Shown one piece after another: positions 1-64,000 of a stretch of 64,000 nt of DNA. The DNA is from an uncultured Gemmatimonadaceae bacterium. Its GTDB lineage: Bacteria; Gemmatimonadota; Gemmatimonadetes; Gemmatimonadales; GWC2-71-9. Made by a program: the position numbers and the translations under genes. Location: NCBI GenBank assembly GCA_964599725.1, contig CAZRGT010000016.1, positions 34,351 through 98,350 on the forward strand. The letters are read 5' to 3'. How positions within the stretch are numbered: the first letter of the stretch is position 1; the number at the start of each line of letters is the position of its first letter. The notes under the pieces are model-generated. The model made no database searches and had not been told where the DNA came from. It saw only the letters and a list, made by a program, of their open reading frames with translations.

Positions 1-390
1 CGTCGGCCCGGCGTACACCTTGAGCATCTGTTTCACTTTCTGTCGCGACAGCGTGGTCTTGGGCAGCATTCCCCACACGGCCTTCTCGATCACCCGGTCG
101 GGATGCTTGGCGAGCAGCGATGCGAGCGGCGTAAATCGCTCGTGCCCCATGTAGCCGGTATGCCGAAAATAGCGCTTCTGCTCCAGCTTGCGGCCGCTCA
201 GCTTCACCCGCTCGGCGTTGACGACGATGACCGCATCGCCGCCGTTCAAATACGGCGTGAACGTCGGCTTGTGCTTCCCGCGCAGGATTTGCGCGACGCG
301 GCTCGCCAGCCGGCCGAGCGGTTGCCCGGCGGCGTCGACCACGAACCACTGCCGCGTGATGTCTTCTTTGCGCAACACGAACGTCTTCAT
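1..390 (-). CDS. rplM: 50S ribosomal protein L13 (3' end runs off window)
   Basis: Hand translation from ATG 390: MKTFVLRKEDITRQWFVVDAAGQPLGRLASRVAQILRGKHKPTFTP...HTGYMG...KVYAGP; not in ORF track. Confidence 0.97.
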   Translation of the reverse strand, partial: MKTFVLRKEDITRQWFVVDAAGQPLGRLASRVAQILRGKHKPTFTPYLNGGDAVIVVNAERVKLSGRKLEQKRYFRHTGYMGHERFTPLASLLAKHPDRVIEKAVWGMLPKTTLSRQKVKQMLKVYAGPT

Positions 391-426
391 GACCCGTCTC
401 TGTTTCCCGATTTTGGGCAGACTGGC

Positions 427-456
427 AGTATACCGAGGCCGCTAAGGCCCTGTCAA
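427..456 (-). promoter_or_regulatory. sigma70-type promoter for rplM
   Basis: TTGACA (456-451), 18 nt spacer, TATACT (432-427). Confidence 0.8.
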
Positions 457-995
457 CTTGAGGGTTCCGAACCCGGCAGCGGTTCGAGTGTCACCAGGGG
501 AACGCCCTTCTCCACGGCCATGCCCGGCCGCACATGCACCTTGGCCACGATACCCGGCCGACCAGCCCGGAGCTCGTTCTCCATCTTCATCGCCTCCACC
601 ACGACGAGACTGGCGCCGGCGCTCACCCGCTCGCCTTCCCTCACGTCCACCCGAACCACGAGCCCCGGCATCGGCGCCCGCACCACCCCGCCCCCCGGAT
701 CTCCGGCCCGCGGGCCCGTGAGCGACTGGAGATGGCGGGTCCGATCGTCCACCACTTCGACTTCGATCCGCTCCCCGACCGCCCCCAACGCCCACCGTGA
801 TCCCCCGGCTTCTCCCGGGCCGGCCAGCGGCTGGGCCGCAATCGTCCAGGATTCGCCTGCCAACAAGAGATGATGAAGTGGGGTCCCCGGAACGGAGGCC
901 ATATGCGCTTCGAACGGCTCACCGTCGACGCGTACCAGGCCACCGTCCACCTCGACCTCGACGGTGCGCGCGCCGAACCGGACATGGTACTTCAC
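453..995 (-). CDS. accB: Biotin carboxyl carrier protein of acyl-CoA carboxylase
   Basis: GTG start overlapping upstream stop; APMPG and EAMKM biotinylation motif. Confidence 0.92.
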   Translation of the reverse strand: MKYHVRFGARTVEVEVDGGLVRVDGEPFEAHMASVPGTPLHHLLLAGESWTIAAQPLAGPGEAGGSRWALGAVGERIEVEVVDDRTRHLQSLTGPRAGDPGGGVVRAPMPGLVVRVDVREGERVSAGASLVVVEAMKMENELRAGRPGIVAKVHVRPGMAVEKGVPLVTLEPLPGSEPSS

Positions 996-2233
996 GCCGC
1001 CTCCAGCGTGGCGACCACCTCGACCTGAGCCGTCTGGGGAAACACATCGAACGCCCGGACACCGCGAAGATGGTAGTTCACGCTCAGCCGGTGCAGGTCG
1101 CGAGCCAGCGTGGCCGGGTGCCTCGAGATGTAGGCAAGGCGGGACACCGGCTCTCCGGTGAGGCGCAACGACACATCCCAATGCAACCCGATCGCCGGGG
1201 GAGTGACGACGACGACTTGCGCGGGCGGCAGACTCGGCAGCACGTCCTCCGCCCGGCCGGCGATGCAGCGGACCCGATCGCCAAGGGCCACGATCTCGGG
1301 CCGGCGCCGGGCCCAGCCGACGGCCTTCTCATCGACGTCGACGCTGATGACGGTCGCCCCACGAAGAGCGAGCAGCACCGCCGTATCACCGATGCCGCCG
1401 TAGAGATCCCAGACGATGCACCCGTCGACGGGGCCGAGTTGTTCCACCGCCCACTGCCGCGACACGGCGCTCATCGCCGGATTGATCGCCTCGAACGCGG
1501 TCGCGGGAAAACCGGTCTCCGGACCGGCCACGACCCGGGGCGCGCCGTCCACCGGGCGCCACCAGCACACCAAGGCGTCACCCGCCGGCATCACCGACTG
1601 GAGTCGGTCGGCCGTGCGCCATGGGGCGCCGGCGGATTCGGCGATTACGTGACACATCCCGGCACGGTCGAGCCGCAACGTGAGCCTCGTCAAACGCTCG
1701 GGAAACAGGTCCGCGTGGCCTCGGAGATCTCGCCACAGGTCCATCAGGCTCAGGTCCGCGATGTGGCAGTCGTTCAACGGGAACACGCGACCGGGCCGAT
1801 CATGCGGATGGAAGCCGGCCATCGCTCCCAGAACCGCCAGCGTGACTTCAGTTCGATACCGCCATTGATCGGTCGCCGGAGCGATATCGGGATCGCTCAC
1901 GTCGAACTTCCCGATGCGGCGCAGACTGTCCCCCACGATCGCGCGCTTGGCGGCAAGCTGGGCCGGATACGCCAGGTGCTGAAGCTGACACCCGCTGCAC
2001 TGGTCCTGCACATAGTGCGGGCAGGCGGGAGTGACCCGATCGACCGACGCCTCGATGATCTCCGTCGCTTCCCCGCGAGCGAAGTGGCGATGCTCACGCA
2101 GGCTTCCGTCCCGCAACCGGACCCGCTCACCGGGACCGGTGCGCGGTACGAACACAGCCCGCCCATCGGCCAGACGTCCCACACCGTCCCCCCCGGCCGC
2201 AATCCCCGAGATGGCGACGATCTCGGCCGTCAT
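992..2233 (-). CDS. RlmD/RumA-family TRAM + [4Fe-4S] + SAM-fold protein with degenerate catalytic motifs
   Basis: TRAM-like N-terminus, CPHYVQDQCSGC...C cluster motif, DLYGGIG motif I; FEAIN, TPPAIG and YISRHPATLARD replace FxQVN, DPPRxG and YVSCxPATLARD. Confidence 0.85.
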   Translation of the reverse strand: MTAEIVAISGIAAGGDGVGRLADGRAVFVPRTGPGERVRLRDGSLREHRHFARGEATEIIEASVDRVTPACPHYVQDQCSGCQLQHLAYPAQLAAKRAIVGDSLRRIGKFDVSDPDIAPATDQWRYRTEVTLAVLGAMAGFHPHDRPGRVFPLNDCHIADLSLMDLWRDLRGHADLFPERLTRLTLRLDRAGMCHVIAESAGAPWRTADRLQSVMPAGDALVCWWRPVDGAPRVVAGPETGFPATAFEAINPAMSAVSRQWAVEQLGPVDGCIVWDLYGGIGDTAVLLALRGATVISVDVDEKAVGWARRRPEIVALGDRVRCIAGRAEDVLPSLPPAQVVVVTPPAIGLHWDVSLRLTGEPVSRLAYISRHPATLARDLHRLSVNYHLRGVRAFDVFPQTAQVEVVATLEAA

Positions 2234-3749
2234 CGCAGACCTTCCCGGCGTGCCTCGGATTGCCAGACGGGCGGCCGGATGGTCGGATCGAGGGATGGAC
2301 CCCCGAGCTTGCCCCCGGTGCGCCGCTCCTCGGCGAGCAGCGCTGCGACGACCGCGATCGGGCGCACCAAGGGCGGTGCGAGCGGCTCGGCCAGAAGGCG
2401 CGCCCCGGCGTGCTCCAAGTACGTGATGTCGATGTCGCCGCGGCGGAACTCCGGATCGTCCAGCACGCGGAGATGAAACGCCTGAGAGGTCGGGAGGCCG
2501 ACGATCACCAGCTCCCGTAAGCCACGGCGCATGCGCTGGATCGCCGCGTCGCGCGTCTCGCCCCACACAATGAGCTTGGCGATGAGCGGATCGTAGTACA
2601 ACGTGACCTCGTTGCCCGCCTCGACGCCACCGTCCCACCGGACCCCGGGGCCACCCGGCACGCGCAGATAACGCACCACACCGGTGGCAGGCAGGAAACC
2701 GTTGAACGGATCCTCGGCCGTAATCCGGCATTCGATGGCATGGCCGCGAGGCTGCAGATGGCCGGCCGCCACCCGCATCGGCTGGCCCGCCGCGATCCGC
2801 AGCTGCTCGCGCACCAGGTCCACCCCCGTGACCAGCTCGGTCACCGGGTGCTCCACCTGGAGGCGGGTGTTCATTTCGAGAAAGTAGAACTCCCCATCGG
2901 GGGCCAGCAGAAACTCGATCGTTCCCGCGCCGACGTACCCCACTGCGCCCGCGGCCGCCGTCGCCGCCTCGCCCAGGCGGCGCCGCAGCGCCGGCGTCAC
3001 CGCGACCGACGGCGCCTCCTCGATGAGCTTCTGGTGCCGCCGCTGGATACTGCACTCGCGCTCGCCCAGCGATACGATGCGACCGTGCGTATCCGCCAGC
3101 ACCTGGATCTCGATATGCCGCGGTCGCTCGATGCAGCGCTCGAGATACACGCTGCCGTCGCCGAACGCCTTCTCGGCCTCACTGCGCGCCGCCTGATAGG
3201 CGCCGGGGACCTCTTCGACAGACCGGACCACGCGCATCCCTTTCCCGCCCCCACCTGCCGCCGCCTTGACGAGTGCGGGGAATCCAATCCGCTCCGCCTC
3301 GCGCCGCGCATCGACCGCATCCACCAGGGCGCGGGTCAGTCCCGGCACAATGGGCACGCCCGCGGCCTGCATCCGCCGCCGAGCCTCGGTCTTGTCGCCC
3401 ATGGCCCGAATCGCCGCGGCGGGCGGACCGACGAAGATCAACCCGGCGGCGACGATGGCCTCCGCAAACGGAGCCCGCTCGGATAGAAACCCGTAGCCGG
3501 GATGAATCGCCTGGCAGCCGGTCCTTTGGGCCGCGGCGATGAGCTTGGGGATGTTGAGGTAGGACTCCGACGCGGCCGGGTCTCCGAGTGGCACGGCGTC
3601 ATTCGCGGCCCGGACGTGGGGCGAGAGTCGATCCGCGTCGGAGTACACCGCGACTGCTTCGAGGCCTTCTTCGTGGCAGGCCCGGATGATGCGCAGGGCG
3701 ATCTCGCCCCGATTGGCGACGAGGACACGCTGGAGCGGGACGTCGGGCA

Positions 3750-3750
<1 letters not shown>
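2230..3750 (-). CDS. accC: Biotin carboxylase subunit (acetyl/propionyl-CoA carboxylase)
   Basis: LVANRGEIA, HPGYGFLSE, RECSIQRRHQK, EMNTRLQVEHP. Confidence 0.96.
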
Positions 3751-5273
<1,523 letters not shown>

Positions 5274-5350
5274 GGGGAGAATCTAGGGGTCAGGAGATAG
5301 GAGGATAGGTCAGGCAGCCGCTAAACGCACAGACGCATCGCGGGCGACAG

Positions 5351-5380
5351 CACAAAGGGGACAGGAAGACCCTGTCCCCT
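5351..5380 (-). terminator. Intrinsic terminator after rpsA
   Basis: AGGGGACAGG-GTCTT-CCTGTCCCCT perfect 10-bp stem followed by TTGTG. Confidence 0.7.
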
Positions 5381-5404
5381 CCCATCCTGTCGACGACGAT
5401 GCGT

Positions 5405-7135
5405 CTATGCGTCTAGACTTGCCGGGCCGGTATCCTGCTTCTCTGGTTCCTGTGCGCCTTCGTCCTGCGGGAAGTTGGTCGCGGCCAGCACGATCCGGTG
5501 ATGAATCGGGTCCACCTCGAGGACTTTCATGTCCACCGCCTGGCCTTCCTTCACCGCATCGGCCGGGTTGTGCAGCTCCGGGATGCCGAGCTGGGAAATC
5601 GGCACGAAGCCCTCGATGTCGTCGCCGACGTCGACGACCACGCCCTTATCCATGAGGCGCAGCACGCGCCCGCGCAGCTCCGTCCCGACCGGGTACGTCT
5701 CCCCGATCCGCAGCCACGGGTCTTCCTGGGCCTGCTTCAGGCCGAGCGAGATGCGCTTATTCTCGGCGTCGACGTTGAGGATGAGCACCTCGACCTCATC
5801 GCCCTTCTTCACGACTTCGGACGGGTGTTGCACGCGCTTGGTCCAGGACATGTCGGAGATGTGGATCAGCCCATCGATGCCCGGCTCGATCTCCACGAAG
5901 GCACCGAACGACGTCAGATTGCGCACTTTGCCCTTGAGCCGCGTGCCCACCGGGTATTTCTGGGGCAGAGCCATCCACGGATCCTGCTCCGTTTGCTTCA
6001 TGCCGAGCGAGATCTTCTCCTCGGTCTCGTCGACTTTCAGCACGACCGCTTCGATGGTCTCGCCGATGGAGACGATCTTCGAGGGATGGCGGACGTTGCG
6101 CGTCCAGCTCATCTCGGAGATGTGCACCAGGCCTTCGATGCCCGGCTCGAGCTCGACGAAGGCGCCATAATTCGTGATCGAGACGACCTTGCCCTGCACT
6201 CGCGTGCCCACCGGGTATTTCGCGGCGACGTCCTTCCAGGGGTGCTCCTGCAGCTGCTTCAACCCGAGGGAAATGCGCTCGCGTTCCCAATCGATGTCCA
6301 GGATCTTCACCTGCAGCTCCTGGCCGAGCCGCACCATCTCGCTCGGATGCGAGACCCGTCCGTAGCTCATGTCGGTGATGTGCAGCAAGCCATCGACGCC
6401 GCCCAGGTCGATGAACGCGCCGAAATCCGTGATGTTCTTCACCACGCCGGTGCGCACCTGACTCACTTGCAGCTCCTTCATCAGCACTTCGCGCTTGGTC
6501 TTGCGCTCGGCTTCCAGCAGCACGCGGCGCGACACCACGATGTTGCGGCGGCGCTTGTTCAGCTTGATGATCTTGAATTCGTAGCTCTGGCCCAGCAGCT
6601 CGTCGATGTTGGGCACGCGCCGCAGCGCGATCTGACTGCCCGGCAGGAACGCGTCGACGCCCATCAGGTCCACGACCACGCCGCCCTTGATCTTCTTTAC
6701 CAAAGCGCCGCTGACGGCCTCGTCCCGCTCGAAGGCTTCCCGGATGCGCTCCCACACCCGCATGAAATCGGCCTTCTTCTTGGAGAGCACCACCGCGCCC
6801 TCCTGATCCTCGAGATGCTCGAGGTAGACCTCGACTTCATCGCCTTCCTTGAGACTCTTGGGATCCTTGAACTCGTCGATCGCCACGGCGCCCTCGGACT
6901 TGAAGCCGACGTCCAAAATGACGGCGGCGTCGGTCACCCGGAGCACTTTCGATTTGACGATCTCCCCTTCCTGAATGTTCGAGAGCGTGCCCTCGTACAT
7001 CTCCGACATCTTTTCGATCTCGTCGGCAGAATACTGCTCGTCGAGCCCGGCAAGGACGCGGATCGGGGGGTGGGGAGCTTTCTTGGGTGGGGCGTCGGCG
7101 GGAGAGCCTTCGATGTCCTGCGCTTCAGCCAGCAT
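5405..7135 (-). CDS. rpsA: 30S ribosomal protein S1
   Basis: Six S1 repeats (DFGAFIDLGGVDGLLHITD, YGAFVELEPGIEGLVHISE etc.). Confidence 0.98.
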   Translation of the reverse strand: MLAEAQDIEGSPADAPPKKAPHPPIRVLAGLDEQYSADEIEKMSEMYEGTLSNIQEGEIVKSKVLRVTDAAVILDVGFKSEGAVAIDEFKDPKSLKEGDEVEVYLEHLEDQEGAVVLSKKKADFMRVWERIREAFERDEAVSGALVKKIKGGVVVDLMGVDAFLPGSQIALRRVPNIDELLGQSYEFKIIKLNKRRRNIVVSRRVLLEAERKTKREVLMKELQVSQVRTGVVKNITDFGAFIDLGGVDGLLHITDMSYGRVSHPSEMVRLGQELQVKILDIDWERERISLGLKQLQEHPWKDVAAKYPVGTRVQGKVVSITNYGAFVELEPGIEGLVHISEMSWTRNVRHPSKIVSIGETIEAVVLKVDETEEKISLGMKQTEQDPWMALPQKYPVGTRLKGKVRNLTSFGAFVEIEPGIDGLIHISDMSWTKRVQHPSEVVKKGDEVEVLILNVDAENKRISLGLKQAQEDPWLRIGETYPVGTELRGRVLRLMDKGVVVDVGDDIEGFVPISQLGIPELHNPADAVKEGQAVDMKVLEVDPIHHRIVLAATNFPQDEGAQEPEKQDTGPASLDA

Positions 7136-7204
7136 GCATGACCAGTGAGGTAGTGAGTTTGGAGGATCACCCCGGACACACCCGGGGTTGTGAACGGCGG
7201 GAAG

Positions 7205-7882
7205 CTAGTCGGGGAACCGCTGCCGCGCCAGCGTAATGACGCGCCGCACCTGCTCGTCCAGCGACAAGGTCGTGGAATCGAGCGTGACGGCGTCGTCGGC
7301 CGGCTTGAGCGGCGCGACGGGACGGCTCGCATCGGCCCGATCGCGGGCTTCGAGCGCCTGGCTCTCCCGGGCCAGACGCGCGTTGTCGACGCTGTGGCCG
7401 CGCTGGGCCAGGCGACGCTTGGCCCGCTCCTGCGCGCTGGCGGTCAGGAATACCTTCAGCGGCGCGTCCGGGAAGACGACCGTGCCGATGTCCCTACCGT
7501 CCACCACCACGCCGGCCGGGTGCGCCGCCACCGCTTCGCGCTGGCGTGCATTGACCCAGCGCCGGACCTCGGGAATCGCCGCGACGGCCGACACCTGCTG
7601 GGTCACACGCTCGGATCGGATCGCCGCCTCGACCTGCACCCCCGCGACCTCCGGGTGAAACGTGTCGCCGACGAGCACCAGGCGCACCGGCAGCTCTGCG
7701 CCCAGGGCGAGGATGCGCTGGGCCGACCACGGCTCGCTCAGGTGATCGATCGTCGCGAGGGTCACCGCCCGGTACAGCGCACCGGAATCGAGATGCGCCC
7801 ACGCGAGCTCCCGGGCCACCCGGGCGCCCGTCGAGGACTTCCCGGACGCGGCGGGACCGTCAATCGCGATGACGCGCAGCAC
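7205..7882 (-). CDS. cmk: Cytidylate kinase
   Basis: IAIDGPAASGKSS, LDSGALYRA, DGRDIGTVVFPDA. Confidence 0.97.
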   Translation of the reverse strand: MLRVIAIDGPAASGKSSTGARVARELAWAHLDSGALYRAVTLATIDHLSEPWSAQRILALGAELPVRLVLVGDTFHPEVAGVQVEAAIRSERVTQQVSAVAAIPEVRRWVNARQREAVAAHPAGVVVDGRDIGTVVFPDAPLKVFLTASAQERAKRRLAQRGHSVDNARLARESQALEARDRADASRPVAPLKPADDAVTLDSTTLSLDEQVRRVITLARQRFPD

Positions 7883-9131
7883 GGCCGATGGCTCGCAAGG
7901 TGGGAAAGAACTGCGGATAGCTGATCACCACAGAGCGCCGCTCCGACAATCGCACGTCGGCTCCCGGGATCGTCCCCAGCACCGCGAAGGCCATCGCCAA
8001 CCGATGATCGTGGGCGGTGTCGACGCGGCCGCGCGGCGGCCGCTCGGTCCCCTGCACGAACAGGTCGTCGCCTCCCGCTTCCGCCGTGATACCCAGCGCC
8101 CGCAGGTTCGACGCGATCAACGCCAACCGATCGCTTTCCTTCACTTGCAGCTCACGCACGCCCCGAAACACGGTCTCCCCGGTCGCCCGGGCCGCCAGCA
8201 CGGCGAGCAGCGGGACCTCGTCGATCAGTGAGGGAACCTCGGCAGGGGCGACCTCGGTTCCGACCAGGATCGAGGGCCGCGCCAGGAGATCCGCGATCGG
8301 CTCTCCCCCTGCGGCGCCCAGATTGAACCGCTCGACGTGGGCGCCCATGCGCTCCAGTACGGTCAGGAATCCGGTCCGCGTCGGGTTCACGCCCACCGCT
8401 TCGATGAGCAGCTCGCCACCCTCGGCGAGCACCGCGGCACCCACGAGAAACGCGGCCGAAGAGATGTCTCCGGGTATCGTGAGCTCGAACGGTCCGATGC
8501 TGGCGGCTGACGGCTGATAGCTGATAGCGCCTTTGGTTTCGCGCACATTCAACCCCAAATGCACGAATAGTCGTTCTGTATGATCCCGCGATCGCCAGGG
8601 CTCCGACACCGTCACCGGAACCCGCGCCGCGAGCGCGGCGAGCAGGATGGCGCTCTTGACCTGCGCGCTCGGGAGCGGCGCGGCGTAGGTGATCCCGTGC
8701 AGCTTCCCGCCCCGCACGGCGAGCGGCAGCGTGTCGCGCTCTTCGGGGAACCGGGCGCCCATCAATCGCAATGGCTCGACGACCCGTCGCATGGGGCGCC
8801 GGCGCAGCGAATCGTCGCCGGTGAGGCGCGCGCGGATCGGATGGCCCGCGATGACGCCGAGGCCGAGGCGCGCCGTCGTCCCCGAGTTGCCACAGTGCAG
8901 CGTCGCCGCCGGGGTGCGGAACCGGACGCCCCGCACCGTCACCGCGCCGTCCGCCCGCACCGGCGAGACCGCGACGCCGAGCTGCCTCAGGATGCGGGCG
9001 GTGCGCTTCACGTCCTCGCCCGCGAGCAGCCCGGTCACTCGGCTCGTGCCTCGCGCCAGCGCGGCGAGGAACAGCGCGCGGTGCGAAATGCTCTTGTCGC
9101 CGGGGACGCGAACGACGCCGCTCACTCTCAT
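7860..9131 (-). CDS. aroA: 3-phosphoshikimate 1-carboxyvinyltransferase
   Basis: PGDKSISHR, CGNSGTT, SAQVKSA, KESDR, DHRLAM; start ATG 9131. Confidence 0.96.
   Translation of the reverse strand: MRVSGVVRVPGDKSISHRALFLAALARGTSRVTGLLAGEDVKRTARILRQLGVAVSPVRADGAVTVRGVRFRTPAATLHCGNSGTTARLGLGVIAGHPIRARLTGDDSLRRRPMRRVVEPLRLMGARFPEERDTLPLAVRGGKLHGITYAAPLPSAQVKSAILLAALAARVPVTVSEPWRSRDHTERLFVHLGLNVRETKGAISYQPSAASIGPFELTIPGDISSAAFLVGAAVLAEGGELLIEAVGVNPTRTGFLTVLERMGAHVERFNLGAAGGEPIADLLARPSILVGTEVAPAEVPSLIDEVPLLAVLAARATGETVFRGVRELQVKESDRLALIASNLRALGITAEAGGDDLFVQGTERPPRGRVDTAHDHRLAMAFAVLGTIPGADVRLSERRSVVISYPQFFPTLRAIGRAARHRD
8505..8528. repeat. Heptamer tandem repeat inside aroA
   Basis: GGCTGAC GGCTGAT AGCTGAT AGC, encodes AISYQPSA. 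Confidence 0.6.
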
Positions 9132-9164
9132 GTCCCGGAAGCTATCCTGCGGCCCGAGGAGCGT

Positions 9165-9200
9165 AAACGCGAAACGGGCGGCTCCCGTCGAGCCGCCCGT
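9165..9200 (-). terminator. Intrinsic terminator after lipoprotein gene
   Basis: ACGGGCGGCTC-GACGG-GAGCCGCCCGT perfect 11-bp stem followed by TTCGCGTTT. Confidence 0.75.
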
Positions 9201-9225
9201 CATGATCCTGACGATCCGCCGTCTG

Positions 9226-11319
9226 CTACGGCGCTTCGATCTTGATCGTCTTGTATTTCCGGAATCCCGGCCATTGCGTGTTGCCCTGCGCGCCTGAGCC
9301 CACCTGCAGCGTGAGGAACAACCCGACGTAGCTGCCACCCGCGCGATTGAAGTCGTGGACATCACCGCCGTTGAGCAGCGGATGGCGGAACTCGTACGTC
9401 GTGTACGTACCGTTGTTGGCCAATCCGGCAGCGCCGTTTTGCGTCTCGGCGGCACTCCAGCACGTCGACTGCGTGGACGTGGTGCACTTGAGCGTCAGGA
9501 ATGCGTCCGTGAATGTTGGCGACGCGTTGACCACCAGGACGTCGTCGTTCTCGGCGGCGGCGCCAGTACTGCACGCCGTTTGATCGGGACAGCTGTTGTT
9601 GTTGTCGAAGTTGAACTGCAGCGTGTTGACTTTGTCCGTGCTGCTGCGCTTCACGCGCACGGCCAGGTAGAGATTGGTGGCGTCGTTCATCCAGTATAGC
9701 GTGGCCGGCGTCGACGACCCGCCCGAGAGATTCGCGTTGAAATCCTGATGCCGCGCGCAATCCCATTCGCCCGCGGCCATCACACCATTGGGTGTAGCCG
9801 TGCCGAAGCCGGGCTTGCAGGCCGTGGCCTTGAACGGCAGCGTCCCCGTGGGCAGGTCTCCAGAGAGCGTGGGACTGCCGGCCAGGCCCACTCCGCTCGC
9901 CGTCAGGGTGTATGTGCCCGCCGTGGACCCGAGCGTCCACGACGTCACCTGGGCGATGCCGCTCGTATCGGTCGGGACGCACTGGAGTAGGGAGTCCGAC
10001 AGGCACGGGACGCCGCCAGCCGGAAGGACGACTGTACTTCCGCCCGAAGCGACAAAATGCACGGTTGCGCCGGCGACGGGGTCGCCTGCCGGGTCGGTCA
10101 CCTTCACCGACGGGGCAATCGCCACGGGCGTGCTCACGAGCGCCGTCTGGTTGTCGCCCGCATTCTTCGCCATTTGCGAAGGAATGGCCCACACCAGGTT
10201 GCTCAGCTTGCGGCCCGAGCCTCCCAGTAGATGGGCGGCAAAGAGCGGCGGCGGGGAAAACCACGGACCTACCTCACGCTGGAACATGCGCCACGTCCGG
10301 CGCGCGAAGTTCAGCACCGGGTTCGCACCCAGATCGGCAAAACCGTCGCAGTTGAGGCCGAGGGGCTGCGCCTCCGGCAGCGCCTCGGGAGGCGCACCGG
10401 GATCCCAGCGGTGGATCTGGAGCTTCTCTTGCTGTGCCGTGCTCAAACCTGTGGGCAGCTTGAGACACATCCCCACGATGTAGTTCGAGCTGAACGTGAC
10501 GTCCGCGGGGAAGGTCCTGAAGTCGTAGCACCCCTCGAACTGCGGCAGATCGGCAGGGACGAAACTGACCCGGCCGGTAGACGTGCACGGGAGCTTCTGC
10601 ATGATGATCGTGACGTCGCCCACGGTTGAGAGCGCCCCATTCGGGATGGACAGGTTCGAGAAGTTCGCCAGCACGCTCCCGCCGCCGGTGCCCACGGTTC
10701 CCTCACCGCAGTCCGTGGCGTTCGCCACGCACAGTGCGCCCTTCTCGATCCGGAACTTGATGGGGTTCGTGCTCCCATTCAGGAACACGTAGAGAGCCTC
10801 GCTCTGGTCCTTCGGCACCTCCTGCGGCGTGGCCACCGGTTTCACGTCGCGAAACCCGAATTCCTTGCACCCCGGCAGGTCGGCTGGGGCCGGGTAGCCG
10901 AACGCAGCCGGGCAGGCGGATCCGCTGCCTGTCCCGATGTTCCCGAGAATCACCCGCACGCGGTAGGTATGCCCACTGACCAGGACGGAGGGGTCGGTGT
11001 TCCAGTTCACTTTGTACTGCTGGCTCACCACGTCAATCGAGATCTCCGACGGGGCGAAGCGCGTAACGAAGTTCGCACAGTTCGGGTCCGTGGTGAGATG
11101 ACAGATCTCGACCAGGGGTTTCAGGCTCGGGTTGAACGTGCCGCTGTAGCTCGGCTGCGTGACCAGGGGCGGGAGGAAGAAGAAGTGCGCATTACCACCG
11201 TGACCGCCATCCGAGAGCGCTGCGGAGATTCGACCAGGAGGCAGGGAGGTGGGTTGCTCGCTGTCCTGACATCCAAGAAACATGACGGCTGTGAGAGCCA
11301 TTCCTACAAGGCGCTTCAT
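9226..11319 (-). CDS. Secreted multidomain lipoprotein (ZU5-like, Ig-like/Big_1 and C-terminal DOMON/CBM9-like regions)
   Basis: Lipobox-like FLGC after a hydrophobic signal; AGDNQT...VKVTDPAGDPVAGATVHF Ig-like signature; GEWD...DATNLYLAVRV...YEFRHPL sugar-binding-like fold; GGAGGG RBS. Domain calls are by eye. Confidence 0.7.
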   Translation of the reverse strand: MKRLVGMALTAVMFLGCQDSEQPTSLPPGRISAALSDGGHGGNAHFFFLPPLVTQPSYSGTFNPSLKPLVEICHLTTDPNCANFVTRFAPSEISIDVVSQQYKVNWNTDPSVLVSGHTYRVRVILGNIGTGSGSACPAAFGYPAPADLPGCKEFGFRDVKPVATPQEVPKDQSEALYVFLNGSTNPIKFRIEKGALCVANATDCGEGTVGTGGGSVLANFSNLSIPNGALSTVGDVTIIMQKLPCTSTGRVSFVPADLPQFEGCYDFRTFPADVTFSSNYIVGMCLKLPTGLSTAQQEKLQIHRWDPGAPPEALPEAQPLGLNCDGFADLGANPVLNFARRTWRMFQREVGPWFSPPPLFAAHLLGGSGRKLSNLVWAIPSQMAKNAGDNQTALVSTPVAIAPSVKVTDPAGDPVAGATVHFVASGGSTVVLPAGGVPCLSDSLLQCVPTDTSGIAQVTSWTLGSTAGTYTLTASGVGLAGSPTLSGDLPTGTLPFKATACKPGFGTATPNGVMAAGEWDCARHQDFNANLSGGSSTPATLYWMNDATNLYLAVRVKRSSTDKVNTLQFNFDNNNSCPDQTACSTGAAAENDDVLVVNASPTFTDAFLTLKCTTSTQSTCWSAAETQNGAAGLANNGTYTTYEFRHPLLNGGDVHDFNRAGGSYVGLFLTLQVGSGAQGNTQWPGFRKYKTIKIEAP

Positions 11320-11424
11320 TCCGTTTCCCTCCCTGACGTGGTCAACCTGCGGGCCGGACGTGCGGGTGCCGAAGAACGTCCAAGGTCCACCGGGAGAGTC
11401 CGAGCCCGGAGCCGAACGAATGAC

Positions 11425-11441
11425 CGCAAGACACGCGCCAA
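11425..11441 (-). promoter_or_regulatory. sigma54 (-24/-12) promoter
   Basis: TTGGCGCGTGTCTTGCG, GG-N10-GC spacing correct. Confidence 0.6.
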
Positions 11442-11492
11442 GATCGCCCTGCCGTGTCCTTGAGACAAGCAGACCCGAACCAGATCAGGGAG

Positions 11493-11518
11493 GCAACCGG
11501 TGTTGCAATTCGGCAACA
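11493..11518. promoter_or_regulatory. Candidate enhancer (bEBP) site
   Basis: TGTTGC-N6-GCAACA inverted repeat (11501-11518) plus overlapping GCAAC-N4-GTTGC, about 90-105 bp upstream of predicted start site. Confidence 0.4.
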
Positions 11519-11557
11519 GCCCCGCTCGAGAGCGTGCTCGTGCCCGAATGCGCGCCG

Positions 11558-14080
11558 CTACCGCGTGGACCTCGCCCCGACGAGGGCCTGGAAGCGGGGT
11601 TCATCCTGCAGTCCGCGCCACCACCAGCCCACGTCCACACCGGGCCCGAAGTGACCCGGATGGCCTGCGGCGAAGCGCTTCAGAATCGCGATCGCTTCGT
11701 CCTTGTCCCCGAGGAGGACGTAGCTGTACGCGACGATGGTCGTGAGATCCTCGTTGGGGTCTACCTCGTGCGTGAGTCCCGCGCGCGCCCGGCGCAGCAC
11801 GTTCCGCGCGCTATCGCCGAGCCCCGCGCGCGCGAGCACACCCCCGACCCTCAATTGCCCGTACAAGCGTTCGTACGGCCGACGATCCGCGGGCGCCAGC
11901 GTGTCCAGCCCGGCCGCCTCCTGCCACGCTCGACCGACATCCGGCGCCACCCCCGGCGTCACCAGCAGATCGAGCTGACATTCCGCGAAGCGGAAGTCCT
12001 GGGGGAAGCGCCGGCCGCCCTCGTCGCACCAGCGCTGGGCCTGCGTGAATTGCTCGAGGTCGAGCGAGCCGTTGACCAGCCGATACAAGACCAGGTTGGC
12101 CACGCTGAGGTAGGCGTCCTCTTCATAGGCCCGGCGGGCCGCCAGGATCGCCGCCGCCACGTCGTCGAATTGGTAATACAAGTGGCTGAGCGTGGCGTGC
12201 GCGCTCGCCAGCGCCGGGTCCAGCCCGACCGCGGTCTCGAGATCCTGCCGGGCGTCGCTCAAGAGCTTCGCGCGCTCGGTTGGGTCGGGCGTCACGGCAA
12301 GAATGTAGTGCCAGTAGCGCAGGTTCCCCCGCAGCTCGAGCGCCTTCGGGTCGTTCGGGGCGATCTCCAACGCCCGCGCCGTGTGCCGCAACCCGTCCTC
12401 GATGTGCTCCACCGCCGCCTTGGGGTCGCTCTCGGCCAACCGCGATTGCCGGTAGGCTATCCCGGCCCGCAAGATGAGCGGCTCGGTCCATTGCGGATCG
12501 AGCGCCGCGGCCTGGACCCCCAGCGTATCGGCGCGCGCGAACGCCCGCACGGCGCCCGCCATGCTGTCCGCCACGAGGTACGCCTCGGCGTCCTTACGCG
12601 ACTTCTCGGCCTGCTGCACGAGCACCCACGCCTGTAGTTCCTTGGTACCGGCGCGCTGCTCCCGGAGCCGCACTTCCTGACCCAGCCGGGTGCGCAGGAA
12701 TCCGGCCACCCGCCGCACCAGCGTGTCCCGGACCGCCAGCAGGTTGCCGCCAGGCTCTTCAAAACTCTGCCGGTCCACGTCCGCGCCGCTCGCTCCGTCC
12801 ACCAGGCGAGCCGCAACCCTCACGCGCCCCCCAACCTCCTCCACGCTGCCCTGAATGAGGCTCCCCACGTGCAGGGCCCGCGCGATGCTGTCGCCCGATA
12901 GCGTACTGCCCCGATAGGCCGCGACGCCGTTCTTGGAGATTACCTGCAGCCCCGGCACGCTGCCGAGTTGGTCGATCAATGCTTCCGTGAGCCCGTCGGC
13001 GAGATAGCCCAGGGAGGAATCCCGACTCAAGTCCTCGAAATAGCGTACCGCGATATTGCGCGGATCGAGAGCGCCCAGGGCGACGCCGCCTGCAGGCTTC
13101 GGGGCGAGAAAACGGCGAGCTCCCCACGCCACAACTGCGAGCAGCAGCACCGCCGGCACCGCCCAGAGGAGGCGGCGTCGCCCGCCGCCTGCCCGTTTTG
13201 GCGCCTCCGCGACCTCGCCGGTCCGGCGCCGCACCGCAGCCGTCACGGTGGATGGCGCGGCGAGCGCCTCAGCGAACATGATGACCGTCGGGAAGCGGTC
13301 GGCGGGGACCTTGGCCAGCGCCCGCATCAGCGCGGCTTCCATTGTCTCAGGGATCGTGTCCCGCACGATCGACGGCGGCGACACCACGGCCATCGAGTGC
13401 CGGGCGATGATCGCCTGCACGTTCGGGCCCGTGAACGGCGGCTGGCCCACCAGCATCTCGTAGACAACGCACGCAAGACTGTACTGGTCGCTGCGTCCAT
13501 CGATGACGTCACCGGTGCTCTGCTCGGTGCTCATGTATGCCGGCGTGCCGATGACCGTTCCGGTCTGCGTCAGCTGCTGCTGTTCCACGGCCGAGGCGGC
13601 CCGGGCGATTCCGAAGTCGGCCACCACCGCGCTGCCCCCGGACAGCATGATGTTCTCGGGTTTGATGTCCCGATGGACGACGTCGTGGCTGTGAGCGTAC
13701 CCCAGCGCACTCGCGACCTCGGACGTGATCTTGATGACGTCCTCTTGCGGCAGCTGCTTCTCACGGTCCAGGCGGTCCCGGAGCGACTCGCCCTCGACGA
13801 ACGGCATGACGTAGAAGAGCGAGCCCGCCGCTTCCCCCGAGTCATACAACGGCAGGATGTGGGGGTGCTGCAGCCGGGCGGCGATCTCGATTTCGCGCAG
13901 GAAACGATCGGGACCGATCGCGGCCGAGATGTCCGGATGGAGGACCTTGATGGCCACTTTGCGGCGGTGTTTCAGGTCTTCGGCCAGATACACCGTAGCC
14001 ATACCGCCGCGTCCCACCTCCCGCTCCAGGGCATAGCGGTCGGCGAGAGCGTCGCGCAGCGTGTCGAAGAGGTCGCTCAA
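11558..14080 (-). CDS. Membrane Hanks-type Ser/Thr kinase with extracytoplasmic TolB-N-like and TPR-like region
   Basis: GRGGMATVY, VAIK, HRDIKPEN, DFG, GTPAYM; one TM segment; IAVRYFEDLS; probable TTG start 14080. Confidence 0.9.
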   Translation of the reverse strand: MSDLFDTLRDALADRYALEREVGRGGMATVYLAEDLKHRRKVAIKVLHPDISAAIGPDRFLREIEIAARLQHPHILPLYDSGEAAGSLFYVMPFVEGESLRDRLDREKQLPQEDVIKITSEVASALGYAHSHDVVHRDIKPENIMLSGGSAVVADFGIARAASAVEQQQLTQTGTVIGTPAYMSTEQSTGDVIDGRSDQYSLACVVYEMLVGQPPFTGPNVQAIIARHSMAVVSPPSIVRDTIPETMEAALMRALAKVPADRFPTVIMFAEALAAPSTVTAAVRRRTGEVAEAPKRAGGGRRRLLWAVPAVLLLAVVAWGARRFLAPKPAGGVALGALDPRNIAVRYFEDLSRDSSLGYLADGLTEALIDQLGSVPGLQVISKNGVAAYRGSTLSGDSIARALHVGSLIQGSVEEVGGRVRVAARLVDGASGADVDRQSFEEPGGNLLAVRDTLVRRVAGFLRTRLGQEVRLREQRAGTKELQAWVLVQQAEKSRKDAEAYLVADSMAGAVRAFARADTLGVQAAALDPQWTEPLILRAGIAYRQSRLAESDPKAAVEHIEDGLRHTARALEIAPNDPKALELRGNLRYWHYILAVTPDPTERAKLLSDARQDLETAVGLDPALASAHATLSHLYYQFDDVAAAILAARRAYEEDAYLSVANLVLYRLVNGSLDLEQFTQAQRWCDEGGRRFPQDFRFAECQLDLLVTPGVAPDVGRAWQEAAGLDTLAPADRRPYERLYGQLRVGGVLARAGLGDSARNVLRRARAGLTHEVDPNEDLTTIVAYSYVLLGDKDEAIAILKRFAAGHPGHFGPGVDVGWWWRGLQDEPRFQALVGARSTR

Positions 14081-14189
14081 GAGGTCATGGGCGGCACGCC
14101 CGAACGATACGACCGGTGCCCCGGTGTCGCCACGCCTACGCCCCCGCTCTTGTCCGAAGCCCACCCGCCACCCTACTAATAGAGAGCCG

Positions 14190-15983
14190 ATGACCCGCCC
14201 ATCCCTCTCGTTCCAGGGGCCGCTCGCGCGTGCTCCGAGTATCACGCGTCTCTTCATCGCGACTTTTGTCGCGGTGGCGCTGGCGGGGTTCACGATCACC
14301 CTTCTCTCCTGGCTCGGCGCGCGACGCACCGAGCGCTCCACCATGGCGATGCTCGCCACGCTCGATCGGCTGCACACCTTGGCTCCCCAGCCAGCGTTGG
14401 ACACGGAGCGCGACCGGATCCGGGCCATCGCGGAGGATTTGAACGACGAGGCGCAGCAAGCGGCCCTGGCGACCACCATCATCTTCGTCGCCGTCCTCGC
14501 CTCCCTCGGCATCGGACTGGTGTACAGCCGCCGCCGATTGGCCGAGCCGTTCGGTGAAATCGTGGCGGCACTGGAGCGGGTGGCGACCGGAGAGTACGGC
14601 GTGCGCCTCCCGGAGCAGACCTCGGAGGAGTTTCTCGCTCTCGCCCAGGGCGTGAATCGAATGGGGGAGACCCTCGCCTGGCGGGAGCGGATTCAGGATT
14701 ACCAGTCGCGACTGCTCGGCGCCCTCAACGCCACCACGCGGGAAGGCTCCGGGCTGGCCCCCGCCCTCGACGTTCTGGCCGAGGCGACGCAGGCGTCCGG
14801 ACTCGTCTTGTACCAACCGGACTATGAAGCGAACGAATGGAGTCCCACCGCCGCGCGCGGCGCGGAGCCGCGGTCCGTGTCCCGGATCGTGGTGCGCGAG
14901 CTGATCGGCGATGGCACGGCCGGCGTGCTGCACCTGGCGGGCGAACAGAACACCGTCGCCCGCCAGAAGCTGCAACTTCCGGCCACGCCGAGCCACGAAG
15001 TGGCGGTTGCCCCGTTACGAACCGCGGGGCGGCTCGCCGGGCTCCTGGTCGCGATTCCACCCGACAGCTTCAGTTCCGACCAGATGGACGCCTTGGCGCT
15101 CGCGCTCCCGAACCTGGCCATCGCCTGCGAGCGGGAGTCGGCGTTTCAGCACACCCGCCGGCTCGCGACGGAGGTGCGGCGGACCGCGCAGTATCTGGAG
15201 GAGCAATCCGACGAGCTCACTCGGCTGAACGAGGAGCTGGCCAAGGCGAACCGCCTGAAGAGCGATTTCCTGGCCAACATGTCGCACGAACTGCGCACGC
15301 CGTTGAACAGCATCATCGGCTTCAGCGACATGCTCCTGACCCAAGAAGTCGGCCAACTCAACGGGATGCAACAGGACTTTCTGGAAACCGTGGCGCGCAA
15401 CGGCCGCCACCTGTTGCAGCTCATCAGCGAGCTGCTCGATCTCTCCAAGATCGAGGCCGGGAAGCTGCAGCTCACCCCCGAGTCGCTCGACCTGCGGGAC
15501 CTGTTACGGGAGGCCGCCGAAAGCGTGCGGGCCCAGACCGAGAAGCGACGGCACACGTTGCAGGTCGACACCCCCGCCGAGCCGCTCGTGGTTCCCGCCG
15601 ATCATGTGCGCGTGCGACAGGTGCTGCTCAACCTCCTGTCGAACGCGATCAAGTTCACCCCCGAGGGCGGCCAGGTTCGCCTCCTGGGCCGGGAAGAGGA
15701 CGGAGGAGCCCGGATCGAAGTGATCGACAGCGGCATCGGCATCGCCCTCGAGGATCAATCCAAACTGTTCAAGGAATTCATGCAGGTCGACACATCGGCC
15801 AGCCGCCACTACGAGGGCACGGGCCTCGGACTCGCACTCTGCAAGCGACTGGTGGAGCTGCACGGCGGACGCATCGGCTGTGAGAGCGCGCGCGGTCTCG
15901 GCAGCACGTTCTGGTTCACCCTGCCGCGAGAATCCCCGACATCCGGGGGGGCGCCGCAGGTCCCCACGCAGGGAGGGTCCTGA
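14190..15983 (+). CDS. Sensor histidine kinase (2 TM-HAMP-GAF-like-HisKA-HATPase)
   Basis: FLANMSHELRTPLN, NLLSNAIKFT, DSGIGI, GTGLGL. Confidence 0.93.
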   Translation: MTRPSLSFQGPLARAPSITRLFIATFVAVALAGFTITLLSWLGARRTERSTMAMLATLDRLHTLAPQPALDTERDRIRAIAEDLNDEAQQAALATTIIFVAVLASLGIGLVYSRRRLAEPFGEIVAALERVATGEYGVRLPEQTSEEFLALAQGVNRMGETLAWRERIQDYQSRLLGALNATTREGSGLAPALDVLAEATQASGLVLYQPDYEANEWSPTAARGAEPRSVSRIVVRELIGDGTAGVLHLAGEQNTVARQKLQLPATPSHEVAVAPLRTAGRLAGLLVAIPPDSFSSDQMDALALALPNLAIACERESAFQHTRRLATEVRRTAQYLEEQSDELTRLNEELAKANRLKSDFLANMSHELRTPLNSIIGFSDMLLTQEVGQLNGMQQDFLETVARNGRHLLQLISELLDLSKIEAGKLQLTPESLDLRDLLREAAESVRAQTEKRRHTLQVDTPAEPLVVPADHVRVRQVLLNLLSNAIKFTPEGGQVRLLGREEDGGARIEVIDSGIGIALEDQSKLFKEFMQVDTSASRHYEGTGLGLALCKRLVELHGGRIGCESARGLGSTFWFTLPRESPTSGGAPQVPTQGGS

Positions 15984-16387
15984 TGGCCACCATCGTCGTA
16001 GTGGAGGATCAACCGGACAGCTTGAAGCTCCTTTCCACGCTGCTGTCACTGCGTGGACACCTCGTGATTCCGCTGGCCAGCGGCGACGGACTGATTGAAA
16101 CGATGCGCCGGCCGTCTCCCCCACCGGATCTCGTGCTGCTCGATATCCAGCTCCCCGGTCGAGATGGGTATGCGTTGCTGCAGGATCTGAAGGCACTCGA
16201 GGGCGACCACCGCTGGAAGGTGGTCGCCCTCACGGCGCACGCGATGCCGGCGGATCGCGCGAAGGCCCTCGCCGCCGGCTTCGACGGCTACATCACGAAG
16301 CCGATCGACATCAGGACGTTCCCGACCGAGGTCGCGGCGCACTTGCCGGCGGGACCGGGGGGGGAGGGACCGGCGGGCGTGGCGTAG
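15983..16387 (+). CDS. Single-domain response regulator (CheY/DivK-like)
   Basis: VVED, LLDIQLP, LTA, YITKPI; TGATG overlap with kinase. Confidence 0.93.
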   Translation: MATIVVVEDQPDSLKLLSTLLSLRGHLVIPLASGDGLIETMRRPSPPPDLVLLDIQLPGRDGYALLQDLKALEGDHRWKVVALTAHAMPADRAKALAAGFDGYITKPIDIRTFPTEVAAHLPAGPGGEGPAGVA

Positions 16388-17306
16388 TGGCCGGCCGCGG
16401 CGGCGTGGGCGCCATCCCGAGCTTCCGCAGCTCCACGTCGCCGGTCACGGTGGTGAGCTTGATGGTGCGACCACCCTTCCCCAGCGTGCCCGCAATCGCG
16501 TGTGACGCGAACTTGCCCGAGACGACCAGCGGATAGTCGCTCGCAATGTCTCCCGCGACGGTATGGCCCTCCACAACGGCATCCACGTTGTCCGGCAGGA
16601 CGACGACGGCATCCCCGTGCACGGTTGTGACGTTGACGTCGCCCGGATCAGCAAAACCACGCATCGTCGCGTTCACGTCGCCGTTGACAGTCGCCGCCCG
16701 GACCGGACCGGCGCTTGTTTCGACCGTGATGTCGCCATTGACCGTGCCGACGACAACCGGCGCCGAGACACCGTTGACTTTGACATCGCCGTTCACGGTG
16801 GACGCGTCCAGCTTGACGCCGCGCGGCAACTGCACGGTAAACACCACGGCGACGTCGTTGCCGTGCAATCCGCCCTCAGTGGAATAGTGGCCGTCGGGTC
16901 CGCACTCGACCGCGTGCCCGGGCCACATCGCACACACGGTGAGACCGCGTTCCGATTCGGCGGTGACGATCCGCACCGAATCGACCCGCGAATGCTTGTA
17001 ACTGCGATCGGCGACGATCTGGACCTGCCGGCCTTCGCCGGGCTCCACGGCAATCGAGCCATTGATGTTGCGGAGCCACAGCGTGCGCTGGACCGGGACC
17101 GCCGTCACGTAGCTCCAGGGTTCGGCGTGGTGGCGGTCCGGCGCCAGAAAATCCGTGTCGAACTGCTGACGGAGCCCTTCCAACTGAGTGCGTCCGCGCC
17201 CCACCAAGCGGAGGACGAACAACCCGCCAACGATTACGATCCCGAAGATCATTGCGCCGCGCAGAATCTCTCCGCGCCACCGTAGCCAGAATTCCTTGCC
17301 GTTCAT
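16311..17306 (-). CDS. DUF4097-like (putative adhesin beta-repeat) membrane-anchored protein
   Basis: N-terminal TM; repeated STVNGDV/TVNGDI/TVHGD/TVTGDVEL; Pro-rich tail. Confidence 0.85.
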   Translation of the reverse strand: MNGKEFWLRWRGEILRGAMIFGIVIVGGLFVLRLVGRGRTQLEGLRQQFDTDFLAPDRHHAEPWSYVTAVPVQRTLWLRNINGSIAVEPGEGRQVQIVADRSYKHSRVDSVRIVTAESERGLTVCAMWPGHAVECGPDGHYSTEGGLHGNDVAVVFTVQLPRGVKLDASTVNGDVKVNGVSAPVVVGTVNGDITVETSAGPVRAATVNGDVNATMRGFADPGDVNVTTVHGDAVVVLPDNVDAVVEGHTVAGDIASDYPLVVSGKFASHAIAGTLGKGGRTIKLTTVTGDVELRKLGMAPTPPRPATTPRPPVPPPPVPPASAPRPRSGTS

Positions 17307-17349
17307 ATGAAGCCCCCCGCAGGGTGACGATGCCAAAGCTCGCCGACCC

Positions 17350-17375
17350 TACGGGGGGTGGAAAGTGCCGGTTTC
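17350..17375 (-). promoter_or_regulatory. ECF-sigma-type promoter for DUF4097 gene
   Basis: GAAAC-N17-CGTA. Confidence 0.45.
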
Positions 17376-17399
17376 GAGTCAGTTCAGGCCCGGCGGGAC

Positions 17400-17654
17400 T
17401 CAGCTCCCACCCGACGAGCAGGTGGACCCCGCAGGCGTCGCCAGTCCGACCGGGGCAACGCCCTCGACCAGGATAGGCGCCAGTGTGCCGCCATACCAGA
17501 GGCGACCCGTCGGCACCAGCGAGGGCGGCCCCGACTCCGTCTTGAGGGGCGAGTTCCGAGAATGTGATGCCCGCTCACCCGCAATGGCCCGGCCGCCCGC
17601 CAGCGCGACGCCGAGACTCAGGATTGACACGAGCGCCAGTGAGATGGTCCTCAT
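17400..17654 (-). CDS. Small secreted hypothetical protein (84 aa)
   Basis: AAGGAGG RBS, signal-peptide-like MRTISLALVSILSLGVALAG, WYGGTLAPILVEG motif. Confidence 0.7.
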   Translation of the reverse strand: MRTISLALVSILSLGVALAGGRAIAGERASHSRNSPLKTESGPPSLVPTGRLWYGGTLAPILVEGVAPVGLATPAGSTCSSGGS

Positions 17655-17682
17655 AATGCCTCCTTGATTTCTCATCTCGTAT

Positions 17683-17708
17683 GACGCAACCGCGCTTCCG
17701 ATCGTTGC
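17683..17708 (-). promoter_or_regulatory. ECF-sigma-type promoter for small protein
   Basis: GCAAC-N17-CGTC. Confidence 0.45.
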
Positions 17709-17752
17709 GGCAACGGTGTCCGAGACGCGTCAGGGCTATTAGCTTTGCTGCC

Positions 17753-18523
17753 GTGACCGGCCTCGCGCGATTCCGGGATCTCCTCACTCAGCTCATTCTC
17801 CGGGACCTGAAGTCCCGCTATAAGCAGACCTATTTCGGGGCGCTGTGGGTGTTCGGCCGCCCGCTGGTCGAGCTGGGCGTGTACGTGCTCGTGTTCGGGG
17901 CGTTTCTTCGTGCACCGTCGGACGGCGTGCCGTACCCGCTGTTCGCGTTCTCCGGTGTCGTGCTGTGGAGTTTCGTCTCCGGCGCCATCTCTCGCGGCGC
18001 CCGCAGCGTCCAAGGTGAGGGAGGCCTCGTCGCCCACGCACCGTTTCCCAAGGCGACGCTGCCCCTGGCGGCGATCGTAGGGGCGTTGCTCGATTCCCTC
18101 CTCGCCGCCGCCATGTTGGGCCTGCTGCTCGCCGTCCAACACGTCGTTCCGTCCCCGAGCGCCTGGCTGTTGCTGCCGATTGTCGCGATCCTCGGCATCA
18201 TGGTCACGGGGCTGGTGTTGATCGGCTCGGCGCTGAACGTCTTCTATCGCGACGTCGGACATCTGGTCGATCTCGGAGTGCGTGTCTGGCTGCTGCTCAC
18301 ACCGGTCGCTTATGCCCGCTCGGTGGTGCCCCCACAGTATCAGACGCTTTACAACCTCAATCCGCTCGTTTCGCTGTTCGACCTCGCCCGAGCCGCCCTG
18401 CTGGGCACGGGGGTGGTTCGTCCCGAGGCGATGTGGTACCCACTCGGGGTGGGGCTCGTGTTTCTCGCCGTCGGTGTGGTGGTGTTCCGCGCGGCCGAGC
18501 CGTATTTCGCCGAGTCGGTCTAG
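17753..18523 (+). CDS. ABC-2 permease, Wzm/TagG type
   Basis: RDLKSRYKQTYFGALW, FPKATLP, YRDVGHL, LNPL; about six TM segments; GTG start. Confidence 0.92.
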   Translation: MTGLARFRDLLTQLILRDLKSRYKQTYFGALWVFGRPLVELGVYVLVFGAFLRAPSDGVPYPLFAFSGVVLWSFVSGAISRGARSVQGEGGLVAHAPFPKATLPLAAIVGALLDSLLAAAMLGLLLAVQHVVPSPSAWLLLPIVAILGIMVTGLVLIGSALNVFYRDVGHLVDLGVRVWLLLTPVAYARSVVPPQYQTLYNLNPLVSLFDLARAALLGTGVVRPEAMWYPLGVGLVFLAVGVVVFRAAEPYFAESV

Positions 18524-18527
18524 GCTC

Positions 18528-19745
18528 ATGGCGATCACCGTATCGGGAGTCTGGAAGCGCTACCGGCTGCGGAGCGAGTCGCTCAAGGAGCTGGTGATCG
18601 GACTGCTGCCGCGCCGACGACGCGGCCCGCCGCCCCGGCCCAAGTCCCTGTGGGCGTTGTCGGACGTGTCGTTTCATGTGGAGCGCGGCTCGACCTTCGC
18701 CCTGGTGGGAGCCAACGGGTCGGGGAAGTCGACCATGCTCAAACTGATCGCCGCCATGATGAAGCCCACGCGCGGATCGATCCATGTGGACGGCCGGCTG
18801 TCCCTGCTCAGTTTTCTGGGCGGCTCCTTCCATGGCGACCTGACGGGGCGGGAGAACGTCTTCCTGGAAGGGGCGCTGCTCGGCCTCACACGGAAGGAGC
18901 TGCGCGCCAAGCTGGACGCCATTTTCGACTTCGCCGGCCTCGAGGAATTCACCGACGTGCCGGTGAAGTTCTACTCCTCGGGAATGGCGCTCCGGCTCGG
19001 GTTCGCGATCGCGGCGCACATCGAGCCAGAGGTGCTGCTGATCGACGAAGCGTTCGCCGTCGGCGACACGGCATTCCGCGACCGCTGCCTGGGGAAAATG
19101 CTGGACTTCAAGGCGGCGGGCACCACCATGGTTCTGGTGTCACACGAGCGGTACCTGGTCGAGCAGCTGTGCGATACCGCCGTGCTGCTCGACCACGGAC
19201 ACACCGTGGCGAACGGGCGTCCCGAGGAAGTGTTCGCGGCCTACGAGCGGGTCAACGAAGCGGCCGAAGCGGCGACGGACGAAGACGATCTCGAGGGCGA
19301 ACCGGTGCGCTCTCCGCTCCAGATCGAGCGGGTCGAGATCACGGGCGGTGAAGGCGAGGACGTGCCCCTGTTCCGACCCGACGACGCCCTCGTGGCGCGG
19401 GTGCACCTCCGGGCGCAGCGGGACATCTCCGGCGGATCCCTGGGGATCCAGGTCGCGCGCGAATGGCATGTCCTGCACGGGACGCGCTGCAACCGCCAGG
19501 GCATCGAGATCAACGCTCGAGCCGGCGAGCGACTCACACTCGAGATCGAGTACCGCCCGCTCTCGCTGGCGCGCGGGTCCTACGCGCTCCATGTCCTCGT
19601 GTACGAGCACCGACTCGCGGTGGAACCAGTGCTGGTCCTGAAGCGGGCGGCGCGCTTTCGGGTCACGCTCCCTGAGGCGGAGGGCGTGGGCCTCATCCGT
19701 CTCGCCCACACCTGGCGCCTGTTGAACGGCGGCGACGCGCCCTAG
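18528..19745 (+). CDS. ABC ATPase, Wzt/TagH type with C-terminal Wzt_C-like domain
   Basis: GANGSGKST, YSSGM signature, LLIDE, LVSH; about 160-aa C-terminal beta domain. Confidence 0.92.
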   Translation: MAITVSGVWKRYRLRSESLKELVIGLLPRRRRGPPPRPKSLWALSDVSFHVERGSTFALVGANGSGKSTMLKLIAAMMKPTRGSIHVDGRLSLLSFLGGSFHGDLTGRENVFLEGALLGLTRKELRAKLDAIFDFAGLEEFTDVPVKFYSSGMALRLGFAIAAHIEPEVLLIDEAFAVGDTAFRDRCLGKMLDFKAAGTTMVLVSHERYLVEQLCDTAVLLDHGHTVANGRPEEVFAAYERVNEAAEAATDEDDLEGEPVRSPLQIERVEITGGEGEDVPLFRPDDALVARVHLRAQRDISGGSLGIQVAREWHVLHGTRCNRQGIEINARAGERLTLEIEYRPLSLARGSYALHVLVYEHRLAVEPVLVLKRAARFRVTLPEAEGVGLIRLAHTWRLLNGGDAP

Positions 19746-20743
19746 GCGCCGGCACGGGCGCGCTCACTGGTCCACCACGCGAGCGCCTTCCTCAGTCCGC
19801 CGGACGGCTGCAAGTGCCGCAGCACCGCCAGGCGCAGCCCGAGCGCGCGCTCGAGATCGTACGGCGTCACGCGCCCAGCCAGAGCCACCGGTGGCTCCAC
19901 ACCCGCCAGCTGCGTGGCCGCTCCGAGCCACGCTCCCGCGGCTGCCCCGTCCACGATCTCTTTGGCATCCAGTCGGCGTGCGATCTCGGACCAGTCCACC
20001 GGTACACCGCTCGCCCAGATGACCGCCGCATCAAACAGCCGCACCAGTAGGAATGCATAATCGGGAATCAACAGGCTATGCGCCGTGGCGCTCCAGAACA
20101 ACTCCGTTGCCGACGGCACGCGAAACCGGATCCCCGAGCGTTCCACGTCGATCCCCGCATCGTGGTAACGCTGCCAAGCCACGCCCGGGTTCACTCCCTG
20201 AGCGTATGTGGTGTGGAGCTCGACGCCGACCCGGCGTTGACTCCACAGGGTGGGCAAATGGTGATGTTGCGGTCGCGGGGGCTTGGTTGGTGATGTCCGA
20301 TCATATCCCCGCCTCCGGAGGTCATGCCAAACCTCCCGGGCGTGGGCCAGCGGAACCAGAACATCAACGTCATTGGTGACGCGGGCGTCGGCGAACGGAT
20401 AGCGGTCCACGGCGAGCCGTCGCGCCACACCCTTCAAGAACACCGCCGGCATGTCGATCTCATGAAAGATCTCCGCCAATGCCTGCGCCTCCGCTTCGAT
20501 CAGCAGATTCCGAGCGGTCTCTTCACGCGCCTGCGCGGAGACCCACGCAGCCAGCTCCGGGTCGATTCGGTCCATGACCCCCAGTTGGCGGAGCCGTCGG
20601 TACAGCCAAATGGCACACCCCTCGAACGCCACTAGGCGCCTCATCCCTGTCCCCTCGGTGGTCCCCCACGCGGGGGCCAAGTGCTCAGGCGGGAGACCCC
20701 CGCGGAATCGGAGGGTATCGATCAGCAGCCGCGCCGAATTCAC
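19742..20743 (-). CDS. Nucleotidyltransferase family protein (NTP_transf_5-like, as found in lasso/RRE clusters)
   Basis: FLKGVA...Y...R...DVDVLV, HHLP...VELH. Confidence 0.85.
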   Translation of the reverse strand: MNSARLLIDTLRFRGGLPPEHLAPAWGTTEGTGMRRLVAFEGCAIWLYRRLRQLGVMDRIDPELAAWVSAQAREETARNLLIEAEAQALAEIFHEIDMPAVFLKGVARRLAVDRYPFADARVTNDVDVLVPLAHAREVWHDLRRRGYDRTSPTKPPRPQHHHLPTLWSQRRVGVELHTTYAQGVNPGVAWQRYHDAGIDVERSGIRFRVPSATELFWSATAHSLLIPDYAFLLVRLFDAAVIWASGVPVDWSEIARRLDAKEIVDGAAAGAWLGAATQLAGVEPPVALAGRVTPYDLERALGLRLAVLRHLQPSGGLRKALAWWTSERARAGA

Positions 20744-21174
20744 GCTTCGACGACGGCGGGGCGCGCCTCTGGAAACCGGGCGATGACGGTATGGCGTTGC
20801 GGGTGCTCGGGATGGGACTCCAGATAGGGCTCACCACCGCGGACCAGCCAGGCATGGGCCCCCAATGGCGACGGACCGGACTTGTGAACGCCAATCCAGA
20901 GCTCGACCGGGCGGCCGGCGCGACGCAGGAGATGATACAGGACGGCCGCGCGCTTGAGGCAGGTCCGGCGCCACGGATTGGGCAGGTTGCGGAGCAGGCG
21001 GTCCACCCACCGGGCCAGGGATGCGTCGTCCAGATCCTGAGCCGGGGGCCGGCTGCCGCGCCCGCCCAACCAGCCCGCCAGACGGGAGAAGGAAACGAGA
21101 TAGAGCAACGGTGGGACCACGGCCACCATGGCGGTGGCCCGCAGGCGCCACGTCAACGGCAGGCGCGCCGTCAC
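20740..21174 (-). CDS. Lasso-type leader peptidase (B2, transglutaminase-like)
   Basis: TCLKRA catalytic Cys, LWIGV, AHAW catalytic His; GTGA overlap. Confidence 0.9.
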   Translation of the reverse strand: MTARLPLTWRLRATAMVAVVPPLLYLVSFSRLAGWLGGRGSRPPAQDLDDASLARWVDRLLRNLPNPWRRTCLKRAAVLYHLLRRAGRPVELWIGVHKSGPSPLGAHAWLVRGGEPYLESHPEHPQRHTVIARFPEARPAVVEA

Positions 21175-21443
21175 GCGCCCTCGACCACCAGCAGGTCTGC
21201 CGTGCGACACGTGTCGAGGAATTGCCGCACGCTGGCTTCTGCCTGCTCCGGCGTCACCTCGTATTGCTCCACGAGCAAGCGCACCAGCTCGTCCACGGAT
21301 CGCGGCGCTTCGAGCGCCTGCAACAGGATCAGGCCGCTCTCGGTCACGGAAAAATAGCGGCGCGTTCCCAGATGCAGCACGACCCCGTCGCCTTCGACGT
21401 CGGCGAGGCGCAAGTCCGGATGTCGGATGTAACGTTGGCTCAT
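21171..21443 (-). CDS. RiPP recognition element (PqqD/B1 family)
   Basis: VEGDGVVLHLGTRRYFSVTESGLILLQAL...VEQYEVTPEQAEASVRQFL, 90 aa. Confidence 0.92.
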   Translation of the reverse strand: MSQRYIRHPDLRLADVEGDGVVLHLGTRRYFSVTESGLILLQALEAPRSVDELVRLLVEQYEVTPEQAEASVRQFLDTCRTADLLVVEGA

Positions 21444-22357
21444 GTGACGAGCTCGATCAGACGGTTCGGTCGGGAGAACAAGTCGCGCCCCAACGTAACC
21501 CGGTAGCAACGCGCCTGCCCGGTCAGTCGTGTCAGCACGTTCAGGTGGTCCTGCGCCAGGTCGGGCTCGAGCATCACCCATGCGGACCACCGCACCAGCT
21601 CCGCCACCGCCCCCCGCCGATCCAGGGGCTTGGCGCTGGTCTTGGCGTTTCCCACGGCCGTGAAAATAACGACCTCCGGGTCGACGAGGGGGGTCCAGAC
21701 ACCCCCCAGATCCTCCGGCCGGTATCCGGTCTTCCCCCGATCGGGGAGGGATACCCCCCCGGCTCGGGCGAGTAGCCCCAGGCCGCCATCGCGCAGGGCG
21801 ATGGGCGCGCGACAGGTGTGCACGATGATGCGATCGCCGCGGCGCTCGAGGAACGCCGCGTCATCTGTTCCTACGCGCCAACCCGACGCCGCCAACAGGG
21901 CGGCGGTCGTGGACTTTCCCGCATGCGCGTTGCCGGCCACGAGCCAGCCACGGCCCTGCGGGTCAATCGCCGTCGCCGCGTGCAGGTGATACCAGCCCAC
22001 CCGCCGCAGCAAGACGATCAGGACCACCATCAGGAAGGTGCGGGTACAGAGCTCGAGCTTTTCAACCGCGGCCGGGGAAAGACGGATCGACGCCGTAGCA
22101 GCATCGCCAGGAACTTCGGCGATCGCGGGGGCTTCCTCCCACAACACGCGGAGGCCCCGACCTCCGGGGCCTCGCGCGAAGCGCACCTGGGGTTGCTCGA
22201 AAACGACCTCCGTCAGCGCCGGGATCGCGGCGGCCGAGACCGAGACGTCCAGAACCAGGCCGGGTGGCGCCGCGAGGGATAACCTCGCAAGCCATCCCTC
22301 GAGGACCGCCTTGACGGAGACGTCGCTGCATCGAATCTCGATGGCGGGGGCAGACAT
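21440..22357 (-). CDS. HPr kinase-related P-loop kinase
   Basis: HLHAA, GNAHAGKSTT Walker A, GTDD acidic pair. Confidence 0.85.
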   Translation of the reverse strand: MSAPAIEIRCSDVSVKAVLEGWLARLSLAAPPGLVLDVSVSAAAIPALTEVVFEQPQVRFARGPGGRGLRVLWEEAPAIAEVPGDAATASIRLSPAAVEKLELCTRTFLMVVLIVLLRRVGWYHLHAATAIDPQGRGWLVAGNAHAGKSTTAALLAASGWRVGTDDAAFLERRGDRIIVHTCRAPIALRDGGLGLLARAGGVSLPDRGKTGYRPEDLGGVWTPLVDPEVVIFTAVGNAKTSAKPLDRRGAVAELVRWSAWVMLEPDLAQDHLNVLTRLTGQARCYRVTLGRDLFSRPNRLIELVT

Positions 22358-22451
22358 GGCTCAAAAAAGCCTGCTCAAAGCGCCAAACGCCAGGCCGCGG
22401 GAAGCGACCTGGCGCATGGAGGTAGAGACCCTACAGGACTAGGAGCTGCGA

Positions 22452-22477
22452 CCGCCGTGACGGAAACCGCGAGGCGG
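22452..22477 (-). other. Stem-loop just 3' of precursor gene
   Basis: CCGCC...CGG-AAA-CCG...GGCGG imperfect hairpin 8 nt past the stop; no U-tract. Confidence 0.45.
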
Positions 22478-22485
22478 AACAGGCA

Positions 22486-22653
22486 TCACGCCGAGCGACC
22501 GCCCTGCTGCGTGCGGCTGGCCAAGTTGCCCTGGCTGTTGGTCGAGTTGCCGCGCGTCGGCTGGCCGAGCGACACGAGCGTCACGCCTTCCAGCGACGCC
22601 TCTTCTGTCAGCTTCGGGGCCACGAAGGGTTTGCGCGTTGGTTTCTGCTCCAC
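22486..22653 (-). CDS. RiPP precursor peptide, 55 aa, lasso-type leader
   Basis: GGGAGG RBS 7 nt before GTG; MEQKPTRKPFVAPKLTEEASLEGVTL-VSLGQPTRGNSTNSQGNLASRTQQGGRSA; FxxPxL and penultimate Thr; first gene of RRE/B2 operon. Confidence 0.85.
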   Translation of the reverse strand: MEQKPTRKPFVAPKLTEEASLEGVTLVSLGQPTRGNSTNSQGNLASRTQQGGRSA

Positions 22654-22691
22654 GATGAGCCTCCCTTTTCCGGTGAATGTCGCCGCTGGGT

Positions 22692-22719
22692 ACACTACGC
22701 CGTCGCAGTGCTATAGCAA
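22692..22719 (-). promoter_or_regulatory. Promoter for precursor operon
   Basis: TTGCTA-N16-TAGTGT; -35 overlaps palindrome TGCTATAGCA; a weak sigma54-like GG-N10-GC overlaps the same site. Confidence 0.45.
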
Positions 22720-22867
22720 GTCTCACGCCCCTGTAACCCTGCATCTGGCGCCCACTCTAACATATTGCAATACAACTGCTTACCTGGGCTGGCATCGATC
22801 GATGGAGTCGCCTTCGGAGTCTGCTCGCCACAAACTCCCCCACGCCTTGTAGCGAGACTACCACGGT

Positions 22868-23212
22868 CTAACGCGGCAAAGTGAGCCAGCCAGCCACGAG
22901 TCCTCCAACTTGAGCGACGATCGCGATGGGCAAGGACAACCGTCGCGCGCTGGCATGCTCAGACTCGATGACCAAGAAGGTGACGAGGAGCGCCGCAAAG
23001 AAGGGCCAATTGGCCTGCAGATGGAAAAAATGAAGGATGCCGTCCCCGGTCCAAGCGGCGGCGAAGCCACCAGCGAGCGAACCCAACAGCATGGCAACCT
23101 GTTTGGCACGGCGAAACGGTAGCGCGCCGAGCGGCAGGAACACCACGAGGCCGACCAGCGCAGCCAGGACCGCGCAAGCGAATCCAACCGCATATCCGAG
23201 GACTGTCTTCAT
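22868..23212 (-). CDS. Small integral membrane hypothetical protein (about 4 TM)
   Basis: MKTVLGYAVGFACAVLAALVGLVVF...; AGAGG RBS right after tRNA. Confidence 0.7.
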   Translation of the reverse strand: MKTVLGYAVGFACAVLAALVGLVVFLPLGALPFRRAKQVAMLLGSLAGGFAAAWTGDGILHFFHLQANWPFFAALLVTFLVIESEHASARRLSLPIAIVAQVGGLVAGWLTLPR

Positions 23213-23224
23213 AGGCCTCTTACG

Positions 23225-23308
23225 TGCCCGGGGCAGGACTCGAACCTGCATGGGGTTGCCCCCAAGGGATTTTAAGTCCCTTGCGTCTACCGATTTCGCC
23301 ACCCGGGC
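23225..23308 (-). tRNA. tRNA-Leu (anticodon TAA), CCA not encoded
   Basis: GCCCGGG acceptor stem, TGGCGAAATCGGTAGACGC D-arm, GGGA-CTTAAAA-TCCC anticodon arm, long variable arm, GTTCGAGTC T-loop. Confidence 0.96.
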
Positions 23309-23318
23309 CGGTTCAATG

Positions 23319-24473
23319 TTATATCACGCGCTCACGCCGCGCGCCCGGACCCGGGCGGACCACACTCATGGCGGGCTCGCGACCATAGGCCCGAGCAAAC
23401 GCCCGCCGGATCGCCGCGGCAATCGCACGCTCGCGCCGCTCGGTACCCTCCGCCGGCCCCACCACGATGAGCCCTGCCCCTCCCCATCCGGCGCCGGTCA
23501 GCCGGGCTCCCCAGGCCCCGGCGCGCCGTGCGGCCCGCACCGCGAGATCGAGCTCCGGCGCACTGCATTCGAACCAGCGGCGACACGACTCGTGTGAGGC
23601 ATCCACCAGCCGGCCAAACGCCCGCAAGTGTCCACGCGCCAGGAGGGCGGCAGCCGCCCGGGTTCGCCCCGTCTCCGTCACGACATGCATGGCCCGGGAC
23701 CGCAGCGGATTCGCCAGCAGCCGCCGCAACGCCAGAACCCGCCGGAGCGGCCAGTCGGCGAGGTTCGTCAGACCAGGCGTCGAGCGCGCCAAGGTGGCCA
23801 GCGCAGCCTCGCATTCCGCTCGCCGCTCGTTGTAGGCGCTCGCCGCGAGATCGTGGCGCGCCCCCGTGTCCACGAGCAACAACCGCGCCCGCACGGGGAT
23901 GTGCCGGTATCGCCCCGTCGCGCATTCGATCAATAAGGCATGGCCGGCGCGAGCGCGTACGGCAATGGTTTGATCCATGATGCCGCAGCGCACACCCACG
24001 TGCTCGTGCTCGGCCCGATGCGCCACGGTCACCAACTCAAAAGGCGTCAGGGCGACGCCCGCGAGGCCTGCGAGTGCGCGTCCGGCAGCCACGGCAAGCG
24101 CCGCCGAGGACGCAAGACCCGCGCCCGCCGGGACCGCACTGGCCACCGCGAGACGCGCGCCGTCCGGTGCCGCGTCCCGCCCGGCTAGCTCCCGCATGAC
24201 GCCCACGATGTACCCGGCCCACCCGGCGGGAAGCGGGCCATCCCAGCGGACCCGTACCGGGAGGTCATCCCGTGACGAAACGAGGTCAAGCCAGCCCGGT
24301 TCGCCGGGACCCACGACGACGGTCGTCCGTTCCATCGTGGCGAACGGCAGAACGGGACCCCCGTTGTAGTCGGTGTGATCACCGATCAGGTTCACGCGTC
24401 CGGGCGCACTCGCCGCGTGCGTCGGCGCACTCCCGAACGCCGTGCGGAATAGCGCTATCGCCTGTGCTCGCAT
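23319..24473 (-). CDS. galK: Galactokinase
   Basis: APGRVNLIGDHTDYNGG, GAGLASSAA, CGIMDQ, GARLTGAGWGG. Confidence 0.92.
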   Translation of the reverse strand: MRAQAIALFRTAFGSAPTHAASAPGRVNLIGDHTDYNGGPVLPFATMERTTVVVGPGEPGWLDLVSSRDDLPVRVRWDGPLPAGWAGYIVGVMRELAGRDAAPDGARLAVASAVPAGAGLASSAALAVAAGRALAGLAGVALTPFELVTVAHRAEHEHVGVRCGIMDQTIAVRARAGHALLIECATGRYRHIPVRARLLLVDTGARHDLAASAYNERRAECEAALATLARSTPGLTNLADWPLRRVLALRRLLANPLRSRAMHVVTETGRTRAAAALLARGHLRAFGRLVDASHESCRRWFECSAPELDLAVRAARRAGAWGARLTGAGWGGAGLIVVGPAEGTERRERAIAAAIRRAFARAYGREPAMSVVRPGPGARRERVI

Positions 24474-24558
24474 CGGTTTGACAAGGGTTAGGGCCAATGG
24501 TACCGTACCGCTGCCGGTTCCACCATCGCCACTTCTTCCGTCTCACAGGGACACTCGA

Positions 24559-25923
24559 ATGCGGCCGTTTGCCCGGTCTGTGGTGTTCGCGTCGTTCGGG
24601 ATACCCGCCCTGTTGTCGGCGCAGGGTTTCGCGGTCAACGAGCTCGGGACCTGCGCGATGGGCCGAGCTGGCGTCGCCGCGGCTGACCCCTGTCGCGACG
24701 GCTCGGCCGTGTGGGCCAACCCGGCCGCGCTGGCTGGCTTGCCGGGCACGCACCTCAGCGCGTCGGGCACGCTGATTCTCCCCCACGGCGGGTTTACCGA
24801 CGACCTGTTCGGCGTGAACACCGACATGCCGAGCCAGAAGTATCTGGTGCCGAGCGTGTACCTCACGCGCCAGATGGGCAAGCTGGGCCTCGGCATCGGA
24901 GTTTTCGCTCCCTACGGTCTTGGGACCAAGTGGTCGCGCGATTTCATCGGCCGGTTCGACAGCTACAACGCCCAGCTCCGATCCATTTACGTCCAGCCCA
25001 CTGTGGCCTATCAGGTGAACGACTGGCTCAGCCTGGGATTCGGCGTCGCCTACATCCACAGTACCGTGGAGCTGCATCAGCGGGTCGACCTCTCGCTCCA
25101 GCCGCTGCCAACGAACCCGTTCCTTCCGGCGGGCACGACCTTCGCCACTATCGGCATTCCGAGCTTCACCGACTTCGCCGACGCGAGCCTGACGGCAAGC
25201 GGCAGCGGGATCGCCTTCAACGGCGGGATCCGCGTAAAAGTGTCCGATCGACTGACCGTGGGCGGACATTTCATCACCAAGAAGACGATCACCTACAAGG
25301 GAAAGGCGACATTCACTCCGGTGCCCACCGGCCTCGTGTTCGCCACCGGCACGACGCCGTTTAACCCCAGCACACCGCTGCCGATCGATGCCGCGGTCGC
25401 CCCACAGTTCCTGGCGGGCGGGCCGCTGGTCAACCAGTCGGCGTCCACGGCCGTCACGCTGCCGGATCAGGGCACGATCGGTTTCGCGTACAAGGCAAGC
25501 GACAAGTGGACGGTGATGGGAGACTATCAGCAGATCGTGTGGGGCTGGTTCCAATCGATCGTGCTCGACTTCTCGAACTCGCTGACCCCCGACCGGGTGC
25601 TGCGGGAAGGCTTCAAGGACAGTCATGCGATCCGCCTCGGAGTCGAGTACCAGCGCAGCGCGACAACGGCGTTCCGCGCGGGGTACATCGGGCACACGCC
25701 TGCGGCGCCAGCGCAAACCGTGACGCCGCTCCTGCCCGAGGGCGCACGCAACGAGTTCACGGTCGGAATCGGCACCGCGCTCGCTCACGGTATCCAGCTC
25801 GACGCGGCCTACCAGCTCATCATCCAGCAGGATCGCCGGGGGCGCGCGGGCACGCCGTTCAACAACGGACTGTACACCTTCGGCGGACACCTGCTCGGCG
25901 CCGGTCTGTCCTACACCTTCTGA
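24559..25923 (+). CDS. FadL/TodX-family outer membrane transporter
   Basis: Signal peptide, QGFAVNELGTCAMGRAG, NPAAL, PYGLGT, C-terminal F. Confidence 0.88.
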   Translation: MRPFARSVVFASFGIPALLSAQGFAVNELGTCAMGRAGVAAADPCRDGSAVWANPAALAGLPGTHLSASGTLILPHGGFTDDLFGVNTDMPSQKYLVPSVYLTRQMGKLGLGIGVFAPYGLGTKWSRDFIGRFDSYNAQLRSIYVQPTVAYQVNDWLSLGFGVAYIHSTVELHQRVDLSLQPLPTNPFLPAGTTFATIGIPSFTDFADASLTASGSGIAFNGGIRVKVSDRLTVGGHFITKKTITYKGKATFTPVPTGLVFATGTTPFNPSTPLPIDAAVAPQFLAGGPLVNQSASTAVTLPDQGTIGFAYKASDKWTVMGDYQQIVWGWFQSIVLDFSNSLTPDRVLREGFKDSHAIRLGVEYQRSATTAFRAGYIGHTPAAPAQTVTPLLPEGARNEFTVGIGTALAHGIQLDAAYQLIIQQDRRGRAGTPFNNGLYTFGGHLLGAGLSYTF

Positions 25924-25942
25924 CCGAGAGGCGCGCATTTTC

Positions 25943-27172
25943 ATGCTTCGCACCAGCACGCTGATCGGCGCCGCGGCGGCTGGACTGCTGCTCCTGGTCG
26001 CGGCCTGCCACAACGACGAGCTGTTCCGCCCCGCGGCGATCATCCCGGTGGACCCGCTTTTCGCCCGCTACGTATCGATGGGAAACTCCATCACGGCGGG
26101 CTTCCAGTCCGGCGGCATCAACGACAGCACCCAGCTGCAATCCTATGCGAATCTGCTCGCGCGCCAGATGCATACCCCCTTCTTCACGCCGCTCCTCAAG
26201 CGGCCGGGGTGTCCGCCCCCGCTCGTCAACCTCTTCACGGGGGCTGTCGTCGGGCCGCCGCTGCCGCCGACCCTGCCGTGCGCGTTGCGGATGTCACAGG
26301 TGGCCGTGTCGCCGATCCTCAACAACGTGGCGGTGCCCGGAGCGGAGGTCGAGGACATCCTGAACAATTCGTCCCCGAGCTCCAACGCGAACACGCTCAC
26401 GACCCTCCTCCTCGGCGGACAGACGCAAGCGCAGGCCATGCAGCGGGCGAACCCGACGTTCGTGACGGTGTGGATCGGCAATAACGACGTGCTCGGCGCC
26501 GCCACCGATGCCGCCAACGGCGGCAATCCCGCCAAGGTGACTCCCCCCGCGGACTTTACGGCGCGCTACGACCTAGTGCTGGATGCAATCGACGCCACGC
26601 CCGCCTCCGGCAAGGGCGTGCTGCTGGGCGTCGTCGATGTCCCGGCCGCCCCGTATTTCTCGTACGGCCACATGTACCTCGGTGCGAAACTCAGGGGAGC
26701 CCTGCCCGCGACGTTCACGGTGATGCCCAGCTGCGCGCCACTGACTCTCGGGGGAGTGGGGGACACGACGCTGGTCCCGTTCCGCTACGGATTCGGCCTG
26801 ATCGCGGCGGCCCAAGCAGGAGCGACCACCACGCTCGATTGCCTCGACGATCACAACATCACGCCGAGCGAGTTGGCCAACCTGCACGCGACCGTCGCAG
26901 CGTACAACGCCCACATCGCCAGTGAGGCGAACGCCCGAGGCTATGCGTTCGCAGACCCGAACGTGCCGCTCGCGGCACTCCGGGCGGATACGACCCAGAT
27001 CGCGTTCTTCCCGCATCCACCCCCGGACCCCCGCGCCGTGGCGGCGCCGTTCGGCCTCGCGCTGTCGCGCGACGGCGTCCACCCCAGCGCTGCCACCCAC
27101 AGGCTGGTGGCAAACGCGCTGATCCAGGCGATCAACGCGAAATATTCGACCAGCCTCCTGCTCGTCCCCTGA
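25943..27172 (+). CDS. SGNH/GDSL-hydrolase lipoprotein
   Basis: Lipobox LVAAC; MGNSITAG, VPGA, WIGNND, DGVHP. Confidence 0.88.
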   Translation: MLRTSTLIGAAAAGLLLLVAACHNDELFRPAAIIPVDPLFARYVSMGNSITAGFQSGGINDSTQLQSYANLLARQMHTPFFTPLLKRPGCPPPLVNLFTGAVVGPPLPPTLPCALRMSQVAVSPILNNVAVPGAEVEDILNNSSPSSNANTLTTLLLGGQTQAQAMQRANPTFVTVWIGNNDVLGAATDAANGGNPAKVTPPADFTARYDLVLDAIDATPASGKGVLLGVVDVPAAPYFSYGHMYLGAKLRGALPATFTVMPSCAPLTLGGVGDTTLVPFRYGFGLIAAAQAGATTTLDCLDDHNITPSELANLHATVAAYNAHIASEANARGYAFADPNVPLAALRADTTQIAFFPHPPPDPRAVAAPFGLALSRDGVHPSAATHRLVANALIQAINAKYSTSLLLVP

Positions 27173-27195
27173 TCCGCCCCTCGCTCCTCTGTTTC

Positions 27196-28716
27196 GTGCC
27201 GGTCTGTTTCGCGGCGGGACCAATTGGGCTCACCGCCCAGGCGGTCGAGCGCGCCGACACGCCGCGCCGCGGCGCCCTGCGGGTGACGTTCGATCCCCAG
27301 ACCAGAGTGTGGGAACGGGAGTACACGGCCTTCGGCCGGCAGGCGATCGGAGCGGCGCTCACGGGCGACTCCGCCGCCACGGTGATCCCTTCCATCGACA
27401 GTCTCCAACAGGATGTACGTGCCTTGACCGGGATCGCCGGGTACGTGGCGAGCCTAGGCCACGAGCTGCTCGCCGTGCGCGCCGAGCGACGCGTCATGCC
27501 GATCGGCTTCGAGTACGGCGTCACCCCTCGACTCTCCATCGGGGTGACGGTCCCGATCGTGCGCGTGAACGTCAGGGAGAGTTTCCGGCAGCATCCGACG
27601 GGCGCCAATGTCGGCCTGGTCCCACAGGAATTCGAGGACTCGGTCCGTTACAACGCGTTTTTCAGCAATCTGAGCACGGCGCTGGCGCAGCTTCAGGACA
27701 GCATTGACGGCGGAGCGTACGGCTGCCCGTCGAGTCCGTCGTGCACCCAGGCCAACGCACTCCTCGCCCGAGGCGACTCCTTGCTCCAAGCCCTCGATAG
27801 GGCCGTGCACGGTACGGGGACACGGTATCTGCCGCTCGCCGGCTCCGAGACCGGTCTCGCCCTCACGGGTGTCGTGTCGGCACTTCAGCGAGCGCTGGTA
27901 GACACTTTGACCGTGACGGCTTTCGATGGGGACACGTTCCTGCTGCCGACGAGCGCCACCGCGGCACGAGGCGACGTCGCCAGCCTGCTCGCCGCACGCA
28001 CCAGCGGCCTCGACCTGGCCCCATACTCCGGCACTCCGCGCCGGCTGCGTTTTTTTTCCGGAGACGTGGAGGTGACGGCGAAGTACCGGTTCGTCTCGCG
28101 CGCCGCCTACGCGGCGGCCGCCCAGCTCGTGGTCCGCCTGCCGACGGGCCACCAGGACTCCCCCAACGATCCATTCGACATCGCGACGGGCGACCACCAA
28201 ACCGATCTTGAAGGCCGGCTCACCGGCGAACTGACTCTGTGGCGCCGTCTCTGGCTCAACATCGCGATTCGCGGCGCGCGGCAGCTGGCGGGCGAGCGCG
28301 AGCGGCGGGTGGGTCCCGTGGACCAGCCGTTCCTGCCGGCCACAACGCTGGCCCGACTGCGGTGGGATCCTGGTGACTATGTCGCCGTGGACTTTGCGCC
28401 CCTATACCGGTTTTCGCGCAATTTCGCGGCCGGAATGACCGCCGCCTATTCCGCCCAGGGGCGCGACCGCTACGCCTTTTTCTCACCGCAGGATTCCGTC
28501 ACGCTGGCCACCCAGATGGGGGGACCGGTCAGCCTCACCGTGCTCGAGCCGGGAACGGCGATCCGGCAGGCCCGACTGGGCCTCGCGGCCACCTACTCGG
28601 GGCCGCGACTGGAGGGCGGGTTTTCCCTGGAGCGGACGATCAGCGGCGCGGGCGGTCCGGTACCGGTCGCGACCGTGTTTCGGATCGTGATGCGACAGAC
28701 GATCGTGCTGTTCTGA
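27196..28716 (+). CDS. Secreted/outer-membrane hypothetical protein
   Basis: Long ORF with amphipathic beta strands, C-terminal F; an in-frame CTG at 27169 overlapping the upstream stop would give a full signal peptide. Confidence 0.7.
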   Translation: MPVCFAAGPIGLTAQAVERADTPRRGALRVTFDPQTRVWEREYTAFGRQAIGAALTGDSAATVIPSIDSLQQDVRALTGIAGYVASLGHELLAVRAERRVMPIGFEYGVTPRLSIGVTVPIVRVNVRESFRQHPTGANVGLVPQEFEDSVRYNAFFSNLSTALAQLQDSIDGGAYGCPSSPSCTQANALLARGDSLLQALDRAVHGTGTRYLPLAGSETGLALTGVVSALQRALVDTLTVTAFDGDTFLLPTSATAARGDVASLLAARTSGLDLAPYSGTPRRLRFFSGDVEVTAKYRFVSRAAYAAAAQLVVRLPTGHQDSPNDPFDIATGDHQTDLEGRLTGELTLWRRLWLNIAIRGARQLAGERERRVGPVDQPFLPATTLARLRWDPGDYVAVDFAPLYRFSRNFAAGMTAAYSAQGRDRYAFFSPQDSVTLATQMGGPVSLTVLEPGTAIRQARLGLAATYSGPRLEGGFSLERTISGAGGPVPVATVFRIVMRQTIVLF

Positions 28717-30364
28717 GCAGCTCTTCGGCGTGCCGCAGGGCGGTCGCCGAGTCGTGATCCCCCAACATGCGCGCGATCTCGCGCGCGCGTTCGCCCCCTT
28801 CGGCCACCCGCACGTCGCTCGTCGCGATGCCGCCGCGCGCGCCTTTGGCGACAACCAGATGGCGGTCGGCACACGCGGCGATCTGCGGCAGGTGCGTGAT
28901 GACGAGCGCCTGGCGCCCCGCGACCTGCCCACCCCCTGCCACCTGGGCGAGCGCCGACCCGACGCGCGCCGCCACCTCACCGCCGATCCCCTGGTCGACC
29001 TCGTCAAACACCAGCGTGGGCACGGCATCGTGATGCGCGAGGACGACCTTGAGTGCCAGCATGACCCGCGACAGCTCTCCACCTGACGCGACGCGCGCCA
29101 AGGGACGGGGATCCATTCCCTCATTCACTTTCACCAGCAACGTGACCGACTCCGCGCCGACCGCTCGAGGCTCCGCCAGCGCCGCGAGGTCCACGTGGAG
29201 CCGCCCGCCCGGGAGCCCCAGCGCAGGCAAGAGCTCGGTGACCGCCCGGGCCAGCCGCTCGGCGCCCTTCGCTCGCTTGACTGACAGCGCGCCGCACGCC
29301 CGCCGGTGCTCCACGGCGGCGGCTTCGTGTTGCGCGGCAATCTCCCGCAGATCGAAATCGGCCGTATCGAGCAGGTCGAGCTCACGCGTCGCGGCATCGC
29401 GCGCCGCCAGCACGTCCGGGATCGCCGGACCGTACTTCTGGAGCAGCCGGAACAGCGTGTCCCGACGTCGCTCCACGTCGGTCAGCCGGGCCGGATCGGT
29501 GTCGATGGCCGCGGCATACTCACGCGCCGCCCCCACCAGCTCCTCGACGTTCGTGAACGCCGTGTCGAGCAGCTCCCGCCACGCCCCCACCGCCGGGTCG
29601 AGTCGCTCGAGCGCGCCGATCAGCTTCTCGGCGCGGGCCAGGCCAGCTGCATCCAGCACCTGCTCCAGCTCGCGCGCCAGTCGTCCCAGCTCATCGGCGT
29701 GGGACAGGCGTCGCGCCTCCGCCTCGAGAGCCTCGTCCTCACCGACCTTGGGCGCGGCCCGGGCGATCTCGTCTGCGACATGACGCAGATAGTCGGCCTT
29801 GCGGCGGGCCTCGTCCTGCCGGCCGTGCAACGTCACTTCCTGCTCCATGAGGCCGCACAGGCGTCCGTAGGCGTCGCGCACGGCGACGCGCTCCACCTCC
29901 GCATCGGCGAAGGCGTCCAACAGGTCCCGCTGGGTCTCGGGCCGCAGCAGCGACTGCGTCTCGTGCTGGCCGTGCAGATCGACGAGCAGACTGCCGAGCT
30001 GAGCCAGCACCGCCACGGTGGTCGGACTGCCGCTCACCCACGCGCGCGATCGCCCCTCGACGGTGATCTCGCGCTTGAGAATGAGCCGGCCGTCTTCGGT
30101 CTCCACCCCCAAAGCCGCGAGCGACGCCGACAACCGCTCCAGATGCGCCGGCGCGAGCTCGAAGGCCCCTTCGATGACGGTTTTCTTGGCCCCGGGACGC
30201 ACGACGTCCGACGACGCTCTCTCGCCGAGCAGCAACGCCAGCGCGTCCACCAGCATCGACTTCCCCGCCCCGGTCTCACCGGTGAGGACGTTCAATCCCG
30301 CCCCCAGCGGCAAGGTGACGTCGGCGATGACGGCCAGGTCGCGCACACGCAGCTCCGTCAACAT
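28640..30364 (-). CDS. recN: DNA repair protein RecN
   Basis: LTGETGAGKS, HGQHE, ASGGELSR, FDEVD, ITHLPQ. Confidence 0.97.
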   Translation of the reverse strand: MLTELRVRDLAVIADVTLPLGAGLNVLTGETGAGKSMLVDALALLLGERASSDVVRPGAKKTVIEGAFELAPAHLERLSASLAALGVETEDGRLILKREITVEGRSRAWVSGSPTTVAVLAQLGSLLVDLHGQHETQSLLRPETQRDLLDAFADAEVERVAVRDAYGRLCGLMEQEVTLHGRQDEARRKADYLRHVADEIARAAPKVGEDEALEAEARRLSHADELGRLARELEQVLDAAGLARAEKLIGALERLDPAVGAWRELLDTAFTNVEELVGAAREYAAAIDTDPARLTDVERRRDTLFRLLQKYGPAIPDVLAARDAATRELDLLDTADFDLREIAAQHEAAAVEHRRACGALSVKRAKGAERLARAVTELLPALGLPGGRLHVDLAALAEPRAVGAESVTLLVKVNEGMDPRPLARVASGGELSRVMLALKVVLAHHDAVPTLVFDEVDQGIGGEVAARVGSALAQVAGGGQVAGRQALVITHLPQIAACADRHLVVAKGARGGIATSDVRVAEGGERAREIARMLGDHDSATALRHAEELLRTARSSVASRSETRSRPVPDRPRR

Positions 30365-31246
30365 CTACTTGTTGCGCTCGCGATCCGCGAGATCGCCCCA
30401 GTTGAGCTTGCGACGTAACCGGGCAAAGATTCCCTCGGGCCCCAGCCGCCCCAGCAACACCGGCCGCTCGGCCTGTCGCACGAGGACCCGCTGGGCCGGT
30501 TGAAGGGTGCTGCCCACCTGCCCATCCAGAGAAAGGAAGATTCCCTCGCTATCGGACCACGGAGGGATCGGCTCGATCGTCACGACAGCCTGCGACGGCA
30601 ACACGAGGGGCCGAACCGCGAGCGTGTGAGGACAGATGGCGGTGACCACGATGGCATCCACCCCATGGACGACGATCGGCCCGCCAGCCGACAACGAGTA
30701 CGCGGTCGACCCCGTGGGCGAGGCGACAATGATCCCGTCGGCGCTGTAGGCACCGACCTCCTCACCGTCCACCAGGACGCGGAACCGCAGTACGCGGGCT
30801 ACCCCACCTTTGTGGACCACCACGTCGTTCAGTGCGATCGGTAGCGGCCGCCGGCCGCCCCCCTGCTCCTCGACCGTGGTAGCGAGGGCGAGACGTGGCT
30901 CGGTCGTGTAGGCCCCCCGCGCGACCGCGTCCAAGACCCAGTCGAGGTTTTGGGCCGACGCCGTGGCCAGAAACCCGACCCGGCCCACGTTAATGCCGAG
31001 AATCGGCGTCGGGGCACCGTCCAGCAGACGGGCGCCGCGCAACAGGGTACCGTCGCCACCGAAGGTGAGCAGGCAGGCAAGCCGATCGGACGGAGCGAAC
31101 ACCGGGGGCCGGGGGCCAGGCCAGTATTCGAGCAAGCGCTCTTCGGTGAACAGCGTGAAGCCGAGACGGGGCGCGGCCTCGGCCAGTCGCGCGAGCAGGC
31201 TCCGGAGATCGTGGTAGCTGGGGTTGCCCACGACCCCGACGTTCAT
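30365..31246 (-). CDS. nadK: NAD kinase
   Basis: GGDGTLL, GINVGRVGFL, LND, DGIIVASPTGSTAYSLSAGGP. Confidence 0.96.
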   Translation of the reverse strand: MNVGVVGNPSYHDLRSLLARLAEAAPRLGFTLFTEERLLEYWPGPRPPVFAPSDRLACLLTFGGDGTLLRGARLLDGAPTPILGINVGRVGFLATASAQNLDWVLDAVARGAYTTEPRLALATTVEEQGGGRRPLPIALNDVVVHKGGVARVLRFRVLVDGEEVGAYSADGIIVASPTGSTAYSLSAGGPIVVHGVDAIVVTAICPHTLAVRPLVLPSQAVVTIEPIPPWSDSEGIFLSLDGQVGSTLQPAQRVLVRQAERPVLLGRLGPEGIFARLRRKLNWGDLADRERNK

Positions 31247-33144
31247 CGGGGCGCGAGACTCTCTTCGGCGGCGAGTGCCCGAAGGCGACCCGCGATCGCG
31301 GCGCCAGTGAGCCCCACCTCCGCCAGTTGACGGGCGCGAGGCGCGTGCTCGTAGGTGCGGTCCGGGACCCCGAGCGGCACGACGCGCACGTCCGGAGAGG
31401 TGGTTTGCATCAGTCCGGCCAGCGTCGCGCCGAAACCGTTCACGACGGTGCCGTCCTCGATGGTCACGAGCAGCTTGTGATCGCGCGTGAGCGCTTCCAG
31501 CAGAGCGCGATCCATCGGCTTCAGGAAACGGCAGTTGACGACCGTCACGTCGAACCCGTCCGCGGTGAGCGATTCGGCCGCTTCGAGGGCGGGGCGGCAC
31601 ATGACCCCGACCGCGAGCAGCGCACATTCCCGGCCACGCCGCAGCATTTCCCAGGTCCCGTACGGCACCGGGGCCACCTCGGCCGCAGGCGGCGCTTCGC
31701 CGGGGGCCTTGTCACGCGGGTACCGCAACGAGAACGGCCCTTCCCCGTGCGCCATGGCGCAGCGCAGAAGACCGATCAGCTCCGCGCCATCCTTGGGCGC
31801 GGTCACCGTCATGTGCGGTACGGCGAGCAGGTAGGGAATGTCGTAGAGTCCCATGTGCGTCTGGCCGTCTTCCCCCACCATGCCGGCGCGGTCGAGGCAG
31901 AACGTGACGGGCAGGCGCTGGATGGCGACGTCGTGGATGATGGAATCATAAGCGCGTTGCAGGAACGTCGAGTAGATCGCCACGATGGGACGCATGCCCT
32001 GGGTCGCCAGACCGGCGGCGAAGGTAACCGCGTGCCCTTCGGCGATGCCCACGTCGAAAAAGCGGCTCGGCCACTTCTTCTGGAAAATGTTTGTGCCCGT
32101 CCCCGAGGGCATGGCGGCGGTGATCGCCACCAGACCTGGAAATTCGCCGGCGAGCTGTGTGATGGCCTCACCGAACACCTTGGTCCACTGCGGCGCTCCG
32201 GGCGCCACTGGCCTGAGGACGCCTGTGACCGGGTCGTACGGCGCGCGCGCGTGGTACTTCTCGAGATCCGGCTCGGGCAGCGGGAACCCCTTGCCCTTCT
32301 GGGTCAGAACGTGGACGAGCCGCGGACCCTTCAGCTTGCCCACGATGTCGAGCGTCGCCACAAGATGCGGGATATCGTGGCCGTCGATCGGACCGAAGTA
32401 GCGGAAGCCCAACTCCTCGAACAGCATCCCCGGCGACCAGAGGTTCTTGACGCTTTCCTCGACGGTTTTCGCGAACTCGATCAGGCGCGGCCCCCCGACC
32501 AGGTGGGAGGCCTTCTCGATGGCGTGCTTCACCCGCTCGCGCCACCGCACGGTGACGGGACTCGCGAGGATCGAGCCCAGATACTTGTTGATGGCACCGA
32601 CGTTCGGCGCGATCGACATGCCGTTGTCGTTCAGCACGACGATCAGGTCGCGATCGGAGTGACCGGCGTTGTTCATCGCCTCGTAGGGCAAGCCGCAGGT
32701 CATCGCGCCGTCCCCCACGACGGCGACGACCTTGTGGGCCTGGCCGGCGAGATCGCGGGCCGCCGCCATGCCCAGCGCGGCCGAGAGCGCCGTGCCCGCA
32801 TGCCCGGCCCCGAACTGGTCGTGCGGGCTTTCATCGCGACGCAGGAAGCCCGAGAGGCCGCCCTCCTGCCGGAGGGTCGGGAGTCGATCGTTGCGGCCGG
32901 TAAGGATCTTCCAGGGATAGCCCTGGTGTCCCACGTCCCACACGATCTTGTCGCGCGGGGAATCGAAGGCGTAACACAGCGCGACCGTGAGCTCGACGAC
33001 GCCGAGCCCGGCGCCGATGTGGCCGCCGGTCTGGGACACGACCTCGATCAGGCGCTGGCGCACCTCGTCCGCGAGCGGCTGCAGCTGGTCCTTGGCGAGC
33101 CGCTTGACGTCGCCGGGTTCCCGAATCGATTCCAGGAGGGGCAC
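31243..33144 (-). CDS. dxs: 1-deoxy-D-xylulose-5-phosphate synthase
   Basis: GGHIGAGLG, WDVGHQ, GDGA...NDN, DVGIAE, YSTFLQRAYD. Confidence 0.97.
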   Translation of the reverse strand: MPLLESIREPGDVKRLAKDQLQPLADEVRQRLIEVVSQTGGHIGAGLGVVELTVALCYAFDSPRDKIVWDVGHQGYPWKILTGRNDRLPTLRQEGGLSGFLRRDESPHDQFGAGHAGTALSAALGMAAARDLAGQAHKVVAVVGDGAMTCGLPYEAMNNAGHSDRDLIVVLNDNGMSIAPNVGAINKYLGSILASPVTVRWRERVKHAIEKASHLVGGPRLIEFAKTVEESVKNLWSPGMLFEELGFRYFGPIDGHDIPHLVATLDIVGKLKGPRLVHVLTQKGKGFPLPEPDLEKYHARAPYDPVTGVLRPVAPGAPQWTKVFGEAITQLAGEFPGLVAITAAMPSGTGTNIFQKKWPSRFFDVGIAEGHAVTFAAGLATQGMRPIVAIYSTFLQRAYDSIIHDVAIQRLPVTFCLDRAGMVGEDGQTHMGLYDIPYLLAVPHMTVTAPKDGAELIGLLRCAMAHGEGPFSLRYPRDKAPGEAPPAAEVAPVPYGTWEMLRRGRECALLAVGVMCRPALEAAESLTADGFDVTVVNCRFLKPMDRALLEALTRDHKLLVTIEDGTVVNGFGATLAGLMQTTSPDVRVVPLGVPDRTYEHAPRARQLAEVGLTGAAIAGRLRALAAEESLAPR

Positions 33145-33147
33145 GGG

Positions 33148-34074
33148 TCAGTTCGTCCGAGTCACGATGTAGTGGGCCAGCGCCACGAGTGTAGGGGAAA
33201 CTAACGCCGCCTGACGCAGCCGGTCTACGGCCTGCGCCGAGAGGCGCTCGGCTTCCGCGCGCGCGGCTCCCACGCCCAGGACGGATACGAAGGTGGATTT
33301 CGCGAGCGCCGCGTCGCGCCCCGCCGTCTTGCCCAGCTGCGCGGACGTCGCGGTCGCATCGAGGATGTCGTCGGCGATCTGGAACGCGAGCCCGATTGCC
33401 TCCCCGTAGGCGCGGAGCGCCGCGAGGTGGTCGGCGGGGGCTCCGCTGCCCGCCGCGAGTCCCCCGATCACGCACGCGGCCGCGATCAGGGCGCCGGTCT
33501 TCCGCTGGTGCACGTCCTGCAGCGCGCCGATCGAGATGGCCAGCCCCTCGGCCTCGAGGTCGAGCACCTGGCCGCCGATCATCCCGCCGGCTCCGGCGGC
33601 GTGGAACAACTCCAGTGCAATCGCCCGACGGCGGTCGGACTCCACGCGCAGCGCATCGAGGCCGGACACGAGCACCCGCGCGGCGAGCCCCACCATGTGG
33701 AATCCGGCGCTGGTCGCCGCCCGGACATCGAAGGCCCGATGCACGGTTGGGCGGCCGCGGCGCAGGTCGTCATTGTCCATGCACGGGAGATCGTCGTGCA
33801 CCAGGGAGTATGCGTGCACCACCTCGACCGCCGCGGCCAGCTCTCCAATCCCGCTCGCCGTTCCATCGCCACCCAACGCTTCGTACGCGGCGAAGACCAG
33901 CGTGGGACGGAGGCGCTTGCCGGCGCTCAACACGCTGTACTGTACCGCGGCGGGGACCGGCGCCGGCCAGAACGCGTGCGCCGCGGCGCTCCAGCGCTCC
34001 AGCACTCCGTCGACGCGCGACCGCGTGTCCGTGAGGTAGGCTTCGAGCGCGTGGTCAGCGGTCGATGTCGCCAA
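33148..34074 (-). CDS. ispA: Farnesyl/geranylgeranyl diphosphate synthase
   Basis: GKRLRP, HDDLPCMDNDDLRRG, KTG, FQIADDILD. Confidence 0.95.
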   Translation of the reverse strand: MATSTADHALEAYLTDTRSRVDGVLERWSAAAHAFWPAPVPAAVQYSVLSAGKRLRPTLVFAAYEALGGDGTASGIGELAAAVEVVHAYSLVHDDLPCMDNDDLRRGRPTVHRAFDVRAATSAGFHMVGLAARVLVSGLDALRVESDRRRAIALELFHAAGAGGMIGGQVLDLEAEGLAISIGALQDVHQRKTGALIAAACVIGGLAAGSGAPADHLAALRAYGEAIGLAFQIADDILDATATSAQLGKTAGRDAALAKSTFVSVLGVGAARAEAERLSAQAVDRLRQAALVSPTLVALAHYIVTRTN

Positions 34075-34285
34075 GCTGCAGCTTCCCCGCCTGGGTCCCC
34101 AGCACCTGGCGCACCCGCAGCTCGGCGGTGTTCAGTCGCTCCCGCGCGGCGCGGAGCCGTTCCACGCCCTCTTCGAACAAGCGCAGGGCGTCGTCCAGAT
34201 CCAGCTCTTCGCCCTCGAGCCGCCGGACGATCTGCTCCAGCCGCTCGAGATCCTGCGCGAACCCATGGGCTTCCGGCGTCGTCAC
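34055..34285 (-). CDS. xseB: Exonuclease VII small subunit
   Basis: LEQIVRRLEGEELDLDDALRLFEEG. Confidence 0.93.
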   Translation of the reverse strand: MTTPEAHGFAQDLERLEQIVRRLEGEELDLDDALRLFEEGVERLRAARERLNTAELRVRQVLGTQAGKLQLGDIDR

Positions 34286-35439
34286 GCTTCACCAACCCGG
34301 GCCGCGATCTCGCCGTCGGTCACCCGCAGCCGGAACGAGCTGCCGGGAACGAACTGGGCCTTGCGTCGCAACACCCGGCCATCCGTGTCCCGCGCCACCG
34401 CGTAGCCTCGCTCCAGCACCCGCAGCGGGGACAGGGCGTCGAGCCGCGCGGCCCCGGCCGCGAGACGCGCGCTGGAGCGTTCCATCATGCGCTCCGTCAC
34501 ACTCGTCAAGCGATCCCCGACGCGTTCCAGCCGCTCCCCCGCATGACGCGTCGGCGCGGCGAGCGCGCGGGTCAGGGCGCCGGCCAGGCGGTCCAGGGCC
34601 GCCAGCAGCTCGGTGCGATCGGGCGTGGCGGCCGCGGCCGCGGCCGACGGCGTGGGCGCGCGGAGATCGGCCACGAGATCGCAGAGGGTGACATCGGTTT
34701 CGTGGCCGACCGCGGAGATCACGGGCACGGGCACCGCGGCGACGGCGCGAGCCACCCGCTCACTATTGAAGGTCCAGAGATCCTCCTTGGCGCCGCCACC
34801 CCGTCCGACGATCGCCACGTCCAGTCGCGGAATGCGGCTCAGCAACGCCAGCGCGGCGCACACCTCGCGGTCCGCTCCCTCACCCTGCACCCGCGTCGGC
34901 ACGAGCAGCAGCTCCACCCCCGGCCAGCGCCGTTCGATCACCGCGACGATGTCCCCGAACGCGGCGCCGTCCGGGCTGGTCACCACCGCGATGCGGCGGG
35001 GAAACGGCGGCAGGGCCCGTTTCCGCGCCGGATCGAGCAGGCCATCCCGCACCAGCGCCGCCTTGGCTTTTTCGAACGCCACCTGCCACAGGCCGCCGGC
35101 CTCGGTCGACAACAGGTGGCGCACGGTGAGGCGGAACTCCCCACGCTCCTCCCACACCGTCGGCAGTCCGAAGGCGAACACCTGCAGCCCGTCGGTCGGG
35201 GCGGCCGGGAGGCGCTGATTGTCCCGCGACCACATGACGCAGCGCAGCTGCGCCACGTGGTCGCGCAGCGTGAAGTACCAGTGTCCGCTCCCATACGCCT
35301 TGAAGCCCGAGATCTCGCCTTTCACCCACACCGCGGGCAGGCCGGCCTCGACGACCGCGCGGGCGCGTCGCGTCAGCTCCGCGACGCTCCAGGCGCCTTC
35401 GGGGCTGAGCGCGGTGAAAAGATCTAGGGACGAGCCCAC
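34282..35439 (-). CDS. xseA: Exonuclease VII large subunit
   Basis: WVKGEIS, GHWYFTL, RGGG, SAVGHETD, PTPSAAA, LSPLRVLERGY; start approximate. Confidence 0.94.
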   Translation of the reverse strand: MGSSLDLFTALSPEGAWSVAELTRRARAVVEAGLPAVWVKGEISGFKAYGSGHWYFTLRDHVAQLRCVMWSRDNQRLPAAPTDGLQVFAFGLPTVWEERGEFRLTVRHLLSTEAGGLWQVAFEKAKAALVRDGLLDPARKRALPPFPRRIAVVTSPDGAAFGDIVAVIERRWPGVELLLVPTRVQGEGADREVCAALALLSRIPRLDVAIVGRGGGAKEDLWTFNSERVARAVAAVPVPVISAVGHETDVTLCDLVADLRAPTPSAAAAAATPDRTELLAALDRLAGALTRALAAPTRHAGERLERVGDRLTSVTERMMERSSARLAAGAARLDALSPLRVLERGYAVARDTDGRVLRRKAQFVPGSSFRLRVTDGEIAARVGEA

Positions 35440-36311
35440 TGCCGGGCCGCCTGGACCGTATTGACGAGCAGCATGGTGATGGTCATCGGCCCGACGCCGC
35501 CCGGCACCGGCGTGATCGCGGACGCGACCTCGGCCGCCGCCGCGAACTGCACGTCTCCCACGAGCCGATACCCCTGTTTGGCGGTGGGATCGCTGACGCG
35601 ATTGACGCCGACGTCGATCACGACGGCGCCGGGACGCACCATCTCCCCCGTGACGAACTCGGGCCTGCCCATCGCCACGATGAGAATATCGGCCTGCCGG
35701 GTCACGGAGGCGATGTTGCGGGTGCGTGAATGGCACACGGTCACCGTCGCATTGCCGCCGGCGCCGTCCTGCAGCAGCAAGGCGGCCATGGGACGGCCGA
35801 CGATGTTGGAACGGCCCACGATCACGGCGTGGGCGCCGGTCGTCTCCACGCCGCTGCGCAGCAGCAGCTGCTGGACGCCGTACGGCGTGGCGGGCCGGAA
35901 CCCCGTCGGGTCACCGGTCGAGACTTTCCCCACGTTCACGGGATGGAATCCGTCAACGTCCTTACGCGGGTCGATGCGCATCAGCACACGCGAGGAATCC
36001 ATGTGCCTGGGCAGCGGCAGCTGCACGAGGATGCCGTGAATCTTCGGATCCGCGTTCAGCCGGTCGATCAGCCCGAGCAGATCGGCCTCGCTCAGGTCCG
36101 CTGGCCGATCGATGGTCTCGTGGTAGAGGCCCGCCTCGTCGCACGCTTTGCCTTTCATGCGCACGTAGGTCGCCGATGCGGGATTCTCCCCCACCAGCAC
36201 CGCGGCCAATCCGGGCGTGACGCCGCGCCCCTTGAGCGCCGCGATCTCCCCGCCCAGCTCGGCCCGCATGGCCCGGCCGATGGCCGTCCCGTCGATCAGC
36301 TCAGCGGGCAA
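35424..36311 (-). CDS. folD: Methylene-THF dehydrogenase/cyclohydrolase
   Basis: GILVQLPLP, KDVDGFHP, TPVPGGVGPMT. Confidence 0.97.
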   Translation of the reverse strand: MPAELIDGTAIGRAMRAELGGEIAALKGRGVTPGLAAVLVGENPASATYVRMKGKACDEAGLYHETIDRPADLSEADLLGLIDRLNADPKIHGILVQLPLPRHMDSSRVLMRIDPRKDVDGFHPVNVGKVSTGDPTGFRPATPYGVQQLLLRSGVETTGAHAVIVGRSNIVGRPMAALLLQDGAGGNATVTVCHSRTRNIASVTRQADILIVAMGRPEFVTGEMVRPGAVVIDVGVNRVSDPTAKQGYRLVGDVQFAAAAEVASAITPVPGGVGPMTITMLLVNTVQAARQWARP

Positions 36312-37815
36312 TGTCCACCGCCCGTGTCTCCCGGATGACCACGACCCGGATTTGTCCCGGATACTGGAGCTCGCGCTCGATGCGCCGCGAGATCTGCTCG
36401 GCGAGCCCCACCGCGGCGGCGTCGTCCACGGTGCCGGGCGTCACCACGACGCGCACTTCGCGTCCGGCCTGAATCGCGTAGACCTTCTCGACCCCCCCGA
36501 ATTCCCCGGCGATCTGCTCGATGGCGGTGAGGCGCTTGACGTACGTCTCGAACGCTTCGCGTCGCGCCCCGGGTCGCGCGCCGGAAATGGCATCCGCCGC
36601 CTGCACGATGACGCTGATGGCGGAATCGTGCGGGACATCGTCGTGATGCGCGGCGATGCAATTGATGACGACCGGATGCTCGCCGTACTTGGTCGCCACC
36701 TCCACGCCCAGCTGGACGTGGGTGCCGTCGTGCTCGTGCGTGAGCACCTTGCCGATGTCGTGGAGCAAGCCGCCCCGTTTGGCGAGCGCGACGTCGAGCT
36801 TCAACTCCGCCGCCATGATGCCGGCAATCCACGCCACTTCCTTCGAGTGCTCGAGGATATTCTGGCCGTAGGACGTGCGGTAACGCATGCGGCCGACCAG
36901 CTTGACCAGCTCCTGGTGCATGCCCCGGATGCCGGTCTCGTAAATGGCCCGCTCCCCGGCCTCCTGGATTCCCGCGTCGATCTCCTCCTGCGCCTTGCGG
37001 ACCACTTCCTCGATGCGGCCGGGATGGATGCGCCCATCCGCGATGAGCCGACCGAGCGCCACGCGGGCGACCTCCCGTCGCACCGGATCGAAACAAGAGA
37101 TGACGACGGTGTCGGGCGTGTCGTCGATGATGACGTCGGCGCCCGTCGCGGCCTCGAACGCCCGGATATTGCGCCCCTCGCGCCCGATGATCCGGCCTTT
37201 CATTTCGTCGGACGGGAGTGCCACCGCGGCGACGGTGGTCTCGGCGGTGTACTCGGTGGCGATGCGTTGAATCGCCAGCGCGACAATCTTCTTGGCATCG
37301 CGATCCGCGTTCTTTTGCGCCTGCTCGCGAATATCCCGCAGCAGCGCGGCCGCTTCGCCCCGCGCCTCTTCCTCAAATCGACGCTTCAGCTCCTCTTTGG
37401 CATCCTGCGCCGAGAGCCCGGCGATGCGCTCGAGCCGCGCCTGGACCTCTCGTTCCGCCCCGGTGAGCGCGCGCTCCCGCTCCGTGCTCGTCTGCTCGCG
37501 GCGCGACAGCTCACGGTCCCGCTCGGCGACCGCCGCCTGCTGGCGCTCCAGCCCGCCCTGACGTTGGTCGAGCTCCCGGCGCCGCTCCGCCAGCTCGCGC
37601 TCCAGCGCCTCGCGTGCGCGGATCGTCTCCTCCCGCGCCTCGAGCTGCAATCGCTGGCGCGCCTCGGCCAGCTCCCGCTCACGATCCTGGGCGGCCTGAC
37701 GCTCGACCGCATCGGCGCGCCGCCGGCCCGCACCCCGGCCCAGGAAATAGAAAACCGTTCCCGCAGCGATCCCGCCGCCGAGAACGGATACCACGATCTC
37801 GATCCAGGGTGACAT
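36301..37815 (-). CDS. rny: Ribonuclease Y
   Basis: N-terminal TM, KGRIIGREGRNIR KH domain, HDIGK HD domain. Confidence 0.97.
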   Translation of the reverse strand: MSPWIEIVVSVLGGGIAAGTVFYFLGRGAGRRRADAVERQAAQDRERELAEARQRLQLEAREETIRAREALERELAERRRELDQRQGGLERQQAAVAERDRELSRREQTSTERERALTGAEREVQARLERIAGLSAQDAKEELKRRFEEEARGEAAALLRDIREQAQKNADRDAKKIVALAIQRIATEYTAETTVAAVALPSDEMKGRIIGREGRNIRAFEAATGADVIIDDTPDTVVISCFDPVRREVARVALGRLIADGRIHPGRIEEVVRKAQEEIDAGIQEAGERAIYETGIRGMHQELVKLVGRMRYRTSYGQNILEHSKEVAWIAGIMAAELKLDVALAKRGGLLHDIGKVLTHEHDGTHVQLGVEVATKYGEHPVVINCIAAHHDDVPHDSAISVIVQAADAISGARPGARREAFETYVKRLTAIEQIAGEFGGVEKVYAIQAGREVRVVVTPGTVDDAAAVGLAEQISRRIERELQYPGQIRVVVIRETRAVDIAR

Positions 37816-37866
37816 CGATCTATCTCCGACTGCGCACCGACTCGCTGGCCGGGCGTCGTGATTTCC

Positions 37867-38172
37867 TCAGCGTTCCGCTGTCGTCCGTCGCCCCGGCGGG
37901 AGCATCTTGGAGAAATCGTCCGCCAGAGCCGCCAGCCGTGCCGCGACCTCACGCTCGCCCCGCTTGGCCTGAAACAGCTCGTTCGTGATGTCGAGCGCGG
38001 CGAGGATCGCGGCCTTGTGCGTCTCCACCAGCCCACCCTGGGCCAGCACTTTCTTCAACGCCTGATCGACGAATCCCGCCACTTCACGGGTGTATTCGGG
38101 CGAGAGGTCCGAGCGGACCGTGTACTCCTCGCCTCCAATCATCACTTTGACCGCATGTTTTTTTGACGTCAT
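37867..38172 (-). CDS. zapA: Cell division protein ZapA
   Basis: IGGEEY, AILAALDI; conserved position. Confidence 0.88.
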   Translation of the reverse strand: MTSKKHAVKVMIGGEEYTVRSDLSPEYTREVAGFVDQALKKVLAQGGLVETHKAAILAALDITNELFQAKRGEREVAARLAALADDFSKMLPPGRRTTAER

Positions 38173-38465
38173 CGACTCGGGCGGCCGGCGGCCGCGTCGC
38201 TCGGTCCGCCCGCCTCGCGGGCCTGCTCTTCGAGGAACGCCAACCGCGCGACGAGGGCTTGCACGCGGGTCTTCGCCGCGTCGACTCGGGTGCGCAGTTG
38301 CCGGCTCTCACCGTCCACTTCTCCTCGGGCCGTGCCACCACGCTTGCCGTCGCCTTCAGCTTTCAGCGCCCGCGCCCGCCAGGTCGCCAGATCCTCGGCG
38401 ACCTCGCGCAGCACCGACTCCAGCTGCTCCAACGCGCGGCTATCAGCCCGTTCTGCGCCGTACAC
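38169..38465 (-). CDS. Coiled-coil protein, ZapB-like
   Basis: Heptad pattern; located between pheT and zapA. Confidence 0.65.
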   Translation of the reverse strand: MYGAERADSRALEQLESVLREVAEDLATWRARALKAEGDGKRGGTARGEVDGESRQLRTRVDAAKTRVQALVARLAFLEEQAREAGGPSDAAAGRPSR

Positions 38466-40821
38466 CGAGCTCCCCCTCCAACGCCGTCAACGCCCGACGG
38501 ATGACTTCGTCCACGTCGCTGTCCCGCAGGGTGCGGACGGGATCTCGAAACACGCAGCGCCACGTCGCGCCACGCGTGCCCGCCGGCACGTTCGGACCGC
38601 GGTACTCGTCCAGCACCTCCAGCCGCTCGAGCCACGGCCCGGCTGCCTGTCGTATCCGCCCCTCGACATCAGCGGCGAGCACCCCGGCCGGCAACACCAG
38701 CGACAAGTCCTGCACCGTGGCCGGCTGCGTCGGCAGCGGGACGTAGCCCACGGTCGACGTGGTCTCCACCGCGATTTCGACCTCGAAGCCGAGCAGGGGC
38801 CCAACCCACCGGGGGGAATCCGCCTGCAGCGCGCTGGCCCAGCCGATTTTCCGGCCATCGGCTCCCGTCGCCGCCCACAGAAGCCCGTCACTCCCCGGCA
38901 CGACCGCCGCCTGCGGAGCGGCGGTGGAGACCGCTAACTCAAAGTGGCGCTTGAGGTCCCAGATGTCCATATCGGGGGTCGCCGCTTCGGACCAGTGGAG
39001 CGGACACCGGGCGCCCGTCATCACCGCCGCGACCATCAGGCGCTCCTCCGGAACCGGGCCGACACCCGCTCGGAACACGGTCCCCGCCTCGAACAGTCGT
39101 ACGTCCCGTTCGCGCACGGCCCAGTTGTGCTCGACGCGTCGCACCAGCCCGGGAAGCAGGCGACTGCGCAGATACGCCTCGTCCGCGGACAGCGGATTAC
39201 GCAATGCGACGGCATCCGGCGCATCCGCGGGCCCGAGCGGCGTGGTACGCGCCTCGAGAAAGCCGGCACGGGCCATCGCCGCGCGGACACGCGCCACGGC
39301 ATGCTCGGACGGCGCTTCCGGCACCGCGCCCGGGCGGTACGGGCGCAACTCGTCGGGGAACGAGTCGTAGCCCCGCAGGCGAGCCACTTCTTCGATGAGA
39401 TCGACCTCGCGCGTCACATCCGGTCGCCAGCCCGGGACCTGCACCGCGATGCGCTCGTCTTTGGGGGCGGCGATGAAGCCGACGCTCGACAGGAGGCGTT
39501 CGATCTCCTCCCGCGGCATCGGGACGCCGAGCAGTCGGTCGACGCGATCGAGATGCAGAAAGACTGTGCGGGGCGGTTGCGGCTCCGGCCACAAGTCGAG
39601 CGGCGCCTCGCGCATCGTCCCGCCGGCCACGGCCACGATGAGCTCGATCGCGCGGCGCAAGGCGTCCGGCATCGCCAGCACATCGATGCCCCGTTCGTAA
39701 CGGTAGCTCGATTCGCTCGACAGTCCGAGGGCGCGCCGGGTGCGGCGGATCCGCGTCGGTTGGAAAGCCGCGCATTCGAGCACCACATCGGTCGTGGCCT
39801 CGGTGACTTCGGATTCGGCGCTCCCCATGACCCCGGCCACGATGGTGGGTCGATGGGCGTCGCAGATCGTCGTCATCTCGGGCGAGAGCACGCGCTCGAT
39901 GCCATCCAACGTGACGATCTGCTCGCCCGCCCCGGCCCGGCGCACCACGACCGCCGGTCCACGCAGCTTCGCCAGATCGAAGGCGTGCATCGGCTGATTC
40001 AGCTCGAACAGGACGTAGTTCGTCGCATCCACCACGTTGTTGATCGGCCGCTGGCCGATGGCGTGGAGCCGACGGGCCAACCACTCGGGGCTCGGCCCGA
40101 CCCGGACACCGCGGATCACCGCGATCAGGTAACGGGGGGCGCCCTCGGGATCCTCGACGCGGACCTCCACTCCGTCCACGGTTCCTTGACGAGCGGAATG
40201 ACGGATGGACGGATAGGCGGATGGCTGCATCGACCCGCCCGGGAAAGCCGGAAGCTTGACGGTGGCGCCGAGCGCCGCCGCCAATTCCCTCGCGACACCC
40301 TTGTGGCACAGCAGGTCGGGCCGGTTGGCGTACACCTCGAGGACGATGCGATCGTCCGTCACGGGGATGGCATCCACGAACCGCGATCCGGGGGCCGCGT
40401 CGGTCTCGAGGGTCAAGATGCCGTCGTGCTCCTGCCCGAGCCCCAGCTCTTGTGCCGAGCACAGCATGCCGTTTGACGCGACGCCGCGGATCTTGCGGCG
40501 CTCGAGCTTCAGACCGCCCGGCAGGACCGCCCCAACGGGAGCAAAGGGATAGGTCTTCCCCGCCTGGACATTGGGCGCTCCGCAGACCACCTCCAGCGGT
40601 CCTTCCGCGCCGCCGGCATCCACCAGACACAGACTGAGGCGATCCGCGTTGGGATGGGGCTTCACTTCCAGGACGCGACCGATCAGCACGTCGCCCAGAC
40701 CCGGGTGCAGCGGCTCGACCGCTTCGACCGGACAGCAGCGCGCAGTCAGCAGCGCCGCCACTTCCCGGGCATCCAGCGGGCGACCGAGCAGCGCCTCCAT
40801 CCACCGGCGGGACAGGTTCAT
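38443..40821 (-). CDS. pheT: Phenylalanyl-tRNA synthetase beta subunit
   Basis: HPNADRL, VCGAPN, NRPDLL, SYRYERG, FDX-ACB C-terminus. Confidence 0.97.
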   Translation of the reverse strand: MNLSRRWMEALLGRPLDAREVAALLTARCCPVEAVEPLHPGLGDVLIGRVLEVKPHPNADRLSLCLVDAGGAEGPLEVVCGAPNVQAGKTYPFAPVGAVLPGGLKLERRKIRGVASNGMLCSAQELGLGQEHDGILTLETDAAPGSRFVDAIPVTDDRIVLEVYANRPDLLCHKGVARELAAALGATVKLPAFPGGSMQPSAYPSIRHSARQGTVDGVEVRVEDPEGAPRYLIAVIRGVRVGPSPEWLARRLHAIGQRPINNVVDATNYVLFELNQPMHAFDLAKLRGPAVVVRRAGAGEQIVTLDGIERVLSPEMTTICDAHRPTIVAGVMGSAESEVTEATTDVVLECAAFQPTRIRRTRRALGLSSESSYRYERGIDVLAMPDALRRAIELIVAVAGGTMREAPLDLWPEPQPPRTVFLHLDRVDRLLGVPMPREEIERLLSSVGFIAAPKDERIAVQVPGWRPDVTREVDLIEEVARLRGYDSFPDELRPYRPGAVPEAPSEHAVARVRAAMARAGFLEARTTPLGPADAPDAVALRNPLSADEAYLRSRLLPGLVRRVEHNWAVRERDVRLFEAGTVFRAGVGPVPEERLMVAAVMTGARCPLHWSEAATPDMDIWDLKRHFELAVSTAAPQAAVVPGSDGLLWAATGADGRKIGWASALQADSPRWVGPLLGFEVEIAVETTSTVGYVPLPTQPATVQDLSLVLPAGVLAADVEGRIRQAAGPWLERLEVLDEYRGPNVPAGTRGATWRCVFRDPVRTLRDSDVDEVIRRALTALEGELGVRRRTG
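40193..40224. repeat. Octamer tandem repeat inside pheT
   Basis: GCGGAATG ACGGATGG ACGGATAG GCGGATGG. Confidence 0.7.
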
Positions 40822-41846
40822 CGAGCGTCCCCCGCGAACTGCGCCAGGAAACGCACGTCGCTCTCGTACAGCAGCCGAATGTCGGGAATACCGAACCGCA
40901 GCATGGCGATCCGATGCGGTCCCATGCCGAAGGCAAATCCCGTGTAGCGCTCGGAGTCGATGCCGCAATGCTCGAGCACGGCCGGGTGCACCATGCCGCT
41001 CCCGAGGATCTCCATCCACCCGCTCTGCTTGCACGTGGGGCAGCCGCTGCCCCGGCACACGGTACAGCGGACGCTCATATCGGCCGACGGCTCGGTGAAC
41101 GGAAAGTACGAGGGATGGAACCGGACCACCGCGTCGCGGGCGAAGAAGCGCCGGGCGAAGCGACTCAGGGTCGCCTTGAGGTCGACGAAGGACACGCCCT
41201 CATCCACGACCAGTCCCTCGATCTGCTCGAACACCGGGGCGTGGGAGGCGTCGAATGGGTCGCGACGATATACCTGCCCCGGAATGACGACCCGGATCGG
41301 CGGCCGGTACGCCTCCATGGTGCGAACCTGGACCGGTGAGGTATGGGTGCGCAGCAACAGCTCGTCGGTGACGTAAAACGAGTCCTGCGAGTCGAGCGCC
41401 GGATGGTCCTTGGGGAAATTGAGCGCATAGAAGTTGTTGCGCTCGGTTTCGATCTCGGGACCGACGACGCGCACGAACCCAAGCTCGCGGAAGATGTCGC
41501 AGATCTCGTCCACCACCTGGGTGACGAGATGCAGGCCGCCGCGCCATTGCGCGCGGCCCGGCATGGTGGGGTCGATATCGCTCGGCGCGACCGTGGCGGA
41601 CGCGAGCTCGCGCTCCCGCGCCGCGAAGGCCGCTTCGAACTCCGCTTTGAGGGCGTTCGCGGCCTCGCCCACCGTCTTGCGGGCGTCCGGGGGGAGCGTG
41701 GGGAGGGCCTTCAGGACCGCTGAGAGCGCGCCAGCTTTCCGGCCCAGGATTTCCGTATGGAGGGCCTGGAGCCGGCGCTGATCCGCCTGGGGAATCTCGC
41801 GGAGACGCTCCCGCAGGCCGTCGAGGCTCGCGAGAAGGTCGTGCAT
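40818..41846 (-). CDS. pheS: Phenylalanyl-tRNA synthetase alpha subunit
   Basis: LLRTHTSPVQ, YFPFTEPS, GFAFGMG. Confidence 0.97.
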   Translation of the reverse strand: MHDLLASLDGLRERLREIPQADQRRLQALHTEILGRKAGALSAVLKALPTLPPDARKTVGEAANALKAEFEAAFAARERELASATVAPSDIDPTMPGRAQWRGGLHLVTQVVDEICDIFRELGFVRVVGPEIETERNNFYALNFPKDHPALDSQDSFYVTDELLLRTHTSPVQVRTMEAYRPPIRVVIPGQVYRRDPFDASHAPVFEQIEGLVVDEGVSFVDLKATLSRFARRFFARDAVVRFHPSYFPFTEPSADMSVRCTVCRGSGCPTCKQSGWMEILGSGMVHPAVLEHCGIDSERYTGFAFGMGPHRIAMLRFGIPDIRLLYESDVRFLAQFAGDAR

Positions 41847-41848
41847 GA

Positions 41849-42202
41849 TCAGCGGGCCTTCTTCGCGACCTCCGCCAGCTGCTCAAACGCGCCGGGGTCC
41901 CGGACGGCGAGGTCGGCGAGGACTTTGCGATTGATCTCTACGCCGGCCTTGCGCAGTCCATTCATCAGCCGGTTGTAGGACAGATCGTGGAGCCGGGCGG
42001 CCGCATTGATGCGCGTGATCCAGAGTCGCCGGAACTCGCCTTTCTTGCGGCGGCGATCGCGGTACGCATATTTCTGCGCGCGTTCGACACTTTCCTTGGC
42101 GGCCTTCCACAGCTTGCTGCGGCCGCCGAAGTAGCCCTTGGCGAGCTGCATCACCTTATTCTTGCGCTTCAGACGCGCGACACTGCTCTTGACGCGAGGC
42201 AC
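41849..42202 (-). CDS. rplT: 50S ribosomal protein L20
   Basis: [20 protein letters not shown]. Confidence 0.98.
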
Positions 42203-42211
42203 GGGGTCTCC

Positions 42212-42406
42212 TTACGCCAGCAGCAGCCGCTTCAAGCGGCGCTCATCGGCGTGCGCGACCAGCGTCCCCTTGCGCAGGTGACGCTTCCGCTTCGGATGTT
42301 TCTTGGTGAGGATGTGGCTCTTCATGGCGCGATGGCGGCGCAACCGCCCCGAGCCGGTGAGCCGCACCCGTTTCCGGAGCGCGCGCTTGGATTTCATTTT
42401 CGGCAT
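42212..42406 (-). CDS. rpmI: 50S ribosomal protein L35
   Basis: MPKMKS...HILTKK. Confidence 0.97.
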   Translation of the reverse strand: MPKMKSKRALRKRVRLTGSGRLRRHRAMKSHILTKKHPKRKRHLRKGTLVAHADERRLKRLLLA

Positions 42407-42422
42407 GTGAACTCCTGAATTC

Positions 42423-42470
42423 GCTATCAGCCATCGGTGATCGGCTATCGGTCAGCTGAAAGCCGATCGC
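42423..42470. repeat. Inverted heptamer-repeat element between infC and rpmI
   Basis: GCTATCA GCCATCG GTGATCG GCTATCG followed by inverted GCTGAAAGCCGATCGC. Confidence 0.6.
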
Positions 42471-42471
42471 G

Positions 42472-43005
42472 TCATTTCGGTCCCAGCACCATCGACATGT
42501 TGCGCCCTTCCAGCCGCGGCTCCTGCTCGATCTTGCAGATGTCCTTGAGCTCCGCGGCGACCCGGTCGAGCACATCCCGGCCCAGCTCGATGTGGGCCAT
42601 CTGCCGGCCGCGGTACATCATCGTCACTTTCACCTTGTTGCCGTCCTGCAGAAACTCACGCGCATGGCGCGTCTTGAAGTCGAAGTCGTGATCGTCGATC
42701 CCCGGCCGGTACTTCACTTCCTTCAGATGAATCACGTGCTGCTTTTTCTTGGCCGCCCGGGCCGCCTTGGCCTGCTCGAACTTGAACTTGCCGTAGTCCA
42801 TGATCTTGACCACGGGGGGCCGCGCCAACGGCGCCACCTCCACCAGGTCGAGCCCCCGCTCCTGCGCCGCCGCCAGGGCCTCGTCGATCGACAGGACGCC
42901 AAGCTGCGCGCCATCATCTGCGATCACCCGCACCGGGCTGATCCGGATCATCCGATTGATCCGGGTGCGGGGCTGTTTGTTGGTATTGCTGCTTTCGATC
43001 GCCAG
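42472..43005 (-). CDS. infC: Translation initiation factor IF-3, non-AUG start (CTG 43005 or ATC 42999)
   Basis: RINRMIR, PPVVKIMDYGK, KEVKYRPGIDDHD; frame open to a GGAGG RBS 7 nt before CTG. Confidence 0.93.
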   Translation of the reverse strand: MAIESSNTNKQPRTRINRMIRISPVRVIADDGAQLGVLSIDEALAAAQERGLDLVEVAPLARPPVVKIMDYGKFKFEQAKAARAAKKKQHVIHLKEVKYRPGIDDHDFDFKTRHAREFLQDGNKVKVTMMYRGRQMAHIELGRDVLDRVAAELKDICKIEQEPRLEGRNMSMVLGPK

Positions 43006-43206
43006 GTGGTCGCCTCCCTCACAAATGAAAACGCGGACTCCAGTCGCCCCGGAATCCGCTTGCGCGAGTCATCAGTTGGCGGTCGTCTGTTCTCAGCAGC
43101 TGACTGAGGACCGACGACCGATGACTCATTCGGAACCGTGGAGCGCTCCCCGTCCACCGGGAGGCTTGGAGGTGGGGCGCCACCGGCGCCCGCTTGTACT
43201 CTGCCA
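43006..43206 (-). ncRNA. Structured 5' leader of infC-rpmI-rplT (L20-leader-like)
   Basis: CAAGC-GGGCGCC/GGCGCCC hairpin-CACC, second hairpin, 62-nt inverted repeat 43066-43127, terminator-like hairpin. Confidence 0.6.
43022..43059 (-). terminator. Attenuator-type terminator in infC leader
   Basis: GCGGATTCC-N9-GGAGTCCGC followed by GTTTTCATTT. Confidence 0.6.
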
Positions 43207-43212
43207 GCGTTG

Positions 43213-43241
43213 AACTTACGTCGTCGCCACCGCGTCCACAA
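43213..43241 (-). promoter_or_regulatory. sigma70 promoter for infC operon
   Basis: TTGTGG-N17-TAAGTT; -10 overlaps the MBL gene stop. Confidence 0.55.
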
Positions 43242-44082
43242 GACCGAAACTCTTGCCCTCCCGGCGCAGACGCCCGAGCGCCACAACTGGATCGTGCTCG
43301 AAGCACAGCCGCCAGCCTTCGGCTTCGGCCCGCCCGTAGAGCCGGCGCCGGGTCTCGAGGGTGACGAGCGGCTCGAGATCGTATCCCATGATCCACGGCA
43401 AGGGCAGATGCGCCGCGGTGGGAACGAGATCAGCCAGGAAACAGGCGCGCTCCCCGCCGCTCTCGATCAGGACCGACTGGTGATAGGGAGTATGGCCGGG
43501 GGTGGGCAGACAGCGTACGCCGGGTACGACCTCCATCTCCCCTTCCGCCAGCTGGAACTCGATGGCGGAGAAGTTCGCCGCCAGATAGCTCCCGGCCGTA
43601 CGCTCGTTGGGATGGCGCGCGAACTCCAGCTCACCACGCTGGACCACGTGGCGCGCGTTGGGGAAGCTGGACCGCAGGGCGCCGGCGGCATCACGGTAGC
43701 TGTCGCCCCCAGCGTGATCGAAGTGCAGATGGGTGTTGATCACCCAGTGGACGTCAGTCGCGGCGTGGCCCGCCGCCGCCAGGGCGTCCTCCAGCTGGGT
43801 CCGCCCTCCGTGGCCTCCGTTCTCGATGCCGTACATGTCCCGGAATTTCGCTTCGTCCTTGTCGCCGGCGCCCGTGTCGACGAGCACCAACCCATCGTCG
43901 TGCTCCACCAACAAGCACCGCATCGCCATCGGGATGCGGTTCTTGGCATCGGGGGCGATGCGTCGCTCCCACAGTGGCTTCGGCACGACGCCGAACATGG
44001 CACCACCGTCCAGCCGCAGAGTGCCCGCCTCGAGCAGATGACAGCGCAGGCGACCGACGGAGAACGAGATCGTGAGACTCAG
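43216..44082 (-). CDS. MBL-fold metallo-hydrolase (YtnP-like)
   Basis: LDGGAMFGVVPK, HLHFDHAGG, TPGH; start uncertain (CTG overlapping arcA stop assumed). Confidence 0.9.
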   Translation of the reverse strand: MSLTISFSVGRLRCHLLEAGTLRLDGGAMFGVVPKPLWERRIAPDAKNRIPMAMRCLLVEHDDGLVLVDTGAGDKDEAKFRDMYGIENGGHGGRTQLEDALAAAGHAATDVHWVINTHLHFDHAGGDSYRDAAGALRSSFPNARHVVQRGELEFARHPNERTAGSYLAANFSAIEFQLAEGEMEVVPGVRCLPTPGHTPYHQSVLIESGGERACFLADLVPTAAHLPLPWIMGYDLEPLVTLETRRRLYGRAEAEGWRLCFEHDPVVALGRLRREGKSFGLVDAVATT

Positions 44083-45311
44083 AGATCGTCGCGCCGCAAC
44101 GGGAGGGTCATGCAGCGCGGGCCGCCGCCGCCGCGCACCAGCTCGCTGCCTTCGAGGGTGATCACGCCGCGCGCGCCATCCTCGAGCCACTCTTCGCCCG
44201 TTAACAGGTTCACCGCGGTCACGGTCCGGAACCCGGCATGCTCCAGCTCCCGCAGCGTGGCCTCGTTGCGCGCATAGGTCACCACCACGCCGGGGCGCAC
44301 CGTGAAGAAGTTGCAGGCCGACGACCACTGCTCGCGTTCCTGCACCGAGCGGGCATTGCCGCCGCAGAACACCGGCTCCAGGGGAAGATCCACCGCCTGC
44401 ATCGCAGCGAAGAAATTGGGGATCTCCTTGACTCCCTTGGAGCGCTTGCGCCGATGCAGCACCGCGAGCCGCTCCGGACCGACGAAGAAGGGCGGATATA
44501 CGACACAGGCCTCGCGATCGATCTGCGTGAAGATCATGTCGAGATGGATAGCGGTCCGCTCCGTGGGGAGCACCACGACAATCACGTCGGTCACGCCGCA
44601 CTTCTCGAAGGCGAGCTCGCACAGCTGATCCAGCGCCGCCGGGCTCGAGCGCTCGCTGAACCCCAGGACCAGGAGGTCGGGGCGCAGCGGATGGACGTCG
44701 CCACCCTCGAGCGTATAGGTGTGACGCCGCTCCTCGGAGCCGTCGTAGAGGATCCCGGCGTTGTCGAGCTTCTCGTGGTAGCGAAACAGCGCTTTGACCA
44801 GCATCTCCTCGGTCCAGCGCACGCCATAGCGCATCGACCCGATGATGGCGTGTTCCCCTACCACGATGCCGACGTCACGAGTGAAAAAGAGATTCGGCAG
44901 CGGCGGCAGCGCGTAGCCCACTTCGTTGAGGGCCCGGGCGATCGGCCCCGCGTCCTCGAGCGTCCCTTCGATCATCGTCGCGACCAGCTCCTCGGCCGAG
45001 AGCACCGTGAGTCGCTTGGCGAGAACGTCGGAGGGAACGACTTCGAGCGCCCGCGTGATCAGGAATTCGCGCACGTCCGGCTTGGCGACGATCTCGGTCA
45101 GCAGGTCGCGCACCTCATAGACGTCGGCGAAGCGCTCCAACACCGCGACGAAGCGACGATGCTCGCGCTGCGCCAGGTCGAGGTCGATGATGTCGTCGTA
45201 GAGGTAGTCTTCTCGATTCCCCGGCGTGACGGCGACCAACTCCTTCCCCGGTGTGTGCACGAGGACGGAACGCAGCGGGCCGATTTCGGAGGTCACGTGA
45301 ACGCGGGGCAT
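44079..45311 (-). CDS. arcA: Arginine deiminase
   Basis: SEIGPLRSVLVHTPG, LYDD, FTRD, LEGGD, IHLD, GGGPRCM. Confidence 0.94.
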   Translation of the reverse strand: MPRVHVTSEIGPLRSVLVHTPGKELVAVTPGNREDYLYDDIIDLDLAQREHRRFVAVLERFADVYEVRDLLTEIVAKPDVREFLITRALEVVPSDVLAKRLTVLSAEELVATMIEGTLEDAGPIARALNEVGYALPPLPNLFFTRDVGIVVGEHAIIGSMRYGVRWTEEMLVKALFRYHEKLDNAGILYDGSEERRHTYTLEGGDVHPLRPDLLVLGFSERSSPAALDQLCELAFEKCGVTDVIVVVLPTERTAIHLDMIFTQIDREACVVYPPFFVGPERLAVLHRRKRSKGVKEIPNFFAAMQAVDLPLEPVFCGGNARSVQEREQWSSACNFFTVRPGVVVTYARNEATLRELEHAGFRTVTAVNLLTGEEWLEDGARGVITLEGSELVRGGGGPRCMTLPLRRDDL

Positions 45312-45374
45312 GGGCCCCACAATCTAACCGCGCGGAGACGAGCCGCTAAACCGCTGCTGAACTGTGGGTTACCG

Positions 45375-45995
45375 CTAGCGGTGGGCCAGCGCGAAGCTCA
45401 GCGTCTCGAGCTCCAAGGCCATGTTCACGGTCTGCACCGCGATGTCCTGCGGCACCGAGAGCTGGACCGGCGCGAAGTTCAGAATCGCCTTGACGCCCGC
45501 CCGCACCAGTCGGTCCGCCACTTCCTGAGCCGCCTCCGCCGGCGTCACGAGGATCGCGATTTCCGTCGGCTCCTTCCTGAGGTCCGCCTCCAGGCAACGG
45601 ATGTCCCGCACCACGAGGCCGTTCCACGCTGAGCCGATCTTCCTGGGATCGCGGTCGTAGATCGCCGATACCTCGAAGCCATGCTGCCGAAACCCCTGGT
45701 AGTGCAACAGCGCACCTCCCATCTTCCCCGCCCCCACCAGCACGACGCGGTGGCTGCGCTTCAGCCCCAGGATCTCGCGGATGCGACCGGCGAGCTCGGG
45801 CACCGAGTAGCCCAGACCCCGCTTGCCGAAGGAGCCGAAGAACGAGAGATCCTTCCGGACCTGGGCCGGTGTGGTCCCTCCGCGCTGCGCCAGCTCGGCG
45901 GAGCTGATGGTCGCGACCCCCTGCGCCGCCGACTGCTCCAGGAAGCCCAGGTACAGCGCCAGGCGCCGGACGGTCGAGTCCGAGATCTTCCGCAT
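45375..45995 (-). CDS. rex: Redox-sensing repressor Rex
   Basis: STVRRLALY, QVRKDLSFFG, GKRGLGY, GAGKMG, ILNF. Confidence 0.97.
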   Translation of the reverse strand: MRKISDSTVRRLALYLGFLEQSAAQGVATISSAELAQRGGTTPAQVRKDLSFFGSFGKRGLGYSVPELAGRIREILGLKRSHRVVLVGAGKMGGALLHYQGFRQHGFEVSAIYDRDPRKIGSAWNGLVVRDIRCLEADLRKEPTEIAILVTPAEAAQEVADRLVRAGVKAILNFAPVQLSVPQDIAVQTVNMALELETLSFALAHR

Positions 45996-45996
45996 A

Positions 45997-46014
45997 TTGT
46001 GAATTATTTCACAA
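45997..46014. promoter_or_regulatory. Rex operator
   Basis: TTGTGAA-TTAT-TTCACAA, exact consensus, 1 nt from rex ATG. Confidence 0.93.
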
Positions 46015-46035
46015 TCGATCCCTCCCACGCAAGCC

Positions 46036-46857
46036 TCAGGATCGACCGACGGCTCCGCCGCGAAACAGCTGCACGAATTGCTCCGGGGTGAGCGTCTCGG
46101 GGCGCTGGGTAACGGCGATCCCCAACGATTCGAGCTGCGCCGTCACCCGCTCCGGTTCGTTCCCGGTCACGGCGCTCAGCACGTTGCGCATTTGTTTGCG
46201 ACGCAGACTGAAGCACGCCGTCACGAACGCCCGGAATCGCGGCACCTCCTCGGGATCCACCAGGGGAGCGGGCAGCGGCCGGAGACGGACCACGGCGCTG
46301 CGCACTTTGGGCGGTGGCTGGAACGCCCCTGCGGCCACGCCAAACAGCTGCTCCACCTGGGACAGCGACTGAACGCCCACCGACAACCCCCCATACGTCT
46401 TCGACCCGGGTCGCGCGGCCAGCCGAACGGCGACTTCCGCCTGGACGAGAAACACGACCAGCTGCGGCAGGGGCGCGGTGAGCGCTCTTTCGATGAGGGG
46501 AGTCGTGATTTGGTAGGGGATGTTGCCGACGACCTTCCATTGCGGATTGCGGATTGTGGATTGCGGAATGAGCTCTTTCCAATCGATCCGGAGAGCGTCG
46601 CCCGAAACCACTTGGATATTTGGCGATCCAAGGCCCGCCACCCGCCATCGCTCCACCAGCCGCACGTCCTTCTCGATCGCGATCACGCGACCGACGCGTT
46701 CCGCCAGTACGCGCGTCAGCGTGCCCGAGCCGGCGCCGATCTCGATGACGACATCGGCCGGCGAGGGTTCCAGGGCATCCACGATGCGCTCGAGGATGTG
46801 TCGATCAGCGAGAACATGTTGCCCCAGCCACGGGGGACGGCGCCGAGCGACTGCCAC
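46036..46857 (-). CDS. rsmA: 16S rRNA dimethyltransferase
   Basis: LGQH, EIGAGSG, GNIPYQIT, PPPKVRS. Confidence 0.96.
   Translation of the reverse strand: MAVARRRPPWLGQHVLADRHILERIVDALEPSPADVVIEIGAGSGTLTRVLAERVGRVIAIEKDVRLVERWRVAGLGSPNIQVVSGDALRIDWKELIPQSTIRNPQWKVVGNIPYQITTPLIERALTAPLPQLVVFLVQAEVAVRLAARPGSKTYGGLSVGVQSLSQVEQLFGVAAGAFQPPPKVRSAVVRLRPLPAPLVDPEEVPRFRAFVTACFSLRRKQMRNVLSAVTGNEPERVTAQLESLGIAVTQRPETLTPEQFVQLFRGGAVGRS
46540..46567. repeat. Heptamer tandem repeat inside rsmA
   Basis: TTGCGGA TTGCGGA TTGTGGA TTGCGGA, encodes IPQSTIRNPQ. Confidence 0.75.
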
Positions 46858-46861
46858 GCCG

Positions 46862-48460
46862 TCAGACTTTCGCGATCAGGAGAGTCTGGTCGTCGCTGGA
46901 AGGGCCGCCGCCGGTGAACGCGGCGAGATCGGCGAAGATCGCCTCGAGCATTTCCTGGGACGACCGGCCGCGGAGCGTCCGGACGTGGTTCAACACACGC
47001 TCCTCGCTAAAGCGGAGGTTCTGATCGCCGGTGGCGTCGACGATACCGTCGGTAAACAGGCACAAGACATCCTCACGACGCCGCCAGGGCTCCGAGCCGT
47101 CGGCGGTCCCGGCGCCGGGGCGCGGTCCCAAGCCGAGCGGCGTGCGCGTGGCTTCGAGCCGCTGGATCTCGCCCGAGTCTCCGCGCACGATGAAGGCGTG
47201 GGGATGTCCGGCATTGGCATAGACGAGGACGCCCGCTCCCGGGTCGATGACGGCGTAGAACAGCGACAGGTACATCTCGGTCCGGGCCAACTCCTCGGCG
47301 AGCGATTCCTCAAGGTCGGAGAGGACCTGCCCCGGGGCGCCGGCCGCCTCGGCATGGATACCGGACGCGGCCATGGCCAGCGCCATGATCAGCGCCGCGC
47401 CGAACCCATGGCTCGAGACGTCGCCGATCATGACCCCGAGGCGATCGCCGTGCAGTCGCAGCAGATTGTAGAAGTCGCCCCCCACGGAATCCGCCGGTCG
47501 GCACCGAGCCGCGACGTCGGCTCTTGCGCCGAGCACCGCCGGTGAGGGAAGCAGTTTGAGCTGCAGGTCGTGCGCCAGCTCCAGCTCGCGGCGCACGCGT
47601 TGTTGCCCCAGGTCCCTCGCGACCAGGCGGGCGTTCTCGATCGCCGCCCCCACCTGATTGGCGATCGCCGCGACGAGCTTGCGGTCTCCGGCGGAAAAGG
47701 TGTCCGGACCGGTCCGATCGGTCAGGTTGATCACCCCAATGGGCCGCGCCTGGTCGCCGGGCGCTCCGTACAGCACGGGCACCGACAGGAACGAGCGGCC
47801 GCGATAATGGCGACCGGTGTCGCCGGGCGTCGCGAGTGGGGGCGTGACCGGGTCGTTGCTCTGAATCCGCTTCTCCCGGTATGCGCGCGCGGTGACCGAC
47901 GTGGGATCGTCGAGCTCGATGGGATCGACCTCGGTGATCACCATCCCTTTGGCGGCCACGAGGCGCAGCACCTGGCGGTCGGGGTCGAGCACGAACAGCG
48001 TGGCCCGCCGCGCGCCGACCACCGTGGCGACCTCCTGCAGGATGCGGCGCGCCGCCTCGTCGAGCCGGATGGTGTGGCCGAGGATCTCGCTGATCGTGTA
48101 GACCAAGTCGATCTCTTCGTAGCGATCCGACAGCTCGGCCGCCACCTGAGCCGCCTCGCGCTCGGCTTCGGCGAGGCAGCCGACGACCTCGGTCACGTTG
48201 CTGCGCATTCCGTTGGCCCGGTCGTCATAAGGGATTTCGAGCCAGAGATCGACCGCCCCGCGCACCGGCTCGAACCAAGTCGGGCCGGCCGGGGTGTCGA
48301 GACGGCGCCCGGTGCCGTCTCCTGGTTGCGGAAGCTCCGGAGTCCAGGTGACGGGCGTCCCGGCAACGGCGCGAATGCCGCCGCCGTCCGCGCGCCACAC
48401 GCGCAGCGGTACGCCGGCGAGCGCCTCGAGCGCCGGCACCAGGCGCTCAAGCTTGGTCAA
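46862..48460 (-). CDS. GAF + PP2C/SpoIIE phosphatase (RsbU-like)
   Basis: GAF region, VGGDFY, GDVSSHG, NAGH, FTDG, DDQT; TTG start assumed. Confidence 0.9.
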   Translation of the reverse strand: MTKLERLVPALEALAGVPLRVWRADGGGIRAVAGTPVTWTPELPQPGDGTGRRLDTPAGPTWFEPVRGAVDLWLEIPYDDRANGMRSNVTEVVGCLAEAEREAAQVAAELSDRYEEIDLVYTISEILGHTIRLDEAARRILQEVATVVGARRATLFVLDPDRQVLRLVAAKGMVITEVDPIELDDPTSVTARAYREKRIQSNDPVTPPLATPGDTGRHYRGRSFLSVPVLYGAPGDQARPIGVINLTDRTGPDTFSAGDRKLVAAIANQVGAAIENARLVARDLGQQRVRRELELAHDLQLKLLPSPAVLGARADVAARCRPADSVGGDFYNLLRLHGDRLGVMIGDVSSHGFGAALIMALAMAASGIHAEAAGAPGQVLSDLEESLAEELARTEMYLSLFYAVIDPGAGVLVYANAGHPHAFIVRGDSGEIQRLEATRTPLGLGPRPGAGTADGSEPWRRREDVLCLFTDGIVDATGDQNLRFSEERVLNHVRTLRGRSSQEMLEAIFADLAAFTGGGPSSDDQTLLIAKV

Positions 48461-48897
48461 CCCGCCCGCAGCTCGAGACACACTGAATTCCCTCGCTCGT
48501 TGAACTCGACCCGATCGACGAGATGCCGTAACACGAACAAGCCGCGTCCCTCCTCGCGGCCGAGATTCTGCGGCACGGTGGGATCGGGCACGCGGGACGG
48601 ATCGAATCCCGCCCCGTCGTCGGCCACTACAATGCGCACTCCCTCGTGGCGGCAGGTGATGTCGACCGTGACTCGCTTGCTGGCGTCATGCTGGTTGCCA
48701 TTGGCGATGGCGTTGGCCAGGACTTCCGCCACGGCGGTGCGCAGATTGAACTGCAGGCGCCGCGGCGACAAGATCCCCACGTCGCAATGACGCGCCACAA
48801 GCTCGACCGCATCGCCCACGAGCGCGAGATCGCTCGGCATGGTGAGGGAAAGCGCGCCCCCCGGCCGGTGCACGACAACCTGCAGCGGGTTCGTCAC
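48457..48897 (-). CDS. Anti-sigma factor kinase (RsbW-like)
   Basis: EVLANAI, DDGAGFD, GRGLF. Confidence 0.9.
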   Translation of the reverse strand: MTNPLQVVVHRPGGALSLTMPSDLALVGDAVELVARHCDVGILSPRRLQFNLRTAVAEVLANAIANGNQHDASKRVTVDITCRHEGVRIVVADDGAGFDPSRVPDPTVPQNLGREEGRGLFVLRHLVDRVEFNERGNSVCLELRAG

Positions 48898-48904
48898 GGA
48901 CGAT

Positions 48905-49240
48905 CTAGAAGGCGGCCAGCGCCTCCGCCGGTGTCTTGGCGATGGCGAACAACGTGTCCAATTTGGTCAGCTCGAACAGCGTCTGCAGATCCTCGTTGAG
49001 CCCCGCGAGGCGGAGCTCCCCGCCCTGCTCTCGCACCTTTTTGGAGAGCGAGACCAGCACGCCGAGGCCGGACGAATCGATGTAGCCGGTCTTGGTGAAG
49101 TCGATCACGAAGCGCCGCGTCCCGCCCTCGAGCGCATCGAGCACCTTCTGCTTGAGCTCCTGACGGTTGCCGACGATCAACTGGCCGTCGACCCCCACGA
49201 TCACCACTCCGCGCGGATCCTTGCTCAACGAGAACCCCAT
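48905..49240 (-). CDS. STAS anti-anti-sigma factor (RsbV-like)
   Basis: YIDSSGLGVLV, LFELTKL. Confidence 0.92.
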   Translation of the reverse strand: MGFSLSKDPRGVVIVGVDGQLIVGNRQELKQKVLDALEGGTRRFVIDFTKTGYIDSSGLGVLVSLSKKVREQGGELRLAGLNEDLQTLFELTKLDTLFAIAKTPAEALAAF

Positions 49241-49242
49241 CC

Positions 49243-50154
49243 TCACTCCTTCACTTGGAGGGCTGCGACCGCCGCTGTGTCCACAATATCGTCCACGGTA
49301 GCGCCGCGCGACAGATCGGCGATCGGGCAGGCGAGTCCCTGCAGCATCGGTCCGATGGCGTCCCATCCGCCCAGCCGCTGCACCAGTTTGTACGCGATGT
49401 TCCCGCTGTCAAGGTCGGGGAACACGAGCACGTTTGCGCGACCGGCCACCGCCGACCCCGGCGCCTTGCGCTCGGCGACTGCGGGCACCAGCGCCGCGTC
49501 TCCCTGCAACTCTCCATCGCACCGGACGGCCGGTGCCAGCCCGCGAAACAGCTCCGCCGCCCGACGCACGAGATCCACGAGCGGACCGGCGGCGCTGCCC
49601 CTGGTACTGTAGGACAGAAAGGCGACGACCGGCTCGTCACCGACAACGCACCGCCGGTCCAGGGAGGCGGCGAGCGCGCTGTGCGCCAGTTGTTCGGCGG
49701 TCGGCTGCGGCACAACGGCACAGTCGGTGAAGATCAGTGTCTGCTCCTCCCGCACCATGTAGAACGCGCCGCTCACGGTCGCGATCCCCCGGGCCATGCC
49801 CACCGCCCAGAGTGCCGCCCGGATCGTGTCGCCGGTCGGATGCGCCGCGCCCCCGACCATGACGTCCGCCTCGCCGAGACCGACGAGGCACGCGCCGAAG
49901 GTGAGGGGGTGGGCGAGCGCAGCGCGAGCCGCGGCCTCCGTGGCGAATCGATCCGGCTGGCGGCCGCACAACAGGGCGACACACCGCTCCACCCGGGGAT
50001 CTCGTTCCGGGCGATCGAGCAGTCGGGCCTCACCGGTGCCGAGCTCGTTGATCCGACGGGCGGCGGCCTGCACCCGCGGGTCGCCGCTCTCGGGCAGCAG
50101 GACCCGCCGCTTCGCGCGCCGCGCCCGTTCGTAGACGCGGGCCCGGAACGTCAT
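49243..50154 (-). CDS. pta: Phosphate acyltransferase (short Pta type)
   Basis: [40 protein letters not shown]. Confidence 0.9.
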
Positions 50155-50633
50155 CGGCCGAATTTCTTGCGGAGCGCCTGCTGCACCACCGGTTGGACCA
50201 GCGACGACACGTCCCCGCCGAACCGGGCGACCTCCCGGACCAGGCTGGAGCTGAGATAGGTAAGATCGAATGCCGGCACCAGAAAAACCGTCTCGAGCGT
50301 GGGATCGAGCGTCCGGTTCATGAGGGCCATCTGGAACTCGTACTCGAAATCGCTCACCGCCCGCAAACCGCGGACGATGACCGACGCGCCGACCGATCGC
50401 GCGAATTCGACCAGCAATCCATCGAACGCGCGTACCTCGACCTCGGGGAGACGAATCGTCTCCCGCAACAGCGCCACCCGCTCTTCGAGGGTGAACAGTG
50501 GCTGCTTCGCGATGTTCACCGCCACCGCCACGACGACCCGGTCCACGAATGCGAGCGAGCGACGGATCAAGTCTTCGTGGCCGCGGGTGACGGGATCGAA
50601 CGAGCCGGGGTAGACCCCGATCCGGGCGGTCAC
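50151..50633 (-). CDS. coaD: Phosphopantetheine adenylyltransferase
   Basis: [31 protein letters not shown]. Confidence 0.97.
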
Positions 50634-51154
50634 GGCGCGTAGATGAAGGTGACGGCGGTGTCCCCGTACCGGCGGGTATCGTCCCCGGGGATCGGCGCAT
50701 CGGCGGCGTGCTCGATCGAGAACACTTGCGCGAACGGCACCAAACGGAACATCGCCACCAGCCGCGCGGTCGGGTGGTTCGCGTCGGCATACGGGGGATC
50801 CGCGAAGGCAACGTCGTACTGTCCCGCTTGGAGTTGCAGCGCGTATGTGAGCGCATCGACGCGGTGAATCTTCGCCCGGCCCTCGACCTTCAACGACTTG
50901 AGGTTCGCTTTGAGGGCGGCGAGCGCGTTGCGCTGCACTTCCACGAAGTCCACCCTGGCGGCGCCGCGGGACAGGGCCTCCAATCCGAGCGCGCCGGAGC
51001 CGGCGTAGAGATCGAGCACGCGCGCCCCGCGCAACGAGCGCTGCAGGATGCTGAACCACGCTTCGCGCACCCGGCTGGCAGTGGGGCGCACCTTGCCCCC
51101 AGCCGGCGTCTTGAGGCGCCGGTTCTTGAACTCCCCACCGATGATCGTAATCAC
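50630..51154 (-). CDS. rsmD: 16S rRNA m2G966 methyltransferase
   Basis: [31 protein letters not shown]. Confidence 0.95.
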
Positions 51155-52866
51155 GCTGCCTCCACCCCTCCGGTCGGAGCGATGGTCGCGACGCGAGCCT
51201 GCAGCGTCGACCGCCCCTGCCATTCGTCCCGCTCGAGCCGGAACGCCACGTCGAGCGGGTGCGCCAGCCAGTCGTCGGAGACCCGGTCCGCCACCTGGAA
51301 ACCGATCGCCGGAAGCGCGCCCGAGCCGTCGTCGAGCACGAAGCGCAGGTGATTGGTACCCACCCGGCGCGGCCCGACCGCGCGCGCCCCCCGGACCCCG
51401 AAGACCGGCGCCGGGTTCCCCATGCCGCACGGCTCGAGATGCCGCATCAGGCGTTCCAGATCGTCGCTCAAATCGGCGAGCGGCAATTCCAGGTCCACGC
51501 GCTGGGCCGGCACCAAGTCTTCGGGGGCGAGAAGCTCGCGCGCCACATCGAGAAACGCAACACGGAACTCCTCGAAGCGGCTCCGCCGCACCGTCAGGCC
51601 AGCGGCCATGGCATGGCCGCCGTATTTCTCGAGGCAGTGGCCCACCCGGTGCAGCGCCGCATGCAGATCGAACCCCGGCACGCTCCGCCCCGACCCGCGA
51701 CCCACGTCCCCCTCCCACGCGACGAGGAAGGTGGGACGGGCGTAGCGCTCCACCAGCCGGCTCGCCACGATGCCGATCACGCCGGGATGCCAGTCGTCGG
51801 CGGCGAGCACCACGGCGCGATCGTCGGGGCCAAGCGCCTGACCCAGTCGTGTTTCCGCATCGAGGAGCATGCGCTGATCCATTTCCTGCCGCCGCGTATT
51901 GAGCGTCTCGAGCTCCCGCGCCGTCCGCGCCGCCGCCTCGGGGTCGTCGGTGAGCAACAACCGCAACCCGTCCGCGGCGTCGCCGATCCGCCCGGCGGCA
52001 TTGAGTCGGGGGGCGAGAATGAAGCCGACGTGCCCCGCGCGCAGCGGTCGTCCCGAGAGTCCCGCCGTCTCGACCAGCGCCCGGAGGCCGGCCCAGCGGC
52101 TGTCGGCGAGCAGTTTCAAGCCGTGGCGCACGAGAATGCGGTTTTCGCCCGTGAGCGGGACCACGTCCGCCACCGTCGCCAGGGCGACGTAGTCGAGCAG
52201 ATGCCACGGCACGTGCTCCGACAAGCCCAGCGCGGGGGCCATGGCCTGCGCCAGCTTGAACGCCACCCCGGCGCCGCACAGGTTCTTGTCCGGCGACGGG
52301 CAATCGGGTCGCCGGGGATCGAGCACGGCGTTGGCCGGCGGCAGCGCGTCGCCCGGCAAGTGGTGATCGGTGACGATGACGTCGATGCCGGCCACGCGCG
52401 CGGCGCGCACGGGCTCGACCGCCGTGATGCCGCAATCACACGTGATGATGAGGCGGGCGCCGAGGGCTCGCGCCCGCTCCAGCCCCGCCGCACCGAAGTC
52501 GTAGCCATCGCGCACTCGATGCGGCACGAACGCGTGCGCGTTTGCGCCACCCGCCCGGAGCAGCCGGGTGAGCAACGCCGCGGCACACTGCCCGTCGACG
52601 TCGTAGTCGCCGTGGATCAGAATCGGGTCGCCGCGCCGGACGACGTCCGCCACCAGCGTCACCGCGTCGCGCATGCCCGCCCACCCGTTCGGACCCGTGA
52701 GATCGTCGAGCGTGGGGCGCAGAAACGCGCGCGCGTCTCCCGCCGAGTCGTAGCCGCGCTGGACGAGCAGCGCGGCGAGCGGGACCGGGATGGACAGCGC
52801 GGTGGTCAGCGCCGCCACCTGACCGGGGTCGGGAGGCCGGGAGAGGTACCACCGTGGCGTGATCAT
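51151..52866 (-). CDS. recJ: ssDNA exonuclease RecJ
   Basis: GDYDVDG, DHH, PRLNAAGR, GGHAMAAG. Confidence 0.97.
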   Translation of the reverse strand: MITPRWYLSRPPDPGQVAALTTALSIPVPLAALLVQRGYDSAGDARAFLRPTLDDLTGPNGWAGMRDAVTLVADVVRRGDPILIHGDYDVDGQCAAALLTRLLRAGGANAHAFVPHRVRDGYDFGAAGLERARALGARLIITCDCGITAVEPVRAARVAGIDVIVTDHHLPGDALPPANAVLDPRRPDCPSPDKNLCGAGVAFKLAQAMAPALGLSEHVPWHLLDYVALATVADVVPLTGENRILVRHGLKLLADSRWAGLRALVETAGLSGRPLRAGHVGFILAPRLNAAGRIGDAADGLRLLLTDDPEAAARTARELETLNTRRQEMDQRMLLDAETRLGQALGPDDRAVVLAADDWHPGVIGIVASRLVERYARPTFLVAWEGDVGRGSGRSVPGFDLHAALHRVGHCLEKYGGHAMAAGLTVRRSRFEEFRVAFLDVARELLAPEDLVPAQRVDLELPLADLSDDLERLMRHLEPCGMGNPAPVFGVRGARAVGPRRVGTNHLRFVLDDGSGALPAIGFQVADRVSDDWLAHPLDVAFRLERDEWQGRSTLQARVATIAPTGGVEAA

Positions 52867-53567
52867 CCGGAAGCGTACAATAGCACGCCGCAGGCCTCGC
52901 ACCCTTCGATCGACGCCCCTCGCTGGATCAGCACCCGGCGCTGCGTGGGCACCGCCGTGAAACAGTGCCCACAGGCGTCGGCGTGCAGCGAATAGAGCGC
53001 CAGCGGCGCCTTCCCGCGCCGAATCCGCTCGTAGCGGATCAGGAGCGCCCCGTTGACGCTGCCTGCGGCTTCGCCCCGCACCGCCTGGGCCCGCTCGATC
53101 TCGGCCATGATCGATTCCCGCCGCCCAACCAGCGCTTCACGATCGGGCGCCTGGGCTTCGCGCACGGCAGCCAGCGCCGTCTCGGCTTCGGCGACCTTCC
53201 GCTCCGCCTCTTGCACGGCATCGCCCGAGCGCATGAATTCCGCCTCCTCTTTAGCGAGCACCGATCGAGCGAGATCGAGCTCGGCCATGAGGGTCGACGC
53301 CTCCTTGGCCCCGCGCACCCATTCCAGTCGCTGGCGCCGCTGCTCTTGCATCGTCCGGTAGTTGGCGATCTTACCCTCCAGCTCGTCGCGGCGACGCAGC
53401 GCGTCCTCCACGGAACGCCGCGACGACTGCAACGCCCGCTCCGCCGCCGCGAACTGCTCGTTCAAGCGGCGGTCTTCGGGTTCCAGTGCGGCCAGCGCCC
53501 GCTCCGAGTCGGACACCAACCGATCTTTCTCTTGCAACGCCAGCAAGGCTTCAAGATTCGGGTGCAC
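52863..53567 (-). CDS. Coiled-coil C4 zinc-ribbon protein (DUF164-like)
   Basis: Long coiled coil, CGHC...CEAC. Confidence 0.88.
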   Translation of the reverse strand: MHPNLEALLALQEKDRLVSDSERALAALEPEDRRLNEQFAAAERALQSSRRSVEDALRRRDELEGKIANYRTMQEQRRQRLEWVRGAKEASTLMAELDLARSVLAKEEAEFMRSGDAVQEAERKVAEAETALAAVREAQAPDREALVGRRESIMAEIERAQAVRGEAAGSVNGALLIRYERIRRGKAPLALYSLHADACGHCFTAVPTQRRVLIQRGASIEGCEACGVLLYASG

Positions 53568-55308
53568 TACTCCTCCTCGCAACGATCCGGTATCGTGGGA
53601 ACAACCTGTTTCGTTCGGCGCTCACGCGCTGCACGTCGCGCACCAGCTTGTCCTGCGCTGCTCCGGTGACGAGCGGAATCTCGCGTTGGAGTCGCTCCAG
53701 CTCGCGATCGAGCCGCCGGGCTTCGATCCAGTTGATGGCCCGCTCGCACAACGCGTCCGGCTCCCCGTCCCCCGTCCCCGCCGCCCGCAGCGTTTCGTAC
53801 ACGCGCGCGGCAGCTCCCTCCAACCGCTCGGGCTGTCCCTCGGCCACCGCCTCAAACACCGCGCGATAGATCGGCTGTTCGATTTCTTCTGGATCCACCT
53901 TGTCCAGCACGCGCGCGCGCCATGCCTCGCCCTGCAGCATGACGAGGAGCAGCGCCCGCTCCGCACTGGTGGGAAGTGCGGAGAGGGTGGAGGAGGAAGC
54001 GGGAAGGGGCCTGCTGGTCGAGGCTTCCTCCCCCTTCCCTCCTCCCACTTCCCTCTCGAGGACATCTTTGCGGATGTGCGCGACTTCCGCGACGCGGGTG
54101 AGATACAACTCGCGCGTGATCGGGTCGCGCGCCGCGCGGATGGTCGGCAGCAACCGGTCCAGAGCCCGGCGTCGCCCAGGGAGGGATTCGAAGCACCGGC
54201 GACGTTCGAGGATCTGGATCTTGCGCTCGAGCACATCGACCGCGTCACGCAGCAACGCCTCCAGGCCCGCGGCGCCATCCCTCCGCACCAGGGTATCGGG
54301 GTCGTCGCCTTCGGGCAGCGTCACCACGGAGACCCGCGCCCCCGCCCGGAGCAACTCGTCACCGGCACGAAACGTGGCCCGCAGCCCGGGCTCGTCCGAG
54401 TCGTAGCACAACACGACCTGCGGCGCATGCCGCTGGAGCAGCTCGGCCTGATCGGCCGTGAGCCCGGTCCCCATGGGCGCCACGACCTCTTCGATGCCGG
54501 CCAGCGCCAGTCGAATGACGTCGAAATACCCTTCGACGAGGATGGCACGCTCGGCCTTGCGCATCGCATGTCGAGCCGCGTGCAGCTGGTAGAGCAGCTT
54601 GCCCTTGTGGAAGATCGGAGTCTCCGGAGAGTTCAAGTACTTCGGCTCCCCTTCCCCGAGGATGCGTCCCCCGAACGCGACCACCCGGCCGCGCAGGTCC
54701 TGAATCGGAAACAGCAGCCGGCCTCGGAACCGCGGCGCCAGCGACTGGTCCTCCCGCCGACGCAGCAGCCCGGCCTCGAGCAATACCTCTTCCTTCACGC
54801 CGAGCGCTTGCATCGCTGCGCCAAAGGCGCCGCCGCGCGGGGCATAGCCCAAACCCAGCTGGGTGGCCTCGTCGAGCGTGAGCGCGCGGGAATCGAGATA
54901 CGCCCGGGCGACTTCGGCCTCGGGATGGTCGTGCAGCTGACGCGTGTACCAATCCTGCGCGGCCGCAGCGGCCGCGAACAGCGGCTCGCGCGGGTCAGGC
55001 CCTGTGGGCGCGCGCTCGGGAATGGTGATACCGACCCGCCGCGCCACCTCCCGTACCGCCGTCGGGTAATCCATCCCCAAGCGCTTCATGAAGAAGGTGA
55101 ACACATCCCCAGACTCGTGGCACACGAAACAGTGAAACATGCCCTTCTTGGGGATCACGACGAAGTTGCGATGCGCGCCGCCGTGGAACGGACACGGCCC
55201 CCGGAAATCAGATCCCGTCCGCTTCAGCTCCACCGATTCGCCGATGATCCCGACGACGTCCGCCGCATCGCGCACCTGCTCGATCACATCGTCGGGAATG
55301 AGACTCAC
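53551..55308 (-). CDS. dnaG: DNA primase
   Basis: CPFH...CFVC, RLLFPI, KYLNSPET, EGYFD, DSDEPG, DPD. Confidence 0.97.
   Translation of the reverse strand: MSLIPDDVIEQVRDAADVVGIIGESVELKRTGSDFRGPCPFHGGAHRNFVVIPKKGMFHCFVCHESGDVFTFFMKRLGMDYPTAVREVARRVGITIPERAPTGPDPREPLFAAAAAAQDWYTRQLHDHPEAEVARAYLDSRALTLDEATQLGLGYAPRGGAFGAAMQALGVKEEVLLEAGLLRRREDQSLAPRFRGRLLFPIQDLRGRVVAFGGRILGEGEPKYLNSPETPIFHKGKLLYQLHAARHAMRKAERAILVEGYFDVIRLALAGIEEVVAPMGTGLTADQAELLQRHAPQVVLCYDSDEPGLRATFRAGDELLRAGARVSVVTLPEGDDPDTLVRRDGAAGLEALLRDAVDVLERKIQILERRRCFESLPGRRRALDRLLPTIRAARDPITRELYLTRVAEVAHIRKDVLEREVGGGKGEEASTSRPLPASSSTLSALPTSAERALLLVMLQGEAWRARVLDKVDPEEIEQPIYRAVFEAVAEGQPERLEGAAARVYETLRAAGTGDGEPDALCERAINWIEARRLDRELERLQREIPLVTGAAQDKLVRDVQRVSAERNRLFPRYRIVARRSSAPES
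53971..54056. repeat. Inverted purine/pyrimidine heptamer element in dnaG linker
   Basis: GGAAGTG CGGAGAG GGTGGAG GAGGAAG CGGGAAG ... CTTCCTC CCCCTTC CCTCCTC CCACTTC. Confidence 0.55.
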
Positions 55309-57680
55309 GCGCGGAACTCCACCACGGTAACTCCAGATCCGCCTTGGTTGGCCGGGGGAAACCCCCAGCGCGCGACCCGCGGATCGGCCTCCAGGACCCG
55401 CTGCACGAGATCGCGCAGCGCGCCGGTGCCCTTGCCGTGAATGATCCGCAGGTAGGGCAGATCCGCGAGGACGGCCGCATCGAGCGCGCGGGACAGCTCC
55501 GCCTCGGCTTCGTCGATTCGGAGCCCACGGAGCGACACCTCCGAAGCTGCGTCGGCGGATGGACGGATTGACGGATGGACGGATGGCGCCGTCACAGGGC
55601 GAGATTCGGGTCCGACCACTGCAGCAATCGCTTCAGGGCGTGAAACAATCCGAACGGCACCGGCTTCGATCACGAGCGCCCCGTCTCCGCGCAACTCTCG
55701 AACGACGCCGACCGTCCCATCGGCGATACGCACCCGATCTCCGACTCGCGCGCTTTTCGCTCCGGCCATCTGCCCATCCGCCCATCCGTGGTCTTTCGCT
55801 GCTTCGATCGCCCGCTCCAGCATGCGTCGCGCTTCGCGCGCCGTCGCTTCGTCGACGGCCGCGCGGGCCTGCCCCAGAGCGGCTTCGACGGTTTTGCGCG
55901 CCTCAAGCAGGTAGGCCCGCGCCTGTTCGTGCGCCCTCGCGTCCTGCGTGCGCTCCCGCTTGGCGGTCTCCCGTTCGCGCTCACCGAGCGCGGTTTCCCG
56001 CACTGCGAGCCGGGTCGCTTCCTCCCGTGTCGCCGTTTCCGCGTCGGCAAGGGCTCGTTCGCGCTCGGCCAGCGCCTGCGCCTTGGTCTCCACCGCGGCC
56101 AGCAGCGCATCGAGCGCCCGCTCGGCGTCCGGTACCGTGCGTTCCGCGTCCGCCAGCACCTCGTCCGCGACGCCGAGCCGACGGGCGATCGCCAGCCCGT
56201 AGGAGCGACCCGGCACGCCTTTGAGCAGGCGATAGGTCGGCGCGAGCTGGTCGACGTCGAATTGCAGCGAGGCGTTCACGATGCCCACCGATTCGGTCGC
56301 CAGCCGCTTGAGGGCGCCCAAATGCGTGGTGGCCAATGTGACGGCGTGGCGACGCGTGAGACTGCGCAACGTCGCCGCCGCCAAGGCGGCGCCTTCCGCC
56401 GGGTCGGTGCCGCTGCCGATCTCGTCCAGCAGCACGAGGGATTGGTCGTCGGCATGCGCGAGAATGTCGCGCAACGCCGCGACGTGCGCGGAGAAGGTCG
56501 ACAGGCTCGCGGCAATGGACTGGCGATCGCCGATGTCGGCGAACACGCGCACGAACACCGGCAGTCTCGAATGCGGCCCGATCGGCGGGATGATGCCGCT
56601 CTGGGTCAGGAGGCAGAGCAGCCCCACGGCCTTGATCAGCACCGTTTTCCCGCCGGTGTTGGGGCCGGAGATGAGCACGGTCCACTCGTCGCCGGCAAGC
56701 TCGAGATCGAATGGCATGACCGCGATCTCTCCACCCACGAGCAGCGGGTGCCGGCCGCCGCGGATCTTGATGGGACCGCCGCCGATCTCCGGTGGGAACC
56801 CGTTCACGAGCACGGCATACTGCGCCCTGGCGCACAGATCGTCGAAGGCGATGCACATCTCCCATCCGGCCGCGATGGCTTCCCGGTGGGGGCGCAGCCG
56901 GTCGGTGAGCTCCCGCAGCACGCGCAGCACCTCGCGCTGCTCCTCCGCCTCGCAGGCGCGCAGCTCGTTGCCGACCTCGATCGCTTCGGGCGGCTCCACG
57001 AACACCGTGGCCCGCGTCGCCGACTCGTCGTGCACGATGCCGCCGACCCGGCCGCGCGCGGTGCTGCGCACGGGAATGACATAGCGGCCGCCGCGCAGGG
57101 TGACCGCGGCGTCGGGCGCGCGATCCTGCGGGTCCAGAGCACCCAGCAGACGCTCGAGACGGGCCACGAGTCTCTGCCGCGTCTCCCGCACCGCCTTGCG
57201 GGCGCGGGCCAGCTCCCGTGACGCGGCGTCCAACACCGCCCCGTCGGGCGCGATCGATTCGGTCAGGCGGATCTCGAGCTGCTTCGGAAGCGCGGGCGTC
57301 TTCAACGCAGCGGTTCGCGGGGCCGCGCGCTCCAGGCGCCCCAGCGTCGCCCCGACGGTGCGAACCGCCCCCAGCGTCATGCCGAGCTCGGCCAGCGCCA
57401 TCGCCTCGAGCACGCTGCCGGGGATGCGCAGCACGGCGAGCGGATCGGCGATATCGGAGACGGGTTCGGCGCGCAGCGTGTCATCGGTGAGGAGCTGGGC
57501 GGCGAGCTCGGCGACCTGCGCCAAGGCATCCCGGATGGCCGCGCGATCTTGGAGCGGCGTCCGGTTTCGCACCCGAGCGGCGCCCAGAGGGCCAGCCGCA
57601 TGCGCGGCCACCCGCTCCAAAGCGGACGGGAATTCCACGGTCTCCAGCACGGCGGTCGGGATTCCGCCTCCCGCACTCAT
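55305..57680 (-). CDS. mutS2: MutS2 (ATPase, coiled coil, KOW, Smr)
   Basis: GPNTGGKT, DIGDRQSI, LLDEIGSGTDP, TTH, IIHGKGTG. Confidence 0.95.
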   Translation of the reverse strand: MSAGGGIPTAVLETVEFPSALERVAAHAAGPLGAARVRNRTPLQDRAAIRDALAQVAELAAQLLTDDTLRAEPVSDIADPLAVLRIPGSVLEAMALAELGMTLGAVRTVGATLGRLERAAPRTAALKTPALPKQLEIRLTESIAPDGAVLDAASRELARARKAVRETRQRLVARLERLLGALDPQDRAPDAAVTLRGGRYVIPVRSTARGRVGGIVHDESATRATVFVEPPEAIEVGNELRACEAEEQREVLRVLRELTDRLRPHREAIAAGWEMCIAFDDLCARAQYAVLVNGFPPEIGGGPIKIRGGRHPLLVGGEIAVMPFDLELAGDEWTVLISGPNTGGKTVLIKAVGLLCLLTQSGIIPPIGPHSRLPVFVRVFADIGDRQSIAASLSTFSAHVAALRDILAHADDQSLVLLDEIGSGTDPAEGAALAAATLRSLTRRHAVTLATTHLGALKRLATESVGIVNASLQFDVDQLAPTYRLLKGVPGRSYGLAIARRLGVADEVLADAERTVPDAERALDALLAAVETKAQALAERERALADAETATREEATRLAVRETALGERERETAKRERTQDARAHEQARAYLLEARKTVEAALGQARAAVDEATAREARRMLERAIEAAKDHGWADGQMAGAKSARVGDRVRIADGTVGVVRELRGDGALVIEAGAVRIVSRPEAIAAVVGPESRPVTAPSVHPSIRPSADAASEVSLRGLRIDEAEAELSRALDAAVLADLPYLRIIHGKGTGALRDLVQRVLEADPRVARWGFPPANQGGSGVTVVEFRA
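55555..55789. repeat. Two octamer arrays in inverted orientation inside mutS2
   Basis: (A/G)CGGAT(G/T)G x4 at 55555-55586 and CCATC(C/T)G(C/T) x3 at 55766-55789. Confidence 0.7.
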
Positions 57681-58120
57681 ACGCTGGCCGACAGCTCCTC
57701 GCGCGCGATCTGATTGATCAGTTTGCCATCCGCGCGTCCCTTGAAGGCTGGCATGACTCGCCCCATCACCGTGCCGACGTCAGTCGCCCCGCCCGCCATC
57801 GCCGCGCGTACGGCGGCGCGGATCTCTTCGGGCGGCGCCTGTGCGGGCAGAAACGCCTCCAAGGCGGCGACTTCGGCACGCTCGACGTCGGCGCGATCGG
57901 CCCGACCCACCGCGGCAAACTGCTCAGCGGCTTCGCGCCGTTTCTTGATTCCGCGCCGCACGACCTCCACCGCCGCTTCGTCGGTGATGGGGTGCGTCGA
58001 CTCGAGTTCGCGGTTCTTGAGATCGGCGAGGAGGGTGGAGAACAGCAGCGTACGCGCCTGATCGCGGGATTTGCGCGCCTCGTTCAGGGCGGCTCGCAGC
58101 CGCTCGCCGAGGCTCGCCAT
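57677..58120 (-). CDS. yqeY: GatB/YqeY domain protein
   Basis: IKKRREAAEQF...R.D, FLP, MGRVM, GRADG. Confidence 0.92.
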   Translation of the reverse strand: MASLGERLRAALNEARKSRDQARTLLFSTLLADLKNRELESTHPITDEAAVEVVRRGIKKRREAAEQFAAVGRADRADVERAEVAALEAFLPAQAPPEEIRAAVRAAMAGGATDVGTVMGRVMPAFKGRADGKLINQIAREELSASV

Positions 58121-58121
58121 C

Positions 58122-58229
58122 TCAGGCGTGTTGCAGATCCGAGAGGATTCCGGCCTTCTCGCACTTCTTCTTGAAGCGCTTCAGTGCTCGCTCAAAACTC
58201 TCGTCATCGTGAATGACGACTTCCGGCAT
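58122..58229 (-). CDS. rpsU: Ribosomal protein bS21, C-terminally truncated (35 aa); possibly a pseudogene
   Basis: [35 protein letters not shown]; canonical position ahead of yqeY; not in ORF track. Confidence 0.88.
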
Positions 58230-58330
58230 CGTGTGCGTGAACCCTTTCCCGAGATCAAAGAAACCGCGGATACCACGCTAACTCCGGAAGACGGCACAAG
58301 TTAGCCCCTGCCCGCGAGCCGACGCAAGCC

Positions 58331-58675
58331 CTACCCCGGCGGCCAAGTCATGAACCGCCCGCCCAGGATGTGGAGATGCAGATGATGCACCGTCTGGCCG
58401 CCGTCCGCCTTCGTGTTCACCACCACGCGATAGCCCCGCTCGGCCATCCCGGCATCACGTGCCAGCTCGCGGGCGAATCCCAACAATCGGCCGAGCATCG
58501 CATCATCCCGAGTGTGATCCAGGGAAGCGACATGCTCGATGGGAATGACCAGCAGGTGCGTAGGGGCTTGCGGGTTGATGTCTTTGAACGCGACGAAGTG
58601 CTGGTCGCGTTTCACGACCGTGGCCGGGATGGCGCCCGTGACGACCTGGCAAAAAATGCAGTCGGCCTCAAGCAC
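58331..58675 (-). CDS. HIT family nucleotide-binding protein
   Basis: [23 protein letters not shown]. Confidence 0.95.
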
Positions 58676-59822
58676 CGAACGCTTCCCGGATATTGTTCCA
58701 GAACCCGCGTCCCAGGCTGTCCGCGGGCGGCTCGCCTTCGACCTTCTTCAGCTCCAGGAACGCCTGCTCCTGCCCATCGCTGAGACGCGTCGGTGTCCAC
58801 ACCTGCACCCGCACATGCAGGTCACCGCGGCTGCCCTCACCCAACCGCGGCAATCCCTTCCCGCGAAGCCGGTAGATCGTCCCGGTCTGGGTGCCGGGCT
58901 GGATCTTGAGCGGCGCGCCACCGTACGGAGTCGGGATCTCGACGTCGGCGCCCAGGGCCGCCTGGCTGAAGGACACGGGGAGGTCGTAGATCAGGTGGTC
59001 GCCCTGACGCTCAAAGCGCGGGTCCTCGGCGATCTCGAGCACCGCGATCAGATCGCCAGGTGGGCCGTTGCGCGACCCCGGCACGCCCTGCCCGCGCACC
59101 GTGAGGTAATGATGATCGGCGACCCCCGCCGGTACGTCGAGCTGGACCGTCTTCTCCGCTTTGACGCGTCCTTCTCCGCGGCAGGTGGCGCACGGCTCCT
59201 TGATCACGTGGCCGTCGCCGGCGCAGGTCGGGCACGGGGAGACGGAGACGAATTGCCCGAACATCGACTGTGCCGCCCGGCGCACCTCGCCGGTGCCGCG
59301 GCACATGTCGCACGTGACCGGCTTGGTGCCCGGTTTCGCCCCGCCCCCTTTGCAGGTCGCGCAGGTGTCGAGCGTACGGAGCTTCACCGCTTTGGTCGTC
59401 CCAGTGGCGACCTCGGCCAGTGTGAGCTTCAGCGACACCTTGAGATCGGGTCCGCGCCGCCGGTCTCGGCGCGTCCGCTCACCGCCCCCGAAAAACGCGT
59501 CGAAGCCGCCCAGCCCGCCGAAGTCGCGCATGAACACACTGAGCGCTTCGGACAGATCGAAATGCGCGAACCCGGCGCCGAACGGCGATCCGGCACCCCC
59601 CCGCGCGGCTTCGCCGTAGCGGTCGTAGGCGGCGCGCTGGTCCGCGTCGCGCAGCACTTCGTAGGCCTCGGTGATTTCCTTGAAGCGCTCCTCGGCTTCC
59701 GCCGCTTTGTTCCGGTCCGGATGGTACTCCATCGCCAGCTTCCGATAGGCCTTCTTGATCTCGGCTTCGGAAGCGTCGCGTTCCACTCCCAGGACCGCGT
59801 AGAAATCGCGCTGGCGGGTCAC
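58668..59822 (-). CDS. dnaJ: Chaperone DnaJ
   Basis: HPD J-domain, G/F region, four CxxCxGxG. Confidence 0.98.
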
Positions 59823-60841
59823 TGCATCAGCTCCTCGACCAACCGGCTCGTATGGTCGACGAGGGCGACGATCTTGTCATAGGGCATCCGCGTCGGCCCG
59901 AGCACGCCGATGACGCCGGCGAGCGATCCGGCGCGATAGGACGAGGTCACGAGGGTGAACGTCGCGAGCTTCGGATCCTGATGCTCGGTCCCGATCGTGA
60001 TCGTGAGCCCGGGCGAGGTGCGCTCCGCCAGCGCGTCACGCAGCCGGTCCCGGCGCTCGGTGACTTCGAGCAGGCTATGTAGGCGCTCGGTAGTGGAGAA
60101 CTCGGGCTGCCCGGCGAGCAACTGGGCGGAGGAGAGCAGCACCCCGCCCGCGGGAACGTCGAACAGCTCCTCCGCCTCCTGCACGAAAATATTCAGCAGC
60201 TCACTCGACTGGGGGCTCGACGTCGCGTCGCGCACGCGGTCCGCCAGGGTGAGACGGATGTCCTTCAGGGTGAGCCCGGCGAGCCGCTCGTTCAACACGA
60301 CGGCGACCTGCACCACCGCCTCCGCCGCCATGTGCGAGGGGACTTCGACGAAAATGGTGCGCACCGCCCCCTGCTTGAGGGTGAGCACGAGCAACACGCG
60401 ATCACTCGCGACCTGCACCAGCTCGAGCCGCTCGAGCACCGCTTCGTCCAGCGAGAGCCCCACGGCCACGCCCAGCTCCTGGGTCAGGACGCCCAATACC
60501 TGGGCCGCTCGAGCCAGGATCTGATCCACGGCGTTGCGAGGCCCGGCCAGCTCCTCCCGGATCTGATGCGCCTGATCCTGGGTGAGCGTCGAGGGATGCA
60601 TGATGGCGTCGACGTACATGCGATAGGCGCGATCGGTGGGAATCCGTCCCGCGGAGGTGTGCGGGTGGTACAGGTACCCCTTTTCCTCCAGGTCGCTCAT
60701 CGTGTTGCGGATCGTGGCGGCGGACAGGCCGAGGCCGAACCGCTTCGCGATGGTCCGACTGGCGGCCGGCTCGGCGGTCTGCACATATGTCTCGATCACG
60801 GCGCCCAACACCTGGCGCTCGCGGTCGGTGAGGGTCATCAA
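59819..60841 (-). CDS. hrcA: Heat-inducible repressor HrcA
   Basis: [34 protein letters not shown]. Confidence 0.97.
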
Positions 60842-60868
60842 ATCTCCAACCTCTTTCGGTGAAACAAA

Positions 60869-61975
60869 TTACGAAGTCGTGGATGGCGCGGTCAAGGCGG
60901 CCACCAATGAGTCGAGCCGCAACCAGCCTTCCACAGAGCACTTCAGGCGCCCCGACTGCTCCACGAGCCAACCCTGTTGTACCAACGCTTGGAGCGGAGC
61001 CGACGAGACGACATCGGATACCGGAACGCCAGCGTTGGTGCGCAAGCCGAGATACAATCGCTCCAGTGCACGCTGTCCGTCGGTCAGTATTTCTTCCGAC
61101 TCGACGGGCGAGCGACCGTCGGCGATCGCCCGACGGTAGGCTTCCCAGGCCGCCAGATTCCAGCGTCGCGCGCGACCATCGAACGAATGCGCCGCCGGTC
61201 CTACGCCAGCATAGGGGCGGCCGATCCAATACGCGCTGTTGTGACGCGAACGCCGCTCCTCCCGTGCAGCGTTTGACACTTCATAAAACACGAACCCTGC
61301 CGATCCGAGGCGAGCATGCGCGGCGAGATACTCCTCGGCGTAGCGCTCGTCGCTCGGGGCGTTGGCAGCGCCGCGCGCGATCCATCGCTGCAGCGGGGTC
61401 CGGGGTTCGACCGTCAACCCGTACAGCGACAGGTGTTCGGGCTCCAAGGCGATCGCCGTCTCGAGATCCCGCTCCCAGTCGCGTTGCAACACCGTCGGCA
61501 GGGCGAAAATCAAATCCAGCGACAGGTTGTCGAAGCCCGCCGCGCGCAACGTCCGCACGGCCGCGCGGGCGCGCGGCGCGTCGTGCACGCGGTGCATCCA
61601 TTGCAGCACACGATCATCGAACGATTGGACGCCGAGCGAAATCCGGTTGACCCCAGCGGAACGCCAGCCCGACGCGGCCGCGTCGGTCACGTCCTCGGGA
61701 TTGGCCTCGAGCGTGATCTCGGCGGTGTCGTGCAGCGGCGCCCTGGACGAGATGGCAGCGAGCAGTGACGCGATGGCCGCGGCCGGAAGCAGCGACGGAG
61801 TCCCACCGCCGAAATAGATGGTTTCCAGCGGGCCCCCGAGCGCCGTCTGCTCGACCTCCTGCCGGATCGTTTCGACATACGGCTGGGCCGGAACACGCTG
61901 GCGGACCGCGATCGAGAAGTCGCAATACGAACAGCGGCGCTGGCAGAACGGCACGTGAACGTAGAGATGGTGCAC
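60869..61975 (-). CDS. hemW: Radical SAM heme chaperone HemW
   Basis: LYVHVPFC...CSYCDF, GGGTPS, EANP, YEVSN, HN..YW. Confidence 0.92.
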   Translation of the reverse strand: MHHLYVHVPFCQRRCSYCDFSIAVRQRVPAQPYVETIRQEVEQTALGGPLETIYFGGGTPSLLPAAAIASLLAAISSRAPLHDTAEITLEANPEDVTDAAASGWRSAGVNRISLGVQSFDDRVLQWMHRVHDAPRARAAVRTLRAAGFDNLSLDLIFALPTVLQRDWERDLETAIALEPEHLSLYGLTVEPRTPLQRWIARGAANAPSDERYAEEYLAAHARLGSAGFVFYEVSNAAREERRSRHNSAYWIGRPYAGVGPAAHSFDGRARRWNLAAWEAYRRAIADGRSPVESEEILTDGQRALERLYLGLRTNAGVPVSDVVSSAPLQALVQQGWLVEQSGRLKCSVEGWLRLDSLVAALTAPSTTS

Positions 61976-61991
61976 CGGGGATAGATAACCG

Positions 61992-63107
61992 TCAGGCCAA
62001 TGCGAAGATCATCCCCGGCTGCTGCGCGACGAGCCCACGCAGCTCCAGATCCGTCAACGCGGTCAGGACCGCTCCGGTATCCCGCCCCGTTCCCGTAACC
62101 AGCGCATCGACATGCACGGCGTGGGTGACGAGCGCCTCCCAGAGCGCCCGCTGCAGCTCGGTGAGGTCGGCCGGCAGCGGTCGCCGCGCCGGTGACGCCG
62201 CACCGACCGGCGGGGACGAGGGGATCCCCAGTTCCTCGAGAATATCGCCCGCGACGAGCGCCGGCTTCGCCCCCTGCTGGATGAGCTTGTTGCACCCGGT
62301 GGAGGTGGGGCTGGTGATCGGGCCGGGAACAGCCAGCACGCTGCGTCCCTGGTCCAACGCACAATCGGCGGTAATGAGCGCACCCGATCCCACGGCCGCC
62401 TCCACCACCACCGTCACTCCCGCCAGCCCGGAGATGATGCGGTTGCGGCGCGGAAACGTGCTGGCGCGCGGGCGCTCACCGGGCGGCAGCTCGGTGACCA
62501 GGCATCCCACGGCGGACACGCGCTCATACAGGGCGCGGTTCGCCGCCGGGTAGATCACGCCGAACCCATTGCCAAGCACCCCGACGGTGCCGCCGCCGGC
62601 GTCCAGCGCGGCCACGTGCGCGACGGCATCCAATCCGCGCGCCATCCCGCTCACCACGACGGCACTGCGCGCCACACCGGAGGCGAGCAGCCGCGCCGCT
62701 TCCGCGCCGTAGGGCGTGTGGGTGCGGCTCCCGACGATCGCCGCCGCCGGTCGCGCCAGCAGCGACGCATCGCCCCACACGTACAACGCGGCCGGCGGAT
62801 CGGGGATCTCCGCGAGCAGCGAGGGATAGGCGGCATCGCCGGGGACGGTGACCATAGCGCCGAGTCGGTCCAGCGTCGCCACGATTTCGGCGCCGGCCCG
62901 GCGGCCCGCGCCGCGTACGGCGGTGGCGGCGGCCGGTCCGAACCCCGGCAGCGCGGCGATCGCCCCATGCGGCGCGACGAGCGCGCCGCCCGCGCTGCCA
63001 AACGCGGCGATCAGCGTGCGCAGCCGCGCGGCGCCGATCCCGGGGATCTGGCCGAGCGCCAGGTAGGCCGCTAGCTCGTCGCGATCGGTATGCGCAAGCG
63101 CTGCCAC
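61992..63107 (-). CDS. dprA: DNA processing protein DprA
   Basis: AIVGSR, VSGMARGLD, FPRRNRIISGL, VVEA...SGALITA. Confidence 0.95.
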   Translation of the reverse strand: MAALAHTDRDELAAYLALGQIPGIGAARLRTLIAAFGSAGGALVAPHGAIAALPGFGPAAATAVRGAGRRAGAEIVATLDRLGAMVTVPGDAAYPSLLAEIPDPPAALYVWGDASLLARPAAAIVGSRTHTPYGAEAARLLASGVARSAVVVSGMARGLDAVAHVAALDAGGGTVGVLGNGFGVIYPAANRALYERVSAVGCLVTELPPGERPRASTFPRRNRIISGLAGVTVVVEAAVGSGALITADCALDQGRSVLAVPGPITSPTSTGCNKLIQQGAKPALVAGDILEELGIPSSPPVGAASPARRPLPADLTELQRALWEALVTHAVHVDALVTGTGRDTGAVLTALTDLELRGLVAQQPGMIFALA

Positions 63108-64000
63108 AGCGCCTCGAGCAGGTTCCGGATCCCGAACCCGGTCACCGCCGACACCGGAACGACGGGCGCGTCGTTCGGCGTCCGGATGGTGGGTGGATTG
63201 GACCCGGGCGGCAGGAGGTCCATCTTCGTGACGACGACGACATGCGGCTTGGCCCCCAGCTCCGCGCTGTAGGACGCCGCTTCACGTCGCAACAGCTCAT
63301 ACGTCGACTGCGGGTCGGGACTGTCGGCGGGCACGAGGATCGCCACCAATCGGGTGCGCTCGACGTGTTGCAGGAACTTCAACCCGAGACCCTTCCCCGC
63401 ATGGGCCCCTTCGATGATCCCCGGGATGTCGGCCATCACGAAGCCGCGCTGATCGGAAAGGGCGACGACCCCCAGGTTCGGCTCGAGCGTGGTAAATGGA
63501 TAGTCGGCGATCTTGGGACGCGCGGCCGAGACGACCGAGAGCAGCGTGCTCTTCCCCGCATTCGGCTCTCCCAGCAGGCCCACGTCGGCGATGAGTTTGA
63601 GGACCAGCTCGACATTCCGTTCCTCGCCGGAGGTCCCCGGCTCCCATTCACGCGGCGACTGGTGGGTCGCGGTGGCGAACTGGGCGTTGCCGCGCCCCCC
63701 CCGTCCGCCCTTGGCCACGAGCAGTGTCGCGCCGGACTCCAGGAGCTCCCCCAGAATCTCGCCGGTGTCGGCGTTGCGCACCTCTGTGCCCGGCGGAACC
63801 GGCAAGTACAGATCCACGGCGGAGCGTCCGGTCATCTTCTTGCCCTTGCCGTGCACGCCATGCTCCGCCTTCCATTGCGTGTGGTAGCGGTAGTCGAGCA
63901 GCGTGGCGAGGTTCGCATCGACGCGCGCGAACACACTGCCCCCCGCCCCGCCGTCTCCGCCATCCGGGCCCCCCTTGGGCACGAATTTCTCGCGACGGAA
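63071..64000 (-). CDS. obgE: GTPase ObgE (5' end outside window)
   Basis: GGPDGGDGG, GEPNAGKST, YPFTTL.P, DIPG, TKMD. Confidence 0.97.
   Translation of the reverse strand, partial: FRREKFVPKGGPDGGDGGAGGSVFARVDANLATLLDYRYHTQWKAEHGVHGKGKKMTGRSAVDLYLPVPPGTEVRNADTGEILGELLESGATLLVAKGGRGGRGNAQFATATHQSPREWEPGTSGEERNVELVLKLIADVGLLGEPNAGKSTLLSVVSAARPKIADYPFTTLEPNLGVVALSDQRGFVMADIPGIIEGAHAGKGLGLKFLQHVERTRLVAILVPADSPDPQSTYELLRREAASYSAELGAKPHVVVVTKMDLLPPGSNPPTIRTPNDAPVVPVSAVTGFGIRNLLEALWQRLRIPIATS

Follow-up and report, generated by a model that had tools for sequence, protein, structure and literature searches.

The window, by which we mean the whole 64-kb stretch of DNA that was analysed, carries within an acyl-CoA carboxylase gene cluster an RlmD-type gene whose product lacks the nucleophile Cys and the uracil-recognising residues of the m5U methyltransferases. 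We consider it probable, from conservation patterns across orthologues, that the protein is a pseudoenzyme retained because of a function other than catalysis, which is most likely the binding of RNA in rRNA or tRNA maturation. After the loss of the Cys residue the catalytic pocket drifts neutrally, and the remainder of the protein is as constrained as it is in active relatives.

An RlmD-type gene in an acyl-CoA carboxylase cluster

The gene encodes a complete protein of the RumA/RlmD type, made up of a TRAM domain, an Fe-S domain with four Cys residues and a methyltransferase domain with a Rossmann fold. Its AF2 model (pLDDT 94, pTM 0.91) matched RlmCD (5zq0) and RumA (2bh2) over the full length in Foldseek, with TMq values of 0.87 and 0.85, respectively, and shows the three-domain fold of the RumA/RlmD type (COG2265, TIGR00479). 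Pfam PF05958 scored 25.4 bits, above its cut-off of 23, and Pfam TRAM scored 19.1 bits, slightly below its cut-off of 21. The top NCBIfam model was TIGR00479, with a score of 162.5 that falls below the RlmD equivalog cut-off of 183.55; among the intact orthologues, two lie above this cut-off (L002, 201.6; L070, 203.0) and L035 scores 162.0. The best PDB sequence match found with phmmer was P. abyssi TrmU54 PAB0719 (E = 1.6e-24), and the residue equivalences used below were taken from phmmer alignments to solved structures (RumA, TrmU54 and RlmCD).

The open reading frame, which reads from 2233 to 992 on the minus strand, is intact over its full length of 413 aa (Table 1). Its start overlaps the accC stop in an ATGA at 2230-2233, and its end overlaps the start of the biotin carboxyl carrier protein (BCCP) gene in a GTGA at 992-995; these are the couplings to accC and to the BCCP gene, there called accB, that an earlier note on this DNA had claimed. 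The score of the carboxyltransferase against TIGR01117 (771 bits) is below the equivalog cut-off of that model. The order pccB-accC-X-BCCP, where X is the RlmD-type gene, was found wherever the flanks were present (80 GTDB-species loci and the closest relatives), and in distant Gemmatimonadota orthologues the order is pccB-accC-X-BCCP-rplM. Overlaps of 4 nt are the rule, being found at 110 loci between accC and X and at 102 loci between X and the BCCP gene. The RlmD-type gene is a conserved, co-located and co-translated member of the acyl-CoA carboxylase gene cluster. In relatives, rplM is followed by rpsI-rpsB-tsf-pyrH-frr. The phylum-wide conservation of the operon position had not been anticipated by the earlier note.

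Table 1. Positions of the RlmD/RumA-type gene, its motifs and its neighbours in the window
Feature	Position	Strand	Remarks
rplM (ribosomal protein L13)	1..390	-	cut off by window edge
BCCP gene, 180 aa	453..995	-	EAMKME motif; directly downstream, translationally coupled
RlmD/RumA-type gene	992..2233	-	413 aa and TGA stop; catalytic residues absent
Motif VIII, DVFPQTAQVE, residues 396-405	1019..1048	-	general-base Glu405 present; His replaced by Gln403
Motif VI, YISRHPAT, residues 368-375	1109..1132	-	nucleophile Cys replaced by Arg371; Asp/Asn by His372
Motif IV, TPPAIG, residues 344-349	1187..1204	-	Asn/Asp replaced by Thr344, Arg by Ala347; PP and G retained
Motif II acidic residue D299	1337..1339	-	intact; equivalent to RumA E315
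Motif I, DLYGGIGD, residues 276-283, SAM glycine loop	1385..1408	-	intact
Motif X, FEAIN, residues 247-251	1481..1495	-	Phe retained; uracil-recognising Gln replaced by Ala249
Putative Fe-S ligand span, C71-C156	1766..2023	-	four Cys
C156	1766-1768	-	TGC; assigned by PAB0719 alignment and invariance; outside any RumA alignment
C82	1988-1990	-	TGT; aligns with RumA C90
C79	1997-1999	-	TGC; aligns with RumA C87
C71	2021-2023	-	TGC; aligns with RumA C81
TRAM (OB-fold RNA-binding) domain, residues about 1-60	2054..2233	-	aligns with RumA N-terminus
accC, biotin carboxylase, 506 aa	2230..3750	-	NCBIfam NF006367 626 bits; directly upstream, translationally coupled
Acyl-CoA carboxyltransferase, PccB/MmdA type, 507 aa	3750..5273	-	TIGR01117 771 bits; Pfam Carboxyl_trans matches

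One could envision that the non-catalytic function serves the acyl-CoA carboxylase or its operon and not ribosome or tRNA maturation, the protein being, for example, a subunit with accessory or regulatory duties, or an Fe-S/SAM-sensing regulator that acts by binding the operon mRNA. A role connected with the carboxylase, and not with RNA, could be suggested by the phylum-wide, translationally coupled place of the gene between those for biotin carboxylase and BCCP, and the Fe-S cluster ligands and the SAM pocket are kept without catalysis. However, the carboxylase cluster is itself embedded among translation genes (rpsA upstream, rplM-rpsI-rpsB-tsf-frr downstream), so that the neighbourhood equally supports a link to the ribosome. 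Furthermore, no fusion of the RlmD-type gene with accC or the BCCP gene was seen among the loci examined, the intact ancestor shows all the features typical of RNA m5U methyltransferases, and literature searches turned up no precedent for a carboxylase role. We regard this explanation as unlikely. A broader proposal, to which we give a similarly small chance, is that the main selected function of the RlmD-type protein throughout the phylum is not methylation but an Fe-S-/SAM-dependent RNA-binding function tied to its accC-BCCP position. If this were true, then the protein might, as a regulator that senses redox state or SAM or as an assembly factor, link the production of acyl-CoA carboxylase to that of ribosomes, and m5U would be an optional extra that a whole soil/sediment Gemmatimonadales clade is discarding.

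The uracil pocket and the cofactor sites

Codon 371, read from the raw sequence, is AGG at 1121-1123 (cct on the plus strand). The segment YISRHPATLARD of the window protein aligns with YVSCNPETFARD of P. abyssi TrmU54 and with YVSCNPATLARD of E. coli RumA, placing Arg371 at the position of the nucleophile Cys (RumA C389, TrmA C324). The residues by which RumA recognises uracil, Q265, D363 and R366, are likewise replaced, by Ala249 (codon 1487-1489; FEAIN aligned with FYQVN), Thr344 (codon 1202-1204; TPPAIG aligned with DPPRAG) and Ala347. The ancestral motif IV in the family of this phylum is NPPR, with Asn and not Asp, and Thr344 therefore replaced Asn. The motif VIII Glu (RumA E424) is present as Glu405; several members of the clade lack it. 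These alignments bear out what the earlier note had read at the nucleophile and motif-X positions, as well as the retention it reported of the general-base Glu region, the TRAM domain, the four Fe-S Cys residues and the SAM glycine loop. At motif IV the Thr that it reported stands, but the Asp that it took to be ancestral does not. Two changes were additional to those in the note: the motif-IV Arg is also gone (Ala347), and the residue after the Cys position is now His372.

In RumA, C389 is the covalent nucleophile, the Q265A substitution lowers activity 830-fold and the D363A mutant is inactive; in TrmA, the C324A, D299A and Q190A mutants are defective (PMC1904294). The alignments, taken together with these mutant data, support the loss of standard m5U catalysis in the window protein, in agreement with the view of the earlier note that m5U cannot be made by the standard mechanism. 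The protein would be unable to form the Cys-C6 covalent adduct, from which it would follow that no m5U is made.

The ligands of the [4Fe-4S] cluster of RumA are C81, C87, C90 and C162, and RumA E315 contacts the SAM ribose. Four Cys residues of the window protein, C71, C79, C82 and C156, form a predicted [4Fe-4S] site, and all four are invariant both in a 121-sequence set and in 150 of 150 locus-derived sequences. SAM motifs I-III also appear to be in place (DLYGGIGD, D299 and the conserved E329-D330). Among 83 sequences that lack the nucleophile Cys (hereafter Cys-less), D276 is found in 81 and G282 and D283 in all 83; the residues of the SAM motifs are retained in 80-83 of them, and the PP of motif IV almost fully. 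Position 299 is Asp or Glu in 265 of 265 sequences. If no methyl transfer occurs, the conservation of the SAM motifs counts against the pseudoenzyme reading, although the motifs may be structural.

Loss of the nucleophile and the selection that followed

Logan contigs from two independent metagenome runs reproduced the region with zero differences, contig X1 (depth about 21) spanning 400-2874 and contig X2 spanning 886-1193, with the AGG codon included. A read or assembly error was rejected on the basis of the identical contigs in the two runs and of relatives from other assemblies that show the same state. Private decay, or an incipient pseudogene, was rejected in view of the clade-wide loss, the synonymous turnover of the Arg codon and the low dN/dS. 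The earlier note had allowed that close orthologues might keep the Cys and that the changes might be private decay or read errors; the closest orthologues in fact lack it.

The Cys is absent from the whole of the window's clade, which comprises 16 sequences at about 70-92% identity. Position 371 is Arg in 14 of them and Gly in two, and His372 is found in 94%. The three different codons that encode Arg371 within the clade (AGG, CGT and CGG) indicate that the loss is old. The more distant Gemmatimonadota orthologues (39-51% identity) keep Gln, Asn, Arg, Cys and Glu in 52 of 52 cases; judged by these residues, the ancestral protein was catalytically complete, with its gene already positioned between accC and the BCCP gene. 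Inside a single Gemmatimonadales subclade the nucleophile Cys was lost roughly 20-30 times, being replaced by R, G, A, D, S, L, V, T or Y across these independent lineages. By counts that rest on a neighbour-joining (NJ) tree and on distance clustering, there were about 22 changes at the Cys (Fitch parsimony) and the 83 Cys-less sequences fell into about 31 clusters, some of which are only 0.8-3% from a Cys-bearing sequence. The confinement of the losses to one subclade, and their absence from the 52 more divergent orthologues, is a point against the pseudoenzyme reading. No substitution that might have pre-disabled catalysis was found at the base of the clade, where only position 328 (V/A) shows a fixed difference.

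Neither the recurrent, clade-wide loss nor the intact distant orthologues had been foreseen by the earlier note. Cys223, a residue that became fixed in the subclade and does not vary there, was considered as a substitute nucleophile and rejected, the pocket being otherwise gone. It stands where L, V, Y, I or F stood, in a beta-strand beside an invariant WW, and is therefore a core residue.

The only columns that are invariant in the distant orthologues yet variable in the Cys-less sequences are 249, 344, 347, 371, 398, 403 and 405. At these seven pocket codons pN/pS was 1.00 in Cys-less pairs versus 0.05 in Cys-bearing pairs. Pooled whole-gene dN/dS, calculated pairwise by the Nei-Gojobori method on metagenomic sequences and not with a codon model on a tree, was 0.171 for 10 Cys-less pairs and 0.180 for 33 Cys-bearing pairs; on the same pairwise basis, it was 0.145-0.20 between the window gene and its 92%-identical Cys-less relatives, and 0.02-0.035 for the TRAM domain among the three closest Cys-less sequences. 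The distance to the outgroup, normalised to accC, gave no significant acceleration (1.40 versus 1.38, p = 0.07). The equal pooled dN/dS values and this distance comparison led us to reject the idea that constraint on the protein as a whole has relaxed where the Cys is lost. The purifying selection for which the earlier note had proposed to look is present, and features expected of a pseudoenzyme are found together: the catalytic residues are lost with the fold kept, the selection persists, and the loss is common to orthologues.

Another possibility is that the gene is a translated spacer with no function of its own, the overlaps of which couple BCCP translation to accC and the misfolded products of which are selected against. 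The 4-nt overlaps usual at both junctions and the gene order constant over 80 species-level loci, wherever flanks are present, would fit such a spacer. However, a spacer would not keep dN/dS at 0.17, the same as in active relatives, nor that of the TRAM domain at the low values given above, and about 31 lineages (83 sequences) would not have retained the four Fe-S Cys residues or the SAM motifs. Moreover, no truncation, internal stop or shrinkage was found among 150 full-length loci, a set from which one shorter copy of 363 aa (L022), which retains the Cys, was left out. We consider the spacer explanation unlikely.

One could also suppose that the protein is still an enzyme, either transferring the SAM methyl group without a Cys nucleophile (as in N- or O-methylation) or acting on a new substrate. 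Very few of the 83 Cys-less sequences depart from SAM motifs I-III or the motif-IV PP, Arg371 and His372 became conserved in the window's clade, and Glu405 is kept in the window protein, all of which would be consistent with a surviving activity. On the other hand, positions 249, 344, 347, 398, 403 and 405 vary even between 92%-identical proteins, with pN/pS of about 0.75-1.0, Gly stands at 371 in two clade members, and nine different replacements of the Cys in some 20-30 lineages look like loss and not convergence. A re-tooled active site would not be expected to show the hypervariability and neutral evolution found in the old uracil pocket after the Cys loss, and we consider a surviving enzyme very unlikely. 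The earlier note had left the choice between a pseudoenzyme and a new substrate; with a neutral pocket and a remainder under purifying selection, the former is favoured over the latter.

The least probable explanation is that the dead protein is the non-catalytic partner, in the manner of METTL14/METTL3, of an intact m5U methyltransferase paralogue elsewhere in the genome: a loss limited to a subclade would fit a second active enzyme gained at the clade base, and RNA-binding and SAM-site features are kept, but no second m5U methyltransferase or TrmFO was found within the 64-kb window, and the papers cited here do not present enzymes of the RumA type as obligate heteromers. No rRNA in which U1939 could be inspected was found in the window, the only RNA gene of which is a tRNA-Leu.

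A probable non-catalytic role and comparison with known enzymes

Because the catalytic residues are lost and yet conservation is as tight as in active relatives, the window protein probably has a second, methylation-independent job. In the pseudoenzyme reading that we prefer, selection would preserve this second function: the protein would bind the ancestral RNA substrate, for which 23S U1939, U747 and tRNA U54 are the candidate sites, through its TRAM, Fe-S and Rossmann surfaces and might, as a chaperone, help rRNA or tRNA to fold or assemble, by analogy with the catalysis-independent roles of E. coli TrmA, RlmB and RlmKL. Its translation would be coupled to that of the carboxylase genes within a ribosomal-protein gene cluster.

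It has long been asked whether RNA-modification enzymes matter because of the modification they make or because of the protein as such, and the answer has so far been sought mostly in E. coli and yeast, with mutants engineered to lack catalysis. The Gemmatimonadales subclade offers a natural experiment, in which the nucleophile and the uracil pocket were lost about 20-30 times and the remainder, including the predicted Fe-S site, stayed constrained. Matched active and dead orthologues are thus available for asking what the protein does apart from catalysis and what the Fe-S cluster contributes. For a sizeable part of this clade, the name 23S rRNA (uracil1939-C5)-methyltransferase that automated annotation gives to these genes (JGI names) is incorrect.

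E. coli RumA/RlmD, which makes 23S m5U1939 (PDB 1UWV, 2BH2), has the same layout of TRAM, four-Cys [4Fe-4S] and Rossmann domains, and the window protein keeps its SAM motifs and its motif-X Phe. The two differ in sequence (about 23% identity) and at C389 (Arg), Q265 (Ala), D363 (Thr) and R366 (Ala); unlike RumA, the window protein stays below the TIGR00479 cut-off and is encoded in an acyl-CoA carboxylase operon. RlmCD of S. pneumoniae and B. subtilis (m5U747 and m5U1939; PDB 5ZQ0, 5XJ1) has the same domain order and is the top structural match. It is an active methyltransferase according to PMC5614603; the window protein differs from it in being without the nucleophile Cys and in having the four Fe-S Cys residues. 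P. abyssi TrmU54 (PAB0719; tRNA m5U54; PDB 2JJQ) likewise combines TRAM, Fe-S and methyltransferase domains but, unlike the window protein, is archaeal and active. TrmU54 also illustrates that a RumA-like architecture can target tRNA.

The chaperone analogy rests on TrmA, a tRNA chaperone with a modification-independent role (PMC7641329), and on RlmB and RlmKL, which have modification-independent roles in 50S assembly (PMC11194073). In these proteins function persists without catalysis, and the RNA-binding domain is the critical part. The evidence there, however, came from engineered mutants of natively active enzymes, whereas here evolution repeatedly removed catalysis and the protein was kept. 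In the Mollicutes, rlmD was lost in some lineages, and m5U1939 and RlmD are dispensable (PMC7226160); in contrast to the deleted or pseudogenised rlmD of those bacteria, the open reading frame in the window is intact and under purifying selection.

Catalytic residues of the RlmD-like protein

Pfam placed tRNA_U5-meth_tr above its cut-off and TRAM just under its own in the methyltransferase-like protein of the window, and the top NCBIfam model was TIGR00479 (RlmD), with 162.5 bits against a cut-off of 183.55. In a phmmer comparison with PDB sequences, the protein aligned with P. abyssi TrmU54, E. coli RumA and S. pneumoniae RlmCD, and three of its Cys residues were aligned to C81, C87 and C90 of RumA. 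In these alignments YISRHPATLARD lies opposite YVSCNP(E/A)T(F/L)ARD, TPPAIG opposite DPPRAG, and FEAIN opposite FYQVN. In RumA the covalent adduct is made by C389 (C324 in TrmA), with E424 acting as general base; the D363A mutant of RumA is inactive, and Q265A lowers activity 830-fold (PMC1904294). The alignments and these published residue roles together confirm the loss of catalytic residues proposed in an earlier note, the codon coordinates of which were exact against the sequence. The note had also described Thr in place of the motif-IV Asp; Thr is indeed present at 344, but the residue it replaced is Asn, as the distant orthologues carry NPPR. An AlphaFold2 model computed with 120 homologues (pLDDT 94, pTM 0.91) superposed along the entire chain on RlmCD (TMq 0.87) and RumA (TMq 0.85).

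The overlaps reported with the neighboring genes are also present: the ATG of the gene overlaps the accC stop codon (ATGA, 2230-2233), and at the other end its TGA shares bases with the GTG start codon of the gene for biotin carboxyl carrier protein (BCCP; GTGA, 992-995). This is a split-type carboxylase, with a separate biotin carboxylase (BC), BCCP and a single PccB/MmdA-like carboxyltransferase (507 aa) whose score is under the mmdA cut-off. The methyltransferase-like gene occupies precisely the point at which BC and BCCP are fused in actinobacterial alpha subunits. Elsewhere in the window are four sizeable high-GC3 ORFs without a Pfam family at E <= 1e-5, and ksgA/rsmA lies between genes for a redox repressor and a phosphatase (45375-48481, minus strand).

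Positions of features in the window
Feature	Position	Strand	Remarks
BCCP	453-995	-	180 aa, long N-terminal region
RlmD/RumA-type ORF	992-2233	-	intact, 413 codons
Biotin carboxylase (accC)	2230-3750	-	506 aa, C-terminal extension of ~55 aa
ORF without Pfam family	9226-11319	-	697 aa, largest of four; adjoins Ser/Thr protein kinase
Ser/Thr protein kinase	11558-14512		984 aa
ORF without Pfam family	21440-22357	-	
tRNA-Leu(TAA)	23224-23308	-	sole RNA gene detected in 64 kb
Rex-like redox repressor	45375-46028	-	
ksgA/rsmA	46036-46857	-	16S rRNA adenine dimethylase
GAF-SpoIIE phosphatase	46862-48481	-	
ORF without Pfam family	49255-50259	+	
ORF without Pfam family	52863-53582	-	

Distribution of the Cys losses

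Scanning a single genome for each GTDB species yielded 80 loci (39-65% identity to the window protein), nearly all labelled Gemmatimonadota. Where flanks were present, the order was rpsA-pccB-(sometimes one extra gene)-accC-X-BCCP-rplM, X being the methyltransferase-like gene, with rpsI-rpsB-tsf-pyrH-frr beyond rplM in the closest relatives. Overlaps of 4 nt were usual at both X junctions (accC/X, 110 loci; X/BCCP, 102 loci). The distant orthologues all have Q, NPPR, SC(D/N)P, DFPQTxHxE and four Fe-S Cys, and of three tested, two score above the RlmD equivalog cut-off. The ancestor was therefore a catalytically intact m5U methyltransferase that carried Asn in motif IV and was already located in the carboxylase operon.

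The extra gene of ~1 kb, found in many Gemmatimonadales loci (4474-5414 in locus L002; as a gap in, for example, L003-L011), has an apparent signal-peptide-like N-terminus and no obvious family; it is absent from the window (junction at 3750) and the closest relatives, where nothing separates pccB from accC and the two genes abut or overlap. Two loci with the accC-X-BCCP arrangement carry other phylum labels (L027, a Candidatus Eisenbacteria MAG; L031, a Chloroflexota MAG); as their contigs are short (3-4 kb), mis-binning is a likelier explanation than horizontal transfer.

A search with the window protein returned 4419 matches, the best 120 of which were all at least 64% identical and came from Gemmatimonadales MAGs. 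In a MAFFT alignment of these 120 with the window protein, the four Fe-S cysteines, motif I Gly282, motif II Asp299, the motif IV PP, R378 and D379 are invariant, and motif I Asp276 is kept in 120/121. The nucleophile column is mixed (C61, R32, G10, A6, D6, S4, V1, T1), as are the remaining catalytic columns. The earlier note had considered that close orthologues might keep the Cys, or that the Arg codon was a read error. Neither proved to be so: Cys is absent from all 12 closest relatives aligned (69-92% identity), and in two independent freshwater-sediment metagenome runs the Logan contigs match the region with zero differences, the AGG codon being covered in both. A third freshwater-sediment library (run X3), labelled 'METAGENOMIC RNA-Seq', yielded contigs that match without differences parts of the gene (1600-1818 and 1947-2150) and of accC, pccB and BCCP (within 400-5300); these may reflect transcription or DNA carry-over, and are only a weak hint of transcription.

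We pooled 265 non-redundant sequences, comprising outer orthologues (<55% identity to the window protein, n=52) and an inner subclade (at least 58%, n=213). All five core residues are kept in 52/52 outer orthologues versus 107/213 inner sequences; in this sampling, which is biased toward the window protein, 83 inner sequences lack Cys, and 23 of those that keep it have lost a different core residue. Of the subclade's GTDB species representatives (L001-L023 and the partial L056), Cys is absent only in L012, L016 and L056. A neighbor-joining tree with the catalytic columns masked required about 22 Cys/non-Cys changes, all inside the subclade, and distance clustering gave about 31 Cys-less groups, each having a Cys-bearing sequence as a nearer neighbor than any other Cys-less group. 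In some of these groups the divergence from a Cys-bearing sequence is only 0.8-3%, indicating that their losses are recent. The window's group is the largest and oldest, and its 16 sequences differ from every Cys-bearing protein by 25% or more; residue 371 is Arg in 14 of them (codons AGG, CGT or CGG) and Gly in two.

Within this group, Arg371 is retained through synonymous codon changes, and the changes Asp372 to His (94%; 1118-1120) and Thr406 to Val have become fixed beside the former catalytic residues, a pattern that may represent local structural repair or a new pocket feature. Comparison of the subclade with outer orthologues uncovered no base-of-clade protein change accounting for the confinement of the losses. 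Residue 223 (1565-1567, in VCWW) is Cys in 213/213 subclade members and L/V/Y/I/F in 52/52 distant orthologues, so that its fixation coincides with the subclade where catalysis is being lost; we judged it a buried core replacement and rejected it as a substitute nucleophile.

Selection after Cys loss

By Nei-Gojobori estimates against 92%-identical relatives, dN/dS for the window gene was 0.145-0.20, with 0.02-0.035 in the TRAM domain, 0.11-0.14 in the methyltransferase domain and 0.24-0.39 in the central domain; the neighboring BCCP, accC and pccB genes gave 0.19, 0.06 and 0.07. Whole-gene values were 0.171 in 10 independent Cys-less pairs and 0.180 in 33 independent Cys-bearing pairs. Just seven columns combine invariance in the outer orthologues with high variability among Cys-less sequences: 249, 344, 347, 371, 398, 403 and 405, corresponding to the uracil pocket and the catalytic residues; pN/pS for these codons was 1.00 in Cys-less versus 0.05 in Cys-bearing pairs, and pocket residues vary even among the 92%-identical relatives. 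Outgroup protein distance normalized by accC was 1.40 for Cys-less versus 1.38 for Cys-bearing sequences (p = 0.07), and SAM-motif residues are retained in 80-83 of 83 Cys-less sequences. We conclude from these results that catalysis remains under selection where Cys is present, and that after Cys loss the pocket is neutral, while the TRAM domain, Fe-S site, SAM pocket and rest of the protein retain full constraint.

Proposed function and relation to known enzymes

The most economical reading is that the protein has two functions, of which the enzymatic one is dispensable in the subclade and has been lost repeatedly, and the non-catalytic one presumably preserves the gene. Its architecture and known precedents make RNA binding in rRNA or tRNA maturation the most likely candidate for the second function: tRNA folding by TrmA does not require its catalytic activity (PMC7641329), and RlmB and RlmKL help 50S assembly in a modification-independent way (PMC11194073). 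The gene also sits among ribosomal-protein and translation-factor genes. Its invariant position between accC and BCCP could instead point to a carboxylase-linked or regulatory role, which we consider improbable. A new enzymatic activity of the Cys-less protein is unlikely, as the pocket is hypervariable and Cys is replaced by many different residues, and the strong amino-acid-level constraint makes a pure translated spacer unlikely as well. That the protein acts as a partner of an intact paralogue seems improbable.

In Mollicutes, rlmD was lost by deletion or pseudogenization (PMC7226160); our literature searches turned up no account of a Cys-less RlmD orthologue that is intact and kept by selection, or of an RlmD gene inside a carboxylase operon. 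Active orthologues and their dead counterparts form naturally matched pairs, which offer a testbed for modification-independent functions and for the role of the RumA Fe-S cluster. By fold and descent the window protein is an orthologue of RlmD/RumA-type enzymes, but it lacks their defining catalytic features and scores below the curated cut-off, and should, therefore, not be annotated as RlmD.

Follow-up and report, generated by a model that had tools for sequence, protein, structure and literature searches.

To our knowledge, the characterised substrates of Wzm/Wzt, TarGH and KpsMT pumps are all lipid-linked glycans, and we know of no peptide substrate for a pump that bears a Wzt_C domain. 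The locus described here raises the question of what such a pump might carry when its genomic partner is an operon for a RiPP. It is located in a stretch of DNA of 64,000 nucleotides (the window), whose host is a Gemmatimonadales bacterium from soil or sediment, and it comprises a seven-gene Gemmatimonadota module composed of a minus-strand peptide operon and a convergent wzm-wzt pair. According to the original prediction, the pump might recognise a peptide capped with a phosphate or an NMP, or else a polymer primed by a peptide, and substrates of this putative kind are plausible. In the literature we found no paper tying Wzt to lasso peptides or RiPPs.

The exporter and its junction with the peptide operon

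From 17681 (or 17753) to 19745, the plus strand encodes an ABC-2 permease followed by an ATPase of the YSSGM type that carries a Wzt_C domain. The gene coding for the Wzm-like permease (17681..18523, +; PF01061, ABC2_membrane, 54.9 bits) could start at ATG 17681 (280 aa) or at GTG 17753 (256 aa), the latter being favoured as the likelier start by homologue calls of 256-264 aa. The PDB sequence matches of the permease include TarG (6JBH, E 5e-21) and A. aeolicus Wzm (6M96, E 1e-15) as well as KpsM and TagG, which places it in the Wzm/TarG fold, and 43 of its positions are at least 95% conserved across 23 loci.

The ORF of the Wzt ATPase (18528-19745, +; 405 aa) consists of a nucleotide-binding domain of the YSSGM signature type (18528..19277, +; ABC_tran, 72.5 bits) and a beta-rich Wzt_C domain of the carbohydrate-binding type (19278..19745, +; PF14524, 43.3 bits with a cut-off of 30.4). 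In the former, the signature reads FYSSGM, 39 Wzt orthologues show no variation in Walker A, Walker B, the catalytic Glu or the H-loop, and the PDB comparison yields 8DKU at E 9.5e-57. An AlphaFold model (pLDDT 81) and A. aeolicus Wzt (8DKU/7K2T) can be aligned along the entire model, the Foldseek comparison giving 30% identity over 419 aligned columns (E 6e-36). The best NCBIfam and PDB matches of the ATPase are TagH, Wzt and TarH; orthology with a named exporter (TagH, galactan Wzt, KpsM) is unsupported, as the NCBIfam equivalog scores stay far under their cut-offs (e.g., 182 against 538, and 163 against 400). By sequence and fold taken together, the closest system is the A. aeolicus WzmWzt O-antigen transporter, including its carbohydrate-binding domain, followed by TarGH, TagGH and KpsMT. 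Sequence and fold thus agree with the original prediction of a Wzm/Wzt-type glycan exporter.

In canonical systems, the Wzt C-terminal domain reads chain-terminating caps, as is the case for E. coli O9a Wzt. In the clade of the window, a specific block in this domain (REWHVLHGTRxxRQG, KRxARFR and HxWR) is at least 95% conserved across 22 loci, whereas in a sequence alignment the A. aeolicus domain does not share the conserved W/H/R residues of the clade. Altogether, about 49 of the 155 positions of the domain are at least 95% identical, many of them being Arg, His or Trp, while the peptide tails are hypervariable.

The wzt gene (+) and the NTase gene (-) converge in a 4-bp overlap of their stop codons, CTAG at 19742-19745, in which TAG at 19743-19745 terminates the plus-strand gene and CTA at 19742-19744 is the minus-strand TAG closing the PF14907 NTase ORF. 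The claim that the permease and the YSSGM-type ATPase converge on the nucleotidyltransferase with overlapping stops could therefore be verified, and the identical 4-bp overlap is found in L002, L009 and L010.

The peptide operon and its precursor

The minus-strand operon contains the genes for the precursor, an HprK-like kinase, a PqqD-type RRE, a B2 protease and the NTase, and the catalytic motifs of its enzymes are intact. Next to the exporter lies the gene for the PF14907 (NTP_transf_5) nucleotidyltransferase (19742..20743, -; 79.2 bits), in which G105 and a D125-x-D127 motif are at least 95% conserved across 51 loci; a PDB sequence search gave no relative of solved structure, and literature on PF14907 is essentially non-existent. 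It is followed by the gene for the lasso-type B2 leader peptidase, a transglutaminase-like Cys protease (20740..21210, -; PF13471, 66.1 bits; NF033537 lasso_biosyn_B2, 68.2 bits, above the 33-bit cut-off), whose true start is probably at 21174 and whose Cys84 and His119 are at least 95% conserved across 53 loci. The PqqD-type RiPP recognition element (B1; 21171..21443, -; PF05402, 55.5 bits) corresponds to an annotated gene of 90 aa on the public contig. The HprK-like peptide kinase (21440..22357, -) is recognised by weak Hpr_kinase_C, TIGR04352 and ScmC matches over its P-loop region, GxxxAGKST, which is invariant. By sequence, its PDB comparison yields HprK matches at E 0.13 only, and a literature search gave no mention of an HprK-related kinase family.

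The precursor peptide gene (22486..22653, -; 55 aa), which is called in the public contig, has a GTG start with a GGGAGG ribosome-binding site 6 nt 5' of it, and codes for the leader VEQKPTRKPFVAPKLTEEASLEGVTL and the core VSLGQPTRGNSTNSQGNLASRTQQGGRSA. Among 58 distinct homologous precursors the leader is conserved, with the motif (K/R)(K/R)PFVxPxLxEEASLxxVTL, and the core is hypervariable, with tails of 2-45 aa. Core position 2 is Ser or Thr, followed by Gly-Gly, in 52 of the 58 distinct cores. With lasso competence defined as G/A/S/C at core position 1 together with D/E at positions 7-9, a single one of the 58 cores would be able to form a lasso ring, and the core encoded in the window has no acidic residue. 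Cores linked to an exporter have a median length of 28 aa, compared with 12 aa for the others, and they are also more cationic and contain more His; the core-length correlation is phylogenetically non-independent, the exporter-bearing loci belonging mostly to one clade.

With respect to transcription, an abundant and discrete transcript segment covers the precursor ORF (22427..22685, -), represented by a 259-nt contig from run X3, for which the label RNA-Seq is a guess. The depth of this contig is 163, compared to 1-7 over the enzyme and exporter genes, so that by contig depth, which is a crude measure, the precursor lies about 30-fold above these two similarly low groups of genes, while the depth of the DNA run X1 is flat at 21 over the region. 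The contig ends at 22427 on one side and reads into Illumina adapter sequence at 22685 on the other. The precursor is accordingly expressed in situ, as seen in run X3 with its guessed RNA label. Between the precursor and kinase genes lies a 12-bp GC-rich hairpin (22387..22415, -; RNA fold of 22358-22490, z-score -3.1), which is a candidate attenuator or 3'-end stabiliser. A strict sigma-70 promoter scan over 17300-22900 gave zero matches. By eye, TTGCTA and TAGTGT, separated by a 16-nt spacer, can be seen to precede the apparent RNA end (22685) by 6 nt, which constitutes a weak match.

Linkage of exporter and cassette across genomes

Six Wzt orthologues that were looked up (ten loci, L002-L011; 55-84% identity over the matched region) all adjoin NTase-B2-PqqD-kinase genes, with outer flanks that differ. 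When metagenomes were scanned for the motif R[ED]WH[VI]LHG of the C-terminal domain, 43 loci were obtained, in 38 of which the NTase gene is at most 600 bp away; in one more the distance is 670 bp, and of the remaining loci two are situated at contig ends and two are without the NTase. Of the informative metagenome loci with a window-type Wzt C-terminal domain, about 39 of 41 thus adjoin the cassette, and their flanks are varied. As had been predicted, the exporter is joined to a cyclase-less kinase-RRE-B2-NTase operon, and this junction is kept across many genomic contexts.

In the reverse direction, 45 cassette loci were informative, all of them from Gemmatimonadota and with each species represented by a single genome; the exporter is adjacent to the cassette in 23 of them, and 22 have no adjacent exporter. 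Homologous RiPP loci that lack the exporter, which would speak against the original prediction, hence account for half of the cassettes; a placement of the Wzt orthologues in ordinary polysaccharide loci, which would do so as well, does not hold, the orthologues occurring almost never away from the cassette. From the half of the cassettes that are devoid of an exporter it follows that the pump is either inessential to the pathway or encoded elsewhere. All-against-all clustering of flanking ORFs, based on crude ORF calls and with three lower-GC loci having fallen out, revealed neither a substitute exporter nor a conserved neighbour in the 22 exporter-less loci.

Loci with an exporter occur at scattered places in the kinase tree, and the distances among the kinases are correlated with those among the Wzt proteins (Mantel r 0.92, 0 of 2000 permutations), for which shared vertical descent could suffice. 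The pattern is consistent with an old linkage of exporter and cassette and its repeated loss. In addition, L060 and L063 possess a second Wzm/Wzt architecture that is co-directional with the cassette, with a Wzm 30% identical to that of the window and a Wzt_C domain without detectable similarity to its counterpart there; a Wzt-type pump has been recruited to the cassette at least twice. The near-constant position of the Wzt-domain loci beside the cassette, their varied flanks and this second pump type together show that the adjacency is not due to chance.

Sugar genes, cyclase and other neighbours

A Pfam scan of the 40 largest ORFs in the window (about 18 small ORFs lie outside this set) detected no glycosyltransferase, polymerase, OPX/PCP or Asn-synthase-type cyclase gene, and the scanned ORFs outside the module are housekeeping genes. 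Nor is there a glycosyltransferase or polymer-synthesis gene in the conserved module. As for the cyclase, the contiguous cassette leaves no space for such a gene in about 100 loci, and a macrolactam synthetase gene was found neither in the window nor in the 10-kb flanks of ten loci with precomputed Pfam hits.

The original prediction that glycosyltransferase, sugar-nucleotide and polymerase genes are missing from the neighbourhood therefore holds for canonical glycosyltransferases and polymerases, with the qualification that one sugar gene, for a galactokinase (23319-24497), is located upstream of the precursor gene at a distance of about 0.7 kb. The prediction also overlooks PsmN, the uncharacterised NTP transferase whose gene has the same position in the pseudomycoidin cluster, and which is required for the addition of one or two hexoses (+162/+324 Da) to phospho-Ser (PMC6993621). 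As a sugar donor, galK was rejected, since it adjoins the cassette only in the window-syntenic clade and in L042 (RecN-galK synteny) and does not do so elsewhere; it looks like a syntenic neighbour and not like a part of the module. Likewise, a DUF4097/LiaG-like gene and a small secreted ORF (17400-17654, -) were rejected as pump partners, both being confined to the syntenic clade.

A possible pathway

We infer, with about even confidence, that the operon product is a linear RiPP and a cyclase-less relative of the LPP (Linear Polyphosphorylated Peptides) of Bacillota (Popov et al., Nat Commun 2026; PMC13381572), and that Wzm/Wzt is its dedicated but dispensable phospho(glyco)peptide exporter. 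In such a pathway, the PqqD-type RRE would bind the conserved leader motif, the HprK-like kinase would phosphorylate, perhaps repeatedly, the conserved Ser three residues past the leader Thr, the B2 cysteine protease would cut off the leader, and the PF14907 NTase would cap the phosphate, most likely with one or more hexoses or with a nucleotide-derived group. The wzm-wzt pair would serve as the inner-membrane exporter for the resulting anionic phospho(glyco)peptide, and the Wzt C-terminal domain would dock the invariant phosphate or phosphoglycosyl cap and not the hypervariable tail.

A peptide-O-P(-P)-O-sugar head would resemble the polyprenyl-PP-sugar head of Wzm/Wzt, TarGH and KpsMT substrates, which would explain why such a pump was recruited. 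In turn, because a pump class with a cap-reading domain, known only for pyrophosphate-linked glycans, has been recruited at least twice, a phosphate-sugar-like head group is to be predicted for the mature peptide. By analogy, the part of the "missing glycosyltransferase" may be played by the NTase: given the role of PsmN and the scoring of LppN, the LPP transferase, as NTP_transf_5, i.e., in the Pfam family of the window NTase (supplementary data, PMC13381572), the cassette may make its own glycan-like cap. Against assigning the cap chemistry to the NTase weigh the inactivity of LppN in a heterologous host (PMC13381572) and the possibility that PsmN merely supplies substrate to a host glycosyltransferase (PMC6993621). 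Binding assays of the C-terminal domain with modified peptide would be a route to the missing modification, and, if confirmed, the substrate would be the first peptide substrate of a Wzt-type pump.

Alternative explanations

Alternatively, the phospho-Ser might act as an acceptor in the manner of undecaprenyl phosphate, of which it would be the protein analogue. Enzymes encoded elsewhere would build a glycan or polyol-phosphate chain on it, with Wzm/Wzt threading the peptide-PP-glycan processively through the inner membrane and some lineages passing the product on to OPX and PCP proteins for the outer-membrane step. This is unlikely, since there is no glycosyltransferase or polymerase gene in the conserved module or among the scanned ORFs of the window, and since the hypervariable tails of 2-45 aa resemble RiPP products and not carriers. 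It would be in line with the fact that Wzm/Wzt channels are known for polymers only, and with the presence of PCP (GNVR/CbiA), OPX (Poly_export/SLBB) and GlmS genes on the wzm side in L006/L007, L010/L011 and L102-L105. These loci represent two kinds of context; in L010/L011 the OPX gene immediately precedes wzm, and in the others it is one or two genes off; however, OPX/PCP genes occur only in a minority of the exporter-bearing contexts. Further points in its favour are that a GT4-like gene (L040) and an MBOAT gene (L053) happen to come after the cassette in two exporter-less loci, that PsmN is able to add more than one hexose (PMC6993621), and that LPP and paeninodin clusters of Bacillota reside in capsule loci, their final product never having been found. 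The claim that the phospho-Ser peptide is a ribosomal carrier replacing undecaprenyl phosphate, with a glycan or phospho-polymer on peptide-O-P(-P) that is exported by Wzm/Wzt with or without OPX and PCP, appears quite unlikely; if true, it would imply a peptide-anchored surface or secreted polymer and would explain why LPP-type clusters situated in capsule loci have yielded no detected final product.

It is also quite improbable that the pump moves an ordinary lipid-linked polysaccharide, with the phosphopeptide of the cassette joining the glycan, ending the chain, or regulating export via the C-terminal domain. The family membership of the pump, the cap-reading function of the canonical C-terminal domain and the capsule-locus context of relatives would all suit such a role, but polysaccharide genes are absent within at least 10 kb in the window and in most other contexts, and the window-type Wzt occurs practically only together with the cassette, contrary to expectation for a pump that serves polysaccharides in general.

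In other RiPP systems, export or immunity is served by ABC-2 pumps such as McbEF (microcin B17) and LanFEG, and the pump might, in a similar way, expel or exclude the peptide for self-protection or as housekeeping efflux, with no reading of a cap and with Wzt_C as an inherited passenger. The long, cationic, His-rich cores linked to the exporter would suit membrane-active or metal-binding peptides, and Wzt of the L010/L011 lineage is without the C-terminal domain, while L060/L063 have an unrelated one; a single conserved cap-reading site is hence not universal, which also counts against the pathway proposed above. The strong conservation of the domain in most exporter-bearing loci (the roughly 49 of 155 positions given above), however, argues for a maintained ligand site, and the second, independently recruited Wzt also carries a Wzt_C domain. 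Efflux of this kind is very doubtful. Finally, although the pump is absent from half of the cassettes, a fortuitous and functionally meaningless adjacency is extremely improbable in view of dozens of loci that share the convergent, often stop-overlapping junction amid unrelated flanks, and of the junction with the second pump type.

Comparison with known systems

Like the WzmWzt transporters (A. aeolicus 7K2T/8DKU; E. coli O9a), the pump of the window has its ABC-2 permease as a protein of its own, beside a YSSGM ATPase whose C-terminal domain is a beta-sandwich, but in contrast to the O-antigen systems it has no glycosyltransferase or O-antigen genes nearby, its genomic partner being a RiPP cassette. 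L006/L007, L010/L011 and L102-L105, where the ABC-2 pump lies beside PCP and OPX genes, resemble KpsMT-KpsE-KpsD (S. thermodepolymerans 8TSH/8TSL); here, however, the PCP is of the GNVR/CbiA (Wzc-like) type, and neither the window nor most of the contexts contain PCP/OPX genes. McbEF and LanFEG are likewise pumps of the ABC-2 fold that are dedicated to a ribosomal peptide, but their ATPases are not known to have the YSSGM signature, to be of the Wzt/TagH type or to carry a Wzt_C domain.

The clusters of the phosphorylated and phosphoglycosylated lasso peptides (paeninodin, pseudomycoidin) likewise combine an RRE, a B2 protease, an HprK-like kinase and an NTP transferase gene beside a transporter gene, and their leaders share xxPxL and Thr at -2. 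The window cassette thus has the lasso RRE (B1) and B2, but neither a macrolactam synthetase nor, with one ring-competent core in 58, the cores of a lasso family; moreover, its conserved Ser lies close to the N-terminal end of the core, whereas that of the phosphorylated lasso peptides is C-terminal, and the exporter type differs. A survey of marine Gemmatimonadota counts antiSMASH "lasso" clusters only.

The cassette also resembles the LPP, which have been reported as restricted to Bacillota (PMC13381572). Both families are without a cyclase and share a discrete PqqD RRE together with an HprK-like kinase and a transferase of the NTP_transf_5 family; their loci encode between one and three precursors, which are conserved at the N-terminus and hypervariable at the C-terminus, and occasionally have a capsule-locus context. 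The spacing F1-P4-L6-L12-T16-S19 of the window family equals that of the LPP consensus YxxPxVLxHQxIxFETxxS, the Ser of which is the polyphosphorylated residue (PMC13381572), while the other residues differ and phosphorylation in the window family is a prediction. On the other hand, LPP clusters use a signal peptidase I of the archaeal type, whereas the window module has B2 and no SpI gene, and their exporter is MsbA-like (the published domain table lists ABC2_membrane twice vs 99 for the MsbA model; PMC13381572), whereas the window cassettes have Wzm/Wzt or no adjacent exporter. The locus would therefore extend the linear phosphorylated RiPPs described in 2026 from Bacillota to Gemmatimonadota, a diderm phylum, with two non-homologous part swaps, B2 standing in place of the signal peptidase and Wzm/Wzt in place of MsbA.

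Linkage of the exporter to the cassette

The association of the Wzm/Wzt exporter with the cassette (precursor, HprK-like kinase, PqqD RRE, B2 protease and PF14907 nucleotidyltransferase, NTase) is real and conserved, and no earlier description of it was found in the literature searched. As originally described, the permease and the YSSGM-type ATPase converge on the NTase at CTAG 19742-19745, where the ATPase stop TAG (19743-19745) overlaps the stop of the minus-strand NTase ORF. Ten loci with Wzt orthologues (L002-L011, from six look-ups; 55-84% identical in the matched region) all have wzm-wzt facing NTase-B2-PqqD-kinase plus a small ORF, and their outer flanks vary; the kinase of L006/L007 had no gene call but was found by tblastn. 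The C-terminal-domain motif R[ED]WH[VI]LHG, searched in metagenomes, picked out 43 loci: the NTase lies at most 600 bp away in 38 and 670 bp away in one, two loci are at contig ends, and two lack it, L109 clearly and L110 with just 0.9 kb of room.

In turn, a kinase-alignment scan of one genome per species yielded 59 loci, every one from Gemmatimonadota. Where the sequence continues far enough past the NTase to tell (45 loci), 23 carry the exporter and 22 do not, and no other shared neighbour was found in the exporter-less loci. The co-occurrence check proposed originally thus comes out almost complete from the side of the exporter, where nearly all Wzt-motif loci adjoin an NTase, and about half from that of the cassette, where 22 of 45 loci lack the pump: the dependence of the exporter on the cassette is close to absolute, and that of the cassette on the exporter holds in about half of the species.

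In a neighbour-joining tree of the kinase, exporter-bearing loci are scattered amid exporter-less ones, and kinase and Wzt distances are correlated (Mantel r 0.92), a signal that shared vertical descent would equally give; on these sequence comparisons, the pattern fits an old linkage with repeated loss. The locus L030 (11624-14118), sister to the clade of the window, occupies the same chromosomal site with DUF4097 directly after the NTase and without wzm-wzt, and marks a clean presence/absence polymorphism. Two further loci, L060 (12739-14700) and L063 (2455-4400), have a second Wzm/Wzt type after the NTase on the strand of the cassette (Wzm 30% identity to that of the window, Wzt NBD 46%), and the Wzt_C domain that this Wzt carries (Pfam 50.5 bits) bears no detectable similarity to the one in the window.

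The exporter and its C-terminal domain

The Wzm-like permease (Pfam ABC2_membrane) is encoded on the plus strand from ATG 17681 or GTG 17753 to 18523, the GTG start, which had been proposed originally, fitting homologue lengths better. The Wzt-type ATPase (405 aa; 18528-19745, plus strand; signature motif FYSSGM) matches Pfam ABC_tran and Wzt_C, the latter at 43.3 bits against a 30.4-bit cut-off. Among solved structures, its sequence comes closest to A. aeolicus WzmWzt, an O-antigen transporter (8DKU/7K2T, E ~1e-56), with an alignment that extends into the C-terminal domain; further relatives are TarH, TagH, mycobacterial Wzt and KpsT, and those of the permease are TarG, Wzm, KpsM and TagG. 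In Foldseek, an AlphaFold model of the ATPase built on 39 orthologues (pLDDT 81) matches A. aeolicus Wzt over its full length (30% identity in 419 columns, E 6e-36). Because the top NCBIfam equivalog models (TagH, galactan Wzt, KpsM) score far under their cut-offs, the pump belongs to the glycan-exporter family and is orthologous to no named system.

In the Wzt C-terminal domain, some 49 of the 155 positions are conserved at 95% or more over 22 loci, in blocks including REWHVLHGTRxxRQG, KRxARFR and HxWR, and the residues of A. aeolicus Wzt aligned with these positions differ. That many of these conserved residues are basic or aromatic, while the peptide tails are hypervariable, suggests recognition by the domain of something anionic and invariant, which might be a cap (phosphate or phosphoglycosyl) or else the xSGG at the N-terminus.

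Precursors and their expression

On the minus strand, the cassette runs from the precursor gene (55 aa, 22653-22486, with a GGGAGG ribosome-binding site) through the HprK-like kinase (22357-21440; matching in the P-loop region), the PqqD RRE (21443-21171; PF05402) and the lasso-type B2 protease (21210 or 21174 to 20740; NF033537, 68 bits vs 33) to the NTase (20743-19742; PF14907, 79 bits), and contains no cyclase. Catalytic residues are conserved family-wide, namely the kinase P-loop, Cys84 and His119 of B2, and G105 and D125-x-D127 of the NTase. In L005 (2195-3769), B2 and NTase form a single 524-aa protein (PF13471 + PF14907); such fusions have been reported for some Firmicutes lasso clusters.

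The core peptide of the window, VSLGQPTRGNSTNSQGNLASRTQQGGRSA, has no acidic residue, and only one of 58 homologous cores is competent for a lasso ring. Each locus encodes one to three precursors. Among the 58 distinct ones, the leader (K/R)(K/R)PFVxPxLxEEASLxxVTL is well conserved, and the core starts with x-(S/T)-G-G (Ser/Thr at position 2 in 52), followed by a hypervariable tail of 2-45 aa. Cores of exporter-bearing loci are longer than those of exporter-less ones (median 28 vs 12 aa, p 2e-5), more cationic (p 0.003) and richer in His (p 3e-6; all Mann-Whitney), p-values that overstate independence because most exporter-bearing loci fall in one clade. Many cores, in L006/L007 (~13.1-14.7 kb), L010/L011, L014/L017 and L019-L021, consist of His/Gly repeats (HGHGHGHG...) or are rich in Arg/Lys/Asn, which by composition suggests metal binding, as in metallophore-type peptides, or a polycationic function. 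Two to three tandem precursor genes with identical leaders and very different cores occur in L002, where one copy has a two-residue core (GS), L015, L023, L024, L027, L030, L038, L041, L048, L049, L056 and L062.

In the DNA run X1, contig depth is flat at ~21 over DUF4097, wzm-wzt, the enzyme genes and the precursor ORF. The public freshwater-sediment run X3, whose RNA-Seq label is a tool's guess, holds 60% of the region's sampled words; by the crude measure of contig depth it reaches 16-18 over DUF4097, 2-6 over wzm-wzt, 1-7 over the enzyme genes and 163 on a 259-nt contig over the precursor ORF (22427-22685, minus strand). This profile matches what RiPP clusters usually show, namely precursor mRNA in great excess, and is to be read with the guessed label and crude depth in mind. 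The contig enters Illumina adapter sequence at 22685, probably the RNA 5' end. Just downstream of the contig, between precursor and kinase genes, lies a 12-bp GC-rich hairpin (22387-22415, minus strand; z-score -3.1), followed by a U-containing tract, which may be an attenuator or processing site setting the precursor-to-enzyme transcript ratio. The DUF4097/LiaG-like gene (Pro-rich tail) and an 84-aa secreted ORF (16311-17654, minus strand, divergent from wzm) have 3-8 times the depth of the exporter in X3.

Possible substrates of the exporter

We give about an even chance to a reading in which Wzm/Wzt is dedicated to carrying the linear phospho(glyco)peptide, once mature, across the inner membrane, is dispensable, and was recruited for head-group likeness: a peptide-O-P(-P)-O-sugar head would resemble polyprenyl-PP-sugar. 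The exporter offers a concrete, testable clue to the final peptide modification.

It is unlikely that a peptide-primed polymer is exported instead, a reading favoured by two types of context in which OPX, PCP and GlmS genes lie on the side of wzm. Among the 40 largest ORFs of the window, a Pfam scan found no glycosyltransferase, polymerase, OPX/PCP protein or Asn-synthetase-like cyclase, which bears out the original statement that no glycosyltransferase or polymerase gene lies in the accessory block of the window. Genes for PCP (GNVR/CbiA), OPX (Poly_export/SLBB) and GlmS surround exporter and cassette in L006/L007 (1191-9233), L010/L011 (5788-9170) and L102-L105, and resemble a complete trans-envelope export set; in L010/L011, OPX directly precedes wzm, and a sigma-54 regulator and a histidine kinase lie on the far side of the cassette.

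Quite unlikely, too, is that the pump serves an ordinary polysaccharide pathway, which the peptide would then decorate or regulate. The non-module ORFs among those scanned are housekeeping (acetyl-CoA carboxylase, S1, cmk, aroA, Ser/Thr kinase, two-component pair, DUF4097, galK, FadL, GDSL lipase, recN, dxs, folD, RNase Y, pheST, arginine deiminase, recJ, dnaG, mutS2, dnaJ, hrcA and dprA), in a window of 68% GC whose close protein relatives with a taxon name are all Gemmatimonadales or Gemmatimonadota. Just upstream of the precursor, on the minus strand, lie a 114-aa small membrane protein (22868-23211), tRNA-Leu(UAA) (23224-23308) and galactokinase (galK, 23319-24497); L002/L003 likewise have gene calls for galK and the 114-aa ORF, galK is called in the whole syntenic clade, and both are absent from contexts outside it. 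Assigned by eye, an MBOAT (AlgI/DltB-like) gene with a partner in exporter-less L053 (5457-7872) and a GT4-like glycosyltransferase in exporter-less L040 (5503-6747), both after the cassette, may point to further connections with surface-polymer chemistry.

A generic role in export or immunity, with no cap being read, is likewise quite unlikely; in its favour, the Wzt of L010/L011 (250 aa) has no C-terminal domain. Chance adjacency is scarcely credible beside the recurrent linkage.

Comparison with known peptide systems

The system represents a variation on a RiPP type that was described only recently, the Linear Polyphosphorylated Peptides (LPP), reported in 2026 from Bacillota and stated to be restricted to them (PMC13381572). 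There, core Ser3 is the residue that the kinase polyphosphorylates, the transferase showed no activity on heterologous expression, and the supplementary domain table lists ABC2_membrane 2 times against 99 for the MsbA model (PMC13381572). The same table assigns the transferase to NTP_transf_5 (PMC13381572), the Pfam family of the NTase in the window. The LPP precursor consensus YxxPxVLxHQxIxFETxxS (PMC13381572) and the Gemmatimonadota leader FVxPxLxEEASLxxVTLxS share the spacing of aromatic1, P4, hydrophobic 6 and 12, T16 and S19 and differ in their other residues; by this spacing, the last Ser of the latter corresponds to the phosphorylated LPP residue.

As for the glycosyltransferase missing nearby, a candidate answer within the cassette is the NTase itself, because PsmN of pseudomycoidin, an uncharacterised NTP transferase likened to it by its matching cluster position, is needed to put one or two hexoses (+162/+324 Da) on phospho-Ser (PMC6993621), and its DxD mutant is dead (PMC6993621; reviewed in PMC8498205).

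Follow-up and report, generated by a model that had tools for sequence, protein, structure and literature searches.

A cyclase-less operon of probable lasso-peptide descent in Gemmatimonadota, most likely directed to short linear phosphorylated peptides

What might a bacterium make with a lasso-type leader peptide, its recognition element and its leader peptidase when the lasso cyclase is missing? This question is raised by a five-gene operon of a soil Gemmatimonadota bacterium, whose genes are all co-oriented on the minus strand of a 64-kb window (the whole stretch of DNA that was analyzed). We propose that it is a RiPP operon that descended from lasso-peptide machinery and functions without a lasso cyclase, a B2-dependent and Gemmatimonadota-wide counterpart of the cyclase-less Linear Polyphosphorylated Peptide (LPP) clusters of Bacillota (Popov et al., Nat Commun 2026, PMC13381572). 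We consider this reading probable, and by analogy with characterized systems the products are most likely short linear phosphorylated peptides. The five genes, in operon order, and a hairpin between the first two are as follows:

22486..22653, minus strand: precursor peptide gene, 55 aa (26-aa lasso-type leader plus 29-aa core)
22387..22416, minus strand: conserved GC-rich hairpin in the gap between the precursor and kinase genes (CGCCAGG...CCTGGCG, then T-rich)
21440..22357, minus strand: HprK-like P-loop peptide kinase gene, 305 aa (Pfam ScmC, PF27840, weak match)
21171..21443, minus strand: discrete RiPP recognition element (RRE) of the PqqD/B1 type, 90 aa (PF05402, 55 bits)
20740..21174, minus strand: lasso-type B2 leader peptidase gene, a transglutaminase-fold Cys protease, 144 aa (NF033537)
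19742..20743, minus strand: gene for an NTP_transf_5 nucleotidyltransferase-fold enzyme (NTase), 333 aa (PF14907)

The original prediction of five co-oriented genes, the last four linked by 4-bp overlaps, was borne out. The ORFs were found at these coordinates, and the overlaps, read directly, are ATGA between kinase and RRE (21443-21440), GTGA between RRE and B2 (21174-21171) and GTGA between B2 and NTase (20743-20740).

The kinase scored below every curated family threshold tried (16.9 bits against a cut-off of 33.3 for Hpr_kinase_C, PF07475, and 16.1 against 240 for TIGR00679), its matches to HprK_rel_A and ScmC being weak too, and its assignment is based on profile-profile and fold comparisons. 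Aligned by hhalign with the kinases of cyclase-containing lasso clusters, it gave a probability of 99% (E 7.6e-18, 227 columns). Foldseek placed its AF2 model (pLDDT 92) with PEPCK and HprK/P at a probability of 1.0, and a profile search of the PDB returned an HprK match at a sub-threshold E of 0.005. The protein is predicted to carry a PEPCK/HprK P-loop fold with a His...GxxxxGKS...DD motif, in which H126, G142, K148, S149, D165 and D166 do not vary. Judged by motif spacing and a local alignment, they correspond to the residues that mutagenesis has validated in BsfK, the kinase of a lasso cluster of Bradymonas sediminis.

The B2 protein matched Transglut_core3 (PF13471) with 66 bits and lasso_biosyn_B2 (NF033537) with 68 bits (cut-off 33). 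Across 43 sequences, C72 and H107 never vary, whereas E119 is missing from a single one (42 of 43); E119 aligns with an Asp of an acidobacterial lasso B2 that is presumed catalytic there. The lasso combination of a B1-type RRE and a B2 transglutaminase-fold Cys protease is thus present, and B2 is the only peptidase among the five genes. A role of B2 as a transglutaminase cross-linker was rejected: short cores of the family, such as VSPPPV, contain no Gln or Lys. The NTase belongs to the NTP_transf_5 family (79 bits to PF14907, cut-off 31) and has the hG-x...DxD motif, with K104, G105, D125, D127 and E175 invariant; the folds nearest to its AF2 model (pLDDT 93) are those of NTases (MenT, ANT(2'')-Ia, LnuA and FKRP). 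By annotation, it would group with PsmN and LppN. PsmN is the sole PsmN-type transferase with a demonstrated activity, being required for addition of a hexose, not a nucleotide, to phosphoserine, and its D134A/D136A mutant is inactive (PMC6993621); LppN showed no activity on heterologous expression (PMC13381572). The DxD motif on which PsmN depends is conserved in the window NTase. NTP_transf_5 enzymes form a widespread family.

The precursor gene starts with GTG, 6-7 nt downstream of a GGGAGG ribosome-binding site, and the gene calls of an independent Logan contig likewise include this 55-aa precursor. Its lasso-type leader (26 aa) is MEQKPTRKPFVAPKLTEEASLEGVTL and its core (29 aa) is VSLGQPTRGNSTNSQGNLASRTQQGGRSA, with the landmarks M1...F10-V-A-P13-K-L15...T25-L26 / V27-S28 (the slash marks the predicted cleavage site); the leader motif and T-x cleavage site described earlier read as claimed. 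A leader HMM retrieved 55 homologous precursors in 39 loci. Position -17 is Phe in 52 and Tyr in 3 of these, Pro occupies -14 in 54, and Leu, Val or Ile at -12, Thr at -2 and Leu at -1 are found in all 55, so that the lasso leader pattern (Y/W-x-x-P-x-L at -17 to -12, Thr at -2) is recovered. While the leader is conserved, the cores are hypervariable and range from 6 to 40 aa (n = 53). Core position 2 is Ser or Thr in 49 of the 53 and another residue in 4. The core tails include His/Gly-rich, cationic and anionic types.

What is missing is the asparagine-synthetase-like macrolactam cyclase. An SGGxDS PP-loop occurs in no frame of the 64-kb window, and tblastn with six lasso cyclases gave zero matches in the window and in 622 kb of related loci. 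The identical five-gene order was found in 48 Gemmatimonadota loci (kinase identity 44-94%), a recurrence that is far beyond chance, and within 10 kb of these cassettes the only PP-loop ORFs were GuaA-like ones in two loci. As a positive control, a PP-loop ORF of 376-715 aa was detected in 11 of 17 outgroup loci, one of which was confirmed as Asn_synthase adjoining RRE, B2 and kinase genes; distant kinase relatives with a neighboring cyclase were found in Acidobacteriota, Micromonospora and Vulcanimicrobiota. The absence of a cyclase, originally noted for the gene block, thus extends to the window and to the 10-kb flanks of all 48 related loci. The opposite pattern, with a cyclase and acidic cores at every homologous locus, is excluded: 34 of the 53 cores are free of Asp and Glu.

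Two readings would keep the locus within lasso biosynthesis. It could be a lasso cluster that, after loss of its cyclase, is decaying toward pseudogenization, as the lasso-type RRE, B2 and leader next to an absent cyclase might indicate. However, at least 40 species-level genomes have intact copies of all four enzymes, whose dN/dS against the closest locus is 0.06-0.23, the catalytic residues are kept and the leader is conserved while cores diversify, and we regard decay as extremely improbable. Given these dN/dS values and conserved catalytic residues, the cassette is, as far as comparison of sequences can tell, functional, under purifying selection and not decayed. Alternatively, the cluster could be split, and its ring closed by a cyclase from another part of the genome; lasso BGCs were reported in some marine Gemmatimonadota MAGs (29 MAGs, PMC11316326), and 9 of the 53 cores have Asp or Glu at positions 7-9. 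Against this, the window core contains no Asp or Glu and thus no lasso-type acceptor at positions 7-9, the same complete lack characterizes the majority of cores counted above, the 10-kb flanks of all 48 loci are free of a cyclase, and 10 of the 53 cores are only 6-9 aa long, which leaves no room for a ring plus tail. Most cores of the cassette thus cannot form a lasso, and a split cluster is very unlikely.

For a functional, cyclase-less RiPP operon, we infer the following pathway from homology and comparative data. The discrete RRE would bind the 55-aa precursor via its F-x-x-P-x-L leader and present it to the HprK-like kinase, which, by analogy with N-proximal phosphorylation in other systems, may phosphorylate core Ser2 (precursor Ser28), possibly several times. 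B2 (Cys72-His107-Glu119) would cut after Thr25-Leu26 to release a linear 29-aa core, and the NTP_transf_5 enzyme may then decorate the phosphate, with a hexose if it behaves like PsmN, or with a nucleotide. Against this pathway stand the 4 cores with another residue at position 2 and two related loci with partial cassettes, L027 (kinase and NTase, but neither RRE nor B2) and L032 (kinase and RRE only). The same pathway could operate with a different kinase target, a C-terminal Ser as in paeninodin; PadeK, ThcoK and PsmK modify such a residue, and the last residue is Ser or Thr in 28 of the 53 cores. Yet it is neither in the remaining 25, among them the window core with its terminal Ala, position 2 is Ser or Thr nearly throughout the family, and both BsfK and LppK target an N-proximal Ser3. 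We therefore regard core Ser2 as the likely phosphorylation site and a C-terminal target as unlikely.

The last step concerns export, for which a neighboring gene pair is a candidate:

17681-18523, plus strand: Wzm (ABC2_membrane)
18528-19745, plus strand: Wzt (ABC_tran plus Wzt_C)

This ABC-2 exporter pair, of the glycan type, is convergent on the NTase gene, the stop codons of Wzt and NTase overlapping in CTAG (19742-19745). Among 39 informative loci, 23 have Wzt beside the NTase gene, some of them divergent loci whose flanks are otherwise different, and Wzm/Wzt is missing from the other 16. Across clades, only Wzm/Wzt recurs in the neighborhoods, and it is possible that it exports the cassette product, here and in many relatives. 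Other neighbors were rejected as members of the system: galK, FadL, DUF4097, Ser/Thr kinase and two-component genes represent local synteny of a single clade (by neighborhood clustering), SelA-like, PurN-like and PurH-like ORFs (identified by eye) that of another clade, and an upstream small membrane protein (22868-23209) had no family match and occurs in the close clade only.

The proximity of Wzm/Wzt also bears on a reading in which the kinase and NTase act on a non-peptide substrate, such as a Wzm/Wzt glycan, and the peptide, RRE and B2 form a separate or regulatory module. The partial cassette L027 consists of kinase and NTase genes next to two ORFs that resemble glycosyltransferases by eye, with no RRE, B2 or precursor, and related clusters of other phyla are located in polysaccharide loci. 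However, the 4-bp overlaps couple kinase, RRE, B2 and NTase in order, a B2-NTase fused ORF was found in one relative, Ser/Thr is conserved at core position 2, and homologous kinases are peptide kinases that are stimulated by an RRE (PMC10368454). On balance, a non-peptide substrate is quite unlikely, and a peptide remains our preferred substrate of both enzymes.

The intergenic hairpin may contribute to expression of such a pathway. The fold of the precursor-kinase intergenic region had z = -3.7 relative to dinucleotide-preserving shuffles, and the corresponding regions were strongly structured in most of the 39 loci tested. In an alignment of 29 loci, 13 of the 15 pairs of the hairpin showed compensatory changes. 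It occurs once in the window and has no Rfam match, the Rfam scan yielding only tRNA-Leu. The hairpin is probably a partial terminator or an mRNA-stabilizing element that, being located 3' of the precursor gene, would keep precursor mRNA above enzyme mRNA. Consensus scans of positions 19500-23400, which are uninformative for this high-GC phylum, gave no promoter and a single weak terminator-like site inside the kinase gene.

How does this cassette relate to known systems? The original prediction did not recognize a characterized class and stated that such kinases and NTP_transf_5 proteins occur always alongside a cyclase. Both statements have been overtaken by the description of LPP clusters, which have no cyclase; there, a linear peptide is polyphosphorylated at core Ser3 by LppK, whose cluster also has an RRE and an NTase, and the class was described as confined to Bacillota (PMC13381572). 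In the literature searched, we found no description of a B2-dependent Gemmatimonadota version. The closest known system is LPP, and we read the present locus as its B2-dependent form in a different phylum. Both lack a cyclase and have an HprK-like kinase, a discrete RRE and an NTP transferase (LppK and LppN were compared by description). Both have one to three precursors with conserved leaders and variable cores, polysaccharide-related neighbors, an aromatic-x-x-P lasso-like leader and a conserved Ser 2-3 residues past the cleavage site. In the LPP motif YxxPxVLxHQxIxFETxxS and the pattern seen here, FVxPxLxEEASLxxVTLxS, the aromatic residue at 1, P4, hydrophobic residues at 6 and 12, T16 and S19 are found in the same register, but the remaining residues differ; the aromatic leader residue itself is Tyr in LPP and Phe here. 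The leader peptidase of LPP is a SipW-like archaeal-type signal peptidase I rather than a lasso B2 Cys protease, and the MsbA-like exporter of the LPP cluster has no equivalent in the present operon; the Wzm/Wzt pair adjoins the cassette here and in many of its relatives instead. The nearest solved relatives of the window RRE are the paeninodin-type lasso RRE PbaB1 (9x90, E 1.6e-6) and TbiB1, and LppB (9x8z) was absent from its PDB matches at E ≤ 1; this pattern suggests that the cassette may have originated from lasso machinery independently of LPP.

Among lasso clusters proper, Bsf shares B1, B2, an HprK-like kinase with the catalytic His/Gly/Lys/Ser/Asp-Asp motif, and an N-proximal core Ser as target: core Ser3 is phosphorylated by BsfK, whose activity the RRE stimulates, and several related Bradymonadales clusters include an N (NTase) gene (PMC10368454). 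However, Bsf includes a cyclase and uses Asp8 as acceptor, its penultimate leader residue is Ile where the window has Thr, and identity is low (24% over 123 aa for the kinase, 27% for the RRE). Paeninodin/pseudomycoidin-type clusters (PadeK, PsmK, PsmN) likewise combine kinase, NTP_transf_5, B1 and B2, but have a cyclase, C-terminal Ser phosphorylation and WxxP leaders in Bacillota. Two computationally defined systems, the NCBIfam HPr-rel-A system (TIGR04352/TIGR04353) and the SynChlorMet cassette (ScmC/ScmD), also bring together an HprK-like protein and a PqqD-type chaperone; the window kinase and RRE match their models weakly, with scores far under the cut-offs (HprK_rel_A 27.3 against 200, PqqD_rel_X 22.5 against 35, and a third model 20.8 against 125). 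Searches for literature on "HprK-related kinase", "HPr-rel-A" and "SynChlorMet" found none, and RRE-Finder and a 2025 RRE survey make no mention of kinase or NTase contexts.

A bolder interpretation, to which we give only a small chance, is that the cassette defines a separate RiPP class, in which B1/B2, the kinase and an NTase-fold phosphotransferase would produce an N-proximal phosphoserine linked by a phosphodiester to a sugar, nucleotide or lipid-linked glycan, with export by Wzm/Wzt. If this were true, the peptides would be very short, some of only 6 aa, and O-antigen-type Wzm/Wzt export would tie a ribosomal peptide to cell-envelope glycan biosynthesis. Related cyclase-less kinase cassettes, which we found in MAGs of a delta-proteobacterium and a cyanobacterium and at several further loci, among them one that includes a radical SAM enzyme, would on this view form branches of a large unrecognized superfamily of lasso-derived linear phosphopeptides.

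For the preferred reading of a B2-dependent LPP counterpart, lasso B1 and B2, the usual lasso-peptide markers, would be retained here under selection across the phylum for a non-lasso product, and genome mining based on B2 and RRE would therefore mislabel or miss such loci. The cassette cores, down to six residues with one conserved Ser, may be simple substrates for probing the function of NTP_transf_5 enzymes. The linear phosphopeptide concept would be widened beyond Bacillota, and more than one origin of such peptides from lasso machinery is suggested.

The window contains five genes in one orientation on the minus strand (19742-22653), the last four of which are coupled by 4-bp overlaps read directly in the sequence (ATGA at 21443-21440, GTGA at 21174-21171 and GTGA at 20743-20740), as had been claimed in the original prediction. 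The features discussed here are the following.

23224-23308, minus strand: tRNA-Leu(TAA), beyond the membrane protein gene at 22868-23209
22486-22653, minus strand: precursor, 55 aa, GTG start with GGGAGG ahead of it
22387-22416, minus strand: GC-rich hairpin, after the precursor stop codon and ahead of the kinase gene
21440-22357, minus strand: kinase, HprK-like matches all sub-threshold (Pfam, NCBIfam)
21171-21443, minus strand: RRE, PqqD, 55 bits (Pfam)
20740-21174, minus strand: B2 protease, Transglut_core3 (Pfam) and lasso_biosyn_B2 (NCBIfam; 68 bits, cut-off 33)
19742-20743, minus strand: NTase, NTP_transf_5, 79 bits (Pfam)

The precursor consists of the leader MEQKPTRKPFVAPKLTEEASLEGVTL followed by the core VSLGQPTRGNSTNSQGNLASRTQQGGRSA, and the same 55-aa product was called independently on a 7-kb Logan contig of this organism. 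By score, the kinase lies outside every curated family. In a profile-profile comparison, the Gemmatimonadota kinases aligned over 227 columns with kinases whose lasso clusters include a cyclase (99% probability, E 7.6e-18), and the AlphaFold model (pLDDT 92) matched PEP carboxykinases and HprK/P; in fold and motif the protein is therefore a P-loop kinase of the HprK-like type. Exhaustive profile search returned 43 cluster representatives at E <= 1e-30 and a far wider family of 1305 at E <= 1e-10. The nearest folds of the NTase model (pLDDT 93), all with weak E-values, were MenT toxins, ANT(2'')-Ia, LnuA and FKRP, in agreement with those published for PsmN (PMC6993621), and the best solved relatives of the RRE were two lasso RREs, PbaB1 (9x90) and TbiB1. 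In addition, a 511-aa protein from Logan contigs (P0233) joins an N-terminal B2 protease and a C-terminal NTP_transf_5 enzyme in a single ORF, and this fusion suggests that the two enzymes act in one pathway.

No asparagine-synthetase-like gene was found in the 64-kb window: the SGGxDS PP-loop was absent from all six frames, and six lasso cyclases used as tblastn queries gave zero matches; the lack of a cyclase that the original prediction noted for the block extends to the whole window. About 285 kinase relatives were detected (52-100% identity); few belonged to named organisms, all of them Gemmatimonadales metagenome-assembled genomes (MAGs). When neighborhoods of homologs were tabulated with one genome per species, 48 Gemmatimonadota loci were recovered, including one in a Longimicrobiales genome, in which the order precursor, kinase, RRE, B2, NTase was kept wherever the contig permitted and no PP-loop ORF occurred within 10 kb, except for a GuaA-like gene in two loci. 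Among outgroup kinase relatives from other phyla, 11 of 17 had a PP-loop ORF of 376-715 aa, mostly accompanied by RRE and/or B2, and one was confirmed as Asn_synthase plus GATase placed between B2 and the kinase. The method therefore detects cyclases where they exist.

A leader HMM identified 55 precursors in 39 loci, with 1-3 per locus. F/Y-17, L/V/I-12, L-6, T-2 and L-1 were present in all 55 sequences and P-14 in 54; the leader is conserved and in exact lasso register. The cores are hypervariable, Gly-rich and 6-40 aa in length, and their tails are His/Gly, cationic or acidic. For example, several cores (L009-L011, L031 and L036) end in long His-Gly repeats such as RRGHGHGHGHGHSS, which hint at metal binding, and other cores are strongly cationic or acidic. 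Only one feature of the cores is conserved, a Ser/Thr at position 2 (49/53), which usually precedes Gly-Gly. At the C terminus, Ser/Thr is found in no more than 28/53 cores, and the window core ends in Ala. Since 34 of the 53 cores lack Asp/Glu and ten are shorter than 10 aa (e.g., VSPPPV, QSPGPT and LSNGGQPT), most are incapable of lasso macrolactam formation. The alternative of a decayed lasso cluster, in which homologous loci would all carry a cyclase and Asp/Glu cores, is thus excluded by the 48 loci, cyclase-less within 10 kb, and by their largely non-acidic cores.

Compared with the closest locus, dN/dS was lowest for the RRE (0.06), 0.11 for both the kinase and the NTase, and highest for B2 (0.23), and it was <=0.4 in every pair tested, with dS saturated in distant pairs. 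B2 Cys72 and His107 occurred in 43/43 sequences; Glu119, seen in 42/43, aligns with the Asp that is presumed to be catalytic in a lasso B2 from Acidobacteriota. The NTase retained K104, G105, D125, D127 and E175, of which D125/D127 correspond to a DxD motif essential in PsmN (PMC6993621). The kinase retained H126, G142, K148, S149, D165 and D166, and by motif spacing and local alignment these match mutagenesis-supported residues of the lasso kinase BsfK. The cassette is functional rather than decayed. The hairpin, with arms CGCGCCAGG and CCTGGCGCG followed by a T-rich tail, occurs only once in the window, and most of the examined Gemmatimonadota loci have it too; compensatory changes were observed in 13 of its 15 pairs (alignment of 29 loci), and no Rfam family matched it.

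Several other cyclase-less or partial cassettes were also observed. A different one, found in L069 (6147-12551 of a 345-kb contig, GCA_028277945.1) and L070, contains an HprK-like kinase, a B2-like protease, a radical SAM enzyme, PqqD, MFS and a 58-aa precursor, in which the leader is YQKPQL, position -2 is Val and the core (GFSG...) lacks Asp/Glu; within 8 kb, no Asn_synthase was noted. Another example, L068:991-4077 on a short contig, comprises NTP_transf_5 (minus strand), B2, the kinase and a 60-aa ORF whose leader is canonical (FVEPKL...T-G) and whose core, FFGAFSP, is 7 aa long and free of acidic residues, and is a candidate for another B2-type linear system. Kinase plus NTP_transf_5 cassettes without a cyclase occurred in L050:9442-11835 (delta-proteobacterium MAG), L062:9596-13666 (cyanobacterium MAG) and L071:342-2895, the last a 3-kb contig too short to be judged. 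PqqD was also present in L050 and L071, and an MsbA-like ABC transporter in L062; tblastn found no B2 in L050 or L062, both of which have 10-kb flanks on each side. In the Gemmatimonadales contig L027 (1825-6747), the kinase is directly followed by the NTase and two ORFs that by eye resemble GT4 glycosyltransferases, with a tRNA gene upstream and no RRE, B2 or precursor. One MAG, SMAG_U2494, has a full cassette (L023) and a second, partial copy (L032:2465-3711) of kinase and RRE only; a tRNA-like sequence comes after the RRE, and Wzm/Wzt lies upstream of the copy.

In the window, the NTase gene is convergent with an ABC-2 pair, Wzm/Wzt, that has a Wzt_C domain; Wzt and NTase both end on one palindromic CTAG (19742-19745), so that their stop codons overlap on opposite strands. 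Of 39 informative loci, 23 have Wzt adjoining the cassette, among them divergent loci in which all other flanks differ, and 16 lack it; Wzm/Wzt is no more than a plausible exporter of the product. The other neighbors (Ser/Thr kinase, histidine kinase with receiver protein, DUF4097, tRNA-Leu, galK, FadL, GDSL lipase and RecN) were dismissed as local synteny. Just upstream of the precursor, a predicted membrane protein of ~113 aa without a family match (22868-23209, minus strand) is conserved in the closer clade only (11 loci). A canonical phosphorylated-lasso-type cluster of an Acidobacteriota MAG (L052:5445-13301; RRE, B2, cyclase and kinase) has flanking genes for a TPR/CBM protein, an O-antigen ligase (Wzy_C) and an ABC ATPase resembling Wzt, and is another kinase-bearing RiPP cluster adjoining envelope-glycan genes.

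Cyclase-less clusters of Linear Polyphosphorylated Peptides (LPP) were reported in Bacillota, to which the family was described as restricted (Popov et al., Nat Commun 2026, PMC13381572). In these clusters an HprK-like kinase is accompanied by a discrete RRE and an NTP transferase, together with a pump resembling MsbA and a leader peptidase of the SipW-like type; the residue that LppK polyphosphorylates is core Ser3, and LppN had no activity in the heterologous host (PMC13381572). The LPP motif YxxPxVLxHQxIxFETxxS and the Gemmatimonadota motif FVxPxLxEEASLxxVTLxS share the spacing aromatic-1, P-4, T-16, S-19 and differ at other residues. In the lasso cluster of Bradymonas, B1 stimulates BsfK, a kinase that phosphorylates core Ser3 (PMC10368454), and hexose addition to phosphoserine requires PsmN (PMC6993621). 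Based on the LPP, BsfK and PsmN precedents, we propose a pathway in which the RRE would guide phosphorylation of Ser28 (core position 2), B2 would cut after Leu26 and the NTase would then decorate the phosphate, all of this chemistry being inferred by analogy.

The window cassette differs from a lasso cluster in its defining features, as it has neither a cyclase nor an acceptor residue, and from LPP in two, because its peptidase is B2 instead of SpI and an MsbA-like pump is missing. It would work like an LPP system, with LppK and LppN compared by their published descriptions, but is not a member of the LPP family as defined. The original prediction was borne out as an observation and essentially right as a reading, and its suggestion of an uncharacterized class gives way to the peptide class published in 2026 (PMC13381572). 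No B2-dependent or Gemmatimonadota version of LPP was described in the literature searched, and the cassette represents a new B2-dependent variant of this class in a new phylum.
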